Origin: an uncultured Planctomycetia bacterium
GTDB taxonomy: Bacteria > Planctomycetota > MHYJ01 > WSZJ01
Direction of reading: 5' to 3'
NCBI GenBank assembly: GCA_964590435.1
Contig: CAZPWT010000045.1
Span: forward strand, 31,027-95,026
Length of the DNA stretch: 64,000 bases
In this document: positions 1 through 64,000 of the stretch, in pieces
How positions within the stretch are numbered: position 1 is the first letter of the stretch
Layout: every line of letters begins with the position of its first letter
Made by a program: the position numbers and the translations under genes
The notes under the pieces: generated by a model
Database searches by the model: none
The model's input: the letters and a program-made list of their open reading frames with translations, nothing else
Told to the model about the DNA's origin: nothing

Positions 1-194
1 GCCGCGAGCACGGCCTTGAGGTTTTCGAGGACGCGGCGGGTCTGGACGCCGGCGTCGCCCGCGACCATCTGGCCTGTCGCCGGGTCGAGCGGGATCTGGC
101 CCGAGGCGAAAACCCAGCCGTCCATCACGACGGCCTGCGAATACGGCCCGATCGCCGCGGGGGCGCCGGTCGTGCTCACGGTCTTGCGGTTCAT
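1..194 (-). CDS. ridA: RidA/YjgF/UK114 family enamine/imine deaminase (3' end runs off the window)
   Basis: Manual translation from ATG 194: MNRKTVSTTGAPAAIGPYSQAVMDGWVFASGQIPLDPATGQMV; AIGPYSQA and SGQIPLDP are family motifs; ATGA overlap with the aroC stop; not in ORF track. Confidence 0.9.
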   Translation of the reverse strand, partial: MNRKTVSTTGAPAAIGPYSQAVVMDGWVFASGQIPLDPATGQMVAGDAGVQTRRVLENLKAVLA

Positions 195-1270
195 TTCGTG
201 TTCTCCACGGCCGCGCGCAGCTTCGCGTCCGCCAGGACGCAGGCCACGCAGGCCTCGACGATCGGCACGGCGCGCGGGACGACGCACGGGTCGTGGCGCC
301 CCTTCGTCTCGACGACGGCCGGCTTCATCGTCGCGAGGTTGACGGTGTCCTGCTTGCGGGGAAGCGAGCTGGTCGGCTTGAACGCGACGCGGGCGACGAG
401 GGGCATCCCGGTGGAGATGCCGCCCAGGATGCCTCCGGCGTTGTTGGTGCGCGTCGTGATGTGCCCGGCGTGGTCCACGTCGAACGCGTCGTTGTGCTCG
501 GAGCCCTTCATGCGCGCCGCCCGGAAACCGGCGCCGAATTCGACGCCGCGGGAAGCGGGGATGGACATGAGGGCGCGGGCGAGGTCGGACTCGAGCCCGT
601 CGGCTCCGGGGCCACCCCACCCGGCGGGGAGTCCCTCCACGCGGACTTCGACGACGCCGCCGACGGAGTCGCCGTCGGTGCGGGCCCGGGTGATGGCGTG
701 CTCCATCAGCTCGGCCGTCTTGGCGTCCGCGCAGCGCACGGGGTTTCCCTCCGCCTTCGCGATCTGGCCGAACGCGATCTCGTGCGGCACCTCGATCCCG
801 GCGATCTCCACGACGTGCGCGGCGATTCTCACGCCGGGAAGCATCTGCCGCGCGATCGCCCCCGCGGCCACGAGCGGCGCGGTCGTCCGCGCCGAGAACG
901 GCCCGCCGCCGCGGTGGTCCCGCGCGCTCCCCCACTTGGCCCACGCCGTGAAGTCCGCGTGCCCGGGCCGCGGCAGGTCCTTCGTCGCCTCGTAGGGCCT
1001 CGAATCGACGTCCGTGTTCCGGATCAGGATCGTCAGCGGTGCGCCCGTCGCCGCGCCGTGCATCACCCCCGAGAGAAACTCCGGCTCGTCCTCTTCCTTC
1101 CGCTGCGTCGTCACCTTCGACTGCCCCGGCCGCCGCCGCGCCAGCTCATGACGCATTGCGTCAAGATCCAGTTTAAGACCCGCAGGCACGCCTTCCACCA
1201 CCGCGCCCACGCCGGGGCCGTGGCTTTCGCCGAACAAGGTCACGCGAAAAAGCGTTCCCAGCGTGCTCAA
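191..1270 (-). CDS. aroC: Chorismate synthase
   Basis: GESHG, RRRPGQS, RPGHAD, FSARTTA, KPTSS, GRHDPCV motifs. Confidence 0.97.
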   Translation of the reverse strand: MSTLGTLFRVTLFGESHGPGVGAVVEGVPAGLKLDLDAMRHELARRRPGQSKVTTQRKEEDEPEFLSGVMHGAATGAPLTILIRNTDVDSRPYEATKDLPRPGHADFTAWAKWGSARDHRGGGPFSARTTAPLVAAGAIARQMLPGVRIAAHVVEIAGIEVPHEIAFGQIAKAEGNPVRCADAKTAELMEHAITRARTDGDSVGGVVEVRVEGLPAGWGGPGADGLESDLARALMSIPASRGVEFGAGFRAARMKGSEHNDAFDVDHAGHITTRTNNAGGILGGISTGMPLVARVAFKPTSSLPRKQDTVNLATMKPAVVETKGRHDPCVVPRAVPIVEACVACVLADAKLRAAVENTK

Positions 1271-2133
1271 GGGCGCCCCTCCTCGATGAGCCGGCGAAGC
1301 GCCTTCTCGTTCCCCTTGCGGAGGAGCACGGCGACCTTCGACAGGCTGCGCGCCATTCTGTCGGCTTCGCGGGCAATGTTGAAGCGGTTCGTGAGAAGAA
1401 TATCCAGGCCCATGGCCGGGGGCTGGGCAGCGACGCGCGTGGCGGAGCGGAAGGAGCCGCCGACCAGGCCGTCCCTGGTGGCCATGCCTTGGACAAGGAG
1501 CAGGGCAAGCACGTAGGGAAGGTGGGAAGTGAACGCGACGAGCCGGTCGTGCTTTTCCGGGGAGAGCGGACAGGGCGACGCCCCGAGCGCGTAGACGAGA
1601 TTAACCACGCTCAAGAGGTCTTTCATTCGCCGCGACCCGAGGACCCAGTTCGTCAACCTCGATCCGGTGAACAGGTTCGGGTCCGCCCCGTCGATCCCCG
1701 CGCGCTCCGTGCCGGCCATGGGATGCCCGGGAACGAATCGTTTTGCGCCGCGGTACGCGGCCGCGATCTCGCGCTTCGTCGAGCCCACGTCCGTGATGAT
1801 CGCGTCGGGTTTTGCCCACCGCAGGACCTGCGGCGCCATCCGGATGATCTGCCGCGCCGGGGCCGCGAGGATCACCAGTCCGGCCTCGCCGATGGACTTC
1901 ATCGTGCCCGTCTCGTGGCAGGCCTTTCGGGCCAGGGCCCGGCGCAGCGTTTTCAGGTCCGTGTCGATCCCGATGACGCGCGGGGACAGGCGCCGCTTGA
2001 TCAACGCCATCCCGATCGAGCCGCCGATCTGCCCGAGGCCGACGATCGCCACCGTGACGCGGCCCATGTCCGCGCGCCAGCGCGCGGCCCATTCGCGCCA
2101 AGGGACCTGCCAGGGCGGCTTCTCGCGCTTCAT
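1267..2133 (-). CDS. tyrA: Prephenate/arogenate dehydrogenase (start 2133 via ATGA overlap, alternative Met at 2067)
   Basis: Rossmann GLGQIGGS, DVGSTK, GHPMAGTE, HD..VAFTSHLP motifs. Confidence 0.9.
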   Translation of the reverse strand: MKREKPPWQVPWREWAARWRADMGRVTVAIVGLGQIGGSIGMALIKRRLSPRVIGIDTDLKTLRRALARKACHETGTMKSIGEAGLVILAAPARQIIRMAPQVLRWAKPDAIITDVGSTKREIAAAYRGAKRFVPGHPMAGTERAGIDGADPNLFTGSRLTNWVLGSRRMKDLLSVVNLVYALGASPCPLSPEKHDRLVAFTSHLPYVLALLLVQGMATRDGLVGGSFRSATRVAAQPPAMGLDILLTNRFNIAREADRMARSLSKVAVLLRKGNEKALRRLIEEGRP

Positions 2134-2513
2134 TTCACGTACGTCATCTCGCCGCCGCCCCAGGACCAGTTCTCCTTCGGGATCTCGACCAGGCTGATCA
2201 CGAGGTCTTCTCTCTTCACCCCCGCTTCCTTCTCCAGCAGCTCCGCCATCTTTGCGTACAGCGCCCGTTTCAGTTCGATCGAGCGCCCCGCGTTCATCGT
2301 CACCTGGATCACCACGATCCCGTCGGACTTCGGCATCCCCATGTACGACGGCGGATGCACCAGCGTTCCTGCCGCGTGCTCCGTGATCAGGTGGAACTTC
2401 CCCTCCGCCGGCGCGTTCACCGCTTCGACCAAGGCCTTGTGCACGGCGTCGCTGATCGCTTTCGCGACCGCCGGCGACCGCCCGGCCGCCATCGAGATCC
2501 TCACGAGCGGCAT
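2130..2513 (-). CDS. 4-oxalocrotonate tautomerase-family protein
   Basis: Catalytic-type N-terminal Pro (MPLVRI), GRS..K..LY and ENWSWGGG motifs. Confidence 0.85.
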   Translation of the reverse strand: MPLVRISMAAGRSPAVAKAISDAVHKALVEAVNAPAEGKFHLITEHAAGTLVHPPSYMGMPKSDGIVVIQVTMNAGRSIELKRALYAKMAELLEKEAGVKREDLVISLVEIPKENWSWGGGEMTYVK

Positions 2514-2529
2514 CCTGCTTCTCCCAATG

Positions 2530-2561
2530 AAAACGGGGAGGCCGGCGAACCGGCCTCCCCG
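2530..2561 (-). terminator. Probable intrinsic terminator after the selenoprotein gene
   Basis: Perfect 12-bp stem CGGGGAGGCCGG-UUCG-CCGGCCUCCCCG followed by UUUU on the minus strand; U-tract is short. Confidence 0.6.
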
Positions 2562-2579
2562 GACCGAATTGCGCTTCCT

Positions 2580-3584
2580 CTACTTCTTGTCCCCGCCGCC
2601 CTTCAGCTTGTCCAGCGTCGCGTGGTGCTCGTCGAAGAACTTCTTCGCGTTCGGGTTGTCGCCGAACTTGTCCTCCATCACCTTCAGCGCCGCCTCGTAC
2701 TTCGCCGCGTCGTTCCCTTCCTCGGCCGCTTCCATGATGAAGATGTAGAACGGCTGGAAGTAGTCGCTTTCCTCGCCCGGCTCGTGGCCGGCCTTCTGCA
2801 TGTCGAGGAACTTCTTCCCCGCCGCCGCCTGGGCCTTCTTGATCTTCGCCTTGTCGTCCGGGCCCAGCCCGTTCACGTCCTTCCCGAACTGCATCATCAC
2901 GTCCTTCATCTCCAGGTCGACGATCAGCCCGGAGAGCTTCGTCTTCTCGTCGTCCGTCAGGTCCTTCATTTTCTCGAGCGCCGCCTTCGCGTCGGCCGCC
3001 TTCAGGTTGCCGAGCTCGGCATCCTTGAAGAGCACTTCCTTGGCCGCCGCCGCGTCGCCGCCGGCTGCCTTGGCGCGGAGGTCTGCGTAGGACTGGGCGG
3101 TCCCGAGCGTTTCGCCGAAGCCCTCGGCGGAGCGCTGGCCCTCGTGCTTGGCGAGGACGTTGCCGTCCGAGTCCATCACGATCAGGTAGGGGAAGCCGCC
3201 GCCGCCCTTTTCACCGAGCAGCTCCTGGTCGGCGTCGCCGTCGACGTGCGAGGTCACGTTCAGGTACAGCACGACTTTCCCCGCAAAATCACCGAACTCG
3301 TCCTTGGAGAGCGTACCGCTCTCGAGCGATTTGCAGGGGGGTCAGGGCGAATACGAGCGGGAGAAGTACGCGAAGATCAGCTTCTTGTCCTTCTTGGCCT
3401 GCTCCTTCGCCTTGGCGTAGTCGGTCACCCAGGGGAACTTGCTGACCCACGGTTCGGCAAGCTTGTCGGCGCGCTGCTTCTTGAGCTGGTCCTGCGACGG
3501 CGGGCCCGCGAGGGCGATCGTCGGCGCGAGGAAGAGCGCAAGCGCGGCGAGAGGAAGGCATCTCACGCTCACGGTCGTCTCCAT
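2580..3584 (-). CDS. Exported thioredoxin-fold selenoprotein (UPPC motif) with helical C-terminal domain; start uncertain (ATG 3584 or GTG 3566)
   Basis: ORFs 3342..3653 and 2580..3272 are in frame and separated only by TGA at 3342-3344; read-through gives FAYFSRSYSP-U-PPCKSLESGTLSKDEFGDFAGKVVLYLNVTSHVDG...GFPYL (Trx fold with cis-Pro motif); signal peptide present. Confidence 0.88.
3307..3323 (-). promoter_or_regulatory. Bacterial SECIS-like hairpin
   Basis: GAGAGC-GGUAC-GCUCUC; apical loop starts with G, 24 nt 3' of the UGA. Confidence 0.75.
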
Positions 3585-3683
3585 CGTTGGGGAGGGTTCC
3601 GGCGAAGGCGGGAGCGTCGGGGCTCCCTGGCGGCCTGCATCGGAAGGTGCCACTGTAAACGCAAGACACGCATCGGATAATCC

Positions 3684-4733
3684 CTAAATGCTCCTCCCGA
3701 TGCACCGCGCGATCGCGGAGACTTCCTTCATGAGGACGTCGAACTGGTCGGGGTGAAGGGACTGCGCGCCGTCGCACTTGGCGACCTCGGGGCGCGGGTG
3801 AACCTCGATGATGAGCCCGTCGGCGCCGGCGGCGATCGCCGCCTTGGCGAGCGGGCCGACGAGGTCGCGGTCCCCGGCCGCGTGCGAGGGATCGCAGACG
3901 ATCGGCAGGTGCGAGAGTTTCTTCACGACCGGCACGGCGCTGACGTCGTAGGTGTTGCGCGTGTACTTCTCGAACGTCCGGATGCCGCGCTCGCAGAGGA
4001 TGACGTTGTAGTTGCCCTTGGAGAGGATGTACTCGGCGGACAGCAGCAGTTCCTCGAGCGTCGACATCATCCCGCGCTTGAGGAGCACCGGCTTGCCGGC
4101 CTTGCCGACTTCCTCGAGCAGGTTGAAGTTCTGCATGTTGCGCGCGCCGATCTGCAGGATGTCGGCGTACTCCATCACGGCCGGGATGTCCTGGACCGAC
4201 AGCACTTCCGTCACGACCGCCATGTCGTTCTCGTCGGCCGCCTCGCGCAGGATCTCGAGCCCCGGCTTTCCAAGCCCCTGGAACGCGTACGGGCTCGTCC
4301 GCGGCTTGAACGCCCCGCCGCGCAGGATCGTCGCGCCGGCCGCCTTCACCCGCTTCGCCGCCTCCCGCACCTGCGCCCGGTCCTCGACCGCGCACGGCCC
4401 GGCCATCACCGTCACCTGCCGCCCGCCGATCCGCCGCCCGCGGACCTCGACGACCGTGTCCTCCTGCTTGAACTCGCGCGACGCCAGCTTGTACGGCTTC
4501 AGGATCGGGATCACCCGCTCCACGCCCGACAGCGACTCGAACGCCGCCGAGTCCACCTTGCGGTCGCTTCCGATGATCCCGATCACCGTCCGTTCCTCGC
4601 CGCTCGAGATGTGCGGCTTGAACCCCAACGACTCGATCTGCTGCAGCACGGCGCCCGTCTCGCGGGCGCTGGCGCTCGACTTCATCACGACGATCATGGC
4701 GGTATCGCTTTCGGACTTCGGGGGAGGGCTCAT
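3684..4733 (-). CDS. aroF: DAHP synthase type I-beta with N-terminal regulatory (ACT-like) domain; alternative start ATG 4697
   Basis: AGPCAVE, RGGAFKPRTSPYAFQGLG, IGARNMQNF, LKRG, ERGIRTFE, DPSHAAG motifs. Confidence 0.95.
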   Translation of the reverse strand: MSPPPKSESDTAMIVVMKSSASARETGAVLQQIESLGFKPHISSGEERTVIGIIGSDRKVDSAAFESLSGVERVIPILKPYKLASREFKQEDTVVEVRGRRIGGRQVTVMAGPCAVEDRAQVREAAKRVKAAGATILRGGAFKPRTSPYAFQGLGKPGLEILREAADENDMAVVTEVLSVQDIPAVMEYADILQIGARNMQNFNLLEEVGKAGKPVLLKRGMMSTLEELLLSAEYILSKGNYNVILCERGIRTFEKYTRNTYDVSAVPVVKKLSHLPIVCDPSHAAGDRDLVGPLAKAAIAAGADGLIIEVHPRPEVAKCDGAQSLHPDQFDVLMKEVSAIARCIGRSI

Positions 4734-4938
4734 GGGTCACCTGTAAGGGGAAGGGTTTTTCCGGCGCCGTCCCGCGGCCGCGGCGTCAGGACGCGCCGGG
4801 CCGGACTCGCGGGGGCGGGGCCGGGGGGATATCGAAGCGCATTGTGGCGTGCGGTGCGGGACCGCGTCTTGTGCAGAGTGCCGCGGATTCCCGGTTCGAT
4901 CCTGCCGAACGATTCGAACACGCTGTTCGGCGCGGCCT

Positions 4939-5042
4939 GGCAGTCGGGAGATGGGAGACGGGAGACGGGAGTTTCGTTCGACGCGGCCGCAACCCGCACG
5001 ATGGCGTGACTCCTGACTCCCGTCTCCCGACTCCCGTCGCCG
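4939..5042. repeat. Inverted pair of heptamer tandem arrays (GGGAGAC-type)
   Basis: GGCAGTC GGGAGAT GGGAGAC GGGAGAC GGGAGTT, 34-nt spacer, then GACTCCT GACTCCC GTCTCCC GACTCCC GTCGCCG. Confidence 0.8.
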
Positions 5043-5085
5043 TCCGGCCGATTGAGGCCGGTCACCGGGAATGCGCCCTGAGACC

Positions 5086-5457
5086 TCATGCCCGGCCTCC
5101 CGACGCGAGGTCCGGCCGCAGCTCCGCCGCGCGGCCGAGGTACGCATGCCGGATCTCCGCGGCCCCGAGGTCCGTCTCCACGAGGATCATGATGCGCACG
5201 ATCCGCGGCAGCGCCCCGTCCACGTCCAGCTCCGGCGAGCACATCAGCGGCACGCGCGTCCAGCCGATCTCGCGCGCCGCCGTCGCGGGGAACGCCGCCG
5301 TGAGGTCCGTCGTCGCGGTGAACAGGATCATCGAGATCCGGTCCGGCTCGATCGCGTTCGCCTTCGCCATGACTTGCAGCAGCTCCCGCGTCGCGCCGAG
5401 GATCGCCTCGCGCGTGTTCTCCTCCACGCCCGTCGCCCCCCTAACGCCTCGCAGCAT
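5086..5457 (-). CDS. aroH: Chorismate mutase, AroH class
   Basis: RGVRGAT, FTATTDLTAAFPA, VPLMC..E..V.G.LPR.VR, YLGRA..LRPDL motifs. Confidence 0.95.
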   Translation of the reverse strand: MLRGVRGATGVEENTREAILGATRELLQVMAKANAIEPDRISMILFTATTDLTAAFPATAAREIGWTRVPLMCSPELDVDGALPRIVRIMILVETDLGAAEIRHAYLGRAAELRPDLASGGRA

Positions 5458-6215
5458 CGAGCGACCTCCTCATCGTCTCCAGGAACCGCCGCACCTCGCC
5501 CGGCGCCCGCTTCTTCCCGGCCCCCCGGATCACCTTCACCAGCGCGCTTCCCACGATCACCCCGTCGGCGAACCGCCCGACCGCGGCCGCGTGCTGCGGG
5601 GTCGCGATCCCGAACCCGACGCAGACCGGCCGCGGCGTCGCGCGCCTCACCCGCTTCACGAACGCCTCCAGCCCCGGCGGCAGGTCCTTGCGCGCGCCCG
5701 TGACGCCCGCGACCGACACGAGGTACACGAACCCGCCGCGGCCCCGGACGAGCGTCTTCATCCGCGCCGGCGTCGTCGTCGGTGCCACCATCGGGATGAG
5801 GTCGAGCGGAGAAGCGCCCTTCAGGTGGAGCTTCGCCGCTTCCGGGGTGAGATCCGGGATGATCGCCCCCGCGAACCCCGCGGCGGCGGCACGGCGCAGG
5901 AAGGCATTTGCGCCGGGCGCGAGCACGACGTTCGCGTAGGTCATCAGCACCTTCACAGGCCCCCGGAGATCGCGGCTCCACGCCAACGCCTTCTCCGGCG
6001 TCGCACCGGCGACGAGCGCCTCGTGCGAAGCGTGCTGGATCGCCGGACCGTCGGCGATCGGGTCGCTGAAGGGGATGCCGATCTCGACGAGGTCGGCGCC
6101 GGCGTCCGCCGCGGCCTGCAGGAGGGAGCGAAACGTCGCGGTATCCGGGAAGCCGGCGCAGAGGTATGGCATGAGCGCGGGGCGGTTCGCGGCGCGCAGG
6201 GAGCGGAAGCGCTGA

Positions 6216-6229
<14 letters not shown>
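5441..6229 (-). CDS. trpA: Tryptophan synthase alpha subunit
   Basis: [40 protein letters not shown] motifs. Confidence 0.97.
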
Positions 6230-7387
<1,158 letters not shown>

Positions 7388-7391
<4 letters not shown>

Positions 7392-7981
7392 CGGCGGGCC
7401 TCCTCGACGAAGCGGCGGATGAGGGCGTGGTCCTTCTTCCCGGGGCGGACTTCGACGCCGCTGGCGACGTCGACGGCGAAGGGCCGCGCGACGCGGACCG
7501 CCTCGCGGACGTTCGACGGTTTCAGGCCCCCCGCGAGGATCACGCGGGCGAACTTCGCGGCGCGCCGCGCGATCGTCCAGTCGAACGTGCGCCCCGAGCC
7601 GCCGCCGGTATCGAGGTGCACGAGGTCCGCGCCCCAGCGGCGGACCTCGTCGACGACCGACGCGTCGGCGACCTTGAACACTTTCACCGACGGGAACGGG
7701 ATCGCGCGCGCATCCGCCTTCGACTCTTCGCCGTGCAGCTGCACGTACGTCAACCCCGCCGCGCGGGCCGTCAGCGCGATGTCGGACGGAAGGGCGTTCG
7801 CGAAGACGCCGACCTTGTGCAGGAAAGCCGGGAGTTTCCGCACGATGCGGCGGACGGCGTCCACCGTCATGCGCCGCGGCGACTCGGCGAACACGAACCC
7901 GACCGCGTCGGTGCCCGCGTCAGCCGCGGCGACCGCGTCGCGCAGGTTCGTGAGCCCGCAGATTTTCACGCGCACGCTCAC
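7388..7981 (-). CDS. trpF: Phosphoribosylanthranilate isomerase
   Basis: [34 protein letters not shown] motifs. Confidence 0.96.
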
Positions 7982-8745
7982 AGCAGTTTCAGCTCCCGGA
8001 TTCGGCCGCGCGGGTCGGCCTGTTTGACGACCTCCTCGCCGACGAGAAGCGCCCGCGCCCCCGCCGCCTTCGCCTTCATCGCGTCTTCCCGAGACTTGAG
8101 CCCGCTCTCCGCCACGCGGATCGCCGCGCGCACCTTCGGCAGCACGCGCTCCATCATCGTCAGGTCCATCGCCAGCGTCTGGAGGTTCCGGTTGTTCACG
8201 CCGACGATCTCCGCATCGCCGACGAATTTCAGTTCCGCCTCCTCGTGCACCTCGACCAGCGCCGCCAATCCCGCATCGCGCGCAACCGCCCGCAGCTCCG
8301 CCGTCCGCTTCCCCAGCGCCGCCACGATCAGCAGCACGGCGTCCGCGCCCGCCGCGCGCGCCTCCCAGACTTGGTACTCGTCCACGACGAAGTCCTTGCG
8401 GATCACCGGCAACGTGCAGGCCGCCCGCGCCGCGCGCAGGTCGTCGAGGGATCCCTTGAAGAAGTCGCGCTCCGTCAGCACCGACAGGCAGTCTGCGCCG
8501 GCCGCCGCGTAGCTTCGTGCGCGTTCCGCCGGGTCGAGGTTCACCGCAATGTCGCCTTTCGACGGCGTCGCCCGCTTGATCTCCGCGATCAGCCCGAGCC
8601 CCTTCGCCGACGCCAGCGCCCCGCGGAAATCGCGCGCCGGGGGCTGGTCCTTCGCCCGCGCCTTCACGTCGCGCAGCGGCGCCGCCGCGCTCTCCTCCGC
8701 GAGCCGCTTCCGCCTCTGCGCCAGGATCCGCTCTAGCATGCGCAC
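7978..8745 (-). CDS. trpC: Indole-3-glycerol phosphate synthase
   Basis: IAEIKRATPSKG, SVLTE..FFKGS, RKDFVVD, VEVH, GVNNRNL, AESG motifs. Confidence 0.96.
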   Translation of the reverse strand: MRMLERILAQRRKRLAEESAAAPLRDVKARAKDQPPARDFRGALASAKGLGLIAEIKRATPSKGDIAVNLDPAERARSYAAAGADCLSVLTERDFFKGSLDDLRAARAACTLPVIRKDFVVDEYQVWEARAAGADAVLLIVAALGKRTAELRAVARDAGLAALVEVHEEAELKFVGDAEIVGVNNRNLQTLAMDLTMMERVLPKVRAAIRVAESGLKSREDAMKAKAAGARALLVGEEVVKQADPRGRIRELKLL

Positions 8746-9737
8746 GCCTCCTTCAGCGCGTTCGTGGCAAATCCGGATTTCACGGACTCGCGGGCGCGCT
8801 CCAGGCCTTCGCAGGGAGAAGCGGCTTTGCCGGTCGTCCAGATCGCGAGGGCGGCGTTGAGGAGGATGGCGTCGGCGACGGGGCTGGGCTCGCCGCCCAG
8901 GGCGCGCCGGATGGCCGCGGCGTTCGCGGCGGCGTCGCCGCCCGCGAGCGCGGCGTTCGGGACGGCCGCGAGACCGAGCCCGCGCGGGTCGAGCTCGTCG
9001 CGGCGGACGCCGCCCCCCTCGACGACGGCGACGCGCGCCGGGCCTTCGAGCGTCGCCTCGTCGGCGCCCCCCGCTCCGTGGACGACGACCGCGCGCTTCA
9101 CGCCGAGCGAAGCGAAGGCGTTTGCGACGAGGTCCACGAACCGCTCCTCCGGGACGCCGACGAGCTGGAACGGCGGGAGGGCCGGGTTGGCGAGCGGGCC
9201 GATGAGGTTGAAGATGGTGCGGACGCCGAGCTCCCTGCGGACCGGCGCGGCGTGCTTCATCGCCGGGTGGAACGCCGGGGCGAACATGAAACCGAAGTTT
9301 TTATTTCGAATGGACGCCGACACGTCCGCGGCGGGTCGCTCGACCGGCACGCCCAGCGCGGCCAGCACGTCCGCGCTGCCGACTCTTCCCGAAGCCGACC
9401 GGTTCCCGTGCTTCGCCACCGGCACGCCCGCGCCGGCGACGACGAACGCGGCCGCGGTCGAGATGTTGACCATCGCCAGCCCGTCGCCGCCGGTGCCGCA
9501 GGTGTCGATGGCGGGCGTGGCGCCAATGTCGACGCGCACGGCGTTTTCGCGCACGGCCTCGACCGCCCCGGCCAGCTCTTCCCCCGTCTCCCCCTTCGCA
9601 CGCAGCCCCATCAACAGCGCCCCCAGTTGCGCGGGACTCACCTCACCGCGCAGGACGCGCAGAAACACCGCTCGCGCTTCGTCTCGCGTGAGACTCTCGC
9701 GTTTCGCCAGTTTTTCGAGCGCGTTCTGGAGGGTCAT
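8733..9737 (-). CDS. trpD: Anthranilate phosphoribosyltransferase
   Basis: [39 protein letters not shown] motifs. Confidence 0.97.
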
Positions 9738-10312
9738 GTGTTCGGGGGCCGTTGTTCGAGAAAGTTTCGCAGGATCGTCTTGCCCGGGACGGTCAGGATG
9801 GATTCCGGGTGGAACTGCACGCCTTCGAGCGGGAATGCCTTGTGACGAAGGCCCATGATTTCCCCCTCGGCGGTGTGCGCCACCACTTTGAGCGTCGGCG
9901 GGAGCGTTTCCTCCCGGACGACGAGGGAGTGGTAGCGCGTGGCCGGGAACGGGTTTGGCACCCCCTTGTAGAGCCCCTTGTTGTCGTGATAGACGAGCGA
10001 GACTTTCCCGTGCATCTGCCGCTCCGCGCGGTTCACGACGCCCCCGAACACCTCGCCGATCGCCTGGTGGCCGAGGCAGACCCCGAGCACCGGGATTTTC
10101 CCCGAGAAGTGCCCGATGAACTCCTTCGACACGCCGGCCTCCGCCGGGTTTCCCGGCCCCGGGCTGATCACGAGGTGCGAAGGGTTCATCGCCTTCGCCT
10201 GTTCGAGCGTGATCTCGTCATTCCGCCGGACGACAACCTCAGCGCCGAGTTCCCCGAAATACTGCACCAGGTTGAACGTGAAGCTGTCGTAGTTATCGAT
10301 GAGGAGCAGCAT
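9734..10312 (-). CDS. trpG: Anthranilate synthase component II (glutamine amidotransferase)
   Basis: [32 protein letters not shown] motifs. Confidence 0.96.
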
Positions 10313-10326
10313 GTGTTCTCTCTGTC

Positions 10327-10361
10327 TTTTTATTTTTCGTTTTTACTTTTTAGTTTTTCGT
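10327..10361. repeat. T-rich degenerate heptamer array between trpE and trpG
   Basis: TTTTTAT TTTTCGT TTTTACT TTTTAGT TTTTCGT. Confidence 0.65.
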
Positions 10362-10381
10362 TTCCTGGCCGTTCTTCTTCC

Positions 10382-11785
10382 CTACAACTCCCCCGCCGTC
10401 TCCACCGCCTTCTTCAAAGCCGCGACTTTGTTCATGCACTCCTGATATTCCCCCTCCGGCGTGCTCCCCAGCGTGATCCCCGCCCCGGCCTGCAGGTGCG
10501 CCACGCCGCCCTGCACCACGATCGTCCTGATCGCGATGCACGTGTCCATCTGCCCGTTCGCGCCGAAATACCCCACCGCGCCCGCATACGGCCCCCGCCG
10601 CGACGCTTCCAGCGACTCGATGATCTGCATCGACCGGATCTTCGGCGCCCCAGTCACCGTCCCGGCGGGAAACGCCGCGGCGAACAGGTCGAACTGGTCC
10701 TTGTCCTTGCCCAGCGTCCCGCGGACCTCGGAAACGAGGTGCATCACGTGCGAATACCGCTCGACCGCGAACAGGTCCGTCGGCTTCACACTCCCGTACT
10801 CGCAGACCCTCCCGAGATCGTTCCTCGCCAGGTCCACCAGCATCACGTGCTCGCTCCGCTCCTTCTCGTCCACCAGCAGCTCCTGCTCCAGCTTCGCGTC
10901 CTCCGCTTCCGACCCGCCGCGAGGCCGCGTCCCCGCGATCGGCCGCACGATCGCCGTGCGCCCGTCGAGCTTCACCATCACTTCGGGACTCGACCCGACG
11001 AGCTGGAACCCGTCGAAGTCGAAATAGAACATGTACGGGCTCGGGTTCTGGATGCGCAGCGCCCGGTACACCTGGAACGGCGCCACCCCGATCCCCCCGC
11101 TCCACCGCTGCGACAGCACCACCTGGTACGCATTCCCCGCCCGGATGTGCTCCTTCGCCGCCTCCACCGACGCCATGTACTTCTCCCGCGTCGTGTCGCT
11201 CTCCAGCGGCGAGAGCGTTTTTTCCGCATGGGGAAGCGCCGGCAGCGCGGCCCGCAGCCGCTCCGCAACCGCGTCCAGCCGCTTCTGCCCTGCCGCCGCG
11301 TCCTCCGCCAGCGCGACGAGCGTCATCCGGCGCCGGATGTGGTCGAACATCACGAGCGCGTCGGTCAGGAAGAACACGCCGTCGGGAAGCCCGAGCCTGT
11401 CAGGCAGCGTCGCCGGGATCTTCTCGAGGTTGCGGACGAAATCGTAGCCGAGGTAGCCCACGAGCCCGCCGAGCAGCGACGGCGCGCCGGCGTCGGCGGG
11501 GATCTCCTGCGCCCGCAGCACTTCGCGCAGCGCCGCCAGCGGCCCGCCTGCGCCGAACGCGACGGAGCGCTTCTGCCCCCCCGCCTCGATCTCCAGCGCC
11601 TTCGCGCCGACGGTGACGCGGGCGGCGGTGCCGACGCCGATGAACGAGAACCGGCCGAGTTTTTCCGCGCCCTCGACGGACTCGAGGAGGAAGCGCGCGC
11701 CGGCCGGGCGCAGTTTGAGGAAGGCGCTGACGGGCGTCTCGAGGTCGGCGGGGATATCGCGGGTGACGACGGTTTTTCGGCTCAT
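10382..11785 (-). CDS. trpE: Anthranilate synthase component I (start reassigned to ATG 11785, SD GGAGA)
   Basis: DLETPVSAF, LLES, RFSFIG, QNPSPYM, GSSPE, RPIAGT, EHVMLVDLARND, FPAGTVTGAPK motifs; the upstream part of the tracked ORF is the attenuator. Confidence 0.96.
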   Translation of the reverse strand: MSRKTVVTRDIPADLETPVSAFLKLRPAGARFLLESVEGAEKLGRFSFIGVGTAARVTVGAKALEIEAGGQKRSVAFGAGGPLAALREVLRAQEIPADAGAPSLLGGLVGYLGYDFVRNLEKIPATLPDRLGLPDGVFFLTDALVMFDHIRRRMTLVALAEDAAAGQKRLDAVAERLRAALPALPHAEKTLSPLESDTTREKYMASVEAAKEHIRAGNAYQVVLSQRWSGGIGVAPFQVYRALRIQNPSPYMFYFDFDGFQLVGSSPEVMVKLDGRTAIVRPIAGTRPRGGSEAEDAKLEQELLVDEKERSEHVMLVDLARNDLGRVCEYGSVKPTDLFAVERYSHVMHLVSEVRGTLGKDKDQFDLFAAAFPAGTVTGAPKIRSMQIIESLEASRRGPYAGAVGYFGANGQMDTCIAIRTIVVQGGVAHLQAGAGITLGSTPEGEYQECMNKVAALKKAVETAGEL

Positions 11786-11802
11786 GGCGGTCTCCGTGGA
11801 CG

Positions 11803-11835
11803 AAAAAAAAAGCCCTGTCCATTTCGGGACAGGGC
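11803..11835 (-). terminator. Attenuator (intrinsic) terminator upstream of trpE
   Basis: GCCCUGUCC-CGAAAU-GGACAGGGC followed by U9, 17 nt before the trpE ATG. Confidence 0.9.
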
Positions 11836-11858
11836 TCGTTGCGGTGTGCTTGGAAGGG

Positions 11859-11945
11859 CTAGCCAGGCAGGCCCGCAAAGGCCTCCGTCCCGTACGGATA
11901 CGGGCGCCAGCTCCAGCTCGGGGTGACGGGGGCGATGCGGTTCAT
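11859..11945 (-). CDS. trpL: Attenuator leader peptide, 28 aa MNRIAPVTPSWSWRPYPYGTEAFAGLPG
   Basis: Short ORF between promoter and terminator with Trp codons at 11913-15 and 11907-09; overlapping segments can pair alternately with the terminator 5' arm. Confidence 0.8.
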   Translation of the reverse strand: MNRIAPVTPSWSWRPYPYGTEAFAGLPG

Positions 11946-11954
11946 GGGGGGCGG

Positions 11955-11983
11955 ACGATAGAGGGGAGGTTGGGGGAAGTCAA
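11955..11983 (-). promoter_or_regulatory. Sigma70-type promoter of the trp operon
   Basis: TTGACT-17 nt-TATCGT; -10 box ends 9 nt before the leader ATG. Confidence 0.75.
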
Positions 11984-12157
11984 CAGGAAAATTCGGAAGG
12001 GAGGTTCGAGGGTGCGGGGGCGGTGGGGAGGCAGGGAATCCTGGCGCGCGCGGGGAATTCAACAGCAGAGACAAAAATTGCGATTCCGTAAATGCTTGTC
12101 ATTAAATGGTTTAGGAACGCCTGTCGGGGTTTCCAACAGAAAATAAACGACGGATGT

Positions 12158-12186
12158 TTGACTTTCCTACATTTGTATTTTATAAA
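12158..12186 (+). promoter_or_regulatory. Sigma70-type promoter of the L,D-transpeptidase gene
   Basis: TTGACT-17 nt-TATAAA in an AT-rich divergent region; SD GGAGAGG near 12229. Confidence 0.8.
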
Positions 12187-12239
12187 GTATAAAGTCTGAG
12201 GGGACACTGCAACCACGCACGGACCATCGGAGAGGACCC

Positions 12240-13457
12240 ATGCTCAAAGCCGTCGCCTGCGCGGTCGTCATCACGACCGTCACCGTCATCGCTTACTTCC
12301 GCGGCTGGCTCCCCGTTCATTCCCGCGGCGCCGCCCCGGCTGACCGCACTTCCTTCGCCCCCGCCCCCCCGGGAACCGGCGTCCCCGCGAACGTCCCCGG
12401 GACGCCCCCCTCGACCGGCAACCCCCCGCCCGTGAAACAGGACCCCAAGGGCGGACTCGCGCTCTTCCAGCTCGGTGACTACGAGGCGGCCATCCCCGAA
12501 CTCGCCAAGGACCTCGAGAAGAACAAGGTTTCCTCTTCCCTGCACGCCGCCCTCGCGACCTCCTACGAGAAGACCGGCCGCACCGCGGAAGCGCTGGCGC
12601 AGTGGGCGAAGCTGGCCGAGCTGTGCCCGAAGGCGCCGGAACGGGCGAGCGCGCTGGCCCGGGTCTACATGGGCGCGGAAGGCGGCGCGCGGGTCGACGC
12701 CGGGATGAAGCTCCTGCGCGAACACGCGGAGTCGGCCGAGGCGGGCTCGACCGTCCTCGGGATCGCGGACGCGGCGGACAAGAACGGCCGCCCGCTGGAC
12801 GCCTGGGAAGCATGCTCGCTCGCCATCAACCTCGGCATCGGCAACGAGCAGGCGCTCGTGACGCGGTGCACCGCCTACGCCGACCTGCTCGCCTTCGGCG
12901 CCAAGGACGTCCCCGAGCTCGGCACGGTCTACGTCGTCAAGTCCGGCGACCTCGTCGTGACGATCGCCAAGAAGCACAAGGTCGACTCGGGCGTGATCGG
13001 CCGCGTCAACAAGCTCCAGAACGGCATGATCCGCGCCGGCCAGCGCCTCAAGGTCCTGACCGCCAAGCCCTCCATCGAGGTCTCGATCAAGAAGACCTGG
13101 CTCCGCCTCTGGTACAACGGCAAGTTCCTCGCCCGCCAATTCCCCGTCTGCACCGGGAACCTCGACGAGAGCCCGACGCCCATCGGCGAGTTCTCCGTTT
13201 CCACCCGCCTCGTCAATCCCGAGTGGACCCGCGCCGGCCAGCAGGCCGTCTCCGCCGACGACCCCAACAACCCGCTCGGCACCCGCTGGCTGGGCTTCGC
13301 CGAGCCCGGCTACACCAGCTACGGGATCCACGGCACCCGCAAGCCCGAGACCATCGGCCAGCACGCTTCCAACGGCTGCGTCCGCATGCGCAACGAGAAC
13401 GTCGAGGAACTGTTCGACCTCGTCCCGTCCGGGACCAAGATCCAGATCCACGAATAG
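12240..13457 (+). CDS. L,D-transpeptidase family protein (N-terminal anchor, TPR-like helices, LysM, YkuD domain)
   Basis: YVVKSGD..V.IAKK LysM; PTPIGEF, NPLGTRW, YGIHGT and SNGCVRM (His/Cys catalytic motifs). Confidence 0.92.
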   Translation: MLKAVACAVVITTVTVIAYFRGWLPVHSRGAAPADRTSFAPAPPGTGVPANVPGTPPSTGNPPPVKQDPKGGLALFQLGDYEAAIPELAKDLEKNKVSSSLHAALATSYEKTGRTAEALAQWAKLAELCPKAPERASALARVYMGAEGGARVDAGMKLLREHAESAEAGSTVLGIADAADKNGRPLDAWEACSLAINLGIGNEQALVTRCTAYADLLAFGAKDVPELGTVYVVKSGDLVVTIAKKHKVDSGVIGRVNKLQNGMIRAGQRLKVLTAKPSIEVSIKKTWLRLWYNGKFLARQFPVCTGNLDESPTPIGEFSVSTRLVNPEWTRAGQQAVSADDPNNPLGTRWLGFAEPGYTSYGIHGTRKPETIGQHASNGCVRMRNENVEELFDLVPSGTKIQIHE

Positions 13458-13479
13458 CAGGGCTGACCGCTCGCGACAC

Positions 13480-13511
13480 GGCCGGGGATCACCTCCCCGG
13501 CCTTTTTTTTT
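13480..13511 (+). terminator. Intrinsic terminator
   Basis: GGCCGGGGA-TCACC-TCCCCGGCC followed by a T-tract. Confidence 0.85.
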
Positions 13512-13520
13512 CGAAGCGCC

Positions 13521-14921
13521 TCAGGCGCGAAGCAGGTCCGCGACCGCCGCTTCCATCGCCGCGCGCCCTTCCCCGCCGAACCACACCTCCCACTGCCGGC
13601 GGGCCTGCGCGGCGAACATGCCGATGCCGGAAATGGCGCGGCAACCGCGAGCGGCGGCGTCGCGGAGGAGGCGGGTCTGGCGCGGGGTGTAGACGCAGTC
13701 GTAGACGGCGCAGCCGGCGGGAAGGTCGGCGGCGGCGAAGGGCGTCGCGTCGGCGTCGGGCTCCATGCCGACGGAGGTCGTGTTGACGAGCAGGTCGAAG
13801 GAGATGCCGCGCGCGCCGGACCAGGGGACGGGGGTGGCGTCGAACTCGCGGGCGAGCTCCGCGGTTTTCACGGCGTTGCGGCCGGCGAGGAAGACGACGT
13901 TGGGGCCGGCCAGCGCCGCGAGGATCGCCCGGGCCGCGCCGCCGGCGCCGAGCACCACGGCGCGCAGGTTCCGGGCGGGGCGCCCGAGCCCCGCCTCGAG
14001 CGACTCCAGGAACCCCGCCGCGTCCGTGTTGGTCGCCTGCCAGGCCCCGTCCCGGCGCGTGAGCGTGTTGGCCGCCCCGGCGCGCTTCGCCACGGCGTCG
14101 GCCCGGGCCCCGCGGCACGCCTCCACCTTGTGCGGGATCGTCACGCTCGCCCCCTCGACGCCGAGGACGTCGAGAGACGCGAAGAGGTCTCCCTCGCGGA
14201 CGAGGGCCGGGACGTAGACGGCGTCGATCCCGGCGACCGCGAACGCGCGGTTGAACAGCCCGGGCGACTTTGAGTGCTTCACGGGATCGCCGGCGACGCA
14301 GAAGGCGCGGGTTGAGGGGCCGATCCGCTCGTAGCGGAACGTGTCCGCGAGCTCGGCCTCTCCCCACTGCCCCGGCGCGGTCGGATCGCCGCCGGCGGGG
14401 ACGGCGTAGGTCCACGGCGCGCCGAGGCGGGCGCCGAGGATGCGGGCGGCGGCGCCGAGTTCCCCCATCGCAATGACCACGCCGCGCGGGCCCAGCTCCC
14501 GCTGCAGGTCGACCAGCCCGCGCAACTCCGCCGCGGTCCGAGGCGTCGCGGCGATCTTCACGACGTCCGCCTTCTCGCCGAGCATCCGCTGCGCCAGCCC
14601 GCGCAGGTCCGCCGGCACCCCCTCGAAGTCGTGCCGCGACAGGATCAGCTTCACGCCCGCAGGCCGCGCCGGCCTCCAACCGCTCCGCGCCTCGACGTCC
14701 ACCGCCCACGCCCCCGACGCCGCCGCGCGCTCCAGCATCCCGCGCCGCTCTTCCTCGCTCCCCGCGAACGCCCCGCCCTCCCAGGTCGCCCGGCACGTCG
14801 CGATCGCTTCGCACCCCGCCGGGACCGCTCGCCACGCCGATCCGCGGTCCAGCCGCACCTCCACCAGCCGCCGCCCGCCGATCGCGGCTCCCCCCGACAG
14901 CGAGACGCACACCCGGCTCAC
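13521..14921 (-). CDS. aroDE: Bifunctional type I 3-dehydroquinate dehydratase / shikimate dehydrogenase (start GTG 14921 overlapping dedA stop)
   Basis: VEVRLD, VDVE, SRHDF, VVKIA, IAMGELG (AroD); HSKSPGLFN, SVTIPHK, GAANT, NTDAAG, LGAGGAAR, DCVYTP (AroE). Confidence 0.9.
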   Translation of the reverse strand: MSRVCVSLSGGAAIGGRRLVEVRLDRGSAWRAVPAGCEAIATCRATWEGGAFAGSEEERRGMLERAAASGAWAVDVEARSGWRPARPAGVKLILSRHDFEGVPADLRGLAQRMLGEKADVVKIAATPRTAAELRGLVDLQRELGPRGVVIAMGELGAAARILGARLGAPWTYAVPAGGDPTAPGQWGEAELADTFRYERIGPSTRAFCVAGDPVKHSKSPGLFNRAFAVAGIDAVYVPALVREGDLFASLDVLGVEGASVTIPHKVEACRGARADAVAKRAGAANTLTRRDGAWQATNTDAAGFLESLEAGLGRPARNLRAVVLGAGGAARAILAALAGPNVVFLAGRNAVKTAELAREFDATPVPWSGARGISFDLLVNTTSVGMEPDADATPFAAADLPAGCAVYDCVYTPRQTRLLRDAAARGCRAISGIGMFAAQARRQWEVWFGGEGRAAMEAAVADLLRA

Positions 14922-15583
14922 GGCTGCGCCCCCGCCTTCGCCGCCTCCTCCGCCGCCAGCCGCTTCGCCTCCATCCGCTCCTGGTGCGCCTTCCACCAGT
15001 GCCACGCGATCGTCACCAGCACGATCACGGCGATCCCGCCGAAGATCCAGTGGTTCGCGTTCTTCACCTTCGCCATCGCCTCGTCGAAGTTCTTCCCGAA
15101 GTGATACGCGATGTAGATCGAGGTCGGGCCGCTGATGAGCGTCCCCGCGAGGTCGAGCAGCACGAACCTGAGCGGGTTCATCTTCATGGTGCCCGCCGTG
15201 AAGTACACCGGCATGCGGATGCCGGCGAAGAACCGGGCGAAGAAGACGGTCTTGTTGCCGTGCTTGTCGAAGAAGTGCTGGACCTTGGCGAGGCGGGGGG
15301 CGGGAAAGAGCCACTTGCCGAACCGGGTGGCGAGGAGGGAGGAGCCCCATCGGCGAGCGATGCAGAACATGGTGAGGTCGCCGCCGATAATGGCGGCGAC
15401 GCAAAGGAGCATGATGAGCCAGAGGTTGACCTTCCCCTTGTAGGCGGCGTAGCCGGCGAGGAGGAGGGTGATTTCCTCGGGGATGGGGACGCCGAGGCCG
15501 CAGGCATAGAGGACGCCGACGATGACGACGTAGGCGTGGCTGTCGATCTGCGTGCGCAGGGCGAAGGTAATCTGGTCGATCAT
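14918..15583 (-). CDS. DedA family membrane protein
   Basis: GLGVPIPEE..LLLAG, GD...F, FFARFFAGIR motifs. Confidence 0.92.
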   Translation of the reverse strand: MIDQITFALRTQIDSHAYVVIVGVLYACGLGVPIPEEITLLLAGYAAYKGKVNLWLIMLLCVAAIIGGDLTMFCIARRWGSSLLATRFGKWLFPAPRLAKVQHFFDKHGNKTVFFARFFAGIRMPVYFTAGTMKMNPLRFVLLDLAGTLISGPTSIYIAYHFGKNFDEAMAKVKNANHWIFGGIAVIVLVTIAWHWWKAHQERMEAKRLAAEEAAKAGAQP

Positions 15584-15648
15584 GGAGGGGCGCGAGTCTA
15601 TCACGCGGGCCGATGGACGTCCCCCGCGGTCGCCGCTACAGTCGCGGC

Positions 15649-16491
15649 ATGGGACGCAGCGTGGCGATCGTCGGCGCGGGGCGGGTGGGAACGGCGCTGG
15701 GGATGGCGCTGAAGCGCGCCGGGTGGCGCGTGGCGGCGGTCGGCGGGCGGGGGACGGCGGCGACGCGGCGGGCGGCGCGGCAGCTCGGGGCGCCGGCGGT
15801 GAGCGCGCGCGAAGCGGCAGGGCTGGCGGACCTGGTGATCGTGGCGGCGCCGGACGATGCGGTCGCCGCGGTGGCGCGCGACATCGCGCCGGCGGTGAAG
15901 CGCGGGACGATCGTCGTCCACACGGCCGGGGCGCTGTCGTCCGACGCGCTCGCCGCGGTCCGGCGGCGCGGCGCGCGCGCCGCGTCGATGCACCCGCTCA
16001 TGACGTTCCCGACTGCGGCGAAAGGGCTGGCCGGGATCCGGGGCGCGCACTTCTTCTTCGAGGGGGATCGCGGGACGGCGCCCGTGCTGCGTGCGCTCGT
16101 CCGCTCGATCGGCGGAGTGCCGGTTGCGGTCTCGAAGCGCGGGAAGGCGCTCTACCACGCCGGCGCGGTGCTGGCGTGCAACGACCTGGTCGCGCTTCTC
16201 GCCGAGGCGTTCGGGCTGTTCGGGTCGGCGGGGATCGCCGAGGCGCCGGCGCGTGCGGCGCTGGGCCCGCTGATCCGCCGCACGGTCGAGAACGTCCTCG
16301 CGCTGGGCCCCGCGCGGGCGCTGACCGGCCCGGTCGCGCGGGGCGATGCCGGCACGATCGCGCGCCACCTCGCGGCGCTCCGCGGCCCGGCGCGCGAGTC
16401 GTACCGCGTCCTCGGCCTCGTGACGCTGCGCCTGGCGCGGCTCCCCGCGCCCAAACGCCGGGCGATCGCAGGCCTCCTTTCCGCCCGCTGA
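15649..16491 (+). CDS. Rossmann-like and DUF2520 domain oxidoreductase (PanG-like)
   Basis: IVGAGRVG, VHTAGA, SMHPLMTF, YHAGAVLACN, ALTGPVARGD..TIARHL motifs. Confidence 0.88.
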   Translation: MGRSVAIVGAGRVGTALGMALKRAGWRVAAVGGRGTAATRRAARQLGAPAVSAREAAGLADLVIVAAPDDAVAAVARDIAPAVKRGTIVVHTAGALSSDALAAVRRRGARAASMHPLMTFPTAAKGLAGIRGAHFFFEGDRGTAPVLRALVRSIGGVPVAVSKRGKALYHAGAVLACNDLVALLAEAFGLFGSAGIAEAPARAALGPLIRRTVENVLALGPARALTGPVARGDAGTIARHLAALRGPARESYRVLGLVTLRLARLPAPKRRAIAGLLSAR

Positions 16492-16537
16492 ACCGCGCGG
16501 AACTGTCAATTCCCCGCGCGAAGACTAGAATGAACCC

Positions 16538-17107
16538 GTGGGAAACATCATCCTCGTCGGCTTCCGCTGCACCGGCAAGACCACCGTCGGGCGCTACCTC
16601 GGGACGCGCCTCAAGATGGAATTCGTCGATTCCGACGAGCTGATCGAGCTCCGCGCGCGCCGGAACATCCGGGAAATTTTCGAGGTGAAGGGCGAGACGT
16701 GGTTCCGGGGGCAGGAGGCGGACGTCCTGACGGAGCTGGGGCGGCGCGACGGCCTGGTGATCGCGACGGGCGGTGGCGCGGTGCTTCGGCACAAGACGAT
16801 CCGGGAGCTGAAGCGCAACGGGAAGGTCGTGCTGCTTGAAGCGGACCCGGAGACGCTTCACAGGCGCATCAAGGAGGACCCGCGGACGAGCACGACGCGG
16901 CCGGCCTTGACGTCGATGAGCCTGCAGGACGAGATCGTGTCGCAGATGGAGCTGAGGAGGCCGTACTACGAGCAGGCGGCGGACATCCGGGTCTCGAGCG
17001 TGAGCCGGCCGATCGACGACATCGCGGAGGAGATCCTGACGCGGCTGGGGATCAAGGCGACGCTGGGAGCGCCGCCGCCGCGTCCGCATCCCGAGAACGA
17101 ACCGTAG
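16538..17107 (+). CDS. aroK: Shikimate kinase
   Basis: GFRCTGKTTVG Walker A, DSD..IE, IFE..GE..FR, ATGGGAV, RP.L motifs. Confidence 0.95.
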   Translation: MGNIILVGFRCTGKTTVGRYLGTRLKMEFVDSDELIELRARRNIREIFEVKGETWFRGQEADVLTELGRRDGLVIATGGGAVLRHKTIRELKRNGKVVLLEADPETLHRRIKEDPRTSTTRPALTSMSLQDEIVSQMELRRPYYEQAADIRVSSVSRPIDDIAEEILTRLGIKATLGAPPPRPHPENEP

Positions 17108-17154
17108 GCGGCGCCGGACGTGGCGTGAATCCGCCGTTCTCCCTCCCATTCCGT

Positions 17155-17202
17155 ATTTTCTATTTCATATTACATATTTCATATTACATATTTCATATTC
17201 AT
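17155..17202. repeat. AT-rich heptamer array (alternating ATTTCAT/ATTACAT)
   Basis: ATTTTCT ATTTCAT ATTACAT ATTTCAT ATTACAT ATTTCAT ATTCAT. Confidence 0.85.
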
Positions 17203-17250
17203 CTTTTCCCCAATCCGCGCCCCCCGACCCGCCTACAATACGCCCGTCGC

Positions 17251-18633
17251 GTGCGTCCCCCCCGCGCTGCAAACTCCCGCCCTTCCCGCCGGCTCCCCGT
17301 GTCGGCGTGCCGCGGGCCCGAGGACGCGCTGGTGGCGGCTTGGTACGGGCTGCGCTTTGCGCGGGAGGCGCTGCGGACCGTGGAGGGCGAGGAGGTGCGC
17401 ATCGGGTCCCCCGGGGTGCGCGAGGCGGGGGCGGGACCGGACTTCCGCGGGGCGCGGCTGTGGATCGGCGGACGCGAGGTGCGGGGCGCGGTGGAGTTGC
17501 ACTGCGACACGGCGGAGTGGGGGCGGCATGGGCACGACGGCGACCCGTGCTATGACGGCGTCGTGCTTCATGTCTCGCTCGTCTCTTCGTGCGAGGTGGT
17601 GACGTCCTCCGGCCGGCGGGTGCCGCGGCTCGTCGTCGCGCCGACCGGCGGGGAGCCCGCGGCGCGCCGTCGCGTCACCGTCGTCGCCGCGGAGGCGGGG
17701 ATCGGGCCGTGCCACGCGTCGCCGCCCGCCCGGACCGTGCGCGAGCTCGAACGCCTCGGCCGCGAACGCCTCGAGCGCCGCGCCGCGCGGTTCGCGGCGT
17801 GGGCCCGCGAGGACGGCGAGGAGGAGGCCGTCTGGCGCGCCCTCGCCGAGGCGATGGGCTACGGCGCCAACTACGAGGCGTTCCGCACGCTCGCCCTCCA
17901 CGTCCCGTGGCGGTCCTTCGCCGATGCCGCCCCGGGCCCCGACCGCGCCGCCGCCATCGAGGCCGCGCTCCTCCATGCCTCCGGCCTGTGGCCCGCGGCG
18001 GCCCACGATGCCCCCTCGCGCGCCCGCCTCCTCTCCCTCTTCGCCACGCTCCCCGCAGCGTCCCCGGAGCCGTTCCTCCCCTCCGCCTGGCGCGCCGCCG
18101 TCCGCCCGCCGGACCACCCGCCGCGGCGGTTCGCGGCGCTCGCGGCCCTCGGCGCCGGCGCCCCCTCGCTCTCCGCACTCCTCGACCGCTGGACCCTCGA
18201 CCCTGAACGCGCCTCGGCTTCCCTCCTGGTCCCGCCCCTCCCCTACTGGGACCTCCGCCCCGCCTGGGGACCGCCCGCATTCCGCCGGCCGATCGCCCTC
18301 CTCGGCCCCGGCCGCGCCCGCGTCGCCGCCGCCTCCGCTGTCCTCCCCCTCCTCCTCGCCCTCCGACCCGCCGCACGCGACGCCGCCCTCCGCGCCTTCG
18401 CCGCCCTCGGCCCCCTCCCCGAGGACCACGTCACCCGCTTCGTCCGCTTCCGCGTCTTCGGCGCCCCCCGCGGCCGCCGCCTCGGCGCCGCCGCCCAGCA
18501 GGGGCTCCATCACCTCTACCGCGCCGGCTGCGCCCTCGGTAAACCCGGCTGCCCCCGGTGCCCGCTCAACCCGGACGCCGCCGAGATATCGCGCCCCTTT
18601 CCGGACTCCCCCGCTACAATTCCCGGCCTATGA
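17251..18633 (+). CDS. DUF2851 family protein (start uncertain: GTG 17251 or 17299)
   Basis: GPDFRGA, G.VELH...EW..HGHD.DP.YD.VVLHV, AMGYGAN..AF, QQGLHHLY, terminal CxxxxxCxxC. Confidence 0.85.
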   Translation: MRPPRAANSRPSRRLPVSACRGPEDALVAAWYGLRFAREALRTVEGEEVRIGSPGVREAGAGPDFRGARLWIGGREVRGAVELHCDTAEWGRHGHDGDPCYDGVVLHVSLVSSCEVVTSSGRRVPRLVVAPTGGEPAARRRVTVVAAEAGIGPCHASPPARTVRELERLGRERLERRAARFAAWAREDGEEEAVWRALAEAMGYGANYEAFRTLALHVPWRSFADAAPGPDRAAAIEAALLHASGLWPAAAHDAPSRARLLSLFATLPAASPEPFLPSAWRAAVRPPDHPPRRFAALAALGAGAPSLSALLDRWTLDPERASASLLVPPLPYWDLRPAWGPPAFRRPIALLGPGRARVAAASAVLPLLLALRPAARDAALRAFAALGPLPEDHVTRFVRFRVFGAPRGRRLGAAAQQGLHHLYRAGCALGKPGCPRCPLNPDAAEISRPFPDSPATIPGL

Positions 18634-20504
18634 AACAGATCGCGTGCCCCTCCTGCTCCGCCAAGTTCGACGTCTCCTCCCAGCCCGCCGGAAAGAAATT
18701 CCGCTGCGGCCGCTGCAAGAACATCCTCACCGTCCCCGAGGACGAACCCGAGTCCGCCCTCGACGCGCTCGACGACGGCGCCTTCGGCGATCCCGGGGCC
18801 GATTTCCCCGACGCCCCCGCGGCAGCAGAAGCGCCTCCCGCGGAGGAATCGGCGCCGGAGCCCGCTCCCGAACCGGAGCCCGAGCCCGCGGCGCGCCCCG
18901 TTTCGCGCGCCCCCCGCGCCGCCGCTTCACGCCCCCCCGCGCCCGCCCCGGCCCGTGGCCGCGGCGCGCGCCCCGGCGCCCGCAAACCGGCGCCCGTCGA
19001 GGACGAAGCCGAGGAGGCCGGGGAACCGCTTCCCCAGAAAATGTCCCCGCTGCCGAAGATCCTGGTCGCGGTGGCGCTGCTGGGCGTGCTGGGCGGCGGC
19101 GGGTTCTTCGCGTGGAAGAAGTTCGGGCAGGGAGGCGGGACCGGCGACGGGCAGGTGGCGGTCGGCGACGAGTACGCGAAGAAACTGAAGAAGCTTGAGA
19201 AGTCGAGCGCGATCGACAACCTGCGGCTGGCGCTGTGGTGCAAGGCCAAGGGGCACGAGAAGTACGAGTTCCACCTCGACGAGGCGGGCAAGCTGTCGCC
19301 GAACGATGGGCAGGTGAAGGCGGGGCTGGCGGAGCGGTACTGGACGCGGGCGTCGGAGAAGCCGCCCGCGACGGCGGCGGAGCTGCTCGAGGCGGCCGCG
19401 GCGGCGCAGAAGGCGGGGATGGAAGGCGAGAAGCGCCGGCTGGCGCGGCTCGCGACGGCGGTGGAGCCGGACAACGCGGCGGCGTGGGACCTGCTCGGCT
19501 GCGTGCGCTACGAGCCCGAGGGCGGCCCGGCGAAGTGGCTGCCGAAGGCGGAGGCGGCGAAGGCGAAGGCGTCGGACGACGAGCGCAAGGCGGCGCAGGC
19601 GAAGGTCGCCTCGATGACGCCGCGCGAGAAGCGGATCGCGGAGATGAAGCAGACGCTGTCGTTCGAGTTCGGGCCGAACTTCGCGTGCCGCGACGAGAAG
19701 CCGTTCCTGTTCTGCATGGAGAAGTCGGAGGGGTTCAGCGCGGACCTGGTGATGGACAGCTACATCACGGAGCTCAAGGCGTTCTACCAGCGGTTCTTCG
19801 ACCGGTTCGGCGAGAAGTTCAAGCTGGGGGACCTGACCGAGCAGGTGATGCTGATCTGGATCTTCAAGAGCCGCGAGGCGTACTTCACCTACGGCGCGAA
19901 CATCGGCATCCCCGCGAACGCGGGCGGCCACTGGGAGCCGGACAAGGAACGGCTCATGATCTTCCACAGCACCGACGCGACGGCGGACCCGTACGGGACG
20001 ATCTTCCACGAGACGACGCACATGATCGTGACGTTCGCGACGAAGCTGCGCGGGAAGGTCAGCGGCCAGATGTTCTGGTTCACGGAAGGGCTCGCGACGT
20101 ACTTCGAGCCGTTCGCGCGGGACAAGACGAACGGGCGGATCCTGCAGGAAGTGAACACCGTGAACGGCGGGCGCCTGCCGGCGATCAGCCAGTGGGTCAA
20201 GATGAACCGCCACGTGAAGCTGAAGGACCTGCTCTCGTGGCGCTACCAGGACTTCGCGCAGATGAACGCGCAGCACAATGCGAAGCGCGACCTGGCGTGG
20301 GGGGCGTACTGCTACGCGGAGGCCTGGTCGGTGCTGTACTTCTTCTACAACTACCAGAACGGCAAGTACGCCTCGAAGTTCGAGGAGTACTTCCAGCACG
20401 AACTCGACGGGACCCCGGGTTTCGATTCGTTCCAGAAGATCTTCGGCACCGACATCGACGCGCTGGAAAAGGAGTGGCTGGAATTCACCAAGTCGCTCAA
20501 ATAG
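18630..20504 (+). CDS. Zinc-ribbon + Pro/acidic linker + TM + DUF1570/peptidase-MA-like domain protein
   Basis: CPSC..GKKFRCGRC zinc ribbon; TM ILVAVALLGVLGGGGFFAW; FHETTH (HExxH) and WFTEGLATYFE. Confidence 0.8.
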   Translation: MKQIACPSCSAKFDVSSQPAGKKFRCGRCKNILTVPEDEPESALDALDDGAFGDPGADFPDAPAAAEAPPAEESAPEPAPEPEPEPAARPVSRAPRAAASRPPAPAPARGRGARPGARKPAPVEDEAEEAGEPLPQKMSPLPKILVAVALLGVLGGGGFFAWKKFGQGGGTGDGQVAVGDEYAKKLKKLEKSSAIDNLRLALWCKAKGHEKYEFHLDEAGKLSPNDGQVKAGLAERYWTRASEKPPATAAELLEAAAAAQKAGMEGEKRRLARLATAVEPDNAAAWDLLGCVRYEPEGGPAKWLPKAEAAKAKASDDERKAAQAKVASMTPREKRIAEMKQTLSFEFGPNFACRDEKPFLFCMEKSEGFSADLVMDSYITELKAFYQRFFDRFGEKFKLGDLTEQVMLIWIFKSREAYFTYGANIGIPANAGGHWEPDKERLMIFHSTDATADPYGTIFHETTHMIVTFATKLRGKVSGQMFWFTEGLATYFEPFARDKTNGRILQEVNTVNGGRLPAISQWVKMNRHVKLKDLLSWRYQDFAQMNAQHNAKRDLAWGAYCYAEAWSVLYFFYNYQNGKYASKFEEYFQHELDGTPGFDSFQKIFGTDIDALEKEWLEFTKSLK

Positions 20505-21457
20505 CGCCGGCGCGGGCGTCGGAGCTCGCGGGGAAGGCGAGGCTGCTCCAGGAGACGATCGGCCGCGCGATCGCGGGGAAGCCCATGGCCATCGAACTTC
20601 TGGTGGTCGGGCTTGTGGCGCGCGGGCACGTCCTGATCGAGGACGTCCCGGGCGTCGGGAAGACGGCGCTCGCCAAGGCGCTGGCGCGCTGCGTCGGCTG
20701 CGAGTTCCGCCGCATCCAGTTCACGCCGGACCTCCTGCCCAGCGACATCACCGGCCTCTCGATGTACGACCCCAGCACCAAGGACTTCCAGTTCCGCCCC
20801 GGCCCCATCTTTACCCAGATCCTCCTCGCCGACGAAATCAACCGCACCACCCCGCGCACCCAGGCCGCCCTCCTCGAGGCGATGAACGACTTCCAGGTCA
20901 CCGCCGACGGCCGCACCTACGCCTTGCCGAAACCGTTCATGGTCGTCGCCACCCAGAACCCCCTCGAGTTCGCCGGCACCTACCCGCTCCCCGAGGCCCA
21001 GATGGACCGCTTCATGCTCCGCATCCGTATGGGCTACCCGTCCGTCGAGCAGGAGCGCGAGATGCTCGCGACGCACCGCCAGGGCGAGCCGGTCGATTCG
21101 CTCCCCGTGGTGATCCAGGCGAAGGAAATGCTCGAGCTCTCCGCGGTGGCCTCCTCCGTGAAATTCGACCCGGAGCTCGCCGCCTACCTCGTCGCCATCG
21201 TCGACCGCACCCGCCGCGAACCGCACTTCGCCGCCGGCGTCTCCCCGCGCGGCAGCCTCGCCCTCTACCGCGCCGCCCAGTCCCGGGCCCTCGTCCGCGG
21301 CCGCGACTACGTCATCCCCGACGACGTGAAGGACCTCGTCATCCCCGTCCTCGCCCACCGCATCGTGGAGCGAGGGCCGCGCAGCTCGAGCGAGCGCGGA
21401 AGCGCCATTCGCGTGCTGCAGAACATTCTCGCGGAGCTGCCGGTACCGGCCGGGTAA
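20474..21457 (+). CDS. MoxR family AAA+ ATPase (start uncertain: GTG 20474 or ATG 20585)
   Basis: GHVLIEDVPGVGKT, RIQFTPDLLPSD, LADEINR, ATQNP, YPLPEAQMDRF, GVSPRG motifs. Confidence 0.93.
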   Translation: MAGIHQVAQIAPARASELAGKARLLQETIGRAIAGKPMAIELLVVGLVARGHVLIEDVPGVGKTALAKALARCVGCEFRRIQFTPDLLPSDITGLSMYDPSTKDFQFRPGPIFTQILLADEINRTTPRTQAALLEAMNDFQVTADGRTYALPKPFMVVATQNPLEFAGTYPLPEAQMDRFMLRIRMGYPSVEQEREMLATHRQGEPVDSLPVVIQAKEMLELSAVASSVKFDPELAAYLVAIVDRTRREPHFAAGVSPRGSLALYRAAQSRALVRGRDYVIPDDVKDLVIPVLAHRIVERGPRSSSERGSAIRVLQNILAELPVPAG

Positions 21458-21462
21458 GAACG

Positions 21463-21595
21463 AGCGGCCAGTGGCCAGTGGCCAGCGGCCAGCGGCCAGC
21501 GGCCAGTGGCCAGCGGCCAGCGGCCAGCGGCCAGTGGCCAGCGGCCAGCGGCCAGCGGCCAGTGGCCAGTGGCCAGCGGCCAGCGGCCAGCGGCC
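21463..21595 (+). repeat. Tandem array of 19 AG(C/T)GGCC heptamers
   Basis: Read directly; variant order C T T C C C T C C C T C C C T T C C C. Confidence 0.97.
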
Positions 21596-21679
21596 AGTAA
21601 AGACAACGCGCGGACTACACTCTCGTCTGAGGAATTCCATTTTTCGGAAATAGAGTCACTTCGCGATTAGGCTTCAGTC

Positions 21680-21740
21680 TCGCCGCTCGCCGCTCGCCGC
21701 TCGCCGCTGGCCACTCGCCCGCTGGCCACTCGCCCGCTCG
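21680..21740 (-). repeat. Degenerate inverted copy of the heptamer array
   Basis: TCGCCGC x4, TGGCCAC, TCGCCCGC, TGGCCAC, TCGCCCGC; reverse complement resembles (GCGGCGA/GTGGCCA)n. Confidence 0.85.
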
Positions 21741-21786
21741 AACCCTCGCCCCGCGCCAACGTTCATTCTCTACAATGCCCTCGCGC

Positions 21787-22935
21787 ATGCGCCGCCTCCG
21801 CCTCGCCTGGTCCCGCCGCCCCCGCCTCACTCGAAACGGGCTCTACGTCCTCACGCTCACCGTCATGGCCGCGCAGGTCGCGTTCGTCACGGGGAACAAC
21901 CTGTTCTGGTTCCTGTTCTCCTCCGGGCTCGCCCTTCTCCTCTCCAACGCCTGGCTCGGATGGCGCGGTTTGCGGAAACTCTCACTGCGGCGTTCCCTTC
22001 CGCAGACGGCGTATGCGTGGGAAGCGTTCGCGGGGTCGTACCAGGTGACGAACGCGGGGCGGCTGCCGGCGTTCTACGTGATTTTCGAGGACCCGCCGGA
22101 GACGCCTCGGCCGGCGGGCGAGGGGGAAGCGCGCCCGATCTTCGCGTTCGCGGCGTCGATCGCGCCGCGCGCCACCGCCACGGTCCCGTTCTGGACGCGG
22201 CTCGTGCAGCGCGGCTGGAACCGCTTCAACCGCGTGCGCATCTCGTCGGATTTCCCGTTCGGGTTCTTCCGCATTTCGCGCGACATCGAGATCAAGGACG
22301 AGATCCTCGTCTACCCGCGCGTCGGGCGCGTGCTGTCGTCGCTGCCGCTCGAGCGCGCCGCCGACGGGCAGCTCGTCGCCGTCCGCCGTGCGCAGCCGGG
22401 CGAGGACGACTTTGCCGGCTTGCACGAATGGCGCCCCGGGGACAACCCCAAGGCGATCCACTGGCCGTCCTGGGGACGCTTCCATGACGACCGCCTCCTC
22501 GTCCGCGAATTCGAGCGGACCCGCGTGCCGCGGGCGTGCCTGCTGATCGACCTCGAGTCGAAATCCGACCGGCGCTTCGAGCAGGTCGTGTCGTTCACCG
22601 CCGCGAACCTGCTCGATCTTCACAAGAACGGGGTGGCGACCGCGCTCTGGGCCGGGACGGGCGAGACGCTGAGCGCCGCCGTCCCCGAGGCGCTCCTGAC
22701 CGAGCTGGCCACGCTCAAGCGCGACGAGCCGGCCGCGACTCCGTCGAAGCACCTGGAAGAAGCGATCGCGGCGGCGGTGGCGGTCGGGGACCTGCCGGTG
22801 GTGGTCGGGGACGGGACGCGGAAGCGGCACCGCGGCGCTGAGTGGGCGAAGGACGTGGTGATGGTGGACGTGGCGGCGGCGGATTTCCGCGGGCGGTACC
22901 AGGTGCGGCCGGAGAAGGGGGCGGGGGATGCTTGA
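21787..22935 (+). CDS. DUF58 domain protein with N-terminal TM helices
   Basis: LTRNG, RGW.RF....ISSDFPFGF, LVYPR, F.GLHEWRPGD..KAIHW, LLVREFE motifs; start moved to ATG 21787 behind a TACAAT box. Confidence 0.88.
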   Translation: MRRLRLAWSRRPRLTRNGLYVLTLTVMAAQVAFVTGNNLFWFLFSSGLALLLSNAWLGWRGLRKLSLRRSLPQTAYAWEAFAGSYQVTNAGRLPAFYVIFEDPPETPRPAGEGEARPIFAFAASIAPRATATVPFWTRLVQRGWNRFNRVRISSDFPFGFFRISRDIEIKDEILVYPRVGRVLSSLPLERAADGQLVAVRRAQPGEDDFAGLHEWRPGDNPKAIHWPSWGRFHDDRLLVREFERTRVPRACLLIDLESKSDRRFEQVVSFTAANLLDLHKNGVATALWAGTGETLSAAVPEALLTELATLKRDEPAATPSKHLEEAIAAAVAVGDLPVVVGDGTRKRHRGAEWAKDVVMVDVAAADFRGRYQVRPEKGAGDA

Positions 22936-25042
22936 TGTGCTCCTGGTCGCGCTGTGGGGAGTCGGGGGGCTGATCGGGGCCCTGCCGGAGCGCCGTTTCG
23001 AGTGGGCGCTGGGACCGATCGTCGTCGCGGCGTGGGGGATCACGGCGGGAAAGATCGGGATCCGGCAGTTGCTGGTCGGGCGGAGCCCCGTGGGATACGC
23101 GCTGCTGGCTGGCGTCTGGGTGGCGGTCTCGGGGATGGCCCTGGCGCTGGGAACCCCGCGCGAAGCGGTGCTGCCGGCCTGCGCGGCGGCCGTCGGCGTG
23201 CTGTTCCTGCTCGAGCGCCGCTCGGCGCTCCAGGCGCACGCCGTCATCGCCGCGTCGTTCGTGGCGGCGGTCGTCGGCGCGACCCGCGACACCTCGGCGA
23301 AGATGCTGCCGCTGTTCGTCCCGTTCCTGGTGCTGATCGTGCTCTCGCTCGCTCTGACGCACCAGCAGTGGGTCCTGCAGCGCCTGCGCCGCGCCGCCCA
23401 CGAAGGCTACCTGCTCGCCGCCCAGGTCCCGGGCTACGCCGGCACCCGTACCGGCCTCGCCTCCACCGTCTCCCTCGTCGCGCTCACCACGACGTTCGCC
23501 GCGCTCGTCCTCTACCTCGTCGTCCCCCACTTCCGCTGGAAAAACCCCGAGGACGCCCGGGGCGGGAAGGGCTCCGGCTCGCAGGGCGCCAGCGGACTGT
23601 CGGACCGGCTGTCGCTTCACGCGATGCACGACCTGAAGATCGATCACCGCATCGCGCTGAAGCTCAAGATGGCCCGCGACGGGAAGAACTTCCGGCCCGC
23701 GCTTCCCATGCGGCTGCGCGGCGCCGTCGTCGACAGTTCCAACGGCACGGAGTGGTGGTCCACGGCGTCGCGCCGGACGCGCCGCGACGAGAACGACGGC
23801 AAGCGCGACGGCCGGGTGACGCTCATTGCGGATCCCGCCGATCCCGTCCTCCAGGAATGCGAGATCGAGTCGACCGGCGACACCACCATCGTGGCCCTTC
23901 CCGAAATCGCGGAAGTCGAGGCGGCGACGGCGGACGTGGACGACCACGGGGTGGTGCGGCTGCCGGCGCTGGGAAGCGGGGGGCGTGCGCACTACCGGGT
24001 GGTGTCGGACACGGCGGGGACGGACCCGCGGACGTTCGAGGCGCGGCCGCGGAGCCCGCATCCGCGGTACCTGATGCTGCCGCACGGGAAGGACCCGGAA
24101 ATCCTGTCGCTGGCGACGGGCATCACGGCGGGGGCGAACGACGCCGCGCGCAAGGCGGCGCTGATCGAGAACTGGCTGCAGTCGAACTTCGATTACTCGA
24201 CGGACTTCGACCCTTCGAGCGAATCCGACCCGGTGCGGGCGCTGCTGTTCACGGAGAAGCGCGGCTACTGCGTGCATTTCGCGGCGACGATGGCGGTGAT
24301 GCTGCGGTGCCTGGACATCCCGTGCCGGGTCGCGCAGGGGCTGTTCGGCGGCGAGTGGTCGGATCGCGACGAGCTCGCGATGTTCCGGTTCTCGGATGCG
24401 CACGCCTGGGTCGAGGTCTGGCTCGGCCCGCGCGCCGGGTGGATGCCGTTCGACCCGACGCCGCGGCTGCAGGGCGGCAACGAGGAGAACCCCGAGGACT
24501 TCGCAAACACCGGCCCGGACGCGCGGCGCCCGGACCCGGCGCGGCGGGACCCGGACCGGCCGTCCTCCTCCTTCTCCACCGAGCCCCTCACGACGCTCAG
24601 CCTCGAGCGGCAGGCCCAGTGGCTCCGGGCCGCGAAAAAGCTCTTCACTGACGCGTGGGACTCGAAGCTCGGGAAGGGCGTCTTCTTCTTCGCGTTCTTC
24701 TCGTTCTCGCTGCTGCTGACCTGGAGCCTGCTGCCGCGGCACGAGCGCAACCGGCTCCGCGCGGCCCTGACCGGCGCCCCGGGCGAGTCCACCGCGTTCT
24801 GGGACGAGTTCGTCACGCTGTCCGCGCGCGCCGGTTTCCGCCGCGGCCCGGGCGAGACGCCGTTTGAGTTCGCGCGCCGCGTCGAGCGCACCTACCCCGG
24901 CGCCGGCCGCGTGGCACTCGCCCTCTACGCCGTCCGCTTCGGCGGCCATGACGCCCGGGAGAAAACGGCCGAGGCGCGCCCGGCGCTGGACGCGATCCGG
25001 AAGCAGCAGGCGGGCAAGGCGGCCCCGCCGCCGGCACCCTGA
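22928..25042 (+). CDS. Membrane transglutaminase-like protein (TgpA/DUF3488-TGc-DUF4129 architecture)
   Basis: Multi-TM N-terminus; RGYCVHFA (Cys), DAHAWVEV (His), FDPTP (Asp); GETPFEFA..V C-terminal motif. Confidence 0.9.
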   Translation: MLDVLLVALWGVGGLIGALPERRFEWALGPIVVAAWGITAGKIGIRQLLVGRSPVGYALLAGVWVAVSGMALALGTPREAVLPACAAAVGVLFLLERRSALQAHAVIAASFVAAVVGATRDTSAKMLPLFVPFLVLIVLSLALTHQQWVLQRLRRAAHEGYLLAAQVPGYAGTRTGLASTVSLVALTTTFAALVLYLVVPHFRWKNPEDARGGKGSGSQGASGLSDRLSLHAMHDLKIDHRIALKLKMARDGKNFRPALPMRLRGAVVDSSNGTEWWSTASRRTRRDENDGKRDGRVTLIADPADPVLQECEIESTGDTTIVALPEIAEVEAATADVDDHGVVRLPALGSGGRAHYRVVSDTAGTDPRTFEARPRSPHPRYLMLPHGKDPEILSLATGITAGANDAARKAALIENWLQSNFDYSTDFDPSSESDPVRALLFTEKRGYCVHFAATMAVMLRCLDIPCRVAQGLFGGEWSDRDELAMFRFSDAHAWVEVWLGPRAGWMPFDPTPRLQGGNEENPEDFANTGPDARRPDPARRDPDRPSSSFSTEPLTTLSLERQAQWLRAAKKLFTDAWDSKLGKGVFFFAFFSFSLLLTWSLLPRHERNRLRAALTGAPGESTAFWDEFVTLSARAGFRRGPGETPFEFARRVERTYPGAGRVALALYAVRFGGHDAREKTAEARPALDAIRKQQAGKAAPPPAP

Positions 25043-25080
25043 CTTCTCGCGCTCCGCCCGGGGATGGATAGAATGCCCCC

Positions 25081-26202
25081 ATGCCCGCGGAGAAACCGCC
25101 CGCCGCCGCCCGGATCCGCGCTCTCGATTGGCACCGCGGGCTCGCCGTCATCGTCATGATCGAGTGCCACTGCCTGGCGCTCCTCAACCCGTCGCACGAC
25201 AACGAGCCGCTCCGCCTGTTCCTCAACTCCATCAACGGCCTCGTCGCCCCGTCCTTCATCTTCGCCGCGGGCTTCGCCCTCTCCATGGTCTCCTGCCGCG
25301 CGGCCTCCGACCCCGTCGGCCGCCGCTCCCGCGCGCTGAAAACCCTCTCGCGAATCACCGAGGTCCTCGTCGTCGCCAACATCCTCAAGCTCCAGATGTG
25401 GCCCGTCCTCTCCCAGCCCTCCTGGTGGCTCCGCGTCGACGTCCTCTCCTGCATCGCCTACTCCCTCTTCGTCACCTGGGGCTGCGTCTTCTCCCTAGGC
25501 AACCGCCCGCTCACCATCGCCGCCGTCATGGCCGGCCTCGCCGCCCTCATCTTCGCCCTCGCCCCCTGGACCGAAACTCTCCGCGGCCTCGGCGTCCTCC
25601 AGCACTTCGTCAACAACGCCACCCAGTCCCCCTTCCCCGTCCTCCCCTGGGCCGGCTACGCCTTTCTCGGCGCCTCGATCGGCGCGCTGATGTCGATACC
25701 GGGGAAGGGCCCCTCGCTACTCCTGAAGGGTCTCGCGGCGATTTTCGTCGTGGGGCTGGCGGTGGCGTACTCGGGCGTCCTGGAAAAGGTGTACCGCTGG
25801 AACCCGTGGATCCTCACCAACGCCGGCGAGCGGCTCTGGAAGATCTCGGCGATCGCGCTGATCCTGCGTGGCGCGGAACTGTTCGGGGGCTCGAAGGGCT
25901 GGGCGATGAAGAACCCGCTCACGCGCGTCCTGGAGCTCTACGGCACGTCGTCGCTCTCGGCCTTCTACTTCCACGTGACGCTGCTGTTCGGCTTCACCGC
26001 CCCGCTGGTCCGCGGCCACTACATCTCGTTCCACCCCGTCTCCGAGTGGCTGTCCAAGGCGGACTGGGGGATGTACTGGTTCCTCACGTTCCTCATCATC
26101 GCCGGCACCGGCGTCTGCTGCTGGGCGTGGGACTTCATCGACGTGCGACTGCCCTGGAAGAAATCGAAGAAAAAAACCGAGGGCACACCGAAAGCAGCCT
26201 GA
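25081..26202 (+). CDS. DUF1624 / heparan-alpha-glucosaminide N-acetyltransferase-like membrane acyltransferase
   Basis: RIRALDWHRGLAVIVMIECH, VAPSFIFAAG, DVLSCI, FPVLPW, G..SL..FYFH motifs. Confidence 0.8.
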   Translation: MPAEKPPAAARIRALDWHRGLAVIVMIECHCLALLNPSHDNEPLRLFLNSINGLVAPSFIFAAGFALSMVSCRAASDPVGRRSRALKTLSRITEVLVVANILKLQMWPVLSQPSWWLRVDVLSCIAYSLFVTWGCVFSLGNRPLTIAAVMAGLAALIFALAPWTETLRGLGVLQHFVNNATQSPFPVLPWAGYAFLGASIGALMSIPGKGPSLLLKGLAAIFVVGLAVAYSGVLEKVYRWNPWILTNAGERLWKISAIALILRGAELFGGSKGWAMKNPLTRVLELYGTSSLSAFYFHVTLLFGFTAPLVRGHYISFHPVSEWLSKADWGMYWFLTFLIIAGTGVCCWAWDFIDVRLPWKKSKKKTEGTPKAA

Positions 26203-26640
26203 GGTCGTCGCCGTTTTTCCCGTCCCGGTATCGGGCGAGGCGGGTTGCGGGCCGCAGCGGAGGGGGTGCGGCGGCGCGCGCCGAAGCCGGGCCAGGAAAT
26301 GGCCACTCCGAACTCAACCCCTCTCGGCCCGGCGCAGGGGCGCGCCGCCGCCCCCCGGAGCGAAGGCCCACAACCCGCCTCGCCCGAAACCGGGACCTCC
26401 GCCTCTGCCGTGCAGAGCTGGTACTGAACCTCTTATTTCAGGGTGGGAACGGCCCTCTGGCTTCGTGGATCCCCGCAGGGATCGGGTCAGCAGGAGGCAC
26501 TGGTGTTCCCAATGAAGTGTTCGTGGTTCGCGCCATGTTCTCTAACACGCACAGTGCAGGGGCCCCGGCGTCGGGCGCCGGGAGGTCGGGTTCCTTAACC
26601 GGGACGGCACAAGTCTACCAGAGTCGCCGTGCCGTCCATC

Positions 26641-29600
26641 CTATGTCGCAACCGCCCCCTTCAGCGCTCCCAGCATCGCCGCCATCCGCCCGGCATCCGG
26701 CAACGCATACGGCCGGAACTTCTCCACCGTCCCTTCCTCCTCCACGAACAGCAGCCCGCGGTACAGCCCCAGCTTCGCCGCCGCCGGCGTGTCGATCAGC
26801 TCCGACGAATCCGACCCGCTCATCTGGAACAGGATCCGCATCCCGAATTCGCGCAGCGTCTTCTGCGAGAACGTGCGCTTCAGGTTTCCCAGCGAGTCGC
26901 ACCACGTCGCCGTGAACACCCCGCGCGCCGGCCCCTCCGTCAGCACGTTCACCAGGCACTTGTCCGTCGACGGCTTGTCCCCTTCCCCGCCCCCGAGGTC
27001 AAACTCGTCGCTCTGGCGGAGCTTTCTGAAGCGCTGGAGGTCGTGGATGAAGAGGTAGACGGGGAGCGAGCCGGAGCCGCCGCTTTCGTCGCGCGACTTG
27101 ACGAGGGCGTCGAGGTCCTCCATGAGCTGGGGGATCTTCGCGTAGTCGACGATTTCGACTTCGTGGGGAAGTGCGGCAGCGAGGTCCGTGAGGCGACGGG
27201 CCTCTGCGACCTCTGGGGGCGTGCCGTCGACGAGGATGAAGCGTGCGGATTTCGGCGCGTGGAAGGAGGCGAGGCTGAGGAGGATGGACTGGACGACGGC
27301 GGTGGCGGACTCGCGCTGCTGCCCGACGACGAGGAGATTGGCGCCGGCCTGGCGCTGGAAGCGGACCTCGGTGGGGCCCTTGATGGCGTTGGCCTCGCCG
27401 ACCCAGGCGCGGGGGACGCCGTCGCCGGACCAGGGTTTCGCGAGCGACTTGCGGAGGAGGACGTTCTGGCCGATGTCGGCGGGAAGGTTGCCCTCGAACA
27501 CCGTGGTCGCTTCGCGCGGCTCCCAGCCTTCCTGGTCGGCGTGGGCGCGGAGCCGGGCGAGGTACTTGTCCTCGATGGCGTCGGACATCCAGACGACCTG
27601 GAACGGGGAGTTCCCCTCGATCATGCCGGACATGTCGTTGTAGATCGCCTCGCCGGGGCGCGACAGGAGGCGAGCGGCGGGGTTGTCGTCGCCGAGGATG
27701 AGGAGCGAGTCGGCCTCGTTGCACTGGAGGGCGATGCGGATCCCCATCTGGCCGAGGGTCGTCTTGGCGAGCGTGTACGAGCCGCCGAGCGTCTGCGAAC
27801 CGAGGATCACGTGCACCCCGAACGCGCGGCCCTGGCGGACGATGCGGTCGAGGAGCAGCGCGGCCTCCTGCGCCGTCGCGTCCTCCTCGGTGAAGAACTC
27901 CTGGAATTCGTCGATGAGCAGCAGCGTGCGCGGCAGGTAGTCGCCCTTCCCGTGCTTGCGGTAGCCGGCGAAGTCCTGCACGCCCGCGGCGCGGTAGAGG
28001 TCGGCGCGCTCGCCGAGCTCGCGGTCGATGCGGCGCAGGACGGACAGGCCGAATTCGCGGTCCGACTCGATCGCGATGACGCGGGCGTGGGGGAGCCGGT
28101 GGTTGGCGAAGCGCTTGAACTCGACGCCCTTCTTGAAGTCGATGAGGTACAGCTCGAGTTCGCGGGGGCCGTACCAGAGGGCGGAGTTGGTGATCATGAC
28201 GTGGAACAGCGTGGACTTACCGGAGCCGGTCTTGCCGGCGATGAGCGCGTGCTGCGACGTGCCGCGGCCGAGCTCGAGGCACTGGAGCTTGTCGGCGCCG
28301 GAGCGGCCGAGCGGGATATGGACGCCGGTTTCGGAGCTGAGGCTCGCCCATTTGCCCTCGGGGGGCGCGACGGTCTCGAACGGGACCTCGACGCGCCCTG
28401 CGCCGGCGCACTGCCGGCCGATGGACTGGAGAAGGGGCGTGAGGACGGCCGGGTCCGCGGGAGGCTCGGGGACGGCCACGGCGCGCGGGAGGATTTCCTC
28501 GTCGACCGTGACGGCGTCGTTGGCGATGGAGAGCACGAGTCCGTTGGTGCGGAAGCGCGGCGGCGTGAACGCCGGGGGGACCTTCTGGCCGCGTTCGCCG
28601 AAGATGAGCGTGTGGACGCCGCAGCGGGCGCCGCTGGCCACGATCCCCGCGAGCCGGTCCATCGCGACGTCGCTGAACCCGCGCGGGAAGTCGGCGATCG
28701 TGAGGAAGTGGTACGCCTCGGCCATGATGCCGACCTCGCGGTTGTAGTCCCCGATGGTCGCGTAGCGGTTGCGCAGGTACTTCTGGATGATCTTCTCGAT
28801 GTGCTCGGTCAATTCCGCGAGCTTCTTCTCGATGTGGACGGTCTCGGTCCAGATGCGGCCGCCGACGATCGACTCGTCGTCGTCCGCGAGGTGCATGAGG
28901 GCGGAGAAGCTCTGGCCGAGCCCGACGGGGTCGACGAACAGGAACTTGGCCTTCGCGGGCGGGAACGCAGCGAGGATCCGGAGCACGGCGTCCGAGACCG
29001 TCTGCGCGGCGCGGGGGCGGTTTTTCGCGTCGGCGCTCACGAGGAGGTTCCCGCGCCCGGGGAACGCCAATGAGAGCGGCACGGCGATCCGCCCATTGTC
29101 CGGCAGTGAGAACGGCTCGCCGCTTCCCCGCGCACCGGCCAGCGGCCCGAAATCCACCATCGCGTCGCCGAGGTAGGCCGCCTCGGGGAATTCTTTCGTC
29201 ATGCGGTAGTCGTGCCACGACGGGTCCGTCCACGGCGGGATCTGCCGGCGCCCCTGCGCCCTCGCCGCGGCCATGGACGAGGTGAAGTCGCCGACCTCAC
29301 GGGTCCAGGCGGCCGCGAGCTTCTCCCGGGCCTCGGCCCCCCTGGCCAGCGCCTCCTGCCCGCCCTGCGCCTGCGCCGCGCGGTGGACCTCGAGTTCCTT
29401 CCGGAAGCGTTCCTCGAGCGCGCGGGCCTCGGCGTCGAGGCGGGCGTCGAGGGCGGACTCGCGCTGGTTGTTCCGGCGGCGGACGCGTTCCAGCAGCGCG
29501 AGGTGCTTCTTCTTCAGCGACTCGATCCGCGGCGCCGCGGCTTTCTTCGCCTCCTCGAGCCCCGTGGCCAGCGTCTCGTCCAGGTCCGCGACCGCGCCGA

Positions 29601-30549
29601 TCTTGTCCTCGAGCCCCTTCTCGCGCCCCGCCGCGATCCGCCGGCCGACCTCCTCCTCCTGGCGCAGGAGCCCGGCGGTCATTTCGTCGGCGCGGCCCCG
29701 CAGGGCGTTCACGAACTCGCGCGCCTTGGCCCGCAGGGCGACCATCACCGCGAGCCCGATCGCCAGCGCGCCGGCGAACACCAGCGGCACGACGACGATC
29801 GCGCGCTCCTCGAGCTCGGGGCGCGCGAAGTGGATCGCCGCGAACGCGCCGCCGTGCAGCGCGGCGAGCAGGAAGAACACCGCCGGGTACGAGAACGCCT
29901 TCACCATCAGCAGCCACAGCGCGCGGCTGCGGTACTGGAGGAACCGCGTGTCCTCGAGCAGCCCCTGCCGGACTTCGGCGGCGATTTTCTCGGGCGGGAC
30001 GTCCTGGAAATGCCCCGCTCCGACGATCCCTTCCTCGGGATTGACCCGCACATCGCGCGCAAAGGACTCGACCTTCGCGCGCCACTCCTCGGACTCCCGG
30101 CGCACGGCGACGATCCCGGCGAGCAGGCCGTCCAGTTGCCGCGTCAGCCGGGCCTGCGCGTCGTGCATCGCGTGCAGCGATTTGTCCCGGGCCGCCGCCT
30201 GCTCCTTCTTCAGCCGCGCGATCGTGCCGCCCAGGCGGTCGTGCTCCCGCTTCGTCGCCGACTCCAGCGCCCGGTCCACCTGCACCAGCCGCCGCGCCGA
30301 GCGGTCCTCCCCTTTCCGCCGCGCTTCCGCGTGCCGCGCCTTCGTCTCCTTCCGCAGCCCGTCGAGCTCGGCGTTCAGCCGCGCCGTCGCCTTCGCGAAC
30401 GTGTCGTCCACCTCGCGCTTCCGCGCGTTCGCCCCCCGGTCCGACTCGTCGCGCGCCTCCACCGTCTCCTTCAGCCGCTTCTCGAACTCCGCGACGCGCG
30501 CCCGGACCGCCTCCATCCCGAATGCCCCCGTTCCCTCGCTCAACTGCAT
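26641..30549 (-). CDS. FtsK/SpoIIIE-domain ATPase, EssC/EccC-like (start reassigned to ATG 30549, SD GAGGAAGGA)
   Basis: Coiled-coil N-terminus, two TMs, intact GKTGSGKST and LLLIDEFQ module, GRAFGVHVILGSQ, RIALQC, RPGEAIYN; degenerate flanking ATPase folds. Confidence 0.9.
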   Translation of the reverse strand: MQLSEGTGAFGMEAVRARVAEFEKRLKETVEARDESDRGANARKREVDDTFAKATARLNAELDGLRKETKARHAEARRKGEDRSARRLVQVDRALESATKREHDRLGGTIARLKKEQAAARDKSLHAMHDAQARLTRQLDGLLAGIVAVRRESEEWRAKVESFARDVRVNPEEGIVGAGHFQDVPPEKIAAEVRQGLLEDTRFLQYRSRALWLLMVKAFSYPAVFFLLAALHGGAFAAIHFARPELEERAIVVVPLVFAGALAIGLAVMVALRAKAREFVNALRGRADEMTAGLLRQEEEVGRRIAAGREKGLEDKIGAVADLDETLATGLEEAKKAAAPRIESLKKKHLALLERVRRRNNQRESALDARLDAEARALEERFRKELEVHRAAQAQGGQEALARGAEAREKLAAAWTREVGDFTSSMAAARAQGRRQIPPWTDPSWHDYRMTKEFPEAAYLGDAMVDFGPLAGARGSGEPFSLPDNGRIAVPLSLAFPGRGNLLVSADAKNRPRAAQTVSDAVLRILAAFPPAKAKFLFVDPVGLGQSFSALMHLADDDESIVGGRIWTETVHIEKKLAELTEHIEKIIQKYLRNRYATIGDYNREVGIMAEAYHFLTIADFPRGFSDVAMDRLAGIVASGARCGVHTLIFGERGQKVPPAFTPPRFRTNGLVLSIANDAVTVDEEILPRAVAVPEPPADPAVLTPLLQSIGRQCAGAGRVEVPFETVAPPEGKWASLSSETGVHIPLGRSGADKLQCLELGRGTSQHALIAGKTGSGKSTLFHVMITNSALWYGPRELELYLIDFKKGVEFKRFANHRLPHARVIAIESDREFGLSVLRRIDRELGERADLYRAAGVQDFAGYRKHGKGDYLPRTLLLIDEFQEFFTEEDATAQEAALLLDRIVRQGRAFGVHVILGSQTLGGSYTLAKTTLGQMGIRIALQCNEADSLLILGDDNPAARLLSRPGEAIYNDMSGMIEGNSPFQVVWMSDAIEDKYLARLRAHADQEGWEPREATTVFEGNLPADIGQNVLLRKSLAKPWSGDGVPRAWVGEANAIKGPTEVRFQRQAGANLLVVGQQRESATAVVQSILLSLASFHAPKSARFILVDGTPPEVAEARRLTDLAAALPHEVEIVDYAKIPQLMEDLDALVKSRDESGGSGSLPVYLFIHDLQRFRKLRQSDEFDLGGGEGDKPSTDKCLVNVLTEGPARGVFTATWCDSLGNLKRTFSQKTLREFGMRILFQMSGSDSSELIDTPAAAKLGLYRGLLFVEEEGTVEKFRPYALPDAGRMAAMLGALKGAVAT

Positions 30550-30752
30550 TCCTTCCTCGCCCGGCGCAGGATTTCCTCGATGCGCTGGATCGCCGATGTG
30601 ACCGATTTCATCGCGGGCAGGAGACATTCCAGGTGGTCCCTCTCGAAGTCCGCCCGCGCCGAGTCGTTCCACACGATCTGCGTCTGGTCCCAGTGCGCCT
30701 GCAGGTCCTTCAGCGCCTTCGCCATGATCGCGTCGTTGCCGCCGCCTTCCAT
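30540..30752 (-). CDS. Small WXG100-like helical protein, 70 aa
   Basis: MEGGGNDAIMAKALKDLQAHWDQTQIVWNDSARADFERDHLECLL...; TGATG overlap with the upstream gene; central WND turn; seen only as the tail of a longer tracked ORF. Confidence 0.75.
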   Translation of the reverse strand: MEGGGNDAIMAKALKDLQAHWDQTQIVWNDSARADFERDHLECLLPAMKSVTSAIQRIEEILRRARKECS

Positions 30753-31252
30753 CAGACTTCCCCCGGCTTGTGGGTCCCCAGGTACTCCTCCAGCTTCTCC
30801 ACCATCAGGTCCAGCCGCGCCAGCGCCTTCGGCGTCAGCGCGTCCATCATCACCGAAAACGACTTCAGCGACGCCAGCGACTTCTCCACCTCCGCCGTGA
30901 ACAGCACCGCCCAGCGCCGCGTCGCCTCCAGCTTCGCCTCCGTCTCCTCCTTGCGGCGCTTCTCCCGGTCCAGCACCTTCTTCGCGTCGATCGTCGCCTG
31001 CGAAGCCTTCCCCGCCGCCGTGAACTTCACACGGTTGTACTCGTTCTGCGCCAGGTTCACCGCGTTCTCGCACTTCCGCAGCTCCTGCTTCAACTGCGTC
31101 TGCCGCTCCCCCTTGAGCCACTCCGACGTCCGCTTGATCGCCGCGTCCACCCCCATCAGCGTGTTCCGGCAGGTGTCGTCGAAGGCGACGAAGCGCCCCC
31201 GGAAGTGCCGGATGATGTCCGGCGAGTCGATGCGGGCGGATCCCTGGGACAT
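30752..31252 (-). CDS. Coiled-coil hypothetical protein of the WXG100/FtsK module
   Basis: 166 aa, helical heptads, closely spaced with both neighbours. Confidence 0.8.
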   Translation of the reverse strand: MSQGSARIDSPDIIRHFRGRFVAFDDTCRNTLMGVDAAIKRTSEWLKGERQTQLKQELRKCENAVNLAQNEYNRVKFTAAGKASQATIDAKKVLDREKRRKEETEAKLEATRRWAVLFTAEVEKSLASLKSFSVMMDALTPKALARLDLMVEKLEEYLGTHKPGEV

Positions 31253-31258
31253 GGTCGG

Positions 31259-31531
31259 CTACCGCTGGTCCAGGTACTCCTTGATGCGCTCCGCCTTGCG
31301 CATCAGGAACGGGACGTGCTTGTCGGCGGCGTCCGCGAACTTCGCCAGCATCTTGATCATCTGCTCGAACAGCTCCGCAAACTTCGCCTGCTCCTGGTCC
31401 TGCCAGGTCTCGGCGAGCTTTATGAAGCGGTGGTGCATGGAGGAGATTTCGCCCTTGAGGTCGTTGTTGAACCGCTTGAGGTCGGCGGCGAAGCGGCGGA
31501 GTTCCTCGGGATCGACGACGGCTCTGGCCAT
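31259..31531 (-). CDS. WXG100-family (type VII secretion target-like) protein
   Basis: 90 aa; VDPEELRRFA N-terminus, central TWQD, helix-turn-helix pattern. Confidence 0.85.
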   Translation of the reverse strand: MARAVVDPEELRRFAADLKRFNNDLKGEISSMHHRFIKLAETWQDQEQAKFAELFEQMIKMLAKFADAADKHVPFLMRKAERIKEYLDQR

Positions 31532-31585
31532 GGTCGCGGGGCTCCATCGGGTGGGAAAACCGCCGCCGCGGGGTTGCGGCGACGA

Positions 31586-31614
31586 CGTCTATGCTGACTC
31601 CGGCGCTGGGTCAA
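31586..31614 (-). promoter_or_regulatory. Putative promoter of the WXG100/FtsK module
   Basis: TTGACC-17 nt-TAGACG, with GGAG SD before ATG 31531. Confidence 0.5.
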
Positions 31615-31636
31615 AACAAGGGGGAAGTACGGCGGT

Positions 31637-32773
31637 CTAGCGCGCGCTTCCGGCGCTCCACAGGTAGTAGAAACCGTCGCGCCGCGCGGTGAGCCGTTCG
31701 AGGGAAGCGGCGAGGGCGGTCTCGGGGGAGGGCGCCCTGGACTCGCCGCGGAGGAGGTCGGCGAAGGTCGGCGGGCGCTGCCACTGGATGACCTTCGCGT
31801 CGGTGACGCCCGCGAGCTTCTTGGCCTCCGTGAGCGCGTCCTCGAATTGCCCGAGGTCGTCGACGAGGCCGTTCGATTTCGCCTGCCCCGCGGAGTAGAT
31901 CCGGCCGTCGGCGATCTCGCGGACCTTCTTCGCGTCCATCTTGCGGCCCTTGGCGACGACGTCGACGAAGCGTTCGTACATCTCCATGAGCATCGCCTGG
32001 AGCATCGCGCGTTCCTCGTCGGTCATCGGGCGCGCCATCGAGCCGATGTCCTTGTGGTCGCCGCTCTTGATGACCTCTTCCTTCACGCCGACCTTCTCGT
32101 AGAGACCCTGGAGGTTCATGAAGGACATGATGACGCCGATGGAGCCGGTGATGGTGGTGTGGCTGGCGATGATGCGGTCGCAGGGGGCGGAGACGTAGTA
32201 GCCGCCGGAGGCCGCGACGTTGCGCATGAAGGACACGAACTTTAGGTTCGGGCGCTCGGCCTTGAGCTTCATGATCTCGTGGTGGATCCGGTCGCAGTCG
32301 GTGATGCCGCCGCCGGGGGAATCGACGTCGAGGATGACGGCGACAATGTCGTTGTCGGCCTTCACTCGGCGCAGGTCCTTGATGACCTTGTCGACCATGT
32401 CGACGCTGGGGCCGAACATCGAGGTCTGGCCGGAAGCGATGACGCCGTGGACGGGGATGACCGCGATCTTGCTGTTCGTGCCGGAGCTGCTTGCGGGCTC
32501 GACCTGCGTCTCGATCGCGCCGTCCGCCTGGAGCCCTCCGGCGCCGCCGAGCGCGCCGAGCAGGAGGAAGAACATGACCACGTTCAGGCCGAGGCTGCCG
32601 AGCAGCGTCAGCGTCATGAGGCACGACCCGAGGTTGAACCCGCTGCGCCGCGGGGCCGCGGCCGGGGGGGGCGGCGGCCAGCTTCCCATCGGTGAGGACG
32701 GGACCGAGCCGGGCGGGATCGGGCCGCCGGGGGACGGTGAACCGTAGGGGACCGAGCCGGGCTCGTCGCTCAT
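31637..32773 (-). CDS. sppA: Signal peptide peptidase SppA (S49), start ATG 32773
   Basis: [39 protein letters not shown] motifs; Pro-rich N-terminus then TM. Confidence 0.92.
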
Positions 32774-33228
32774 TTGCGTCCTCCCTTGCCCTTCTTCGCC
32801 GCCGCGCCGGCGGCCTTCGCGCGCCTCCGGGCGACCTCCTCGCGGATGTAGTTCACGATCTCCTCGCCCGTCGTCCCGGGGCCGAACAGCTTGCCAATCC
32901 CGAGCTTCTTGAGCGCCGCGTCGTCCTCGGGCGGGATGATCCCGCCGCCCGTCAGCAGCACGCCGCCCAGCCCCTTCTCCTTCATCAGTTTCCACACCCG
33001 CGGAAACAGCGTCATGTGCGCCCCGGAGAGGATCGAGAGGCCAAGCGCCTCCACGTCCTCCTGCAACGCCGCCTCGACGACCTGCTCGGGCGACTGGTGG
33101 AGGCCGGTGTAGATCACCTCCATCCCCGCGTCCCGCAGGACGCAGGCGATCACCTTGGCCCCCCGGTCGTGCCCGTCGAGGCCGACCTTGGCGACCAGCA
33201 CGCGGATCTTCCTCTCGGGCGCGGCCAC
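32770..33228 (-). CDS. Cobalamin-binding small subunit of acyl-CoA mutase (IcmB-like); start probably GTG 33228
   Basis: [10 protein letters not shown] (DxHxxG), [24 protein letters not shown] motifs. Confidence 0.93.
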
Positions 33229-33253
33229 GGCGGCCCCGCTCCCCTTCTCACGG

Positions 33254-34942
33254 CTACCAGTAGATGGGCGGCTCACGGTATTCCCCGTAAACGGTCCTCA
33301 ACACGTCGCACATCTCCCCCAGGGTCACATGGTTCTTCGCGGCCTCGAGGAAGCGCGGCATCAGGTTGTCGGTGCCGGCCGCCGCCTCGCGGATCGCGTT
33401 CAGGCTGCGCTTCACCGCCGCCATGTCGCGCTTCTTCTTGAACGCCACGACGTCCTTCACCTGCCGCCGTTCCGCGGCCATCGGGACCTTCAGCAGGTCC
33501 ATCGGCTCCTCGTCGGAGTCCACGAACTGGTTCACGCCGACGACGATGTTCTCGACGCGGTCGACCTTGAGCTGGAACTCGTAGGCGGCCCGGGCAATTT
33601 CGCGCTGGAAGAACCCCTTCTCGATCCCGGCCTCGCACCCCGACAGGATGCCGCCGGTGCCGAGCTCCTCGATGCGCTTGAAATACGCCTCGGCCTCGCG
33701 CTCCATCTGGTCGGTGAGCCACTCGACGTAGTACGAGCCGGCGAGCGGGTCCACCGTGTCGGCGACGCCGGTCTCGTGCGCGATGATCTGCTGCGTGCGG
33801 AGGGCGATCTTGACGGCCTTCTCCGTGGGAAGCGCAAGCGCCTCGTCCATCGAGTTCGTGTGGAGCGACTGCGTCCCGCCCAGCACCGCCGCCATCGCCT
33901 CGTACGCCGTCCGCACGATGTTGTTCTCGGGCTGCTGCGCCGTCAGCGAGCACCCCGCGGTCTGGGTGTGGAAGCGCATCTTCCAGGAGGCCGGGTCCTT
34001 GGCGCCGTAGACGTTCTTCATGCGCTTGGCCCAGATGCGGCGCGCGGCGCGGAACTTGGCGATCTCCTCGAAGAAGTTCATGTGGGAGTTGAAGAAGAAC
34101 GAGAGGCGCGGGGCGAAGGAGTCGACGTCGAGCCCGGCCTTGATGCCGGCCTCGACGTAGGCGAAGCCGTCGCCGAGGGTGAAGGCGAGTTCCTGGACGG
34201 CGGTGGAGCCGGCCTCGCGGATGTGGTAGCCGCTGATGGAGATCGGGTTCCACTTGGGCGTGTGCTTCGACGACCACGCGAACATGTCGGTGATGATGCG
34301 CATCGCCGGCTTGACGGGGAAAATCCACTCCTTCTGGGCGATGTACTCCTTGAGGATGTCGGTCTGGGTGGTGCCGCGCAGTTCGCCCAGGTCGGCGCCA
34401 CGCTTCTGGGCGACGGCGACGTAGAAGGCGAAGACGATCGCCGCGGGAGCGTTGATGGTCATCGAGGTCGAGACCTTCGACTGGTCGATCCCGTCGAAGA
34501 GGACTTCCATGTCGCGCAGGCAGCAGATCGCGACGCCCTCGCGGCCGACTTCGCCGAGCGCGCGCGGCCCGTCGCTGTCGACGCCCATGAGCGTCGGCAT
34601 GTCGAACGCCACGCTGAGGCCGGTCTGGCCCTTGGAGAGCAGGAACTTGTAGCGCTTGTTCGTGTCGTGCGCCGTCCCGAACCCCGCGAACTGCCGCATC
34701 GTCCAGAGGCGGCCGCGGTACATGTTGGGCTGGACGCCGCGCGTGTAGGGGAACTCGCCGGGCTTGCCGATGTCCTTCGCGAGGTCGCGGGACTTCGCCG
34801 ACTCGGGGCCATAGAAGATCTCCAGCGGCACGCCGGTCTCCGTCGTCCACGCCTTCTTCGGCGGCGCGGGCTTCGACCCGCGCGGCTCGGCGGATTTCGC
34901 GGACGCTTCGCCCTTCGACGCCGACGGCTTGTAGTCCTGCAT
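33254..34942 (-). CDS. icmA: Acyl-CoA mutase large subunit, isobutyryl-CoA mutase type (start ATG 34942)
   Basis: [49 protein letters not shown] motifs. Confidence 0.8.
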
Positions 34943-34956
34943 CGGTCCCCCTCCGG

Positions 34957-35934
34957 TTATTTCGCGACTCTCGCCGGGCGCCGCGGGATGCCGCGCTCCG
35001 GCTTCTGCACCAGCCGATCCAGCACTTCTTCCGCCGCGTCCCCGGGCGTCAGCCGGCCCGCCAGGACGTCCTCGACGCGCGTCTCCAGCCACGCCGCCGC
35101 CGCCGTGTCGTTCGCCAGCCGGCGCGACAGCGCTTCCTCGACGAGCCTTCCGATCCTGAAGCGAAGGCGCGCGGCGCGATGGTCGCGCAGGGTGCCCTCG
35201 CGTTCCATTTTTTCGGTATGGGCCTCGATCGCGGCCGCGGCGGACTCGATGCCTTTGCCCGTCCCGGCGGAGGTCTGCACGAGGGCGGGAGGCCTGCGGC
35301 TGGTGGAGAGCTCGAAACTGGAGCGGATCTGGGTTTCGAGCGCGTCGGCCCCCGGCCGGTCCGCCTTGTTGATCACGATGACGTCCGCGATTTCCATGAG
35401 GCCCGACTTCATCGCCTGCACGCCGTCGCCGGACTCCGGCGACAGGATCACGACCGTCGTGTCGGCGACGCGGACGATCTCGATCTCGCTCTGCCCGACG
35501 CCCACGGTCTCGACGAGGATGACGTCCTTCCCCGAAGCGTCGAGCACGTCGCACGCATCGTAGGTCGCGCGCGCCAGGCCGCCGAGCGCGCCGCGGGTCG
35601 CCATCGAGCGGATGAAAACGCCGGGGTCCATCCCGACGGAGTTCATCCGGATGCGGTCGCCGAGCAGCGCGCCGCCGGTGAAAGGGCTGGAAGGGTCGAC
35701 CGCGACGATGCCGACGGTCTTGTTCTTCGTGCGCCAGTGCCGGGCAAGCTCGCTCACCAGCGTCGACTTCCCCACCCCGGGCGGCCCCGTGAACCCGATC
35801 CGCCGAGCCTTCCCGACCCTCGGGTACAGCTCCTCCAGCAGCGCGCGGGCCTCCGGATCCCCGTTTTCAACGCAGGTGATCGCGCGGGACAGGGCGCGAC
35901 GGTCGCCGGAAAGGACGAGGGCGGCGAGGGACAT
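34957..35934 (-). CDS. meaB: MeaB/ArgK GTPase chaperone of B12 mutases
   Basis: GPPGVGKST, AVDPSSPFTGGALLGDRIRM, ETVGVGQSE, NKAD motifs. Confidence 0.95.
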   Translation of the reverse strand: MSLAALVLSGDRRALSRAITCVENGDPEARALLEELYPRVGKARRIGFTGPPGVGKSTLVSELARHWRTKNKTVGIVAVDPSSPFTGGALLGDRIRMNSVGMDPGVFIRSMATRGALGGLARATYDACDVLDASGKDVILVETVGVGQSEIEIVRVADTTVVILSPESGDGVQAMKSGLMEIADVIVINKADRPGADALETQIRSSFELSTSRRPPALVQTSAGTGKGIESAAAAIEAHTEKMEREGTLRDHRAARLRFRIGRLVEEALSRRLANDTAAAAWLETRVEDVLAGRLTPGDAAEEVLDRLVQKPERGIPRRPARVAK

Positions 35935-36275
35935 GGGGACGATGATAGCCTAGAGCGGAAGGAGGGGAAACGACAACTCCCAGGCCTGGCGGACGATCCT
36001 GGCTGCCCGCTCCGGTTGCGCGGCCGTATCCCCGGAAAATCCCGCGGTCATCCGGTCTGTTTCTCAGTGCCGCGATGGAGTCAAAGAGGGGAGGTGAATG
36101 GTCTAACAAAAAAGGCTACGAGCCTGGCGCGGATACAAAAGGACAGGAAAGGATTCGTCTGGGAGTGGCTCGTGCGGATTGAAATTGCGCTGCTATCGCG
36201 GGTCGCTGGAGCTTGGCGTTTTTCCGCTTGGCGTTTACTTGGAAATTGAAGTTTGCCCCTTGCCGTTTCGGTCCG

Positions 36276-37832
36276 TTATCGACTGATCATGACTCGCACC
36301 CGATCCGACCACCTCAACGTCAGATCCGCCTTCCCGTCCCCGTTCACCTCCCACACGTCCATCCCGTCCGGCGCGTTCACCTTCCCGTTCCCCTGCGCCT
36401 CATTCACGTTGAACTTGAAAATGTCCGTCTTGTCGAAATCGACCGGCGCCTGCTTGAGAAGCGCCTTCACGCTGATCCCCTTCGCCGCCGAGAGCCACCC
36501 GTCACTGTCCAGCCGGAGGATGTCCTTGCGGCCGTCGCCGTCCCAGTCGCCATTGAAGCGGAGCTGGGGCATGCCGCCGCCCTTGTTCATCTTGTCGATG
36601 TCGACGTAGACGGTCTCCTTGTAGTCGTACTCGGCGGAGAACGCCTGCTTGTTGCGGTCGAAGAGGTAGATGAAGTAGTCGACGGGGACCTTCTGGAAGA
36701 CGACCTTCCCCGCGTTCGAGAGCATGTTCGTCTCGAAGCTCGACACCGCGATGTCGTCGAATCCGTCGGCGTTCAGGTCCTCGAGCTGCGGGTTCAGCGA
36801 GATCCCCGGGAGCTGGATGCGCCAGTTCGGCGACAGGCTCGCGAGCGCCTGGCCGCGGTTCCCGAGGTACATGTAGTAGTCCGTGGAGATCGCGTCGAGC
36901 TTCGACAGCTCTCCGCGCGTGAAGCTCGCGACGAAATCCACGCCGCCGCCGCGGTTCACGTCCTTGAGGTACGTCACCGCCGTCGCAATCTGGTTCTTCG
37001 CTTCCTTCTGCTGCAGGAACTGGAGCTGGAACTGCCCGCTCGGCTCGCCGGGAAACGCGATCTGCGGCGCCCCGCCGGGGCCCTTCTCCGTCCCCTGCAG
37101 GAAGAACACGAACTTGTCGTGCCAGATCATGCAGACGTCGTTCTTGAAATCGCCGTCCACATCCTGAAACTCGACGCGCGGGACGCTCTTCACCACGCGC
37201 ACCCACGCCGCGCCGCCCTCCGGCGACTCCGACGCCGACGGCATCGCCAGCGTGAACGCCCGCCCGTAGACGCCGGGCTTCGTCTGCACGTACAGCCGGT
37301 ACGCGTCGCTCTGCGGGACCAGCAGGTCGGTCAGCCCGTTCCCGTCGAGGTCCGGCGGCCACATCCAGATGGGAAGGGAGTCTTCCTGCGGCAGGTCGAA
37401 GAACGTCTCCACGAGGAGGAGCCGTTTCGCGGCGAGGTCGTATCTCCGGTCCTTCTGTTCCCACACCCGGGCGCCGTCGGCGGCGAGGTAGCCGATCTCG
37501 GTCCCGGGCGATTCCGTGTAGTTCCCGAAGATCATGACCGCGGCCTCGGGCGGGACGATCCACGTCTGGTCGGGCTTGCCGTCCATCGGCTGCCCGGACA
37601 CCTGGAATTTCACCGAGATGTAGCGCGTCGCGCGCTTCTCGCCGTCGTGCCCGAAGCTCGTGTGCGTCGCCAGCAGGTCGGATTTCCCGTCGCCGTCGAG
37701 GTCGAACGGGAAGACGTCCTGGATCTTCCCCTCGTAGCGGACCGTCCCCTCGGTGAACCGGTCGCGGTGGAGTTCCTGGGCGGAAGCGGAGACGGCGAGG
37801 GCGGCGAAAGCGGCGGCGAGGAGGAGTCTCAT
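36276..37832 (-). CDS. Secreted FG-GAP/VCBS-repeat (beta-propeller) protein
   Basis: Signal peptide; seven D-x-[DN]-x-D-G-x-x-D-like motifs (DLDGDGKSD, DLDGNGLTD, DVDGDFKND, DVNRGGGVD, DLNADGFDD, DWDGDGRKD, EVNGDGKAD). Confidence 0.85.
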   Translation of the reverse strand: MRLLLAAAFAALAVSASAQELHRDRFTEGTVRYEGKIQDVFPFDLDGDGKSDLLATHTSFGHDGEKRATRYISVKFQVSGQPMDGKPDQTWIVPPEAAVMIFGNYTESPGTEIGYLAADGARVWEQKDRRYDLAAKRLLLVETFFDLPQEDSLPIWMWPPDLDGNGLTDLLVPQSDAYRLYVQTKPGVYGRAFTLAMPSASESPEGGAAWVRVVKSVPRVEFQDVDGDFKNDVCMIWHDKFVFFLQGTEKGPGGAPQIAFPGEPSGQFQLQFLQQKEAKNQIATAVTYLKDVNRGGGVDFVASFTRGELSKLDAISTDYYMYLGNRGQALASLSPNWRIQLPGISLNPQLEDLNADGFDDIAVSSFETNMLSNAGKVVFQKVPVDYFIYLFDRNKQAFSAEYDYKETVYVDIDKMNKGGGMPQLRFNGDWDGDGRKDILRLDSDGWLSAAKGISVKALLKQAPVDFDKTDIFKFNVNEAQGNGKVNAPDGMDVWEVNGDGKADLTLRWSDRVRVMISR

Positions 37833-37880
37833 CGGGGCGAATCGTAGCACGGGAAACGGGCCGTGGGGATCCGCCCGCCG

Positions 37881-39440
37881 CTACCGGCGCCAGCGCTTCA
37901 CGTCCGCATCCCAACGGAGTTTCCCGGCTTCCTCAACCCACCGGTTCCACGCCGCAGTGTCGTCGGTCGCGGGGAGGTCGGTCACGACCGCGTCGAGCCG
38001 GACGCGAAGGACCATCGGGCTCAGGTGCCCGGACTTCAGCGCCTCGGCGATCGCGGGCCAGGCTTCGCCCCGGCCGCGGCGCAGGAGGGGACAGGCGACC
38101 TCGACGCGGACGAAGGGATTGGACGCCTCGAGCCAGGGGAGGATCTTCGCGACCTGGGCGTCGTCCCCGAGGATCGCGACGGCCTGCGCGGCGCGGCCGT
38201 TCACCCAGTCCACCGGGTTGCCGCTCGTGTTCTGCGCGCTCTTCGCGAACTCCAGCGCGAGCGCGGCGTGGCGCGGCGCGCCGCATTCGCCGAGGGCATG
38301 AAGGGCGTTGGTGAGCAGGTCGAACGCCGGCTTCGTGCGGATGAAATCGGCGAGGGCGTCGCCGGACAGCAGCTCGCGGTAGTTCTCGGCGAGGACGTTG
38401 CTTCCCAGCGCGGCGAGGATCGCCGGGAGTTCCTCGGGGGTGGCCTTCAGCCCGGCCGCCGCCATGATGCGGGCCACCTCGGCCGGCCGCGCTTCGAGAT
38501 GCCGCCGCGCCGCGGGGGCCGCGAGGGCGGCGTGCGGGGCGAGGAGCCGCAGCGCGCCGGCGATCGCGTCCTTGTCGTCGCCGGCCAGCACCTTGAGCCA
38601 GTCCTCCGGCTTCGCGCTCGACGTATACCGGCGGCCGTCCCACGCCACGAACCCGCGATTCGCCGCCAGCCACTCGCGGTACGGCGCCGCCTCGTCATTC
38701 CGCGGCGCGAACAGGTCGCGCTGCCTCACGCCCTCCCCCATCCGCGACTCGAGCAGCCACCGCGCCGCGAACGCCATCCCGCCCACCGCCCACTGGTTCA
38801 GCGGCGTCGGCCAGCCCTTCTTCGCCTCCCCCTCGAACGCCGCCACCAGCCCGGCCGCCGACTCCTCCGGCGTCCCCGCCCTCACCCGGTACCCGCGCCG
38901 CATCAGCCCGTCCAGCGCCAGCTCCGCCAGCGGCCGCCCGCGCTTCCCCGCCGCCCAGCGCCGCCAGTCGTCCGACGTCGGCCCCGCATTGTCGCCCGTC
39001 AACTGCTGAAGCCACGTCCGCGCGGCCAGGTCCAGCGTGATCGGCGTGAAGTCCACGTAGCAGCTCCCGCTGAAGAACATGTTCGGGATCTCTTCGTCGC
39101 GGTCCAGCCACGCGATCAGCACCGGGATCGCCATCGTGTCCAGCGCGAGCACGTCCTTCTCGGAGCCGAGTTTCGAAGCGAATTTCCGGGCAAGCGCGTC
39201 GGCCCGGTCCGTCACCGGCGCTTCACGGCGCCGCTCGACTTCTTCGCGCAGCGCGGCGGCCGCCTCGGCGTCCTTCGCGTTCCGCTGCATCTCGTCCAGC
39301 TCGAGGGCGGAGACGTCGCGCAGTTCCTTGCGTGCGGCCTCCCGGACCCGGGGGTCGTCCGCGGCGAGGCGGTCGAGCAGGTCGCCGGCCACGGCCGTGG
39401 CGGCGCAGGTGAGCAGGACGAGCGTCAGGAGTTTTCGCAT
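37881..39440 (-). CDS. Secreted HEAT-like helical protein, paralog 1
   Basis: Signal peptide MRKLLTLVLLTCAATAVA; L.ADDPRVREAAR..L; DGL.RRGYRV; terminal W..W...WD...KRWRR. Confidence 0.75.
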   Translation of the reverse strand: MRKLLTLVLLTCAATAVAGDLLDRLAADDPRVREAARKELRDVSALELDEMQRNAKDAEAAAALREEVERRREAPVTDRADALARKFASKLGSEKDVLALDTMAIPVLIAWLDRDEEIPNMFFSGSCYVDFTPITLDLAARTWLQQLTGDNAGPTSDDWRRWAAGKRGRPLAELALDGLMRRGYRVRAGTPEESAAGLVAAFEGEAKKGWPTPLNQWAVGGMAFAARWLLESRMGEGVRQRDLFAPRNDEAAPYREWLAANRGFVAWDGRRYTSSAKPEDWLKVLAGDDKDAIAGALRLLAPHAALAAPAARRHLEARPAEVARIMAAAGLKATPEELPAILAALGSNVLAENYRELLSGDALADFIRTKPAFDLLTNALHALGECGAPRHAALALEFAKSAQNTSGNPVDWVNGRAAQAVAILGDDAQVAKILPWLEASNPFVRVEVACPLLRRGRGEAWPAIAEALKSGHLSPMVLRVRLDAVVTDLPATDDTAAWNRWVEEAGKLRWDADVKRWRR

Positions 39441-39484
39441 GTGGGAGTGAAGCGAGGATACCGCAGCGAGGTTCACGGGAAAAT

Positions 39485-41029
39485 TCATCGGCGCCACTTC
39501 TTCGACGCCGGGTCCCAGGCATAGTCGCCCGTTTCGCTCCCTGCCCAAGCTCCCCACTCGTCATCGTTCTCGGCGGACGGCGCGCCCTCGATGAACTTGC
39601 GCGCCTTCGCGCAGCGGCGGCGGTCAAGGAGGTCCCGGGCCGCGCGATCGACGATCAGGTCGAATCCTGCGCGGCGGCCGTGGCGGGCGAGGAGGAGCGC
39701 GACGTCGATGCGCTCGTAATTCTCGGGAGCGATCTTGAGCCAGGCCTCGGCGCCGTCCAGCGCTTCTTTCGCCCCGCTGTCCGCCGCCGCGAGCGCCGCG
39801 GCCCGCGCCACGGCGTGCTCGTCGGCGTGAGGTTCCCGGGCGTAGGCGTCGAGAACGCCGCGCCCCGCCGCCGCAGCGGCTTCGCGGTCGAGCCGGGCGA
39901 GAAACCGGATCGCCCTCACGCGGTCGTCCGGATCGGCCTCCCGGTCCTGCGCCAGCGAGGACAGGTCCTCGTGCTTCCAGATCGCCGCCAGGCCGCGCGC
40001 GGAAGACTCGGAGCCGAGCGCCCGGAGGACGCCGGGGAGACGGTCGCGCGGCACCCGCAGGCGGGCCTTCTCCATGACCCGCGTCACCACGTTGACGTTG
40101 GCCTCCGCGAGCCGCCAGGCCTCTTCCGGCACGCGGTCCGGCCACCGCTCCAGCTCCGCCAGCGCCGCCAGCGCCACCCCGTCGCTCCCGTGGCGCACCG
40201 CGGAAAGGAACTCCTCCGCACCCGCGCTCGTCACGAACCGGTCCCCTTCACGCGCGAACGTGCTCCCGCACGCCTCGATCCAGTCGAGCAGCCGCTCCTC
40301 GTCGGACGGCTCCCCTTCGCCCGGCCGCCCCTTGAACACCGCCGAAACCAGCTTCACGAACGACTCCCTCGAGTCCCCGGATCGCCACCGCCTCCCCGCC
40401 CTCAGGAACTCCGCCACCGCCACGTTCGCATCCCCATCCCTCACCCGGTACCCGCGCTCCACCAGCCCCTCCAGCCGGATCTCCGCCCAGCTCCAGTCCT
40501 GCACTTTCTCGCGGAAGCGCTTCCACGCCTCCAGGTCGTCGCCGAATTTCGCGAGCGTGTACGCTTCCAGCCAGTGCGCACCGGCCTTCGCCAGCAACCG
40601 GACGTCGGGCTTCTGGTCGAGCCACGGGCGATCGGGGTCCGCCGCGGCCTGCGCCGCGATCTCCTCTCCACGCGTCATCCAGCAGCAGAACACCGCGATC
40701 GGCGAGATCTCCCAGCCCTCCACGTCGTCCAGCAGCATGTCGTTGCGAAGCGCCCGCCGCGCCCACTCCGTCGCGACCTGCATCGGGCGCCCTTCGGCGA
40801 TGGTCTCCGCGATCTCGAGAAGCGCGGCGCGGGCCTCGGCGTCGGTGGCGTTCGCGGCGGCAGCGCGGATGGCAGGGACGCGGCGCTCGCTGGACTTGAG
40901 CAACTGGCTGCGCGCGGCGGCGCGGACGGCGGGGTCCTCGCTGGCGAGGTCGGCGGCGAGGCGGTCGAGGGCGTCGTCGGCGCGGGCGAACGACGCGGAA
41001 AGAATGAGGAGCAGCGCGGCTACTCTCAT
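39485..41029 (-). CDS. Secreted HEAT-like helical protein, paralog 2
   Basis: Signal peptide MRVAALLLILSASFARA; LASEDPAVRAAAR; EGLVERGYRV; WDPASKKWRR. Confidence 0.75.
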   Translation of the reverse strand: MRVAALLLILSASFARADDALDRLAADLASEDPAVRAAARSQLLKSSERRVPAIRAAAANATDAEARAALLEIAETIAEGRPMQVATEWARRALRNDMLLDDVEGWEISPIAVFCCWMTRGEEIAAQAAADPDRPWLDQKPDVRLLAKAGAHWLEAYTLAKFGDDLEAWKRFREKVQDWSWAEIRLEGLVERGYRVRDGDANVAVAEFLRAGRRWRSGDSRESFVKLVSAVFKGRPGEGEPSDEERLLDWIEACGSTFAREGDRFVTSAGAEEFLSAVRHGSDGVALAALAELERWPDRVPEEAWRLAEANVNVVTRVMEKARLRVPRDRLPGVLRALGSESSARGLAAIWKHEDLSSLAQDREADPDDRVRAIRFLARLDREAAAAAGRGVLDAYAREPHADEHAVARAAALAAADSGAKEALDGAEAWLKIAPENYERIDVALLLARHGRRAGFDLIVDRAARDLLDRRRCAKARKFIEGAPSAENDDEWGAWAGSETGDYAWDPASKKWRR

Positions 41030-42687
41030 GGATGGGGAGACCACAATTGCCGCACCGGATCCCACTCGTAATGGTCGGGGTCCAGATCTCCCCAGGCCCT
41101 CCATTCGGCCGCATCAACTCCGGAGGGAGCGCCCTCGACGAGCGACCGCACCACGTTTCGAAACTGCGCGGGGAGCCCGATGCTGGCGCGAATGCCTATC
41201 ACGAACAGTCCCGTGCGTCGCCCACGCCTGGCGAGCGCCGAGGCAATGTCCAGGAAAGCTTCATGGGGGCCGGCGGCAGCCAGCCAATGTTCGGCGCGAT
41301 CCACGTCCGGTTCGTCCCCCAGGCACGCATCCAGCAGCACAGGCAGTGCCATGGCATTCTCGATTCCGTCCCAAGGTTGATAACGGCTCCTCGTGGATGG
41401 ATAGGGGATGTCCTTCCCCCCTCCCGCCTCTTCGGCTCCAATGGCGAAGCGGGTCCGGTCGGCGCGCAGGAGAAGCCAGCGGAGAATCCGCCAGCGCAGG
41501 ATCGGTTCGGTGGAAAGATCCTCGACAAGTTTCGTCAACGCACTCGGATCGAGCCCGGGCTCATGTTCCAGCAGGCACGAGGGCAAGGCTGCCGTCGCCT
41601 CGAAGAACGCGGGAGTGCAGTCGGCGGGAACCGCATGCCCTGTGCGAGCCATCAGCCGCAGTGCGAATTCCGGGGAATCGCGGATCACGTTCCAGCCGGC
41701 GGCGGGGATCTCCCCTCCGCGCGCGTCCAGCGCCCAAAGGGCCGCGATCCGCACGAGCGGATCCCCGTCGGCGAGGCGTTCCGCGAATTCTCGAGGTCCG
41801 GCTCGTGAGCAAAGCCGCCCCCCGCGCCACTCGAAATCACGTCGGTTGAGCCTTAGCCATGACTCCGCGCCATTGAACCGTTCCAGCCCCTCCGGTTGGT
41901 TCGTCGGCAGATCCGCGAGGAGCGTTCCGAGAACGCCGTCAAGTGCTCTACTCTCCGCCTCTGCGCAGAGCTCCATCTGGCACTCTCGTGCTCCGAAGGA
42001 TGTGACTCGCGCCGTCCAGGCGCGCAGCAACTCCGACGCGGCCTCCTGGGGATCTGCTGAATGAACGCCATATCCGCGCGACACGAGACCGTCCATGCGG
42101 ATCGCCTGCCAATCCGAGCCCTCGTGCTTCGCAATGAAGTCCAGCCAAGCCTCCACGTTCCCTCCGAATTCTGCGAGCGTCAGGGCCGCGAGCGCGCAGC
42201 CAACCCGCTGGACGACAACCTCGACAGGGTCCTCGCCTGGATCTTCGCTCTCTCCTCGGCCAACAAGCCCCATCCCCCTGTTGTCACCGGACAGGGCCAC
42301 CCAGACGGTGAGGTCGTCGCCGACGACGATGCGGGAGTAGCGAAGGATCTCCCCGAGGACGGTGAGTACCTTTGGCCCTTTCCTTTCGAGAGCCTCAATC
42401 TCTCCTTCGAATACTGCAAAGATGGCCTTCTCAAGAACGTCACGCCGAGTTCGATACTCCAGCACTTCCGCGATTTCCTGCGCCGCTGCTCGTGCCTCGA
42501 CGTCTGATTCCCCCTCCGCGAACCTCTGGATCGCCGGGACGTCGGCCATGTTCGCCGCAAGCAAACGCGCCCGTGCTTCCAAGCGCACCGCCGGATCCTC
42601 AGACCGCAGTCGCTCCAGCGCCGATTGGAGCGGCTCTTCCGCCGCCAGCGGCAGGGCGCATAGGCACAGGATCAGAAACAATCGCAT
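41026..42687 (-). CDS. Secreted HEAT-like helical protein, paralog 3
   Basis: Signal peptide MRLFLILCLCALPLAA; LRSEDPAVRLEAR; DGLVSRGYGV; WDPVRQLW; ATGA overlap with paralog 2. Confidence 0.75.
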   Translation of the reverse strand: MRLFLILCLCALPLAAEEPLQSALERLRSEDPAVRLEARARLLAANMADVPAIQRFAEGESDVEARAAAQEIAEVLEYRTRRDVLEKAIFAVFEGEIEALERKGPKVLTVLGEILRYSRIVVGDDLTVWVALSGDNRGMGLVGRGESEDPGEDPVEVVVQRVGCALAALTLAEFGGNVEAWLDFIAKHEGSDWQAIRMDGLVSRGYGVHSADPQEAASELLRAWTARVTSFGARECQMELCAEAESRALDGVLGTLLADLPTNQPEGLERFNGAESWLRLNRRDFEWRGGRLCSRAGPREFAERLADGDPLVRIAALWALDARGGEIPAAGWNVIRDSPEFALRLMARTGHAVPADCTPAFFEATAALPSCLLEHEPGLDPSALTKLVEDLSTEPILRWRILRWLLLRADRTRFAIGAEEAGGGKDIPYPSTRSRYQPWDGIENAMALPVLLDACLGDEPDVDRAEHWLAAAGPHEAFLDIASALARRGRRTGLFVIGIRASIGLPAQFRNVVRSLVEGAPSGVDAAEWRAWGDLDPDHYEWDPVRQLWSPHP

Positions 42688-42897
42688 CGTGGACTCCGGT
42701 CCCCCGCGGCAGTCTAGCGAATCTCATCCGGCGACGGGCTCGCCAATTGGACCTCCGAAATTCCCCGCGAACCTCTTCCACGCCCCGCTCATTCAATTAA
42801 CTGGCCCGCAAATCCGCACGGCTGCTATCCTCCCCGCACCTCAGCGTCCCCGCTTCACGGGACGCCGTTTTTTTCACTACCAGGCCCACCGAAACCG

Positions 42898-45489
42898 ATG
42901 ACGCGCAAATACGAATTCCGTCAGATCGAGACACGCTGGCAGCAGCAGTGGAGCCGCGCGGGGCTGTTCCGCGCCGGCAATCGCCAGGGGAAGCCCAAGT
43001 TTTACGCGCTGGTGATGTTCCCCTACCCGAGCGGGACGCTGCATGTGGGGCACGGGCGGAACTACATCATCGGGGACGCGCTGGCGCGGTACAAGATGAT
43101 GAAGGGGTTCGACGTCCTGACGCCGATGGGGTGGGACGCGTTCGGGCTGCCGGCGGAGAACGCGGCGATCGAGGCGGCGCGGAACGAGGGGCAGCCGGTG
43201 CATCCGCGCGAGTACACGCTGCGGAACATCCGGGTGATGAAGCAGCAGATCCACGCGTGGGGCGTCGGGTACGACTGGGACCGCGAGATCGCGAGCTGCC
43301 ACCCCGGCTACTACAAGTGGACGCAGTGGCTGTACCTGAAGCTGCTGGAGAACAAGCTGGCCTACCGGAAGATGGCGCCGGTCAACTGGTGCCCTGCGTG
43401 CCAGACCGTGCTGGCGAACGAGCAGGTCGAGGAGGACGGGACCTGCGAGCGCTGCGGGACCGCCGTCACCCCCAAGAACCTGGAGCAGTGGTACTTCCGG
43501 ATCACGAAGTACGCCGACCGGCTGCTGGACGACCTGGACGAGCTGGAGGATTGGCCGGAGCGCGTGACGGCGATGCAGGAAGCGTGGATCGGGCGGACGG
43601 AAGGCGCGGAGATCGTGTTCCGGCTGGAGACGGGCGAGGATCGGATCAAGGTCTTCACGACGCGCGCCGACACGCTGTTCGGCGTGACGTTCGTCGTCGT
43701 CGCGCCGGAGCACCCGCTGGTCGCGAAGTGCGCCGCGAAGATGCCGGAGGCGGAGCGCAAGAAGCTGGCGGAGTTCGTGGCGAAGTGCAAGTCGCAGAAA
43801 GCGATGCAGCGCACGGCCGCGGGCGACAAGGAAGGGATCTCGCTGGGCGTGAACGTCCTGCACCCGCTGACCGGCAAGCCCGTGCCGCTGTGGGCCGCGG
43901 ACTACGCGCTGATGGACTTCGGCACCGGCGCCGTCATGGGCGTCCCGGCGCACGATTCGCGCGATTTCCTGTTCGCGAAGAAATACGGGTTCCCGATCAA
44001 GGTGGTCATCGCGCCCAAGGGCGCGACGCTGGACGGCGCGACGATGGACAAGGCGTACGAGGACGAGGGCGTCCAGGTCAACTCGGGCGAATTCGACGGC
44101 CTGCCGAACAACTTCGGCCGCGCCAAGATCACCGAGGAACTGGAAGACCGCGAGCTGGGCGGCCCGACCATCACCTACCGGCTGCGCGACTGGCTGATCT
44201 CCCGCCAGCGGTACTGGGGCGCCCCGATCCCGATCGTCTACTGCCCGAACTGCGGAGCTGTCCCTGTCCCGGAGAGCGACCTCCCCGTCGTCCTGCCCGA
44301 CGCCGCCGACTTCAAGCCCAAGGGACAGTCCCCCCTGGCCGCCGTCGAGAGCTTCGTCAAGACGACCTGCCCGGTCTGCGAAGACCCCGCCCGCCGCGAA
44401 ACCGACACGATGGACACCTTCGTGGACTCGGCCTGGTACTTCCTGCGCTACATCTCCCCCCGCGCCGAAAAGGTCTTCATCCCCGACGACGTCAACCACT
44501 GGCTCCCCGTCGACCAGTACATCGGCGGCGCCGAGCACGCTACCAAGCACCTCATCTACAGCCGCTTCATCACCAAATTCCTCTACGACATCGAGCTGAC
44601 GGACTTCGAAGAGCCGTTCTCGCGGCTGTTCGCGCAGGGGCTGATCTGCGCGGACGCCCACAAGTGCCCGGAACACGGCTGGGTGCCGGAAACCGAGGTG
44701 AAGGACGGCAAGCACACCTGCGGCCAGGCGGTCCTGACCGAGTTGCACAAGATGTCGAAGTCCAAGAAGAACGGGATGGCGCCCGAGCCGCTGATCGAGC
44801 AGTACGGGGCGGACACCGTCCGGCTGTACACGCTGTTCATCGGCCCGCCCGAGCGGGACGCCATCTGGGCGACCAAGGACATCATCGGGGCGCACCGGTT
44901 CCTGTATCGGGTCTGGGACACGGTGCAGGAAGCGCTGCCGAAGATTGAGGGCGCTTCGTCGAAACCCGTTTCGCTGGAAGGACTTGCGGACGACGTCCGC
45001 GCGGTGCGCCGGAAGGTCCACCAAACGATCAAGAAGGTCACCGAGGAAATCGAGGGCGGGTTCAAGTTCAACACCGCCGTGGCCTCCGCCATGGAGCTGG
45101 TGAACGAGATCAAGCGGGCCAAGTACGAGGCGGGGGGTCCGAATGCCGCCGCCGTGCTGCGCGAGGCCTGTGAGACAGTCACGCTGCTGCTGGCGCCGTT
45201 CGTCCCCCACATGGCGGAGGAAATGTGGGAGATCCTGGGGAAACCGCCGTCGATCTTCGACCAGGCCTGGCCGGCGTTCGACCCGGCGGCGTGCGTGGAG
45301 GAGGAGATCGAGATCCCGGTGCAGGTCAACGGGAAGGTCCGGACGCGGGTGAAGCTGCCGGCGGGGTCGACCGACGACCAGTTCAAGGCGGCCGCGCTGG
45401 CGGATCCGAAGGTGGTGGAAGCGCTGGCCGGGAACGCGCCGCGGAATGTGATCGTGGTGCCCCGGCGGCTGGTCAACGTGGTGGTTTAG
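42898..45489 (+). CDS. leuS: Leucine--tRNA ligase
   Basis: MFPYPSG.LHVGH (HIGH), GWDAFGLPAENAA, LRDWLISRQRYWG, KMSKS, QVNGKVR motifs. Confidence 0.98.
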   Translation: MTRKYEFRQIETRWQQQWSRAGLFRAGNRQGKPKFYALVMFPYPSGTLHVGHGRNYIIGDALARYKMMKGFDVLTPMGWDAFGLPAENAAIEAARNEGQPVHPREYTLRNIRVMKQQIHAWGVGYDWDREIASCHPGYYKWTQWLYLKLLENKLAYRKMAPVNWCPACQTVLANEQVEEDGTCERCGTAVTPKNLEQWYFRITKYADRLLDDLDELEDWPERVTAMQEAWIGRTEGAEIVFRLETGEDRIKVFTTRADTLFGVTFVVVAPEHPLVAKCAAKMPEAERKKLAEFVAKCKSQKAMQRTAAGDKEGISLGVNVLHPLTGKPVPLWAADYALMDFGTGAVMGVPAHDSRDFLFAKKYGFPIKVVIAPKGATLDGATMDKAYEDEGVQVNSGEFDGLPNNFGRAKITEELEDRELGGPTITYRLRDWLISRQRYWGAPIPIVYCPNCGAVPVPESDLPVVLPDAADFKPKGQSPLAAVESFVKTTCPVCEDPARRETDTMDTFVDSAWYFLRYISPRAEKVFIPDDVNHWLPVDQYIGGAEHATKHLIYSRFITKFLYDIELTDFEEPFSRLFAQGLICADAHKCPEHGWVPETEVKDGKHTCGQAVLTELHKMSKSKKNGMAPEPLIEQYGADTVRLYTLFIGPPERDAIWATKDIIGAHRFLYRVWDTVQEALPKIEGASSKPVSLEGLADDVRAVRRKVHQTIKKVTEEIEGGFKFNTAVASAMELVNEIKRAKYEAGGPNAAAVLREACETVTLLLAPFVPHMAEEMWEILGKPPSIFDQAWPAFDPAACVEEEIEIPVQVNGKVRTRVKLPAGSTDDQFKAAALADPKVVEALAGNAPRNVIVVPRRLVNVVV

Positions 45490-45679
45490 GGGTCCATTCG
45501 ACGCAAGTCTAGGATTAAAAAGCGGTTAAGACGCGACCCCGCCCCGCCGGATTCCGGGAATGCTCTTCGGCCTCAACACGTTCAGAGCACTATTCGCCAG
45601 GGGGCCAGAAGAGCCGCTAGAGGGTTTGCGGCATCCCGTTTAAGCATTTCATGGGCGTCTTACGCCCACCGATTTCCGC

Positions 45680-45708
45680 TTGACGCCCCCCCACCCCCCC
45701 GCTAGCCT
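45680..45708 (+). promoter_or_regulatory. Sigma70-type promoter
   Basis: TTGACG-17 nt-TAGCCT upstream of the lipoprotein gene. Confidence 0.6.
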
Positions 45709-45760
45709 TCCCGGTCCTGATAATCCTGAGTCGCGCCACAAACTATAACGGAGAAACGGA

Positions 45761-46519
45761 ATGCGAAAGATTGCCTTGGGGATGTGCTCGCTGGCGCTGG
45801 CCGGCTGCGGCCTGATCGGCGGCGGCGGCGGTTCGACGTCCGGCGGCGGCGGGAGCAGCCAGCCCGACCCGACGGTGTACGATTCGATGAGCACGGGCTG
45901 GGACGTGGCGGCCCTCAAGGAAGGCGAATGGGTCGAGACCGAGACCAAGGGGTCCGGGTACTCCATGAAGTCCAAGCTGGCTTGCGTCGGGACCAAGGAC
46001 GGCCTGGTCTGGATCGAGCAGACGAACAGCTCGCAGGCCGGCTGGGTGACCCTTCTCGGCGTAGACAAGGCCGACCGGAAGACCAAGAAGGCGTTCTGGG
46101 GCAAGGCCGGCGAGGAAGCCAAGGAAATCAAGGTCCAGGCGATGCCCACGGGCGGCGGCGGCGCGGCGGGCGAGATGCCGAAGTCCAAGGGCACGATCAA
46201 GTACTCGAATGAGACCCTGACCGTCGCCGGCAAGTCGGTCGAGTGCCAGAAGATGGAGTCCGACATCACCACCACCTACCAGGGCAAGGACAACCGCTCG
46301 CAGTCCACCTCCTGGATGTCCGACAAGGTTCCCTTCCGCAGCTGGTACGACGAGAAGGCGGCCGATGCCTACAAGAACAACTCGGACATCAAGGTCGAGG
46401 GCAAGTACACCCTGAAGGGCGCCAATATGGTCAAGATGACGGCGCAGGGGACGACGATGGAAATCGTCGGGATGGGGACCGATGCCAAGATGACCGTGAA
46501 ACTGCCCGCACCGAAATAA
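45761..46519 (+). CDS. Lipoprotein of an unnamed beta-rich family, paralog A
   Basis: Lipobox LAGC; GEWVE, ACVG, KAFWGK, E.LTVAG..VECQK, WMSDKVPF motifs. Confidence 0.85.
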   Translation: MRKIALGMCSLALAGCGLIGGGGGSTSGGGGSSQPDPTVYDSMSTGWDVAALKEGEWVETETKGSGYSMKSKLACVGTKDGLVWIEQTNSSQAGWVTLLGVDKADRKTKKAFWGKAGEEAKEIKVQAMPTGGGGAAGEMPKSKGTIKYSNETLTVAGKSVECQKMESDITTTYQGKDNRSQSTSWMSDKVPFRSWYDEKAADAYKNNSDIKVEGKYTLKGANMVKMTAQGTTMEIVGMGTDAKMTVKLPAPK

Positions 46520-46600
46520 GAACCTTCTCTGGGGGAGCCAACGGGGATGATCCCCGAGGGCTTCTTCGCCTCAGGGGGAACATTTACAGGAGTTAAGTCG

Positions 46601-47374
46601 ATGAGCAAGCTGACGGTGATCTGCAGCGCGCTGGTCCTGGCCCTCTGCGCCACGCAGGCGCAGGCCCAGATGCCCGACCCGGTGATCCAGGAAGGGATGT
46701 ATTCGTACTACGACCTGTCCGGCCTGAAGGGCGGCGAGTGGGTCGAGTACGAGACGGTGAGCGAGATGGTGATGCAGGGCGTTCCGCCGAATCCGCAGAA
46801 GTCGAGCTCGAAGATCGCGTGCGTCGGCGTCGAGGGCGACACGGTCTATCTCGAGTCGGACCAGATGCTCTCGTACAACCCCGCCTGGAAGGGCATGGTG
46901 ATCATGTGCGCCGTGGACAAGAAGTCCGGCAACGTGACCAAGGCGTGGTGGGGCAAGGTCGGCGAGGCCGGCAAGGAGCTGAAGGTCGAGAAGGCGACGG
47001 GCGCGAAGCCGACGGAAGCGCCGAAGTTCGACGGCTCGGGCACGGCGAAGGTGTCGAAGGAGTCGATCAAGGTCGCCGGCACGGACTACGACTGCGAGAA
47101 GATCGAGATGGACATCACGACGAAGGCGAACGGCATGGAGTCGAAGATGAAGACGACTTCGTGGAGCAGCGAGAAGGTCGCCTTCAAGTACAAGGCGCAG
47201 GCTGCTGACGCGAAGGATCCGTACGACGGCAAGGTCAAGTGGGAAGGCAAGGCCGAAGGCAAGGGTGGCCTCGTCAAGTCCACGAGCGACATGGCCGGCA
47301 CGGGTTACACGATGAAGACGACGATGGAAATCAAGGCGAGCGGCACCGACGCCAAGATGAGCCTGAAGAAGTAA
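46601..47374 (+). CDS. Secreted protein, paralog B
   Basis: SD AGGAG, signal peptide ending AQA; GEWVEY, ACVGVEG, KAWWGK, CEKIE, WSSEKVAF motifs. Confidence 0.85.
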   Translation: MSKLTVICSALVLALCATQAQAQMPDPVIQEGMYSYYDLSGLKGGEWVEYETVSEMVMQGVPPNPQKSSSKIACVGVEGDTVYLESDQMLSYNPAWKGMVIMCAVDKKSGNVTKAWWGKVGEAGKELKVEKATGAKPTEAPKFDGSGTAKVSKESIKVAGTDYDCEKIEMDITTKANGMESKMKTTSWSSEKVAFKYKAQAADAKDPYDGKVKWEGKAEGKGGLVKSTSDMAGTGYTMKTTMEIKASGTDAKMSLKK

Positions 47375-47393
47375 GTTCTCGATCCGGACATCG

Positions 47394-47423
47394 ACCCGCC
47401 CCCGCGAGGGGGCGGGTTTTTTT
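47394..47423 (+). terminator. Intrinsic terminator
   Basis: ACCCGCCCCC-GCGA-GGGGGCGGGT followed by T6. Confidence 0.88.
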
Positions 47424-47451
47424 GTTTCTGCCTGTGAGGTACAGTGCGGCG

Positions 47452-48228
47452 ATGCGAATCACCCGCCCGCTGGCCGTGCTTGCTGTCGTGCTCTCCGCCG
47501 GGATTGCGGTTCGGGCTGAAGAGGCGTCCGCCCCGGCCGTCCGGGAGAACGACCTGGCCGACTGGGACGTCGCGGCGCTGGCGGCCGGCGACTGGGCCGA
47601 GTTCGAGCTGGCCGGCCCTTCGGCGCCCCCGGCGGCCGGGAACAAGCGCCCCTCGCGCCGGCTGGCCTGCGTGGGCGTCGAAGGGGATCTCGTGTGGGTC
47701 GAAGTCACGATGAAGAACGCGGGAAGGGCGTGGGAGGGCATGGTGCTCTGCCTCGGCGCCCGGAAAGCGGACGGAAAAGTCGCGAAGGCGTACTGGGGGA
47801 AGCCCGGGGCCGCCTGCGAGGAGCTTGCCGTCGGCCCCGCCGCGACTGGTCCCGCCGTGGCCCCCGGAACGCCCCGCCCGACGGTGACCGCGACCGGGAC
47901 CGTCACGAAGGAGAAGACGAAGGCGGGAACCACGGCCTACGACTGCGAGAAGATCGAGGTGGAAACCCAGCTCACCAGCTCCTGCTGCGACGAAAAGTCC
48001 CGCATCACCACCTGGATCTCCGAGAAGGTCCCCTTCCGCGCCCGCATCGACGAGAAGATCCGCGTGAACGGCCTTGACGCCGACACGACCTGGAACGGGA
48101 AACCCTCCGTGAAGGGCGGAATCGTGCGCCGGCAGGTGTCCTCGGCCGGCTCGCTCGATGTCATGACGCTGCTCCGGAGCGGGACGGACGCGAAGGAGAC
48201 CCTTAAGCGCCCCGAGCCGAAGAAGTAA
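47452..48228 (+). CDS. Secreted protein, paralog C
   Basis: Signal peptide; GDWAEF, ACVGVEG, KAYWGK, CEKIE, WISEKVPF motifs. Confidence 0.82.
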   Translation: MRITRPLAVLAVVLSAGIAVRAEEASAPAVRENDLADWDVAALAAGDWAEFELAGPSAPPAAGNKRPSRRLACVGVEGDLVWVEVTMKNAGRAWEGMVLCLGARKADGKVAKAYWGKPGAACEELAVGPAATGPAVAPGTPRPTVTATGTVTKEKTKAGTTAYDCEKIEVETQLTSSCCDEKSRITTWISEKVPFRARIDEKIRVNGLDADTTWNGKPSVKGGIVRRQVSSAGSLDVMTLLRSGTDAKETLKRPEPKK

Positions 48229-48230
48229 GG

Positions 48231-49490
48231 TCACTTCAGCAGTCGGCGCGCTTCCTCGACCTTCGACTTCAGGTCCGCGACGGCGGCCTCCCCCGGCAGG
48301 GTCAGGGGTTTTCCGCCGGCGGTCACCTTTCCTGCGAGGAGCGCCTCGCCGGCTGAGGCCCAGCGATCGAGCGCGGCGCGGGCGGAGGCCGGGTCTTCGC
48401 GGGCGGTTTCGAGCAGCGGGTCGAAGAACTCGAGGAGCTGCCCCGCCTGTCCGGGACGCGCGTACTCGCGAATCTCGGTGCCGCGGTTCTTCTCGATTTC
48501 CGCGCGGACCTCGGGGGACACATCGTCGCCGATCTGGATGCGCTGCCGCTCCTCGGCCGGGAACTCCCAGGTGCCATCTTTCACCGCCGCCTCGTCGAGC
48601 ATGCCGCGGATCGCGTCGAGCCATGCGGCCCGCTCTTCCGGGCTGCGCATCTCCCGGGAGAAGCGCTCGTGGGCGCGGCCCAGCGTCCAGACGACTTCTT
48701 TCTTGGCCGACCAGTGCTCCTTGGCCTCCTCGCGGAGCCTCCGGAGATCGTCGGCCCACGTCGTCTTCATGTGGTAGCGCACGTCGATGTCGTCCCCGGC
48801 GCCCGGCTCGAGGTTCTCGAACGTCCAGGCGATCGCGCCGTCGGTGCGGGTCGCGCCGCGAAGCGGGTGGGCCGAGCGCACGTGGTCGAGCGTCAGCGGC
48901 GCTTCGCAGCGAAACGTGACCGTCGCTTTCCCGATCGGCCCCTTCCAGCGCGCCCCGGTCGACAGCGTGTACGACGCGCCGCGATACTCGCTGAACCCGA
49001 ACAGCTCGAGTTCGTACCGGACCTTATGGATGCGCGTCGCCCCGGCGGGGTACTTCGCGTCCCAGACGTACCAGTAGTCGTGGCGCCCGCTTTCGTCGTA
49101 CTCGTCGGCCTGCGCCTCCGTGACCGCGACGACCTTCCCCTCGAACCGGTCGACGAGCTTCGCCTCGACTTTCGCCCCGTCGATCTCCGCCTCGAATCCC
49201 TTCATGTTCTTCACCGGCCCGATCGGGAACCCCTCCTCGAACGCCGCGTCTCCGCCCGAGTTCCGCATCTCGAACGTCGCCTCGACGCGCAGTCGGTCGA
49301 CCCACGCGTCGTGATCCGCGCGGCCGAGCCGGAGCGACACGACCTCCGACGCCATCTCCACCTCGATCCCCTGCATGTCCCCGGTCGCCTCCAGGCCCGG
49401 CGCTTCACTGCGCGGCTTCGGGCCGATGTCGGCGCGGGCGGGAACGGCGGCGGCGAGGAAGAGGACGGCGGCGAGGTGGCGAAGGCGCAT
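48231..49490 (-). CDS. Secreted hypothetical protein, DUF4424-like N-terminal domain
   Basis: Signal peptide ending ARA; VEMASEVV, F.M.N, EGFP, Y.LSTGARWKGPIG motifs. Confidence 0.6.
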   Translation of the reverse strand: MRLRHLAAVLFLAAAVPARADIGPKPRSEAPGLEATGDMQGIEVEMASEVVSLRLGRADHDAWVDRLRVEATFEMRNSGGDAAFEEGFPIGPVKNMKGFEAEIDGAKVEAKLVDRFEGKVVAVTEAQADEYDESGRHDYWYVWDAKYPAGATRIHKVRYELELFGFSEYRGASYTLSTGARWKGPIGKATVTFRCEAPLTLDHVRSAHPLRGATRTDGAIAWTFENLEPGAGDDIDVRYHMKTTWADDLRRLREEAKEHWSAKKEVVWTLGRAHERFSREMRSPEERAAWLDAIRGMLDEAAVKDGTWEFPAEERQRIQIGDDVSPEVRAEIEKNRGTEIREYARPGQAGQLLEFFDPLLETAREDPASARAALDRWASAGEALLAGKVTAGGKPLTLPGEAAVADLKSKVEEARRLLK

Positions 49491-49542
49491 GGGGGTCCTG
49501 GAAACGGGGGAAGGTCCGGTACTATAACGGTCCGCCGCCCCC

Positions 49543-50331
49543 ATGAGATTCCACGACCCGCGCCTCCCCTCCGCCGCCGTGATCCTCGCGATCGCCGGCA
49601 GCCTCGCGCTTCCCGCCGCGCTCGCCGGCTGGATCCTGCTTGGCCCGGAGGTGGACGAGACGCCGAACGGGTTCCGGGTGGAGCCGGACCTGTTCGAGGG
49701 GGAACTGGAGCGGTACGACTGGGGGGAAATCGGCGCGGGGGACTGGGTGGAGCACGACGTCTCGACGGTGTCCGACGTGGTGCCGAACTTCCGGGTGCGG
49801 ACGCGGATGGCGTGCGTGGGCGTCGAGGGCCGGACGGCGTGGGTCGAGATGCGGGACCACCTCGTCGCGCGGTTTTTCCCCGGCGCGTCGGTGCTGTGCG
49901 AAGTGGAGAAATCGTCAGGGCGGATCGCGCGGGCATGGTGGGGGGGGCCGGGAAGGACGACGCGCGCGGTGGAGGTCCGGCGGCTGAAGAGCGGGGCGGG
50001 GCTGCCGGGATTCGAGCGGCGCGGGAGGACGGACGAGGCGATGCTGTCGGTGTCGGGGGTGGAGCTGCCGTGCGTGCGGTCCGTGCTGCAGGACCGGCCG
50101 GCGGGGGGAGCATGGTCGACCCGCTCGACGGTGTGGCTGTCGCGGGAGGTTCCGTTTCCCCGGAGCGCGAGCACGGCCTCGGGAGAGGACGCGGTCGCCT
50201 GGGCCGGGGCGCCGGCTCACGGCGGCGTCGCGCGCGAGGAGTTCCGCGGGCTCACCGTCCGGATGACGACCGAGCTGGCGGCATGGGGGCGCGACGCGAA
50301 ACAGACCGTCTGGCCGCCGGTCAGTCGGTAA
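49543..50331 (+). CDS. Membrane-anchored divergent paralog D of the 45761 family
   Basis: N-terminal TM; GDWVEH, ACVGVEG, RAWWG, VSGVELPC, WLSREVPF motifs. Confidence 0.75.
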   Translation: MRFHDPRLPSAAVILAIAGSLALPAALAGWILLGPEVDETPNGFRVEPDLFEGELERYDWGEIGAGDWVEHDVSTVSDVVPNFRVRTRMACVGVEGRTAWVEMRDHLVARFFPGASVLCEVEKSSGRIARAWWGGPGRTTRAVEVRRLKSGAGLPGFERRGRTDEAMLSVSGVELPCVRSVLQDRPAGGAWSTRSTVWLSREVPFPRSASTASGEDAVAWAGAPAHGGVAREEFRGLTVRMTTELAAWGRDAKQTVWPPVSR

Positions 50332-51187
50332 GCCGGAACGTCACGGGCATCGTGACGCGCGACGGCTCCGCGCGCCCGTCCCGAAGCGCCGGCAGGAACG
50401 TCCAGGTCCACGCCGCTTCCGTGGCGGCGTCGTCGAGGAGCCGGTGGCCGCTGGACTTTTCGAGGCGGACGGAGGCGACGGTGCCGTCGGCGGCGACGTC
50501 GAGCGACAGCGTGGCGGTTCCCTCGATCCCGCGGCGGCGCGCGGCGGCGGGATAGGAAGGAAGGCGTCCGCCCTGCCGGCGAGCCCAGCCATCGCCTCCT
50601 TCGCCGCCCGTCCCCGAATCGCCGCCGGTCGACGAGCCGGGCGTCGAAGAAGCGCCTTCGGCCGCGGGATCGCCGGCGCCGGAGCCCGGGGCGCCGTCCG
50701 CCACGGGAATTCCGTGCCCCGCCCGGACCCCGCGGGGGTCTCCGGGGCGCCCCCGCCCCGAATGCTCGGGGATGTGGCCGGCCATCAGGTCCTCGCGCAC
50801 GGTCCCGCCGCTCGACGGAGGCGGGCCGAGGCGCAGGTCCTCCGTCCCCGGGACCACCGGCGGCTCCCCGGTCTCAATCTCGCCGGGCGGAAGGTCCGGC
50901 ACCGAGGGGCGGTGCGATGCAACGGGCTCGCGCGAGCCGGGCAGCCCCGGCTTCCCCGCCGCGCCCGTGCCGCCCAGCGCGAGGCGGACCGGCGGAAGCT
51001 CCGGGTCGGCGGCGCGGTGGCGGACGATCATCGACGTGAGAAACGCGGCCGTCGCGAGCAGCGCCGCGTGCAGCGCCGCCGCGGCGCCCCACGAACCCGC
51101 GAGCGCCCTCCAGCCGCAGCGCAGCCGCCCGGCGCCGGCCGACCCCGGCGCCCTCTTGTTCGCCCGCAGCTCGGGAGCGGCGATCAC
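50321..51187 (-). CDS. TonB family energy transducer (start GTG 51187)
   Basis: TM with SxxxH-like AALH, Pro/Gly linker, YPAAARRRGIEG, SSGH..LD.AA..A, F.PA..DG C-terminal domain. Confidence 0.85.
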   Translation of the reverse strand: MIAAPELRANKRAPGSAGAGRLRCGWRALAGSWGAAAALHAALLATAAFLTSMIVRHRAADPELPPVRLALGGTGAAGKPGLPGSREPVASHRPSVPDLPPGEIETGEPPVVPGTEDLRLGPPPSSGGTVREDLMAGHIPEHSGRGRPGDPRGVRAGHGIPVADGAPGSGAGDPAAEGASSTPGSSTGGDSGTGGEGGDGWARRQGGRLPSYPAAARRRGIEGTATLSLDVAADGTVASVRLEKSSGHRLLDDAATEAAWTWTFLPALRDGRAEPSRVTMPVTFRLTD

Positions 51188-52095
51188 AGCGATCCCTTCT
51201 GGGCCTCGACATGCTCCAGGAACGCGCGGCAGATCCCCGAGAGCGTCCGCTCGTCGGAGACGACCAGGGTCAGTGCGCGGGACAGGTCCATCCCCTTGAC
51301 GCGCGCCGCCGCCAGCGCCCCGGCGCCCAGCTCCGTCCCGATCGCGCGGCGCGACACGATCGACACGCCGAGCCCCGCCTTCACGCTCTCCTTCACTTCT
51401 TCCGTCGACCCGACCTCGACCGACACCTGAAGCGGCCCGACGCCGGCCTCGGCGAGCTGGCGGTCCATCGTCTCGCGCGTGCCGCTTCCCTGCTCGCGCA
51501 TCACGAACTGCTCCTTCGCGAGGTCTGAGGGCTCGATCTGCCGTTTCTTCGCCCACGCATGTCCCGGGGGACAGATCACGACCAGCTCGTCCTTCGCGAT
51601 CTCCTCCGACTTGATCCCGCGGCGCTTCACGCGCGACCCGACGATCCCGAGTTCGATCCTGCCGGCGGCGACCATCTCGACGACTTCCGAGCTGTCCCCG
51701 CAGCGGATGGTGACCTTCACGTCGGGGTGCACCTCGCGGAACGAGCGGATCAGCCCCGGCAGCACGTACGTCCCGGGGATCGTGCTCCCCCCGAGGTCGA
51801 GCTGGCCGCGCACCGCGCCTTTCAGGTCGTCCAGCGCGCGCACCGCGTCGCGCTGCATCGCCAGCATCTTCTTCGCGTGCTCGTAGAACACCTGCCCCGC
51901 CCGCGTCAGCGACACCGCCCCGCGCACCCGGTCGAACAGCCGGTTCCCCACCGTCCGTTCCAGCGCCGCCATGTGCTCGCTCACCGTCGGCTGCGACAGG
52001 AACACCGCGTTCGCCGCCTTCGAGAACGAACGCTGCTCCGCCACCTGGCAGAAGACCTCGATCTGGCGAAGAGAGAAGTCCGGGCGTGATTTCAC
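51184..52095 (-). CDS. LysR family transcriptional regulator (CysL/CmpR-like; start GTG 52095)
   Basis: SFSKAA..VFLSQPTVS HTH, LFDR, GGSTIPGTYVLP, REQGSGTR, AGLGVSIVS motifs. Confidence 0.9.
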   Translation of the reverse strand: MKSRPDFSLRQIEVFCQVAEQRSFSKAANAVFLSQPTVSEHMAALERTVGNRLFDRVRGAVSLTRAGQVFYEHAKKMLAMQRDAVRALDDLKGAVRGQLDLGGSTIPGTYVLPGLIRSFREVHPDVKVTIRCGDSSEVVEMVAAGRIELGIVGSRVKRRGIKSEEIAKDELVVICPPGHAWAKKRQIEPSDLAKEQFVMREQGSGTRETMDRQLAEAGVGPLQVSVEVGSTEEVKESVKAGLGVSIVSRRAIGTELGAGALAAARVKGMDLSRALTLVVSDERTLSGICRAFLEHVEAQKGSL

Positions 52096-53687
52096 TTTTT
52101 CTTTCCCGTGGGTTTGATCGACTCGGTGCGGTACGGCTCCGACAGGCCTTTCCATTCCCAGACGTCGCCCTCGTCGGACGTGAACTTCGCGTCCAGCGTG
52201 TAGTTCCAGTCGTCGTTGTCCTTGAACTCGAGCAGGACCACGTCGAGCGACTCCGAGTCCGGGTCGTACCCCATCATCCCCGCCTTCGCGTTGGCCACCG
52301 TGAACTTGCGGCAGTCCGTGCTCCACGCGAACTTCTCGACCTTCATGCGCGTCACCACGTCCTTCTTCGCCGGCGCCTTGAACGTCACGTCCAGCATCCC
52401 CGCCTGCGCGACCTTCGCCGTCTTCCCGTTCTTGTCGGTGAACTGAAGCGACACCACGAGGAACGCCCCGCGGTACTTCGCCTGCTTCCCCTCGCCGACC
52501 CATTCGCCCTCGATCCAGCGCGACCCGCGCACCGCGATCGACTGCGCCACCGAGCGGATCTTCGGCTCCTCCGGCTTCTTCGGCTCCGGCACCTTCGGCG
52601 GATCCTTCGGCGGGTCCGTCCCCGCCACCTTCGGGTCAGGATCCTTCGGCCCCGGCTCCACGGGATCCTTCGGCGGATCCTCCGCCACCAGCGTCTCGTC
52701 CTCCTCGTACGACGCCGTGTACTTGTAGTCGTCGAACTCCGGCGGCCCCTTCATCGTGCTCGCAAACCCCGCGGTTTCCTGCGGATGAAGCGGCCGCTCG
52801 GGCGTCGCCATGAGCTCGCGCACCTGGTTGCCGCCCTTGAAGAGCATGATCTTGATGACGACGTTGCGGACGCCGATCGGCTTGCCGTTGCGCACGCGCC
52901 CCGTCACGCGGATCGAGCCGTCCTGGCGGTCCTCGAAGCGGAACCCGGCGGCCTCGACCTCGGCCTCGCCGCTGAATTCCCCCTCGGACATGTTGCGTTC
53001 CTGCGTCGTCGACTCCTCGATGTCCGCGCGCACGTTCTCGAACTCGGGCACGCCCTTGATCTTCACCAGCAGCGGCACTTCCTTGCCGAACTCGAACTTC
53101 TCCGTGAACGTCTGCGCCGCTTCCCGCACGAGGTTGTGGTCGGCGTCGTAGAACTTGAAGCGGATGCGGGCCATGTCGGCGGGGAGTTCGCCGGCGTTCT
53201 TGACCTTGAGGTTGACGGTGACGTCCTTGTCCTGGCGCTCGTGCTTGATGCCGTAGACCTCGAGGTATGCGGTCCCCGGGATGGCGTCCTTGCGCTCGGG
53301 CATGGGGGGATTGAAGAGGTCGCGGCCGATGAAGCGGGTGCGGGTTTCCTTGCCGTTGAGGAAGTAGGCGGCCTCGACGACGTAGTTGGTGAAGAAGGGG
53401 CACTTGGCGATTTCGAACGAGACTGGGCGTTCGCCGCCGGGGGCGACCTGGTCGATGTCGACGGCGCGGGAGCGGGCGACCTCGCGATCGCCCTCGAAGC
53501 AGATGAGGGCGACGCTGATGCCGGTAACGGGGGTGGCGCCGGCGTTCTTGACGCGGGAGTCGGCCCAGACCTTCTTTTCGAACCGCGTGCGGGCGATGGA
53601 GAACTCGGAGAACTGGAGCGGGATTTCCTCGGCGCGGGCGGCGAGGGAGGCGAGAAGGGCGAAGGACAGGATCCGGATGGTTTTCAT
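52092..53687 (-). CDS. Secreted protein with three FxLYD-like Ig domains and a Pro-rich linker
   Basis: Signal peptide; repeated V[KR]N.G......V...F.[DE] segments; PKDP repeats. Confidence 0.6.
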   Translation of the reverse strand: MKTIRILSFALLASLAARAEEIPLQFSEFSIARTRFEKKVWADSRVKNAGATPVTGISVALICFEGDREVARSRAVDIDQVAPGGERPVSFEIAKCPFFTNYVVEAAYFLNGKETRTRFIGRDLFNPPMPERKDAIPGTAYLEVYGIKHERQDKDVTVNLKVKNAGELPADMARIRFKFYDADHNLVREAAQTFTEKFEFGKEVPLLVKIKGVPEFENVRADIEESTTQERNMSEGEFSGEAEVEAAGFRFEDRQDGSIRVTGRVRNGKPIGVRNVVIKIMLFKGGNQVRELMATPERPLHPQETAGFASTMKGPPEFDDYKYTASYEEDETLVAEDPPKDPVEPGPKDPDPKVAGTDPPKDPPKVPEPKKPEEPKIRSVAQSIAVRGSRWIEGEWVGEGKQAKYRGAFLVVSLQFTDKNGKTAKVAQAGMLDVTFKAPAKKDVVTRMKVEKFAWSTDCRKFTVANAKAGMMGYDPDSESLDVVLLEFKDNDDWNYTLDAKFTSDEGDVWEWKGLSEPYRTESIKPTGKKK

Positions 53688-53795
53688 GGCGATGCTCGCG
53701 AGTGGGCCCCCTCGGAAAGGACGGTCATGCCGTGCGATCGTGACATTCTAATTCGGGAAGGGCACGGGAGAACACGATATCCGCACAGGGTTTTC

Positions 53796-55040
53796 CTATG
53801 GCGTCGGGCGCCCTCCGCCCACCGCACTCCGTTCCGGCGACCCGTTGTGCGCCCGCTCCACGTACTCCATCAGCATCGCGAACTGCTTGAAGAAGTCGTG
53901 CTCGCGCACCAGCGCCGGCGACTTGAAGAAGCACGCCAGGTGCCGCAGCGCGCCCGACTCGCCCCGCCGCGCGGCGAAGTCCGTCATCCGCACCAGGTCC
54001 AGCACCAGCGGCGCGGCCAGCGCCGAGTCGCACCCCTGCCACGTGAACTGCATCGTCATCCGCGTGCCGAGGAAGCCCTCGAAGTGGATGAAGTTCCACG
54101 CCGTCTTCCAGTCGCCCAGCGACGGGCAGTAGTCGATCGTCACGTGCGAGTGCAGCGACTCGTCCTTCACCAGCTGCTTCAGCGCTTCTTCCTTGTCCTT
54201 GGTCTTCGACCGGTTGGCGCCCGGCTGCTTGAGGACGAGCCCGTCGCGGTTCCCGAGGATGTTGTGCGACTCCCACGACAGCAGCCGCAGGTTGCGCGCG
54301 AGGAACATCGGCGCGAGCGCCGTCTTCACCAGCGTCTCCCCCGTCTTCCCGTCTTTCCCCGCGTGCGGTACTCCCCGGATCAACGCGAGCTCTTCCATCG
54401 CGGGGATCGACGCCCCGAACGACGGCGTGAAGTTCACGAACGGGCACCCGAGGTCGATCGCGGCGTAGGCATAGAGGACGGAAGCGCAGAGCAGCTTGCG
54501 GCGGTCCTCGACGATGAGGCGCGCGAAGTCGCGGAGGGTGCCGTACTCGCGCGGCGCGTCGTGCCCCGCCTCGGTCGACGCCAGGTTCACCACGATCACG
54601 CGGTCGAGCCGGTGCTTCTCGCGGAACGCCCTGATCTGCCGCTGGATCTCCGCCACCACTTCGCTCGCCGTCCGGCCATTCTCGATCCCGCCGTCCTTCG
54701 CCATCGCCGTGACTTCCTCGCCGCAGTTCAGCGAGCACCCCGGCGTGATGTCCCTGGAAATCTCGAGCAGCTCCGGCCTCAGCGCGTCGATCAGCTCCCG
54801 CGAGACGATCCCCGGGTCGCGCCGCACTTCCTCCGCCGCCCCCACCATGTCCGTCCGACGCACGTCGCATCCGCCGAAAACGATGTCGCCCATCGGCGCC
54901 AGGTCCAGCTCCTTCAGCGCCGGAAGCTCCGTGACCAGCCCGGTCCGCCCCACGAGGCCTTTCTTGATCCCTTCCGCCCCGCAGACCACGCACGTCGCGA
55001 CGCTTCCGTACGCCCCGATGATCCACACGCCGGTCTTCAT
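53796..55040 (-). CDS. ino1: myo-inositol-1-phosphate synthase
   Basis: VVNLASTE, FVNFTP, GKDGKTGETLVKT, NILGNRDG, DWKTAW, DSALAAPLVLDL motifs. Confidence 0.93.
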   Translation of the reverse strand: MKTGVWIIGAYGSVATCVVCGAEGIKKGLVGRTGLVTELPALKELDLAPMGDIVFGGCDVRRTDMVGAAEEVRRDPGIVSRELIDALRPELLEISRDITPGCSLNCGEEVTAMAKDGGIENGRTASEVVAEIQRQIRAFREKHRLDRVIVVNLASTEAGHDAPREYGTLRDFARLIVEDRRKLLCASVLYAYAAIDLGCPFVNFTPSFGASIPAMEELALIRGVPHAGKDGKTGETLVKTALAPMFLARNLRLLSWESHNILGNRDGLVLKQPGANRSKTKDKEEALKQLVKDESLHSHVTIDYCPSLGDWKTAWNFIHFEGFLGTRMTMQFTWQGCDSALAAPLVLDLVRMTDFAARRGESGALRHLACFFKSPALVREHDFFKQFAMLMEYVERAHNGSPERSAVGGGRPTP

Positions 55041-55098
55041 GGCTCTCTCCTTGGAAGGCCCGGGGCGACCCTCGCGGGCCGCCCCGGCCGTTGTCTCA

Positions 55099-56241
55099 CT
55101 ACTTCAGGTGCTTCGCCGCACGGTTCAGCGCCATGAGCGAATAGAGCGTCGGAAGGGGCTGCATGTCCTCCCACCACCGCGCGTCGCCGACCCAGTTCCC
55201 GTCTTCCTTCTGGAGCGCCGCGAGCTTCGCCGTGAGCTCTTCCGCCCACTTGTGAGTCTCGCCGTCGGCGTCCTTGATCTCGTCCAGGCCGCCGGCATCG
55301 AGGGCCGAGGCGAACGCGTGCAGGTAGTAGAAGTACCCCTGCGCCTTCATGCCGGGGTTTTCGTCCAGCGTGTAGTGCTTGGCGATCCACCCCATTGCAG
55401 CCTTCACGCGCGGGTCTTCCTTGGTCAGCCCGGCGTAGATCATCGACTTGTACCCCTCGTACGTCATCGAGCCGTACGAGCGGAAGCACTGCTTGCCGTT
55501 GGGGAGCGTTTCCTTCTCGGCCTTGGATTCGCCGGGGCGGTAGAAGAAGCCGCCGTCGTCGCCGACCGTCACGCCAAGCTTGTCGAACCCGGGGCCGTCG
55601 TTGGACTCGCTGCGGTTCTGGCAGCGCTGCACGAACGTCAGCGCACGCTTCCAGACTTCGCTGTCCTTCGGCACGCCCGCCGCGTCGAGCGCCTCGAGCA
55701 TGTAGGTCGTGTTCGACATGTCGCCGCGCGGCTGGTCCTTTTTCTCGTCATACCCCGCGCCGCCGAAGTTCGGGTCGTTCTTGTCGGCCTTCTGCGGGCC
55801 GGCTTCCTGGTACTGGAAGCTGATGAGCCACTTGGCGCCCTTTTCGAGCACGTCCTTGTACTTCGCCTTGTCCACGATCGCGAGCGCGGTCATGGTGATC
55901 GCCGTCTTGTAGTTCGTGAGCTTCGGCACGGCGCCCGCGTTCGCGATCGAGCCGTCCTCGGCCTGGTTCTTCACGAGGTAATCGCAGGCCTTCGCGATCG
56001 CCGCCGCGTGCGTCTTCTTGCCGTCCTCGGTCCCTGCGAGCGCGGACAGGGCCAGCCCTGTGATCGCCACGTCCGAGTTGTCCCCCAGTCCCTTCAGCGC
56101 CCAACCGCCGTCCTCGCGCTGCAGTTTCACCAGCGCGTCGGCGCCCTTCGCCCACGTCTTCGCGAAATCCTCCTTCGGCCCGGCCATCACCGCGCCGGCC
56201 GACACCAGCAACGCCGCCATCACCGCCACGGACGTCTTCAT
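55099..56241 (-). CDS. Secreted prenyltransferase/squalene-oxidase (QW) repeat protein
   Basis: Signal peptide; LQREDGGW, QAEDGS, DDGGF.Y, GSMTYEG, QKEDGNW repeats. Confidence 0.8.
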   Translation of the reverse strand: MKTSVAVMAALLVSAGAVMAGPKEDFAKTWAKGADALVKLQREDGGWALKGLGDNSDVAITGLALSALAGTEDGKKTHAAAIAKACDYLVKNQAEDGSIANAGAVPKLTNYKTAITMTALAIVDKAKYKDVLEKGAKWLISFQYQEAGPQKADKNDPNFGGAGYDEKKDQPRGDMSNTTYMLEALDAAGVPKDSEVWKRALTFVQRCQNRSESNDGPGFDKLGVTVGDDGGFFYRPGESKAEKETLPNGKQCFRSYGSMTYEGYKSMIYAGLTKEDPRVKAAMGWIAKHYTLDENPGMKAQGYFYYLHAFASALDAGGLDEIKDADGETHKWAEELTAKLAALQKEDGNWVGDARWWEDMQPLPTLYSLMALNRAAKHLK

Positions 56242-56437
56242 GACCCCTCCTCATGGATACCTGGCAACCGCCGGCCGGCTTTCCCCCCTGCCGGCGGCCG
56301 CCTGACCTCGGGGGCCGCCCGAAGCGGGCCCCCGCAATGTTCGAATGGGACGGAAGCGCCGGCCGCAGCCGGCCGGCGATTCGCGAACACGGGATGGTAG
56401 CCCCGCGACGCGATCGTGGCCACCGCCGGATGGCGAT

Positions 56438-57418
56438 TCATCGCGGCTCCCCCGCAAAGTAGCGCTCCACGACGCCGTCGTACTCGGTGGGCCAGCTCGG
56501 GCGCGCCAGGGCCGTGCGATCGGCCGGGGCGACGGGCGAGACGGAGGTGGACGCGGGGACGGCGCCGGCCGAGGCAGAAGCGCCTGTGCCGGCGTCGGTC
56601 GCGGGCGGTGCGAGGTTGGACGCCGCCGCCGCGCCGGACGCCGTCTCCGCGAGACGCGCGCTTCCCGCGTCCAGCCGGTCGGCGACGCGCTGGAGGAGGC
56701 GGGCGGCCTCGGGGTCGGTGCTGCGAAGGGCGGCGACGGCGGCGCGGATCCGGGCGGCCTCGCGGGCGAAGTCGGCGGCGACCTGGCCGGCGTCCTTTCC
56801 CGCGGCGCCGTTGGCAAGCTCGGCCGCGCGCTTGGCCGCCGCTTCGGCGTCGGTCGAGCCCGAAATCGCCGCGGCCGCCTGGGCCTCGGCAGCGCTGCGG
56901 GCGAGCCGCTCCCGCTCTTCGTTGACGATCCGGGGACCGCGAACCTCCCCGCGGGCGCCCGAGGGTTTCGAGGGCGCGGCGAGGGAGAGAAGCGCCACGG
57001 CGGCGGCGGCGAGGGCGGCGAGGGCGTCGCGGCGGCGGAAGGTCCAGGCGAAGGAAGCGGGGCGGAGGGAAGCGAGCCCGTCGGCGGCGACGCGCGCGGC
57101 GAGATCGCCCTTTTCTTTGCGGGCCGCGAATTCCCAGGCGGTCGCGACGCGGTCGCCGGCGCCGACGGCGCGGTCGAGCGCGACGGCGGCCTCGGCCAGG
57201 GTGACCTTCGTCATCGCGCCCCACGCCGCGCCGGCCGCGGCGCAGGCCGCCACCGCGAGCGGCGCGAGCCATCCCGGGCCGCCCGCCCACGCGGCCGCCG
57301 CCAGCCCGGCCGCGGGAATCGCCGCCCACGCCGCCCCGGCCACGGCACGGCGCGCCGAGAGCCGGCCGTGAAGCCGGTCCCGCGCCTCGCCCACCGCCCG
57401 CCGGAGCTTCGCGCTCAT
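56438..57418 (-). CDS. Hypothetical membrane protein
   Basis: TM pairs, A..LD....GDRVATA motif, C-terminal PTEYDGVVERYF; ATGA overlap with upstream gene. Confidence 0.65.
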   Translation of the reverse strand: MSAKLRRAVGEARDRLHGRLSARRAVAGAAWAAIPAAGLAAAAWAGGPGWLAPLAVAACAAAGAAWGAMTKVTLAEAAVALDRAVGAGDRVATAWEFAARKEKGDLAARVAADGLASLRPASFAWTFRRRDALAALAAAAVALLSLAAPSKPSGARGEVRGPRIVNEERERLARSAAEAQAAAAISGSTDAEAAAKRAAELANGAAGKDAGQVAADFAREAARIRAAVAALRSTDPEAARLLQRVADRLDAGSARLAETASGAAAASNLAPPATDAGTGASASAGAVPASTSVSPVAPADRTALARPSWPTEYDGVVERYFAGEPR

Positions 57419-58293
57419 TTCTTCTCGCCCGCCTTCGGGGCGCCCTCGTCCTTCACCGGCTCCGGCCCCTTCTGGTCCGGCACCGCCTCGTCGATGTCCT
57501 TCCACTCCTTGGCGATCTTCGCCGCGTACTCCTTGTCCGCCTCTTCCTCCACCTTCGTCATCTCCTTCAGCGCGGCCTCGTCGGGGACCTCGATCGCGAG
57601 GACGACCTTGGTGCCGCGCGGCGGAAGGGCGTCGAAGTTCGGGTGGAGCATGCGATCGTCGCCGCCGGAGGTGAGCGGGTTGTCGATGACGGACGTGGGG
57701 TCGTGCAGCGTCGCGATGAGCGTGCGCTCGCGGTTCGCCATGTAGATCGTCTCGCCGGTTTTCTGGTTCGTGTCGGGGTCGATGCGTTCCCACACCGTGC
57801 TCCCCGCGAACGTCCAGCCGGCGCGCGGCATCGTCCGCTTCGCCGCCGGCGGCCCGTAGGTCAGCAGATCCTCGGCGCGAACGCGGACCTTCTTGCCGTC
57901 CGCTTCCCACTCGACCCAGATCGCGATCCGGTCGCCGACCGGCTTGGCCGGGTCGCCGAGCGCCTCGGGGCCTTTCTTGTCCGGGTAGTCCGACTTCTGC
58001 TTGAGGCCGAAAATGAGGAGGGCGAAGTGGACGTCCTGGGGGATGCACTCAAGGGAGATGACGGCCTCGTGTTCCTTCCCGTTGGTGGCGCAGGCGAAGA
58101 GTTCGATCGGGGCGCGGGTGGGGTAGACGGCGACGCCGTCGATCTCGATGCGTTTGCGGGCGGGGTAAGCGCGGCCGCCACCGGGGAATTTGATGACTTT
58201 TTCGGCGGGGGGCGTGGGCTCGGGCTTGGGTTCTTCGGCGTTGGCACAGAAGAGCAACGTGGCGAGAAAGAAGGCGGAAAGGATGCGGGTCAT
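57415..58293 (-). CDS. YdjY-domain secreted protein
   Basis: Signal peptide; IELFAC...GKEHEA, VH.ALL..GL, W.F.GS, TLHDP motifs. Confidence 0.7.
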   Translation of the reverse strand: MTRILSAFFLATLLFCANAEEPKPEPTPPAEKVIKFPGGGRAYPARKRIEIDGVAVYPTRAPIELFACATNGKEHEAVISLECIPQDVHFALLIFGLKQKSDYPDKKGPEALGDPAKPVGDRIAIWVEWEADGKKVRVRAEDLLTYGPPAAKRTMPRAGWTFAGSTVWERIDPDTNQKTGETIYMANRERTLIATLHDPTSVIDNPLTSGGDDRMLHPNFDALPPRGTKVVLAIEVPDEAALKEMTKVEEEADKEYAAKIAKEWKDIDEAVPDQKGPEPVKDEGAPKAGEKK

Positions 58294-58474
58294 CGTGGGA
58301 CTCCGTTGGGTGTTCCGGTGGGAACGGGGCGTCGAAGGTGAGGTTCGGGGGAAGTGGATTGCAAGGCGCAGGCCCGACGGAAGCGGCAATCGGATACGTA
58401 AAGCGTTTTGATATAACACTTTAAGTATGTATCATTATGAAATAGTCGATCTGAAACGCTGTATTGGCGATTTT

Positions 58475-59098
58475 CTAATCAGCCTGCTCTTCCCGTGCCA
58501 CTCGACGCCGAAACAACGCCTGGTCCTCACCCATCTGCATCAGCACCTTTCCGACCACGAAATCCGCGACGTCCTCCACGGTTTTCGGCAGGTGGTAGAA
58601 CCCCGGCATCGCGGGCAGCACGCACGCCCCGGCCCTCGCCACCCGCGCCATGTTCTCGATCGCGATCAGCGACAGGGGCGTCTCCCGCACGACGAGGATC
58701 AGGTTCCGCCGCTCTTTCAACTGCACGTCCGCCCCGCGCTCGATCAGGGTCGTTCCCGACCCCGCCGCGATCCGCCCCAGCGTCCCCATGCTGCACGGGA
58801 TCACCACCATCGCGTCCACCACGTACGATCCGCTCGCGAACGACGCCCCGATGTCCTCCAGCGCTTCGTAGCGGAAATTCTTCGGCGCCTCGCCGATCAG
58901 CCCGCGCATCACGCTCCGCCCGTCCGCGGTGTCCACGGTCTCGCCCAGCTCCTCCCGCACCACCCGCGCCCCGGCGGCGCTCATCAGCAGGTGCACCCGC
59001 GCCTTTCCCTTTGCCAGCGCACGGCAGAGCCTCCGGGCATAGATCGCCCCGCTCGCCCCCGTCACCGCCACCACGTAAGTGCGCTTCGCCACCGTCAC
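58475..59098 (-). CDS. ubiX: Flavin prenyltransferase
   Basis: VAVTGASG, FASGS, PCSMGTL, ADVQLKERR.L.LV.RETPL, PAMPGFY motifs. Confidence 0.96.
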   Translation of the reverse strand: MTVAKRTYVVAVTGASGAIYARRLCRALAKGKARVHLLMSAAGARVVREELGETVDTADGRSVMRGLIGEAPKNFRYEALEDIGASFASGSYVVDAMVVIPCSMGTLGRIAAGSGTTLIERGADVQLKERRNLILVVRETPLSLIAIENMARVARAGACVLPAMPGFYHLPKTVEDVADFVVGKVLMQMGEDQALFRRRVAREEQAD

Positions 59099-60048
59099 TC
59101 CACCGATTCCACGTCGTCAAGGAGCTGCACGGCTGGCCCCAGGAGCTGTTCCCCGACGCCGGGCGCGAGAACTCCCGGTTTCGGGTTCGGCCCGGCCGCC
59201 TGGTGCACGAACCACCGCGTGTACCGCTCGAATTCGCGCTCGTCGTCGAAGATGATCTCGTGAAGCTCCGCTCCGGAAAGGAAGTCCTTGGTGATGCGGG
59301 TCGGGAGCGCGTGAGGGAGCCGGGAGTAGAGCTCGTTGGCGAGCATGCGGAAGTTGTCCATCGACGTCTTCCGGGCGCGGGAGCCGAGGCAGTCGTAGCA
59401 GAATTCGTGGCGCACGATCCGCCAACGCGCCAGCGGCTCGAACGACCACAGGTCGATCATCCCGCGCGTCTGGTCGCGGTAAAGCGCGTCGAGTTCCTTC
59501 TTCTCCAGCTTCGGCCTCGTCCGGGCGCGCTCCTTCGCGTCCATCGCCTGCCCGTGGTCGCGCCGCAGCGCCCGCGATGCAAGCTTCCGCCTCAGATCGT
59601 CCTTCGCCTCCTGGTCGTCGATCGCCCAGATCGGCGGCAGTTCCTTGAAGTTCGAGCTCGTGAGGAACTCCTCGTACTGCGGGGTGGCCACGATGCCGAT
59701 CGACACGAAGTGGATCCGGCTCCACGGGATCGGGTCGGCCTTGCGCAGGTGGCTGGTGTGCGCGAGGAAGGCGTCCTTGTCGAGCTGCCCGCCGATGATG
59801 AAACGCTGCCGGGGGGGCGGGGCGAGTTCCGACTGGGGGACGACCGCGGTTTCGATCCCGAGCTTGTTGAGCAAACCCGACACGGTGCGGGCGCGATCGT
59901 CGTCCAGGTTTTCCTGGAAAATGCCGCGGGCGCGCCTCACGACGAGCCGCACGTCGTTCAACGTCTGCTCGAGCGCCTCGGCCAGCGGGCGAGCCACGGA
60001 CGGGACGTCGAGCCGGACATCTTTCTTGAGGACCACCGCGCTGGGCAT
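59095..60048 (-). CDS. Hypothetical protein (start ATG 60048)
   Basis: Continuous high-GC-codon ORF with TGA/GTG overlap to ubiX; TACAAT box 9 nt upstream. Confidence 0.7.
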   Translation of the reverse strand: MPSAVVLKKDVRLDVPSVARPLAEALEQTLNDVRLVVRRARGIFQENLDDDRARTVSGLLNKLGIETAVVPQSELAPPPRQRFIIGGQLDKDAFLAHTSHLRKADPIPWSRIHFVSIGIVATPQYEEFLTSSNFKELPPIWAIDDQEAKDDLRRKLASRALRRDHGQAMDAKERARTRPKLEKKELDALYRDQTRGMIDLWSFEPLARWRIVRHEFCYDCLGSRARKTSMDNFRMLANELYSRLPHALPTRITKDFLSGAELHEIIFDDEREFERYTRWFVHQAAGPNPKPGVLAPGVGEQLLGPAVQLLDDVESVE

Positions 60049-60190
60049 AAGGGGCTGATTGTATGAAGCCTTGCGGCCCGTTGCCAGCGGCGGCCCGGCG
60101 CGCGAATTTTCCCGCCGGCGCGGTTTGCCGTTATCGTGACGGCCGGTTCGCCATTGTATCCCGCCGTCGCCGTCACTCGCGGAGGTCCTC

Positions 60191-62272
60191 GTGCGCAACA
60201 CCTGGGGTCCGGTCCTGTCCGTGCTGGCACTCTCCTGGATCGCGTCGGCCGAGGAACCCGCCCCGCGCGACCTTCCCGCGGCGGACCGCGCTTCCCTCCA
60301 GATCCCCGACGAAATCTGGGACCGCGCCGTGGCCGGCACCCTCCCCTCGCGCCGGCCGCTCGGGTTCACCGGCGACGAAATGCGGAACTACGCCGGGCGC
60401 GACCACCTCCTGCGCTCCATCGAGAACCTCTTCCGCGACGCCCGCCAGGTCCCCCGCACGACGGGCCGGATCTCCGACGAGCTCCTCGCGGCCGCCAAGG
60501 CCGAAGGCCCGGGCGAGCTGTCGCAGTGGTGCTGGGGGCTCACCGACCTGCCGTCGGGACGGATGTACGCGCCGCCGCAGAAGGACGACTGGGGGCTGAA
60601 GGAAATCGAGAAGGGGCTCCCGCCGGCGAAGGCGCTCGCCGTCCTCCTGGGGCTCGAAGGCCGGAAGGCGGAGGACGCCGCCGGGTTCGAGAAGCTGCCC
60701 GAGCCGGTCCAGCGCTTCCTCGTGCGGGTCGCCATCGCACGGCACGTGGCGCTTCCGTGGCTCCGCCAGTCGATTGAAGCGCCGGCGGACGACCCGAAGG
60801 GGGAGGCGATCCGGAAGTCGCTGGTGGCGCCGTGGAACGACGGCGAGAACGACCAGGCGGCGACGCTGGACGGGCGGTGTTTCCGGTGGATGAAGGAAGT
60901 GGACCGTGCGCCGCTGGCGTACGGAGCGGCGCTGTTCCTGTCGCACATGAAGACGGCGATGGCGGAGATGAAGGAGTGGCTGGCGGCGGGAGGGCGCGAG
61001 GAGTTGGCGAAGGTGGGGGCGCTGGACTGGGGCGGCCTGGCAGGGGTTCGGGTGCTGGGGACGGCGGACGACGAGATCAGCGGGCCGCAGCCGTCGATCG
61101 TGGTGGACCTGGGCGGCAAGGACCGGTGGAAAGGGCGGCTGGCGGTGTCGAACGGCCCGATGGACCCGCTGTCGGTGGTGATCGACCTCGGGGGCGACGA
61201 CGTGTACGACGCGGGGGAGGACGAATTCGCGATGGGGTGCGGCGTGTTCGGCCTCGGCGCGATCTTCGACCTCGCGGGGAACGACAAGTACACGGTGAAG
61301 GAATCGGGGCTCGGCTGCGGTTGGTTCGGGACGGGGCTCGTCTGGGACGCTTCCGGCAACGACGACTACGTGGTGAAGAACCAGTGGGGCCAGGGCGCGG
61401 CGCACATCGGCGCGGGGATGCTCATCGACCTCGCCGGCGACGACCGGTACGAGTGCGCGCAGCAGTCGCAGGGGATGGGCTCGACGCTCGCCTGCGGCCT
61501 CCTCCTCGACCTCGAGGGAAACGACGCCTACATCTGCCGCGACGACGGCAACGTCAGCGCCCTCTACCTCAACCAGTCCGTCGCCATGGCTCAGGGCTGC
61601 GGCTACGGCCGTCGCGCCGACATCGGCGACGGCCGCTCCCTCGCCGGCGGATGGGGCTTCCTCGTCGACGGCGCCGGCAACGACCGCTACCACGCCCAGT
61701 GCTGGTCCCAGGGCTGCGGCTACTGGTGGGGCATCGGCGCCCTCGAGGACCGCTCCGGCAACGACGTCTACGAGAACGGCAAATACTCCCTCGGCGCCGG
61801 CGCCCACTACGCCATCGGCGTCCAGGTCGACCTCGCCGGCGACGACCAGTACAACGTCGGCATCACCACCACCAAGAACCAGTTCCAGGGCCACGCCCGC
61901 GACGCTTCCTTCGGCATCTCCCTCGACGGCGACGGCAACGACCGCTACAGGCTCAAGAACATGTGCGGAGGAAGCGCCGACCTCTGCAGCTTCGCGATCT
62001 TCTGGGACCGCCGCGGCGACGACGTCTACGAGTGGACGATGGACAAGGACATGGGCGACCCGCCCCCGCTCGGCTCCGCCTCCACCTATCCCCCTTCCCG
62101 CACCTTCCGCGACGAACTCCCCACCATCGGCATCTTCCTCGACACCGGCGGCAAGGACTCCTACTCCGGCGATCCCCGCGAAGCCGCCGGCGCCCGGGAC
62201 GGCGCTTCGTGGAAAGAACACCGCGGCCCGACGTCGTTCGGGTTCGGGCTGGACGAGGCGGCGTACAAATGA
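60191..62272 (+). CDS. Secreted protein with 12 DxxGxDxY repeats
   Basis: SD GGAGG, signal peptide; repeats DLGGKDRW to DTGGKDSY in the C-terminal half. Confidence 0.8.
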   Translation: MRNTWGPVLSVLALSWIASAEEPAPRDLPAADRASLQIPDEIWDRAVAGTLPSRRPLGFTGDEMRNYAGRDHLLRSIENLFRDARQVPRTTGRISDELLAAAKAEGPGELSQWCWGLTDLPSGRMYAPPQKDDWGLKEIEKGLPPAKALAVLLGLEGRKAEDAAGFEKLPEPVQRFLVRVAIARHVALPWLRQSIEAPADDPKGEAIRKSLVAPWNDGENDQAATLDGRCFRWMKEVDRAPLAYGAALFLSHMKTAMAEMKEWLAAGGREELAKVGALDWGGLAGVRVLGTADDEISGPQPSIVVDLGGKDRWKGRLAVSNGPMDPLSVVIDLGGDDVYDAGEDEFAMGCGVFGLGAIFDLAGNDKYTVKESGLGCGWFGTGLVWDASGNDDYVVKNQWGQGAAHIGAGMLIDLAGDDRYECAQQSQGMGSTLACGLLLDLEGNDAYICRDDGNVSALYLNQSVAMAQGCGYGRRADIGDGRSLAGGWGFLVDGAGNDRYHAQCWSQGCGYWWGIGALEDRSGNDVYENGKYSLGAGAHYAIGVQVDLAGDDQYNVGITTTKNQFQGHARDASFGISLDGDGNDRYRLKNMCGGSADLCSFAIFWDRRGDDVYEWTMDKDMGDPPPLGSASTYPPSRTFRDELPTIGIFLDTGGKDSYSGDPREAAGARDGASWKEHRGPTSFGFGLDEAAYK

Positions 62273-62361
62273 CGGGCTCCCCTTGAAGCGTCCCCGATTG
62301 TCCGGATAATCCCAAGCCCGCATCCGATTCAGCCTTTCGCGCGTAGCTCAGGCACTCCCCC

Positions 62362-63216
62362 ATGGCCCAACTCACGGTCGATCGTTCCCCAACGGCGGCT
62401 CCGGCGGCGCGCAGGAAGGACCGCGCCCCGCGCCTGACCGTCATGTCGGCGCTGTTCCTCGCCATCCACCTCTCCGCCGCCACGGTCCTGCTGTTCCCGT
62501 TCGCGTGGAAGTGGGTCGCGCTGGCCGCGGCGACGTATTCGATCCGGATGTTCGCGATCACCGCGGGCTACCACCGGTATTTCAGCCACCGCACCTACCG
62601 GCTGAACCGGTTCTGGCAGTTCGTGCTCGCATTCCTGGCGGAGTCGTCGGCGCAGAAGGGCGTCCTGTGGTGGGCCGCGAATCACCGCGAGCACCACCGG
62701 AAATCGGATGAGGAAGACGATCACCATTCGCCGCTCCAGGACGGGCTCTGGTGGTCGCACGTCGGCTGGTTCCTCGCCGACGATTACGACGAGTACGACC
62801 CGAAGGTCGTCGTCGACCTCGAGCGCTTCCCCGAGATCCGCTTCATCAGCCGCCACCACTGGATCCCCGCCGCCGTTCTCGGCGTCGGGATGTTCCTGGC
62901 CTTCGGCTGGCCAGGGTTCTGCTGGGGGTTCCTGCTGTCGACCCTCGTCCTCTACCACTGCACGTTCACGATCAACTCGCTCGCGCACCTCTGGGGCTCG
63001 CGCCGCTACGCGACGAAGGACGGCAGCCGGAACAACTGGTTCCTGGCGATCATCACGTTCGGTGAAGGGTGGCACAACAACCACCACCACTACCCGTACG
63101 CCGCCCGGCAGGGCGTCCGCTGGTGGGAATACGACGTCACCTTCTACGTCCTGAAACTCCTCTCCGTCGTCGGCATCGTCCGCGACCTGCGCCCCTGGCG
63201 CCCGGCCGGAGAATGA
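62362..63216 (+). CDS. Acyl-CoA (delta-9-type) fatty acid desaturase
   Basis: His boxes HRYFSH, HREHH, HNNHH; TINSLAH, GEGWHNNHH motifs. Confidence 0.93.
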   Translation: MAQLTVDRSPTAAPAARRKDRAPRLTVMSALFLAIHLSAATVLLFPFAWKWVALAAATYSIRMFAITAGYHRYFSHRTYRLNRFWQFVLAFLAESSAQKGVLWWAANHREHHRKSDEEDDHHSPLQDGLWWSHVGWFLADDYDEYDPKVVVDLERFPEIRFISRHHWIPAAVLGVGMFLAFGWPGFCWGFLLSTLVLYHCTFTINSLAHLWGSRRYATKDGSRNNWFLAIITFGEGWHNNHHHYPYAARQGVRWWEYDVTFYVLKLLSVVGIVRDLRPWRPAGE

Positions 63217-63240
63217 GCACCATGCCGAACGCCACTCCAC

Positions 63241-63298
63241 CCTTCGCCAGCCTTCGCCAGCCTCCGCCAGCCTTCCCAAGCCTTCGCCAGCCTTCTCC
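63241..63298 (+). repeat. 10-mer tandem array (CCTTCGCCAG consensus), about 6 units
   Basis: CCTTCGCCAG CCTTCGCCAG CCTCCGCCAG CCTTCCCAAG CCTTCGCCAG CCTTCTCC. Confidence 0.9.
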
Positions 63299-64000
63299 AT
63301 GAGCCGCATCGCCATCATCGGCTCGGGCATCGCCGGCCTCGCCTCCGCCTGGCTCCTCCAGCGCCGCCACGAGGTCACGCTCTACGAAAAGGAGCCCCGC
63401 CTCGGCGGCCACACCCACACGCACCGGATCGACACTCCCGACGGCCCCGTCACCGTCGACACCGGGTTCATCGTCCACAACGAATCCAACTACCCGCTCC
63501 TGTGCCGCATGCTCCGCGAGCTCGACATCCCCACCGTCGCCAGCGACATGTCCTTCGGCGTCTCCACCCGCCCCGGCGGCCTCACCTGGTGCTCCCGCGG
63601 CCTCAACGGCCTCTTCGCCCAGCGCGGCAACCTCTTCCGCCCCTCCTTCTACGCCCTCCTCCGCGAAATCGACCGTTTCAACCGCACCGCCGCGCGCCTC
63701 CTCGACGAAACCGAGGCCGACGCGTGGACGCTCGGCACCTGGCTCGGCCGCGAACGCTTCAGTTCCGACTTCTGCGAGCACTACCTGATCCCCATGGCCG
63801 CCGCCGTCTGGAGCACGGCGCCGCGCGAGATGATGAAGTTCCCCGCCGCCACGCTCGTCCGGTTCTTCCGCAATCACGGCTTCCTCGGCGTCACCACGCA
63901 GCACCCGTGGCGGACGATCCCGGGGGGATGTTCGCGCTACATCGACCCGATCGTCCGCCTGATCCGCGACCGGGTGCACGTGGGGAGGGTCGTGAAGCGG
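63299..64000 (+). CDS. FAD-dependent oxidoreductase (amine-oxidase-like, fatty-acid modification cluster type), truncated by window end
   Basis: Manual translation MSRIAIIGSGIAGLASAWLL..H.VTLYE...RLGGH..VDTGFIVHN..NYP..SDMSF..YL.PM.AAVWS; not in ORF track because no stop is in the window. Confidence 0.9.
   Translation, partial: MSRIAIIGSGIAGLASAWLLQRRHEVTLYEKEPRLGGHTHTHRIDTPDGPVTVDTGFIVHNESNYPLLCRMLRELDIPTVASDMSFGVSTRPGGLTWCSRGLNGLFAQRGNLFRPSFYALLREIDRFNRTAARLLDETEADAWTLGTWLGRERFSSDFCEHYLIPMAAAVWSTAPREMMKFPAATLVRFFRNHGFLGVTTQHPWRTIPGGCSRYIDPIVRLIRDRVHVGRVVKR

Follow-up and report, generated by a model that had tools for sequence, protein, structure and literature searches.

The catalogued selenoproteins named 'thiol:disulfide interchange protein' (PF13098/cd02953) combine a thioredoxin (Trx) fold with selenocysteine (Sec) at the first position of a UxxC motif; Cys homologues of them exist, and a bacterial SECIS (bSECIS) follows the UGA directly. 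In the bSECISearch consensus for this element (prototype E. coli fdhF), a stem-loop lies within the coding sequence immediately 3' of the UGA, and its small apical loop opens with GG or GU. Two further Thioredoxin_7-type selenoprotein families have been modelled by NCBI, namely NF041199 (Trx7/PDZ (seleno)protein), with the motif CxxU, and NF041383 (VPGUxxT type 2), with the motif VPGUxxT. Among the relatives without Sec, DsbH, the periplasmic disulfide reductase of Chlamydia (2ju5), is an exported, Thioredoxin_7-type protein, while CnoX/YbbN (3qdn, Salmonella) is cytoplasmic and joins a Trx fold at the N-terminus to an all-helical repeat of the TPR-like type.

Here, we analysed a 64-kb stretch of DNA from an uncultured Planctomycetia bacterium (the window), the minus strand of which holds a gene with a single reading frame across a TGA, a conserved TGA/Cys pair, a conserved structured RNA, a Trx fold and a signal-peptide-like N-terminus that recurs among its homologues (Table 1). 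On the sequence evidence, the locus is a real, canonical selenoprotein gene. We consider it very likely that it is one gene encoding the 334-aa precursor of an exported Trx-fold selenoprotein that would act as a thiol-disulfide oxidoreductase.

The window protein resembles the catalogued interchange selenoproteins in its Trx fold, in the Sec at the first position of UxxC, in having Cys homologues and in the bSECIS-like hairpin directly downstream of the UGA. In contrast to them, it stays below the PF13098 cut-off (22.0 bits versus 27) and passes PF13899, and it adds a domain of ~175 aa with eight helices and no Pfam or PDB match. This likeness was judged by profile scores and by descriptions of the catalogued family (reference WP_011366075.1). 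None of the NCBIfam selenoprotein models is passed by the window protein: NF041199 gave E=0.0057 and 15.6 bits against a cut-off of 300, NF041383 E=0.068 and 12.8 bits against 275, and TsoB (NF045694) 11.8 bits against 805. With its UxxC motif and no PDZ domain, the protein is a member of neither NF041199 nor NF041383. The 2026 selenoprotein catalogue has no entry under PF13899/UxxC, and nothing specific was found in the literature on the motif or on Planctomycetota selenoproteins.

DsbH was the best match in a phmmer search against the PDB (E=3.3e-4). It aligns with residues 50-147, placing its active-site cysteines at U81 and C84, and it is likewise exported and of the Thioredoxin_7 type. 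However, DsbH is a single domain of ~150 aa with the motif CMWC, and it has neither Sec nor a helical domain. Since the window protein scores far below the cut-off of the DsbH equivalog model NF043050 (24.7-29.3 bits versus 190), it is only a distant relative of DsbH and not an equivalog.

Table 1. Features of the candidate selenoprotein locus (positions within the window).
Feature	Position	Strand	Details
Candidate selenoprotein gene, complete	2580..3584	-	334 codons; ATG 3584-3582, Sec-TGA 3344-3342, TAG 2582-2580
ORF 1, mechanical call	3342..3653	-	103 aa from GTG; N-terminal fragment, 80 aa from ATG 3584
ORF 2, mechanical call	2580..3272	-	230 aa from GTG 3272; C-terminal fragment
Signal peptide (predicted), residues 1-26, METTVSVRCLPLAALALFLAPTIALA	3507..3584	-	predicted AxA-type cleavage between ALA and GP; read from sequence
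Thioredoxin_7 (Trx-fold) domain, residues 52-138	3171..3431	-	Pfam PF13899, E=1.2e-7
Putative Sec codon UGA, residue 81	3342..3344	-	first position of CxxC-type motif
Redox motif U-P-P-C, residues 81-84	3333..3344	-	SYSP-U-PPC
SECIS-like hairpin GAGAGCG-GUA-CGCUCUC	3307..3323	-	7 bp; alternative pairing GAGAGC-GGUAC-GCUCUC
K-G-G-x-G-F-P loop, residues 126-132	3189..3209	-	presumed cis-proline P132 opposite active site
C-terminal eight-helix repeat domain, residues 160-334	2583..3107	-	AlphaFold2; no Pfam family
Intrinsic-terminator-like hairpin	2534..2561	-	12 bp, UUCG loop, U-rich tail; 19 nt past stop codon

Reading frame and annotation of the locus

An earlier note on this DNA had described two ORFs sharing one frame across a single TGA, and this was confirmed on the minus strand. 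The two ORFs are separated by the TGA and 69 stop-free nt (3341-3273), and translation of the 334-codon frame meets no other in-frame TGA. Read through this codon, the product runs from FAYFSRSYSP across the TGA into PPCKSLESG and, further on, GGGGFPYL. On both strands of the window, it is the sole TGA with coding-type composition on either side, defined as 180 nt without a stop and with GC3 >0.85 in each direction, while TGA is otherwise the ordinary stop of many window genes. Because many genes stop at TGA and only one in-frame TGA shows a two-sided coding signal, the code is not reassigned here.

In each of the public records examined, the gene is split or truncated, just as the same note had expected of standard annotation. 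Gene callers emit the 80-aa gene at two loci (L088 and L002), the database homologues (P0001-P0020) are mostly C-terminal fragments of 214-256 aa, and all family members are named 'hypothetical protein'. Downstream of the gene, the terminator-like hairpin is a single hit where ~1.6 would be expected by chance in the region, and its terminator function is inferred only.

Conservation of the TGA and its Cys counterparts

At 87 homologous loci spanning 29-88% identity, the codon in question is TGA in 85, TGT in one (L024) and TGC in one (L080), and the homologues with TGA or a Cys codon are collinear with the window gene. Cys aligned to the UGA was also seen at the DNA level in five further Cys forms, CxxC stands at the aligned site in 16 full-length database homologues, and residue 81 aligns with the first Cys of CKWC in a neighbouring paralogue. 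Thus, two marks of a selenoprotein gene were found, namely an in-frame UGA with conserved coding on both sides and Cys homologues aligned to that UGA, and the proposed search for Cys or U at this site in homologues turned out in favour of the Sec reading.

Neither misassembly nor a recent nonsense mutation, both of which had been named as possible refutations, accounts for the TGA, because the window across the TGA is 100% identical in three independent SRA-run assemblies, the TGA is kept down to ~30% protein identity and pN/pS is <0.4 on both sides. Calculated against locus L001, pN/pS was 0.18 for codons 1-80, 0.38 for codons 82-104 and 0.24 for codons 105-334. The gene is identical in the independent assemblies L088 and L089. 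A scan of a genome collection with the single protein gave one MAG locus, and MAG CAVPNQ01 is 88% identical.

If the TGA were a true stop, the locus would hold two genes, one for a secreted peptide of 80 aa and the other for a cytoplasmic protein of 230 aa that starts at GTG 3272, or it would be a pseudogene or the product of a sequencing error. The two genes annotated by gene callers in the public records examined agree with such a stop, and so does the lack of Sec machinery in the 64-kb window. Indeed, selA, selB, selD and tRNA-Sec were found neither in the window nor in the 6 kb beyond its start (L088) nor at the homologous loci examined; SelA, SelB and SelD were absent among the ~30 large window ORFs scanned with Pfam, ARAGORN detected no tRNA in the window, and Rfam gave no match. 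However, a true stop would cut one Thioredoxin_7 domain in two, and each Cys homologue is a single uninterrupted protein. The stretch of 69 nt from the TGA to the GTG is not only stop-free but also conserved as coding (pN/pS 0.38), and termination or error is also at odds with the three identical assemblies and with a TGA that 85 of the 87 loci retain, even at ~30% identity. We therefore regard a true stop as extremely improbable and prefer a UGA that is translated as Sec.

SECIS-like hairpin downstream of the UGA

The stem of the hairpin at 3323-3307 (-) begins 18 nt and its loop 25 nt after the UGA. The hairpin had earlier been placed 24 nt downstream; its presence stands, but the distance is that of the loop and not of the stem. 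The bSECIS constraints comprise a stem of 4-16 bp, a loop of 3-9 nt with G within its first two positions, a spacing of 16-37 nt from the UGA and an MFE <= -7.5 kcal/mol (PMC13188914). With a 7-bp stem, a GUA loop, a spacing of 25 nt and -13.2 kcal/mol, the window hairpin lies within all four. Rfam returned no SECIS family match in the vicinity of the TGA with the threshold relaxed to E<=10.

The 33-nt fold of the window hairpin reaches -13.2 kcal/mol compared with -8.0 kcal/mol for synonymous recodings. The same holds for the Sec forms in general, with a mean of -13.7 versus -9.4 kcal/mol after recoding and 80 of 81 below the recoded mean. In 75/78 Sec forms, at least 6 bp pair without mismatch around a loop of 3-9 nt, the first nucleotide of which lies 23-26 nt past the UGA. 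The hairpin is situated ~10 nt further downstream in a few members (L035, L036 and L083). The complementarity is partly dictated by the conserved residues L-E-x-G-x-L, which yield GAG...CUN, and the same codons, GAG-NNN-GGY-NNN-CUC, allow two pairing registers (i+j=60 or 58). Compensatory changes occur at 5 of 9 pairs in each register, with a covariation score that none of 500 shuffles reached.

Codon choice in the hairpin is not neutral. The stem Leu codon is never CTG (0/70, versus 38% elsewhere in the same genes), and the loop Gly codon is GGT in 30 of 59 cases (51%, versus 9% elsewhere in the same genes), a roughly six-fold enrichment. G at the third position of the stem Leu codon occurs in 5/7 Cys forms and never in Sec forms. 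The Cys forms (n=7) fold at a mean of ~-11 kcal/mol (z ~-0.8) compared with -13.7 kcal/mol (z -1.7) for the Sec forms; in this control, stability is only moderately lower, and the contrast at the codon level is the clearer signal. The SECIS check called for in the earlier note is thus answered by the four constraints, the covariation and the codon choice. In comparison with the consensus bacterial SECIS, the hairpin shares the position just 3' of the UGA within the coding sequence, the small loop beginning with G and then G or U, and the permitted spacing and MFE. The family differs from it in having two pairing registers and, in a few members, a shifted hairpin, and neither a bulged U nor an extended lower stem is evident.

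Alternatively, the UGA may be read through as an amino acid other than Sec, by a near-cognate Trp, Cys or Arg tRNA or after a lineage-specific reassignment, with the hairpin merely slowing termination. The codon following the UGA begins with C or G (UGA-C/UGA-G), and UGA-C is a leaky context in E. coli; the want of sel genes in the 64-kb window would also suit such readthrough. However, TGA terminates many window genes, and a two-sided coding signal surrounds just one in-frame TGA, which speaks against reassignment. Moreover, the site is that of the catalytic Cys of CxxC and its only alternative codons are Cys codons, the classic signature of a Sec/Cys pair, and the preference for GGU in the loop agrees with the prediction of the bSECIS model. 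Readthrough without Sec is therefore very unlikely in our view, and from the sequence we infer Sec insertion into, and export of, the window protein.

Domain architecture and proposed function

The N-terminus, METTVSVRCLPLAALALFLAPTIALA followed by GPP, is signal-peptide-like with an AxA cleavage site, and of the 69 distinct complete N-termini among the homologues, 68 have a hydrophobic stretch, which supports the signal peptide first read from the letters. In the AlphaFold2 model of the Cys homologue P0016, the equivalent residues 1-28 have a pLDDT <50.

The assignment of the UxxC motif to a Trx fold was likewise upheld by PF13899, which scores 32.2 bits with U treated as C and 27.3 bits with U treated as X, above the gathering cut-off of 27 bits, and which is matched by 5/6 family members (best E=1.6e-10). 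Across the family, the motif reads YF(S/T)RSY(S/A)x-U-(P/G)PC. C84, K126, G127, G128, F131 and P132 are all invariant in the full-length alignment (A2), while in the broader alignment (A1) K126, G127, G128 and P132 remain invariant, with conservation of F131 at 90% or more. From general knowledge of the thioredoxin fold, we take P132 to be the cis-proline, its cis conformation being presumed. The P0016 model has the Trx-like order of strands and helices, with helix 87-93 beginning just past the motif. Hence, a CxxC-type motif at the start of helix 1 and a conserved cis-proline loop, by which a Trx-fold oxidoreductase is recognised, are both present. Foldseek relatives of the Trx domain are AGR2/3, DsbH, DsbD-gamma and ERp18, of which DsbD-gamma and DsbH are nearest.

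The long helical C-terminal domain announced in the earlier note appears as eight helices when the exact C-terminal fragment of the window protein is modelled with AlphaFold2 (pLDDT 95.1, pTM 0.87). It has no Pfam match, and a Foldseek search of the domain alone against the PDB gave nothing below E=0.5, with weak resemblance to TPR, PPR and alphaRep. A TPR identity is unsupported by Pfam or Foldseek, and therefore the domain is only labelled a TPR-like helical repeat. Some homologues have S, Y, H, F or A in place of Sec/Cys and yet retain or duplicate the helical module, suggesting an independent function for this module. By analogy, it would most likely hold substrates or partners.

By the established bacterial mechanism, the UGA at 3344-3342 would be read as Sec during translation, and the hairpin 18-34 nt downstream would serve as the bacterial SECIS that recruits SelB-GTP-Sec-tRNA(Sec) to the ribosome. 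Cleavage of the signal peptide would then leave a mature protein of ~308 aa outside the cytoplasm. In this protein, the Sec of U-P-P-C would be the attacking residue, C84 the resolving residue and P132 the cis-proline, with the C-terminal eight-helix TPR-like domain most likely binding substrates or partners. The protein is probably a periplasmic thiol-disulfide oxidoreductase working in the reducing or isomerising direction, because U(P/G)PC mirrors the thioredoxin motif CGPC and the nearest solved relative, DsbH, is a periplasmic reductase.

The selenoprotein may also have another role, such as a DsbA-like oxidase, a selenol peroxidase or a CnoX-like 'chaperedoxin' holdase acting through the helical domain. 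The top Foldseek match of the full-length model is the Trx+TPR protein 3qdn of the YbbN/CnoX type (E=5.5e-4), further exported Trx7+TPR proteins are encoded nearby, and the helical module persists, or is doubled, where Sec/Cys is replaced. However, the 3qdn alignment has an rmsd of 21 Å and a TM of 0.23-0.26, which indicates a similar architecture and not demonstrated homology, and no significant PDB match was obtained with the helical domain by itself. CnoX shares the N-terminal Trx fold and the all-helical repeat, but it is cytoplasmic and without Sec, and neither a bona fide TPR (no TPR Pfam match) nor YbbN homology was found in the window protein, so the resemblance is an architectural analogy only. 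Furthermore, the dipeptide of U(P/G)PC is nearer to thioredoxin CGPC than to DsbA CPHC. Another role thus appears less likely, and a reductase or isomerase remains our preferred reading.

Genomic context

The earlier description of the gene as lying inside an aro cluster is true of its position, but the gene order is lineage-specific. As neighbours of the gene, DAHP synthase, tautomerase, tyrA and aroC are confined to the seven closest loci (at least ~50% identity), and the aro/tyrA neighbours are absent at L007 and the other loci examined, the metagenome loci (L009-L087) having flanks of up to 3 kb. A functional tie to aromatic amino-acid synthesis was rejected, the neighbours being lineage-specific; judged from these sequences, the place in the aro/trp cluster is lineage-specific and not functional. 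All-versus-all clustering of flanking ORFs gave no conserved operon partner, yielding an antisense shadow ORF, tandem paralogues and lineage-specific genes, and no DsbD/CcdA-type electron donor was seen as a conserved neighbour among these ORFs. Genes near the locus encode further exported Trx7+TPR proteins in the same genome.

Family extent and significance

The family comprises 1045 clusters at E<=1e-3 and is found in Planctomycetota-type bacteria of soil, sediment and sea. Among the best 150 of the 1045 cluster representatives, ~86% start at or after the Sec position and are truncated calls. Counted in this way (~86% of the best 150 of 1045 clusters) or as loci (85:2), Sec far outweighs Cys, in contrast to the 22 Sec versus 2,098 Cys of the Trx-like 2 group in the GOS survey. 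A broad category, 'Trx-like / thiol:disulfide interchange UxxC selenoprotein', is already in use. An undescribed family is nevertheless plausible from the sequences. Tentatively, and with slightly less than even confidence, we propose an uncatalogued family of at least 1,000 clusters (50% identity), mostly from Planctomycetota-like organisms of these habitats and with the window gene as its type example, in which an exported RSY-x-x-U-x-P-C Sec-thioredoxin is fused to an undescribed eight-helix module. This family would have a Sec:Cys ratio of ~6:1-40:1 and a SECIS within L-E-x-G-x-L codons that can switch between its two pairing registers, and it would form a selenium-dependent periplasmic 'chaperedoxin'-like system.

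The finding leaves the known mechanism of Sec decoding unchanged. The two-register SECIS within conserved codons offers a model for RNA and protein constraints acting on one sequence, and the family, with its unusually high Sec:Cys ratio, is well suited to studying why Sec is kept and not swapped for Cys. At least a thousand sequence clusters stand in databases without their catalytic half, and selenium use in Planctomycetota-type genomes may be under-counted. Envelope redox biology would gain an exported thiol-disulfide enzyme that depends on selenium and whose helical partner domain is unexplored, in organisms whose periplasm is little studied.

A single reading frame across the TGA

The earlier note had read two tracked ORFs as one hidden gene, and translation confirms that both belong to a single frame across the TGA, with no stop in the 69 nt that separate the TGA from the GTG of the C-terminal fragment. 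The read-through product begins with a signal-peptide-like METTVSVRCLPLAALALFLAPTIALA followed by GPP, and continues as ...KKLIFAYFSRSYSP-U-PPCKSLESGTLS...EKGGGGFPYLIVMD..., with selenocysteine (Sec) predicted at residue 81 (U81). No other TGA triplet on either strand of the window has 180 stop-free nt and a GC3 above 0.85 on each side. Since many window genes terminate in TGA, the genetic code is not reassigned.

Coordinates of the gene, its RNA elements and other features (window positions unless a locus is named)
Feature	Position	Strand	Remarks
Complete gene, 334 codons	ATG 3584-3582 to TAG 2582-2580	minus	translation; open apart from TGA 3344-3342
N-terminal ORF fragment	3342..3653	minus	mechanical ORF listing
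C-terminal ORF fragment, 230 aa from GTG	2580..3272	minus	mechanical ORF listing
SECIS-like hairpin GAGAGCG-GUA-CGCUCUC	3323-3307	minus	stem from 18 nt, loop from 25 nt after UGA
Terminator-like hairpin, 12 bp, UUCG loop, U-rich tail	2561-2534	minus	between the gene's stop codon and the tautomerase start
Cys-type paralogue by architecture, 329 aa	L088:6319-7308	minus	same genome, ~6 kb past window start
FtsK/SpoIIIE ATPase, 1,387 aa	26644-30804	minus	two matched stretches, E=1.1e-26
Unknown ORF, 168 aa	30755-31258	minus	in type VII secretion-like set
WXG100 protein	31262-31588	minus	E=9.5e-10
Adjacent same-frame ORFs, 256 and 284 aa	45749-47371	plus	no Pfam match

Conservation of the TGA and of the catalytic site

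Three homologous loci (L088, L089 and L090), on contigs assembled independently from different SRA runs, match the window at 100% identity over 1.7-4.1 kb, and the first two carry the identical gene including the TGA. More distant homologues read SYSP-TGA-PPC (L001, a Planctomycetia MAG, 88% protein identity), SYSP-TGA-GPC (a Planctomycetota contig, 52% identity), TGA-PPC (L005, ~50%) and TGA-RPC (L007, ~33%). A metagenome scan using peptide patterns that exclude the Sec position added 80 further loci; in all, 85 of the 87 loci have TGA at the aligned codon, and the remaining two have TGT and TGC. Against L001, codons 1-80 have an uncorrected pN/pS of 0.18, the 23 TGA-to-GTG codons 0.38 and the remainder 0.24, which indicates purifying selection on all three segments.

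The family's database proteins, all publicly named 'hypothetical protein', are mostly fragments of 210-250 aa that start just past the Sec position. When 1.84 billion cluster representatives were searched with a profile, 1,045 matched at E<=1e-3 and 455 at E<=1e-30; only 21 of the best 150 are full-length. Of 22 full-length sequences compared (20 of the 21 plus the homologues P0010 and P0016), 16 have CxxC at the aligned site and one has CGPS; in five, S, Y, H, F or A stands where the first Cys would be. The Cys expected at the U position is thus found in most of these homologues. Such a Sec/Cys pair is the signature by which selenoprotein families are defined (PMC13188914), and it rules out a pseudogene as well as a recent nonsense mutation or an assembly error; the three identical contigs and the retention of the TGA down to ~33% identity likewise speak against the latter two.

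The variants with S, Y, H, F or A (P0027, P0028, P0049, P0071, P0087 and locus L079:2818-3900) carry an RSD-x-D-type motif. Their C-terminal helical module is often duplicated (485-509 aa) and they sometimes stand in tandem with a Sec form; possibly they are redox-inactive derivatives retaining the helical function. Two Sec-form paralogues (L041 and L044) lie ~73 kb apart on one 128-kb contig (Ga0247727_10000252), so some genomes hold more than one family copy.

A SECIS-like hairpin with evidence of RNA-level selection

The 33-nt hairpin region of the window folds at -13.2 kcal/mol. When 78 distinct Sec-form sequences are aligned without gaps, 75 form a perfect stem of 6 bp or more, topped by a loop of 3-9 nt that starts 23-26 nt past the UGA; at L035, L036 and L083, the hairpin is displaced ~10 nt further downstream. 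The alignment of window positions 3282-3344 with homologues revealed that the same codons, GAG NNN GGY NNN CUC, pair in two registers: 40 sequences, the window among them, use i+j=60, and 33 use i+j=58. The same invariant U is used in both, as an A23-U35 or A25-U35 pair depending on the register. In each register, changes on both sides occur in five of nine pairs (23 and 26 cells); 0 of 500 shuffles matched the observed covariation score, and slid partners scored far lower. The percentage of paired cells is biased because the subsets were picked by best register, whereas the compensatory changes are unbiased.

Selection on the RNA is told apart from selection on the protein by two controls. 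Upon synonymous recoding with each gene's own codon usage, the mean fold was -9.4 kcal/mol compared with -13.7 kcal/mol for the real sequences, 80 of 81 of which lie under their own recoded mean (mean z -1.7). In the second control, codon choice, CTG is never used for the Leu codon of the 3' stem (0/70, against 38% for Leu in the rest of these genes), and GGT is favoured at the loop Gly codon (30/59, against 9% elsewhere), which yields a G-G/U loop start as in the published bSECIS model (PMC13188914). The third position of the stem Leu codon is G in five of seven Cys-form genes and in no Sec form. The folds of the Cys forms are also less stable (about -11 kcal/mol, z about -0.8), a contrast that is only suggestive given n=7 and high G+C.

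The window hairpin lies within all the published bSECIS limits, namely a loop of 3-9 nt with G in its first two positions, a stem of 4-16 bp, a spacing of 16-37 nt and an MFE <= -7.5 kcal/mol (PMC13188914). No Rfam model matches it, which is unsurprising for so short and variable an element. Conserved position, covariation and codon bias uphold the proposed G-led hairpin 3' of the TGA.

Domain architecture and structural models

When the TGA is translated as Cys, residues 52-138 match Pfam Thioredoxin_7 at 32.2 bits, over a cut-off of 27, in agreement with the proposed thioredoxin-like fold. The TGA therefore falls precisely on the first Cys of CxxC. PF13098 scored under its cut-off, and no NCBIfam model reached its own (DsbH 25-29 bits vs 190, Trx7/PDZ 15.6 vs 300, VPGUxxT 12.8 vs 275). 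The nearest solved structure by sequence is DsbH (2ju5, E=3.3e-4), a periplasmic disulfide reductase of Chlamydia, whose CMWC aligns to the U-P-P-C of the gene product. Residues conserved in the full-length alignment include R76, S77, Y78, C84, K126-G127-G128, F131 and P132; C84 is presumed to be the resolving Cys and P132 the cis-proline.

In the confident AlphaFold2 model of P0016, a full-length Cys homologue (pLDDT 86.5, pTM 0.80), a disordered signal peptide precedes a Trx fold, which is followed by eight helices. Foldseek related its Trx part to AGR2/AGR3, DsbH, DsbD-gamma and ERp18; the best whole-chain match, 3qdn (Trx+TPR, YbbN/CnoX type), reached a TM of only 0.23-0.26. Eight helices are also predicted for the C-terminal 175 residues of the window protein (pLDDT 95), consistent with the long helical domain suggested earlier, as the N-terminus is with a signal peptide, found in similar form in 68 of 69 distinct complete homologues. 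The helical module has no Pfam family, gave nothing significant in a Foldseek search of the PDB (best E=0.56; weak TPR/PPR/alphaRep resemblance) and is duplicated in some homologues.

Genomic neighbourhood

The gene lies between DAHP synthase (3684-4733) and the tautomerase, tyrA and aroC genes of a long aro/trp cluster. Its reported location inside the aro cluster is therefore correct, but only the seven closest loci share this order, which is absent in L007 and more distant ones. The terminator-like hairpin ahead of the tautomerase suggests that transcription does not simply run on from the gene into the aro genes downstream. On both grounds, the location is treated as lineage-specific gene order and not as a functional clue. 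The genes flanking the family loci revealed no conserved neighbour or electron donor, and no sel genes or tRNA-Sec were seen in the window, its 6-kb extension or the other collected loci.

The paralogue on L088 combines an exported Thioredoxin_7/DsbH-like domain (CKWC) with TPR; it shares 26% identity with the selenoprotein's Trx part, and the first Cys of CKWC aligns to U81. Similar Trx7+TPR genes occupy the same place in L002, L003 and L006. Elsewhere, the window holds a type VII secretion-like gene set (26644-31588, minus) in a Planctomycetota-type genome, and the paired plus-strand ORFs, whose first-codon-position G+C of 0.51 is unusually low for the genome, may be foreign or fast-evolving.

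Proposed function and relation to known families

Among predicted bacterial selenoproteins, Trx-fold UxxC proteins form the commonest class, and the gene product would work like these. We infer Sec insertion, export and activity, and regard the product as a probable Sec-dependent exported thiol-disulfide oxidoreductase. The U81 selenolate would attack substrate disulfides or other oxidised sulfur species, C84 would resolve the mixed selenenylsulfide, and the helical domain may bind a substrate or partner. A reducing or isomerising role is favoured, at roughly even odds, because the (P/G)P dipeptide mirrors thioredoxin CGPC and the nearest relative is a reductase; the protein may instead act as an oxidase, a peroxidase or a CnoX-like holdase. 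The 2026 selenoprotein catalogue is without a PF13899 UxxC family. What sets these genes apart is a helical module fused to the Trx domain, a very high ratio of Sec to Cys forms and a SECIS with two registers, and there is a fair, somewhat less than even chance that they represent an uncatalogued family in their own right.

Follow-up and report, generated by a model that had tools for sequence, protein, structure and literature searches.

In the Yanofsky model of the E. coli trp operon, a leader ORF with Trp codons (trpL) and an intrinsic terminator precede trpE, and the leader RNA forms mutually exclusive 1:2, 2:3, and 3:4 pairings. A ribosome stalled on the Trp codons masks segment 1 and spares segment 2. 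The stop codon of E. coli trpL lies between segments 1 and 2. The planctomycete leader described here shares the Trp-codon ORF, the exclusive pairings, the terminator before trpE, and the masking geometry. However, its ORF spans 28 codons, crosses segment 2, and ends in the loop that separates this segment from segment 3 (the 2-3 loop). It also lacks a Shine-Dalgarno sequence, has its ATG 9 nt past the -10 element, carries a two-part protector, and shows neither a sequence match nor a covariance-model match to E. coli trpL.

Near-leaderless trpL genes are already known from Sinorhizobium meliloti and Deinococcus deserti. The S. meliloti trpL/rnTrpL transcript begins at the trpL ATG and is leaderless (PMC7298713). 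Like the planctomycete element, it is a Trp attenuator upstream of trpE(G), and its peptide has WWW. However, that peptide is 14 aa long, the organism belongs to another phylum, and the released RNA and peptide act in trans. [quoted passage not shown] This putative Trp leader peptide is essentially leaderless, although it is a prediction only and also comes from another phylum. Mycobacterial leaderless poly-Cys ORFs function as attenuators (bioRxiv 10.1101/834739). In C. glutamicum, the aroR leader (Phe-Tyr-Phe) controls the DAHP synthase gene aroF (PMC11802643). The trpL and aroR leaders of this organism are, like the planctomycete element, leader-peptide attenuators of aromatic amino acid genes, but the Trp and Phe/Tyr leaders are on separate operons, whereas a single planctomycete leader stands before both gene sets.

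The same layout as in the planctomycete leader was found in trp leaders of Woeseiaceae-like gammaproteobacterial MAGs (L014, L024, L041, L097, L098, L101, and others). In these, TTGAC-17-(G/T)A(T/A)ACT lies 6-8 nt before an ATG that lacks a Shine-Dalgarno sequence. The ORF of 20-25 codons carries WWW, WSW, WFWRP, or WAWSW, crosses the antiterminator strand (…KERAAG, then stop), and is followed by a strong terminator. They differ from the planctomycete leader in their segments (GGAGAGGG/CCCAUCUCC), in having no Tyr beside the Trp run, and in their TrpE proteins, which are only ~50-52% identical. Because the gammaproteobacterial leaders share the layout, the planctomycete element is not unusual in its WxW spacing or in its apparently leaderless arrangement. 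The original prediction had called the WxW spacing atypical, a view contradicted by the WSW, WFW, and WAWSW motifs upstream of trpE in these MAGs. A full-text literature search returned no account of trp genes controlled by leader-peptide attenuation in Planctomycetes.

The planctomycete element lies on the minus strand of the window, the whole 64-kb stretch of DNA analyzed, directly upstream of trpE, as read from the sequence, ORFs, and Pfam matches (Table 1). The trpE gene heads a trpEGDCFBA cluster that continues on the same strand with genes for chorismate mutase, DAHP synthase, a UxxC protein, and a tautomerase, followed by tyrA and aroC. The gene order is identical in the distant lineage L177 as far as its compared DNA extends (to tyrA). 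No prephenate dehydratase accompanies CM_1, DAHP synthase, and tyrA in the cluster, and this make-up is kept in the distant lineage. A fused aroD-aroE gene lies beyond the L,D-transpeptidase gene. A separate Tyr/Phe leader was sought in the gaps upstream of the DAHP synthase gene and tyrA, which instead contained the chorismate mutase gene, the tautomerase gene, and an inverted repeat.

The element is very probably a ribosome-mediated (leader-peptide) transcription attenuator of the trp operon, of the classical trpL type. The sequence features and predicted structures expected of such attenuators are present: an ORF with Trp codons, an intrinsic terminator, exclusive 1:2, 2:3, and 3:4 pairings, and a codon placement that spares segment 2.

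Table 1. Coordinates (window numbering) of the leader element and of genes in its neighborhood.
Feature	Position	Strand	Remarks
-35-like hexamer TTGACT	11983-11978	-	Consensus scan; TTGAC invariant in 11/11 aligned sequences, spacer variable
-10-like hexamer TATCGT	11960-11955	-	Consensus scan; 17-nt spacer from TTGACT
Leader ORF (trpL-like)	11859..11945	-	28 codons + TAG 11861-11859; peptide MNRIAPVTPSWSWRPYPYGTEAFAGLPG; no Shine-Dalgarno
Segment 1a, CCGCAUC	11934..11940	-	Protector base; partner of (U)UGCGG in segment 2; present in the minimum-free-energy folds of all lineages
Trp codon W11	11913..11915	-	In 4/5 sequences of the window's sub-clade; R in L001
Trp codon W13	11907..11909	-	TGG invariant in all sequences (columns 33-35 of alignment A3); 18 nt upstream of segment 2
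Segment 1b, UGGCGCCCGUA	11899..11909	-	W13 codon to first two bases of Y16 codon
Segment 2, GGGACGGAGGCCUUUGCGG	11873..11891	-	Switching strand; 87-88% identical across lineages; partner is segment 1 or segment 3
Segment 3, CCGCAACGAGCCCUGUCCC	11826..11844	-	Antiterminator partner holding the terminator 5' arm; 97-98% identical across lineages
Intrinsic terminator	11803..11837	-	Stem 11837-11810, 11 pairs; U9 run ending at 11803
trpE Shine-Dalgarno GGAGA	11795-11791	-	Sequence read; conserved in relatives; trpE ATG 11785
trpE	10382..11785	-	ORF and Pfam match; first gene of cluster
Chorismate mutase, AroH-type	5457-5086	-	Pfam CM_1; overlaps trpA end
DAHP synthase with ferredoxin-like regulatory domain	4733-3684	-	
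Thioredoxin-like ORF (UxxC protein)		-	Between DAHP synthase and tautomerase; interrupted by an in-frame TGA
Tautomerase	2513-2130	-	tyrA and aroC come next
LysM/YkuD L,D-transpeptidase gene	12240-13457		Upstream, divergent from trpE

A TTGACT-17-TATCGT promoter, an ATG 9 nt further on without a Shine-Dalgarno sequence, a peptide ORF, and a U9 terminator had been predicted for this locus, and all were recovered on the minus strand at the coordinates in Table 1. The promoter-like site is the sole sigma-70-like match in 2 kb of the consensus scan, where 0.2 would be expected. Scanning the 64-kb window for TTGAC-N16-18-TAnnnT adjoining a start codon returned this site and one unrelated site, a result that is uninformative on how common leaderless genes are in the organism. 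Relatives have TATCTT, TAATCT, TAGCAT, or TAGAAT as the -10-like hexamer and thereby retain TA...T. Nine pyrimidine-rich, C-rich nt (CCGCCCCCC) separate TATCGT from the ATG at 11945, which itself precedes the trpE ATG by 160 nt. The distance from the -10-like hexamer to the ATG is 9-10 nt in all lineages, with a spacer that is nearly all C/T and devoid of a Shine-Dalgarno sequence; trpE, by contrast, has GGAGA. The constant spacing without a Shine-Dalgarno sequence fits near-leaderless translation. Transcription would then start at or within ~3 nt of the leader ATG. We infer that the leader ORF is translated and that read-through responds to Trp.

Within segment 2, UGCGG (11877-11873) can pair with either of two partners: CCGCA at 11940-11936 or CCGCA at 11844-11840. 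The protector is bipartite. It consists of a base helix, CCGCA(UC)/(GA)UGCGG, and a second helix in which the Trp-codon stretch pairs with segment 2. In the RNAalifold consensus, this second helix joins segment 1b to ACGGxGGCC of segment 2, and the pairs G38-C66, G39-C65, C40-G64, C43-G61, G45-C59, and U46-A58 are kept in 9/9 sequences. Because UGCGG can also pair with CCGCA at 11844-11840, the antiterminator (2:3) extends to a 17-bp duplex with two single-base bulges and one mismatch, and it takes up the terminator 5' arm. The terminator hairpin is GAGCCCUGUCC-CGAAAU-GGACAGGGCUU, followed by the remaining U9 run; the last two stem pairs use the first U residues. Its stem is 100% paired in all sequences, and its loop varies in length and sequence (32-35% identity). 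The segments quoted in the original prediction (11881-11891, 11922-11933, and 11826-11835) are correctly positioned and can pair as it described. It had captured the core of both the protector and the antiterminator but missed the CCGCA/UGCGG extension.

The element was found upstream of trpE in nine distinct sequences, all from a single Planctomycetota clade, within which they cover at least five deep lineages. TrpE-based scans yielded five loci with the element (L001-L004 and L081), and the syntenic divergent L,D-transpeptidase gene provided an independent route to L165, L168, L171-173, L174, and L175. The leader set leaves out P0006, as well as L167, L170, and L176, in which the sequence ends before the leader. 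The nearest TrpE relatives are from MAGs labelled Planctomycetota, with 87-95% identity, and the next best, from other phyla, have ~50-54%. Neighbor-protein identity goes down to 64% among the deep lineages. The leader peptide of the window, MNRIAPVTPSWSWRPYPYGTEAFAGLPG, was compared with those of L004 (MNRIAPVVPSWSWRPYTPGTEAFAGLSG), L001 (MTRTASNFPSRTWRPYAYGTEASAGLPG), L002 (MTRNAPFIPSWTWRPYTYGTEAFAGQPG), L003 (MSRNASLRPSWSWRPYAHGTEAFAALAG), L081 (MNRIASPSWWWYPLAGTAAIAAMPG), L174 (MNPNRIAPAYWWWYSAGTAADAAMPG), L175 (MHTHIGYWWWYTAGTAADAGAPG), and L171 (MTHTRISPAYWWPYSAGTGADAGLPG). In all relatives, the ORF has 23-28 codons, its start and Trp positions coincide with those of the window, and its stop codon falls in the 2-3 loop; length differences between lineages keep the leader frame. 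Each leader contains one to three Trp codons, with just one in L001, and in the deeper planctomycete lineages a WW or WWW run ends at the W13 position.

Mean pairwise identity is 81-98% in the pairing segments, versus 30-58% in the peptide N-terminus, the 2-3 loop, and the terminator loop. In alignment A3, which is anchored at CCGCA, the protector base and terminator are 90.8% paired and the antiterminator is 91.4% paired. Slid controls, in which the partners were moved by 1-3 columns, gave 32-47%. Judged by sequence, an arrangement that is conserved in nine distinct sequences, with helices ~91% paired against these control values, is not due to chance. Covariation is sparse. Two compensatory pairs, C-G/G-C and A-U/U-A, flank the protector base, the remainder is nearly invariant, and the RNAalifold covariation term is -0.18. 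This weakness arises because segments 2-4 are almost invariant. Low variation is expected of a strand that is complementary to two partners; the helices are still supported mainly by conservation and energy. The original prediction had proposed looking in relatives for conserved W, Y, and F codons and for stem covariation. W13 and Y16 proved to be conserved, whereas Y18 and F23 vary; the helices are kept, yet only two pairs have changed on both sides.

Folding energies were predicted for all nine sequences and range from -25 to -40 kcal/mol for the protector, from -29 to -39 kcal/mol for the antiterminator, and from -20 to -30 kcal/mol for the terminator. Because attenuation is a kinetic decision, stalling was modeled with transcripts cut before the terminator 3' arm, in which the ribosome footprint was masked at each A-site position before folding. 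Full-length equilibrium folds with a masked footprint almost always retain the terminator and are uninformative on the kinetic switch. In the cut transcripts, placing the A site on the Trp codons affords the full antiterminator in 9/9 sequences. With the A site 1-5 codons past the Trp codons, part or all of the antiterminator disappears in the nine sequences, because the footprint then covers segment 2. Since 18 nt separate the invariant Trp codon from segment 2, a ribosome stalled at this codon would have its leading edge short of that segment. The masked folds thus bear out the earlier proposal that a stall at W11 or W13 frees segment 2 for the antiterminator. The broader proposal, a trp attenuator that works by ribosome stalling and switches between protector, antiterminator, and terminator, is likewise supported, with pairings that are predicted and conserved in the nine sequences. 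When no ribosome is present, equilibrium folds of the cut transcript favor the antiterminator in 6/9 sequences, and with a ribosome on the stop codon, the masking model still permits the lower antiterminator. Because the antiterminator is favored at equilibrium, termination under plentiful Trp would depend on kinetics and on a steric block by the terminating ribosome.

These features suggest the following sequence of events. From a start at or within ~3 nt of the ATG, RNA polymerase would transcribe the leader, and a ribosome would translate its 28 codons while the remainder is being transcribed. When Trp is plentiful, the ribosome would pass the Trp codons and segment 2 and reach the stop codon in the 2-3 loop. 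Behind it, segment 1 (CCGCAUC and the Trp-codon stretch) would capture segment 2, so that the protector forms first, and the terminating ribosome would occupy the 28-nt 2-3 loop. With segment 2 captured, segment 3 would pair with segment 4, forming the hairpin-U9 terminator and stopping transcription before trpE. When charged tRNA-Trp is scarce, the ribosome would stall with W11 or W13 in the A site, covering segment 1b and most of segment 1. Segment 2 would then be left free for the 17-bp pairing with segment 3 as it emerges, sequestering the terminator 5' arm. Upon formation of this antiterminator, polymerase would enter trpE and the genes behind it.

The pattern of Tyr codons raises the question of a second amino acid signal. 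Among the Tyr and Phe codons of the leader, only Y16 is conserved: this codon, which follows the Trp run, is UAU or UAC in 9/9 sequences, and there is no conserved Phe codon. In three deep lineages, a second Tyr directly precedes the Trp run, giving YWWWY, YWWWY, and YWWPY. Both observations would fit a dual sensor of Trp and Tyr, in which stalling at Tyr codons flanking the Trp run also gives read-through into an aromatic supraoperon. The ancestral regulatory block in the clade would then be Y-W-W-W-Y, and attenuation would be multivalent, as in leaders that respond to several amino acids. In the masked folds, the upstream Tyr falls among the A-site positions that permit the antiterminator. 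Dual sensing would also fit a cluster that includes tyrA, chorismate mutase, and DAHP synthase, and whose order persists in the distant L177. A precedent for a leader with multiple aromatic codons is C. glutamicum aroR, whose Phe-Tyr-Phe stretch lies upstream of aroF; however, Tyr availability was without effect in that system (PMC11802643).

Several observations nevertheless make a Tyr response unlikely. In the consensus fold, the U of the downstream Tyr codon pairs with an invariant A of segment 2 (U46-A58). An RNA constraint on both of the first two bases would explain the Tyr pattern, although the A of the codon, which is invariant, is unpaired in the consensus fold. Once its first two bases are constrained to U and A, a codon can avoid being a stop only as UAU or UAC, and the conserved Y16 codon may be structural. 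In addition, the downstream Tyr lies at the edge of the permissive A-site positions, where the antiterminator is partial (9/7/4 of 11 nt in the window sequence). The upstream Tyr is absent from the window's sub-clade and from L081. The trpE-tyrA stretch contains gaps of 130-350 nt and a hairpin-UUUU at 2561-2534; co-transcription across it is putative. If the leader did respond to both amino acids, one near-leaderless attenuator would govern an aromatic supraoperon by Trp and Tyr.

The original prediction had gone further, proposing that a stall at the Trp codons leads to read-through, whereas a stall at Y16, Y18, or F23 would cover segment 2 and might favor termination, so that the leader weighs Trp against Tyr/Phe. 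Part of this proposal agrees with the masked folds. When Y18 or F23 occupies the A site, segment 2 lies under the footprint and the antiterminator is lost. The cluster also includes enzymes of the Tyr/Phe branch. However, such a ratio sensor is highly improbable. The Y18 position is occupied by Y, P, H, or A in relatives and the F23 position by F, S, I, or D, and this lack of conservation largely refutes the reading. The UUU codon of F23 also falls on variable internal-loop positions of segment 2. Stalls at Y18 or F23 would add no information, because termination is the default in any case, and the Trp codons are upstream and would be reached first. The Tyr codons of the deeper lineages lie immediately beside the Trp run, and a stall at the upstream one would favor read-through rather than termination.

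The extreme conservation of segments 2-4, together with the frequency of chance ORFs in GC-rich DNA, could also be accommodated if the ORF were untranslated and the conserved RNA were a ligand- or protein-binding switch (riboswitch, T-box-like, or TRAP-like) acting on the same terminator. This, too, is very hard to reconcile with the data: in every lineage the ATG follows the -10 element at a constant 9-10 nt, the UGG runs (WW, WWW) are in frame and keep a constant distance from segment 2, the in-frame stop is always in the 2-3 loop, the frame is kept despite length differences between lineages, no Rfam riboswitch or T-box matches, and TRAP-type (G/U)AG repeats are absent. A TnaC-like arrest peptide, suggested by a WRP motif, was rejected, as a switch of that kind would have the wrong polarity for a biosynthetic operon and WRP is unconserved (WWWY and WWPY in other lineages).

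The planctomycete element is real, well conserved, previously unmodelled, and, mechanistically, an ordinary Trp attenuator. It adds a clade of uncultured Planctomycetota to the groups in which trp genes are under leader-peptide attenuation and provides a further case of a leader ORF that is apparently translated without a 5' UTR. The understanding of attenuation is unchanged; a ratio sensor would have changed it but lacks support. A cmscan of positions 11000-13000 gave no match to the Rfam Trp_leader model (RF00513) even at E <= 10, and the best Rfam match, Thr_leader, reached 21.6 bits versus a gathering score of 55 and was driven by the terminator. No Rfam model detects the element, and the present sequence set is a ready seed alignment for annotating these genomes. 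In genome and metagenome collections, the element could be sought with the sequence pattern CCGCAACNAGCCCTGTCCC.

The trp genes stand at the head of a cluster that, by its gene order, resembles an aromatic 'supraoperon'. In both the window and L177, a locus from a distant relative in the same Planctomycetota clade that was reached via the divergent neighbour gene, trpEGDCFBA is followed by genes for chorismate mutase, DAHP synthase, a thioredoxin-like protein (the UxxC protein), a tautomerase, and tyrA. The neighbour protein of L177 is only 64% identical to its counterpart in the window, yet the order of the cluster is kept. In the window, aroC comes after tyrA. The DAHP synthase carries an FXD regulatory domain. 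The start of the chorismate mutase gene overlaps the end of trpA in the window, which places a Tyr/Phe-branch enzyme directly behind the trp genes and, by gene position, under the Trp attenuator. L177 shows the same layout. Coordinates of the features are collected in the table.

Features of the aromatic cluster and its flanks, by locus
Feature	Locus	Position	Strand	Remarks
Aromatic cluster	window	191-11785	-	gene order shared with L177
Aromatic cluster	L177	1-9593	-	locus stops within tyrA
AroH-type chorismate mutase, 123 aa	window	5457-5086	-	Pfam CM_1, E = 3e-43
Chorismate mutase-DAHP synthase gap, 350 nt	window	5085-4734	-	
UxxC protein ORF	window	3584-2580	-	in-frame TGA at 3344-3342
UxxC protein counterpart	L177	1567-590	-	in-frame TGA kept
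GC-rich hairpin, 12 bp, then UUUUCAUU	window	2561-2534	-	
AT-rich block (…TTGACTTTCCTACATTTGTATTTTATAAAGTATAAAG…)	window	12150-12215		between leader promoter and YkuD gene
Fused aroD-aroE ORF, 627 aa as listed	window	13521-15404	-	TTG start

The UxxC protein gene is a candidate selenoprotein gene. Its ORF encodes a signal peptide and reads ...FSRSYSP-TGA-PPCKSLE... in the window, with 253 further in-frame codons 3' of the TGA. When the TGA was translated as Cys and both parts of the ORF were joined, a Pfam Thioredoxin_7 match (32.2 bits versus a cut-off of 27) spanned the TGA and placed this codon at the U of a UxxC redox motif. A hairpin lies about 20 nt 3' of the TGA, GAGAGCGG-UAC-GCUCUC in the window and GGAGAGCGG-UCC-GCUCUCC in L177; both the in-frame TGA and this hairpin are kept in L177, a distant relative. 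Gene callers broke the L177 gene into ORFs of 74 aa and 247 aa.

Just 3' of the UxxC protein gene and 5' of the tautomerase-tyrA-aroC genes, the GC-rich hairpin may serve as a terminator or attenuator inside the cluster. Between the genes for chorismate mutase and DAHP synthase, the window has a long imperfect inverted repeat in the gap (gggagtcgggagacgggagtcaggagtc ... actcccgtctcccgtctcccatctcccgact), and a search of this gap for a terminator-like site found none; the corresponding gap in L177 measures only 163 nt.

Upstream of the leader, the AT-rich block is conspicuous against the GC-rich genome. It is kept in all relatives, 5' of the divergent L,D-transpeptidase (YkuD) gene, and is probably the promoter or operator of that gene. 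Farther out lies the fused aroD-aroE ORF, whose orthologues in relatives are 465-474 aa long, as compared to the 627 aa listed in the window. Translation therefore probably begins at an internal start codon, and the extra N-terminal stretch is probably an ORF-calling artefact in GC-rich DNA.

Leader ORFs upstream of trpE were also found in gammaproteobacterial, Woeseiaceae-like MAGs (L014, L024, L041, L097, L098, L101, and others), examples being MNAQIILNWWWQPAKEGAAG, MTATRIQHWFWRPDGERAPGR, and MTALRNNNWSWQLNKERAAG. Six such leaders were examined: each has a promoter-like site, TTGAC-17-(G/T)A(T/A)ACT, whose end lies 6-8 nt 5' of the ATG, and no Shine-Dalgarno sequence precedes that codon. Given this short distance and the missing Shine-Dalgarno sequence, these leaders look leaderless as well. 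Two further loci with Trp-run leaders come from Gaiellales (MASVHGGNWWWRPERGVTR) and Meiothermus (…QGWWWPG).

Follow-up and report, generated by a model that had tools for sequence, protein, structure and literature searches.

What does a WXG100 gene do beside an FtsK/EssC-type ATPase gene in a diderm bacterium: does it serve a type VII secretion system (T7SS) reduced to its core, or a machine turned to another use? The question is raised by our window, a 64 kb stretch of DNA from an uncultured planctomycete, whose minus strand holds at 26641-31531 a translationally coupled cassette of four genes, for three small helical proteins (g1, g2 and g3) and a membrane-anchored FtsK/EssC-type ATPase (g4; Table 1). 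The host, a planctomycete MAG according to a 100% match of g1 to "uncultured Planctomycetia" MFD10097.bin.2.14, belongs to the PVC lineage (the Planctomycetota-Verrucomicrobiota-Chlamydiota superphylum), in agreement with the diderm suspected in a preliminary description of the locus.

That description also took the cassette for an undescribed multi-gene system, and here it must be corrected, as the class is already on record, with planctomycetes and verrucomicrobia explicitly named as carriers: Zhang et al. 2012 (PMC3482391) report a solo WXG protein with an ATPase of three HerA/FtsK domains, the middle one alone active, and footnote 6 of their Table 1 lists a stand-alone "solo WXG + distinct YueA-like ATPase" operon, which shares with our cassette a WXG100 gene beside an EssC/YueA-like ATPase gene. 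The solo WXG/ATPase operon is also the subject of Anantharaman et al. 2012, to the extent that Uchiyama 2016 and Bell et al. 2024 cite that work; the relatives HP0062 and HP0066 are discussed by Uchiyama 2016, and relatives without transmembrane (TM) segments, found in CoCoNuT/TerY-P defence islands, by Bell et al. 2024. The operon has been called a minimal or mobile T7SS, although mobility and secretion are putative for the PVC form; its literature consists of one footnote and passing remarks, without an anatomy of the PVC form. What we add are the g2 and g3 partners, the PVC-wide breadth and stable non-island context, a TM hairpin in all PVC ATPases, a PVC g2 that is free of toxin domains while its positional counterparts bear a nuclease domain, an Imm33-like C-terminus on some g2 proteins, and natural g1-g2 and g2-g3 fusions.

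Layout and inheritance of the cassette

The preliminary description of four tightly spaced genes proved to be that of a real, self-contained module: 6 nt separate the g1 stop from the g2 start, g2 shares 1 nt with g3 (TGATG), and g3 shares 8 nt with g4 (ATGCAGTTGA). Its gene set stands, but the end that it gave, 31614, is that of a spurious TTG ORF; the real 5' end is the g1 ATG at 31531. The leader ahead of this ATG contains a GC-rich hairpin with TTTT after it, and next, at 11 nt from the start codon, a Shine-Dalgarno-like GGAG. It had no Rfam match, and a promoter scan, of a kind that does not cover planctomycete promoters, gave 0 sigma-70-type matches; the single promoter assumed in the preliminary description stays putative.

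Table 1. Features of the cassette and domains of the g4 protein
Feature	Position	Strand	Description
Leader	31532-31636	-	105 nt, from S49 peptidase stop to g1 ATG, by sequence reading
g1	31259-31531	-	90 aa
g2	30752-31252	-	166 aa
g3	30540-30752	-	70 aa
g4	26641-30549	-	1302 aa; start ATG at 30549 overlaps g3 stop
g4, N-terminal cytoplasmic region	29935-30549	-	residues 1-205; charged, helix-prone
g4, transmembrane hairpin	29722-29934	-	residues 206-276; two hydrophobic helices
g4, putative second coiled-coil "stalk" past membrane	29260-29721	-	residues 277-430
g4, first P-loop-like domain, degenerate	28390-29142	-	residues about 470-720
g4, central ATPase domain	27580-28332	-	residues 740-990; catalytically competent as judged by motifs
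g4, third P-loop-like domain, degenerate	26644-27402	-	residues 1050-1302

The four genes are found together and in the same order at 49 of the 58 testable species-level loci, labelled in nearly all cases as Planctomycetota, Verrucomicrobiota or Lentisphaerota, and the cassette is conserved over hundreds of genomes of these phyla. The divergences of its genes co-vary (r 0.78-0.95). Natural fusion proteins join g1 to g2 (P0153) and g2 to g3 (P0157) and argue for a physical g1/g2/g3 complex; at four loci (L032, L033, L047 and L068), g1-g2-g3 stand apart from any ATPase gene, so parts of the cassette can be split. Of complete PVC genomes, CP070772.1 is one that has the cassette, while CP051526.1 has a g1 by itself.

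The surroundings of PVC cassettes are stable and of a housekeeping kind (methylmalonyl-CoA mutase, RNase III), not defence islands, and no nuclease, kinase or VWA partner was seen at these loci. Neighbouring genes encode an S49 peptidase, methylmalonyl-CoA mutase, FG-GAP, HGSNAT, TgpA transglutaminase, DUF1570 and DUF2851 proteins. The claim that canonical T7SSa/T7SSb accessory genes are absent nearby agrees with our search: among the flanking genes examined, there was no EccB/D/E, MycP, EssA/B, EsaA, YukD, FHA or LXG gene. This search drew on precomputed Pfam annotation over about 7-8 kb on each side in the syntenic loci L001 and L002, and on Pfam scans of selected window ORFs at 17125-42687, several of which gave no family.

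Three small helical proteins

By its sequence, g1 is a WXG100 protein of the W-x-D variant. It scores 39.9 bits against Pfam WXG100 (PF06013; gathering score 27.3), upholding the earlier call, and has W43-Q-D45 in place of W-x-G, the HP0062 subtype. The closest solved structure is indeed that of Helicobacter pylori HP0062 (3fx7/2gts, E 1e-9), a helical-hairpin dimer whose gene clusters with that of an FtsK/SpoIIIE protein. We found 362 relatives of g1. It is under very strong constraint, with a median identity of 59% against 25-36% for g2, g3 and g4, and Y86-L87 near its C-terminus is invariant. The protein has no hydrophobic segment, and direct inspection of its tail shows no evident canonical WXG100 export signal, be it YxxxD/E or the hydrophobic-xxx-D/E-xx-h-xxx-hydrophobic pattern of Poulsen 2014.

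For g3, a single-sequence AlphaFold2 model (pLDDT 74) predicts a helix-turn-helix with W28-N-D30 at the turn. The protein matches TIGR03930 at E 0.011, an hhalign comparison of its family with that of g1 brings the W-x-D motifs of the two into register (E 3e-4), and the HMM of the g3 family picks up an independent WXG100 protein with a score of 26.6 bits. Profiles and model together support a short WXG100-like hairpin and with it the preliminary label "WXG-like".

The middle protein, g2, which had been labelled coiled-coil, is predicted to be a long antiparallel hairpin of two helices at 11-78 and 85-160 (68 and 76 residues; AlphaFold2 on 13 sequences, pLDDT 90.3). A Foldseek search with this model returned generic coiled-coil hairpins only, every E > 0.03, and neither Pfam nor Foldseek detected a sequence or fold match to LXG. 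The protein has no family in Pfam, NCBIfam or PADLOC; in place of an existing model, our profile finds about 1900 representatives (clusters) at E <= 1e-3. PVC g2 proteins have no toxin domain, and an Imm33-like C-terminus is present in a quarter of the best 150 representatives; g2 of Phycisphaerae has such an immunity-like domain.

An ATPase with one active domain

The call of an FtsK-type ATPase was confirmed by the Pfam FtsK_SpoIIIE model (94 bits). The best NCBIfam models for g4 are EccCa, EccCb and EssC at 84-96 bits, far under the curated EccC/EssC cut-offs (96 vs 509 bits, 84 vs 778 bits); the model of FtsK proper reaches 18 bits and covers only residues 766-865, inside the central ATPase domain. 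Scores against solved structures are 102 bits for EccC 4nh0, 89 for EccC5, 75 for YukB and 32 for FtsK, so that, within the solved FtsK family, the T7SS ATPases are the closest to g4.

The N-terminal 205 residues would form a coiled coil, judging from their composition and long runs free of proline and glycine, and this also fits the account by Bell et al. 2024 of relatives whose N-terminal coiled coil exceeds 200 residues. The TM hairpin has Kyte-Doolittle windows of up to 2.7 and net positive flanks (positive-inside), and its short acidic loop is predicted to face the periplasm. A hydrophobic segment lies at about 186-295 in 49/49 full-length PVC orthologues and, in one beyond these, an N-terminally cut ORF (L024), at 17-45; the ATPase relatives of Caballeronia, Micromonospora, Rhodococcus and Helicobacter have no comparable segment. 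Past the membrane, the composition, including a P/G-free run of 55 residues at 341-395, suggests a stalk.

Walker A and B motifs are kept in the central domain only, of the three P-loop domains, in 50/50 orthologues, which agrees with what Zhang et al. 2012 and Bell et al. 2024 describe for the class. They read G772-K-T-G-S-G-K-S and L-L-L-I-D880-E881, with G772, G775, G777, K778, S779, D880 and E881 invariant in all 50 PVC orthologues. By column conservation over the same 50, the first domain has no Walker A and an invariant D540-P-x-G-L-G; it gave no PDB match at sequence level, and its assignment as HerA/FtsK-type follows Zhang et al. 2012 and Bell et al. 2024. The third domain has G-Q-x-[ED]-[ED] where G-K-[ST] is expected and, again by column conservation, no Walker B D-E; it weakly matches the D1, D2 and D3 P-loop regions of EccC (E 0.011).

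Relatives and possible functions

Two plasmid loci outside the PVC group share the order of WXG100, coiled-coil protein, small helical protein and ATPase genes. On Caballeronia pSBC2-5 (L087; CoCoNuT type III-A/TerY-P), the ATPase scores 367 bits against the PVC g4 profile and the WXG100 protein 85 bits against that of g1; the ATPase likewise has an N-terminal coiled coil and a central domain alone active, but no TM segment, and the locus has VWA genes on either side, accompanied by PP2C, kinase and CARF genes. The protein at the g2 position, of 436 aa, had no Pfam match here; Bell et al. 2024 describe a restriction-endonuclease-like D-ExK domain in it and a DNA-mimic-like protein after it. 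In Helicobacter, also a diderm, HP0062 carries W-R-D, a W-x-D variant like that of g1, and forms a hairpin dimer; in the HP0062-HP0066 cluster its gene lies with that of an FtsK/SpoIIIE ATPase. In the Helicobacter plasmid paralogue of this cluster (L088), the g2 position encodes a WHH nuclease of the HNH superfamily (Pfam WHH) joined to a coiled coil, and a SUKH immunity gene follows; the ATPase (242 bits to the g4 profile) is shorter, at 823 aa, and has neither the N-terminal coil nor the TM hairpin of the PVC form. These toxin-bearing relatives are built like exported polymorphic toxins, the g2-type hairpin standing where such toxins have their trafficking domain.

With canonical systems (T7SSa ESX, T7SSb Ess/Yuk, T7SSc-j), the cassette shares a WXG100 protein, a membrane-bound EccC/EssC-family ATPase, and larger helical proteins, in those systems the substrates, accompanied by small WXG100-like partners. 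It differs in lacking, in the flanks examined, EccB/D/E/MycP, EssA/B, EsaA and a YukD-like ubiquitin-fold protein, and in having no FHA domain; in having three P-loop domains, one active, where canonical ATPases have four, several of them nucleotide-binding; in the coiled coils flanking the TM hairpin and in W-x-D for W-x-G; and in its Gram-negative-type diderm host. The pre-secretion complexes of LXG toxins with Lap1 and Lap2 in T7SSb offer a similar arrangement, in which two small WXG100-like hairpins are encoded by genes flanking that of a longer helical protein, and LXG toxins share with the toxin-carrying g2 relatives an N-terminal helical domain, a C-terminal toxin and then an immunity gene. 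PVC g2, however, has neither the LXG match nor the toxin, and the g1/g2/g3 complex, unlike the LXG-Lap1-Lap2 complexes, is suggested by gene fusions only. The stripped-down T7SS variant of the preliminary description thus holds in part: the two universal core parts form a self-contained module, to which two extra helical-hairpin proteins have to be added.

Sequences and models lead us to favour, at about even chances of being right, a stand-alone, membrane-anchored, minimal T7-like module that would export a helical-bundle complex to the periplasm. The g1 hairpin, probably an HP0062-like dimer, would form an elongated cytoplasmic bundle with g3 and g2 (about 100 A), and the bundle would dock on g4, most likely with the invariant C-terminal tail of g1 on the degenerate C-terminal P-loop domain, in parallel to EsxB on EccC D3. 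Held in the cytoplasmic membrane by its TM hairpin, g4 may oligomerise as an FtsK-family hexamer with 12 TM helices, and ATP hydrolysis by the sole active domain could then drive the bundle over the inner membrane. As g1, g2 and g3 have neither signal peptides nor TM segments, any export must be Sec-independent, and given the toxin-free g2, the exported complex would probably have a structural role or act on the envelope, and not serve as an antibacterial toxin. Several observations count against an exporter: the channel-building membrane partners of T7SSa/T7SSb were not found among the flanking genes examined, the cassette has no associated outer-membrane component, the ATPase scores far under the EccC/EssC cut-offs and has a single active domain, and inspection of the g1 tail shows no evident canonical export signal. 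The immunity-like domain of Phycisphaerae g2 makes an odd cargo, and the TM-less relatives in defence islands suggest that the ancestral ATPase activity may be cytoplasmic.

The last point leads to an alternative that we regard as unlikely, a non-secreting cytoplasmic machine tethered to the membrane, whose ATPase would reshape the g1/g2/g3 bundle, take it apart or employ it as a sensor or adaptor, in a stress or conflict (defence-type) response, as a domesticated remnant of toxin or defence-island versions. The nearest non-PVC relatives are TM-less and lie in TerY-P/CoCoNuT-type islands (VWA, PP2C, kinase, CARF) or are TerD-fused, and for TM-less forms "a different mechanism appears likely" (Bell et al. 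2024); the loss of the toxin domain in PVC g2 and the immunity-like domain of a quarter of the best 150 g2 representatives point the same way, as do PADLOC matches to SspH and mad8, made via the generic FtsK domain only. The housekeeping surroundings without nuclease, kinase or VWA partners speak against it, however, as does the strong constraint on g1, and a TM hairpin in every full-length PVC orthologue is hard to square with a purely cytoplasmic job. PVC bacteria have unusual endomembranes, and g2, as a long hairpin next to a membrane-anchored ATPase, might form polymers at the inner membrane in the manner of PspA, Vipp1 or ESCRT-III, to be disassembled by g4; Vipp1/PspA and ESCRT-III (Shrub) are among its Foldseek matches (TM-scores 0.44-0.54). 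These matches fall short of significance (E 0.25 or worse) and are common to any long coiled-coil hairpin (chemoreceptors, HlyD, EmrA), g2 lacks ESCRT-III helices 3-5, and we know of no ESCRT-III or PspA system with an FtsK-family ATPase or WXG100 partners, which makes membrane remodelling quite improbable.

Least probable of all, we think, is a fragment split off from a complete canonical T7SS with EccB/D/E/MycP or EssA/B/EsaA elsewhere in the genome. The view from the window is limited to 64 kb, and the split loci show g1-g2-g3 apart from any ATPase, but no extra gene family travels with the cassette at 49 loci in three phyla, T7SSa-j are described from Actinomycetota and Bacillota only, and the g4 architecture is unlike theirs. 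DNA translocation was among the earlier suggestions and is now very doubtful, be it by an FtsK/TraB-like chromosome or plasmid pump or by a substitute cell-division translocase: g4 does belong to the FtsK/SpoIIIE family, and nucleases and a DNA-mimic-like protein accompany relatives (Bell et al. 2024), but the FtsK scores given above are poor beside those of EccC, the match to the FtsK model is confined to the central domain, two of the three domains of g4 are catalytically dead, and it is always linked to WXG100 proteins. The proposed role in the division of FtsZ-less cells is disfavoured likewise. Planctomycetota are FtsZ-less, and Verrucomicrobiota and Lentisphaerota, in which the cassette is equally conserved, have FtsZ.

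The cassette and its four products

The genes g1 to g4 are arranged head to tail on the minus strand, as read directly from the sequence, with 6 nt between the stop of g1 and the start of g2, a one-base overlap of g2 and g3 (TGATG) and an eight-base overlap of g3 and g4 (ATGCAGTTGA), and this spacing makes for the layout of a translationally coupled operon. The tight packing reported in the preliminary description is thus confirmed, while the end coordinate given there, 31614, belongs to a spurious ORF. Within the same operon-like array, g1 lies about 0.7 kb upstream of g4. The leader between the S49 peptidase gene and g1 is 105 nt long and contains a GC hairpin followed by TTTT and then by a GGAG motif; a sigma-70 consensus scan gave no promoter match, so that the single promoter of the preliminary description stays putative, and the G+C content of the cassette equals that of its surroundings. 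At the far end, a 438-nt gap separates the convergent g4 and HGSNAT genes, and a perfect 9-bp inverted repeat (GGACGGCAC...GTGCCGTCC), without a T-run, begins directly after the g4 stop. The gap has no Rfam match, and no Rfam family reached its gathering score anywhere in the window.

Coordinates of the cassette, of the regions of g4 and of other features discussed in the text
Feature	Position	Strand	Description
g1	31259-31531	minus	90 aa
g2	30752-31252	minus	166 aa
g3	30540-30752	minus	70 aa
g4	26641-30549	minus	1302 aa
g4, N-terminus	residues 1-205		charged, helix-prone, nearly proline/glycine-free; read as coiled coil from composition
g4, membrane hairpin	residues about 206-276		two predicted TM helices, positive flanks, short acidic loop (N-in, C-in)
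g4, stalk	to residue about 430		putative second coiled-coil stalk, from composition
g4, first domain	residues about 470-720		P-loop-like, degenerate
g4, central domain	residues 740-990		ATPase domain
g4, third domain	residues 1050-1302		P-loop-like, degenerate
Gap after g4	26203-26640		between convergent g4 and HGSNAT genes
Run beyond HGSNAT	17125-25042	plus	operon-like; DUF2851 to TgpA-type protein
ORF within this run	20278-21600		picked for the expected MoxR gene
Mutase/MeaB genes	32770-35934	minus	upstream of the S49 peptidase gene
L089, Rhodococcus sp. AH-ZY2 plasmid	4348-8316		closest non-PVC ATPase
L006, Micromonospora costi chromosome	6462-11323		locus with soluble ATPase
L003, Phycisphaerae-type locus	6728-7744		g2 with Imm33-like end
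L022, Phycisphaerae-type locus	9285-10349		g2 with Imm33-like end
L065, Phycisphaerae-type locus	8082-9215		g2 with Imm33-like end

The product of g1 belongs to the WXG100 family (Pfam PF06013, 39.9 bits against a gathering score of 27.3) and scores 31.6 bits with TIGR03930, under the stricter cut-off of 44.85 set for that model. Its closest solved relative is HP0062 of Helicobacter pylori (3fx7/2gts, E 1e-9), the Gram-positive EsxA being a weaker match (E 2e-3). HP0062 is a hairpin whose dimer forms a four-helix bundle; its gene lies near that of an FtsK/SpoIIIE protein, and W-R-D stands in place of W-x-G. The corresponding motif of g1 is W43-Q-D45, and W43, D45, K50, F51, Y86 and L87 are invariant in 16 diverse members including HP0062. 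Inspected by eye, the g1 tail has neither YxxxD/E nor the Poulsen pattern, the canonical WXG100 export motifs.

The two remaining small proteins are less easily placed. For g2, no model was found in Pfam, NCBIfam or PADLOC and nothing significant among PDB sequences, and its AlphaFold2 model (13 homologues, pLDDT 90), with helices at 11-78 and 85-160, predicts one long hairpin of about 100 Å, for which Foldseek returned generic coiled-coil hairpins only, every one with E > 0.03. For g3, four independent lines of weak to moderate evidence suggest a WXG100-like hairpin: a match to TIGR03930 (E 0.011); an hhalign alignment of the g3 and g1 families (E 3e-4) with the W-x-D motifs in register; matches of the g3 family HMM to unrelated WXG100 proteins, those of Caballeronia (26.6 bits) and Helicobacter (14.4 bits); and an AlphaFold2 model (single sequence, pLDDT 74) predicting a helix-turn-helix with W28-N-D30 at the turn. 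Foldseek gave no matches for the g3 model because the protein is too short, and the fold searches with g2 and g3 showed no link to EspB, PE/PPE or LXG. Hydrophobic segments are absent from g1, g2 and g3 alike.

The large protein, g4, matches the FtsK/SpoIIIE family with 94 bits in Pfam, which, together with the score of g1, bears out both family assignments of the preliminary description. Among curated models, the best are EccCa, EccCb and EssC at 84-96 bits, far under their cut-offs (96 against 509; 84 against 778). T7SS ATPases are described with four NTPase domains; g4 has three P-loop-like domains, and only the central one carries Walker A (G772-K-T-G-S-G-K-S) and Walker B (D880-E881), the single GxxGxGKS (residue 772) and the single hhhhDE (876-881) of the protein. 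These motifs are invariant in 50 of 50 orthologues, and the equivalent positions of the flanking domains, judged from orthologue column conservation, are without K[ST] and without DE. The third domain has a weak match to EccC P-loop regions, and a sequence search of the PDB gave no match for the first.

Conservation in PVC genomes

Relatives of g1 are numerous: the clustered protein database holds 362, and at least 557 stretches encode one in a collection with one genome per species. The g1 protein of the ‘uncultured Planctomycetia’ MFD10097.bin.2.14 is 100% identical to ours, the window being from a MAG of the Planctomycetota, and a search of a phage collection gave no relative. Our survey of loci covered the best 80 of the at least 557 matches, with the profiles of the four proteins scanned against all 80. 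Within these best 80, the labels were Planctomycetota (including Phycisphaerae, Isosphaeraceae and Gemmataceae), Verrucomicrobiota (6 loci), Lentisphaerota (2 loci), four ‘uncultured bacterium’ contigs and one short contig in a MAG labelled Betaproteobacteria. That 1.5-kb contig (L035) has a PVC-type g1, as has a locus with the full cassette in a MAG labelled Akkermansia muciniphila (L067); the labels of both are doubtful and probably reflect binning or labelling errors, not true hosts.

At least 5.2 kb of sequence lies downstream of g1 in 58 of the best 80 loci, and in 49 of these 58 testable loci the genes follow in the order g1-g2-g3-g4. The exceptions are four loci with g1-g2-g3 but without an adjacent ATPase (L032, L033, L047 and L068), three with a lone g1 (L034, L037 and L038), one in which only g3 was detected besides g1 (L072) and one with a split ATPase. 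The loci with a lone g1 include the complete genome of Tepidisphaera and a MAG labelled Phycisphaera mikurensis. Among complete PVC genomes, CP070772.1 has the cassette and CP051526.1 a lone g1. The ATPase appears as two ORFs in L076 and L081, which could be a frameshift or a pseudogene. Across the 49 cassette loci, no additional gene family travels with the cassette beyond lineage-level synteny, the maximum being 17 loci.

Median identity to the window proteins is 59% for g1, 36% for g4, 29% for g3 and 25% for g2, and the identities of the four proteins co-vary (r 0.78-0.95). In a neighbour-joining tree of g4, Verrucomicrobiota and Lentisphaerota form a clade apart from those of the Planctomycetota. 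Taken with the stable non-island contexts of the loci, this tree fits mainly vertical descent, although the labels of MAGs are unreliable.

Relatives and the g2 family

The preliminary description regarded the system as undescribed, but its kind is already on record: the cassette is covered by the description of Zhang et al. 2012 (PMC3482391), Uchiyama et al. 2016 discuss relatives (HP0062/HP0066), and Bell et al. 2024 report the same operon inside type III-A CoCoNuT/TerY-P islands. In the island operon, the EssC homologue has a coiled coil of over 200 residues at its N-terminus, lacks TM helices and is active in its central domain alone; it is accompanied by two WXG100 proteins, one of them without WxG, by a coiled-coil-nuclease fusion and by a DNA-mimic-like protein. 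According to the passage in which Bell et al. cite Anantharaman et al. 2012, stand-alone copies occur in other genomes. Our cassette shares with this kind a solo WXG100 gene near the ATPase, a single active central domain in the latter, a probable second WXG100-like protein without the canonical WxG (g3) and, encoded between these two genes, a coiled-coil protein (g2); the ATPase sequence is related to the described TerY-P/CoCoNuT-associated and Helicobacter members. Our literature search found no experimental work on any member, and the cassette adds a better-characterised member to a kind for which comparative genomics is the only source.

Three plasmids carry further relatives. On the Caballeronia plasmid pSBC2-5, the order is VWA, WXG100, 436 aa, 113 aa, 76 aa, FtsK (927 aa), CARF, VWA, PP2C and kinase, with 85 bits for the g1 profile and 367 for that of g4; on the Helicobacter plasmid (54 and 242 bits), it is WXG100 (89 aa), a coiled coil with a WHH HNH-superfamily nuclease (340 aa), SUKH immunity, 77 aa and the ATPase (823 aa). 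The Rhodococcus plasmid encodes the ATPase (588 bits with the g4 profile), a g2-like 314-aa protein (24.6 bits with that of g2), a g3-like and a g1-like protein. This ATPase bears an N-terminal TerD domain in place of the coiled coil and TM hairpin of the PVC proteins, and it adjoins TerD and DUF475 genes; the fusion is a direct physical link between the ATPase family and stress genes of the tellurite-resistance type. A ParB-like C-terminus, guessed for the Rhodococcus g2-like protein, was dropped as Pfam gave no support. A weakly WXG100-like protein of 86 aa and a protein of 425 aa are encoded at the Micromonospora costi locus, whose FtsK-like ATPase (886 aa, 29% identity to g4) is soluble. 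A separate protein of 221 aa combines a coiled coil at its N-terminus with TM helices at its C-terminus and resembles a split-off N-terminus of g4.

The PVC cassettes differ from these relatives in several respects. The TM hairpin is present in the PVC ATPases and in none of those from Caballeronia, Helicobacter and Rhodococcus, and the PVC cassette sits in housekeeping neighbourhoods, unlike the island relatives. While proteins in the position of g2 bear nucleases elsewhere, Pfam WHH in Helicobacter and REase-like in CoCoNuT islands (Bell et al. 2024), PVC g2 is either a bare hairpin or a hairpin with a disordered tail or an Imm33-like domain. The g2 family is large and has no Pfam model: its profile found 1900 representatives of 50%-identity clusters at E <= 1e-3. 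Among the best 150 of them, 37 have the Imm33-like domain at the C-terminus and none has a recognisable toxin domain. In three Phycisphaerae-type loci (L003, L022 and L065), g2 is 338-377 aa long and its Imm33-like end matches PF24719 with up to 54 bits, which puts an immunity-type domain on the protein that, in CoCoNuT-type islands and in the Helicobacter relative, bears nuclease domains. PMC3482391 lists Imm33 among immunity families for HNH-fold toxins, and one may speculate that the Phycisphaerae fusion is the remnant of a toxin-immunity pair after loss of the toxin domain. Two other representatives join cassette proteins to each other, g1 to g2 through a GGGSG-type linker (P0153, 262 aa) and g2 to g3 (P0157, 257 aa). 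Both could be real fusions or artefacts of assembly or frameshift; by Rosetta-stone logic, they argue for a single complex of g1, g2 and g3.

Possible function and genomic surroundings

Judged from sequence, the cassette has roughly an even chance of being a minimal T7-like translocation module. In such a module, g1, g2 and g3 would assemble into a helical bundle in the cytoplasm, the membrane-anchored g4 would recognise it, the contact probably lying between the invariant g1 tail and the degenerate C-terminal domain in analogy to that of EsxB with the D3 domain of EccC, and ATP hydrolysis in the single active ring would drive the bundle across the inner membrane. We propose more tentatively, and with doubt, that the cassette may be an ancient, largely vertical, toxin-less T7-like translocon of Planctomycetota, Verrucomicrobiota and Lentisphaerota, in which an EssC-like hexamer with 12 TM helices and a single active ATPase ring would serve as motor and channel alike and would export the bundle to the periplasm of a Gram-negative-type cell. 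Such a translocon would be the simplest type VII-like machine known and the first functional one in classical diderms, and the g2-Imm33-like fusions would be relics of a lost pair. Against export, the examined neighbours include no channel partner genes, the canonical WXG100 export motifs are not evident in g1, relatives without TM helices hint at an ancestral activity in the cytoplasm, and an immunity-like domain is an odd export cargo. The cassette might instead be a non-secretory machine of a stress or defence type, which we consider unlikely: PADLOC gave no matches for g1, g2 and g3, those of g4 (SspH, mad8 and HerA) span only the FtsK/HerA core at 743-951, and the PVC loci lie outside defence islands.

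The preliminary description also considered repurposed machines acting in membrane remodelling, DNA translocation or cell division. We regard the first as improbable and DNA translocation as more improbable still; both this idea and that of a division role are disfavoured. With FtsK proper (NF007615, cut-off 1566 bits), g4 reaches 18 bits, over residues 766-865 only; solved FtsK motor domains reach 32 bits, as against 102 for EccC, the best solved relative, which is followed by EccC5 and YukB; and no match to FtsK, its C-terminal DNA-recognition (gamma) region included, extends past the P-loop core. The T7SS-core-like module in a diderm appears genuine. That it should be a detached piece of a canonical T7SS is hardly credible. 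The lack of accessory genes nearby, remarked on earlier, is borne out: EccB/D/E and MycP of T7SSa, EssA, EssB, EsaA and EsaB-YukD of T7SSb, TsxB of the c-j subtypes, FHA, LXG and immunity genes were sought, and none was found among the examined neighbours, namely every gene called up to about 7-8 kb away from the cassette in the syntenic loci L001 and L002 and selected window ORFs in 17125-42687, several of which matched no Pfam family. Searching the 64 kb with the profiles gave no further copy of g1-g4.

Type VII secretion is regarded as belonging to Actinomycetota and Bacillota, and the latest census of its variants, T7SSa-j, is limited to these two phyla. PVC bacteria are diderms of the Gram-negative type and an ecologically important superphylum, and at least several hundred of their species share a conserved module of four genes that is based on the same two core parts. 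If the cassette exports protein, the irreducible T7 machine would be the ATPase alone, as motor and channel; the cassette would make a minimal and tractable system in which to study how EccC/EssC recognise substrates, and would add a Sec-independent route into the PVC periplasm. If it does not, the WXG100-EssC pair would have a second, non-secretory job, bearing on the modules of CoCoNuT/TerY-P islands. Its interest lies in being widespread in PVC and the simplest candidate T7-like machine available.

For the neighbours, we used the precomputed Pfam assignments of L001 and L002 and scanned window ORFs against Pfam. On the g4 side lie HGSNAT, TgpA transglutaminase, DUF1570 and DUF2851 genes, the last three within an operon-like run of DUF2851, a zinc-ribbon plus DUF1570/peptidase-MA protein, two family-less ORFs and a TgpA-type transglutaminase membrane protein. 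In L001, a MoxR AAA ATPase occupies the position of the two family-less ORFs; the ORF picked for it in the window had no Pfam match and is probably in the wrong frame. The run is a BatA/MoxR-style cluster unrelated to the cassette. On the g1 side follow the S49 peptidase, the B12-binding and methylmalonyl-CoA mutase subunits, MeaB and an FG-GAP protein. Separate genes encode the catalytic and the B12-binding subunit of the mutase; together with that of the G-protein chaperone MeaB, they lie immediately upstream of the S49 peptidase gene and the cassette, in an order shared with L001 and L002.
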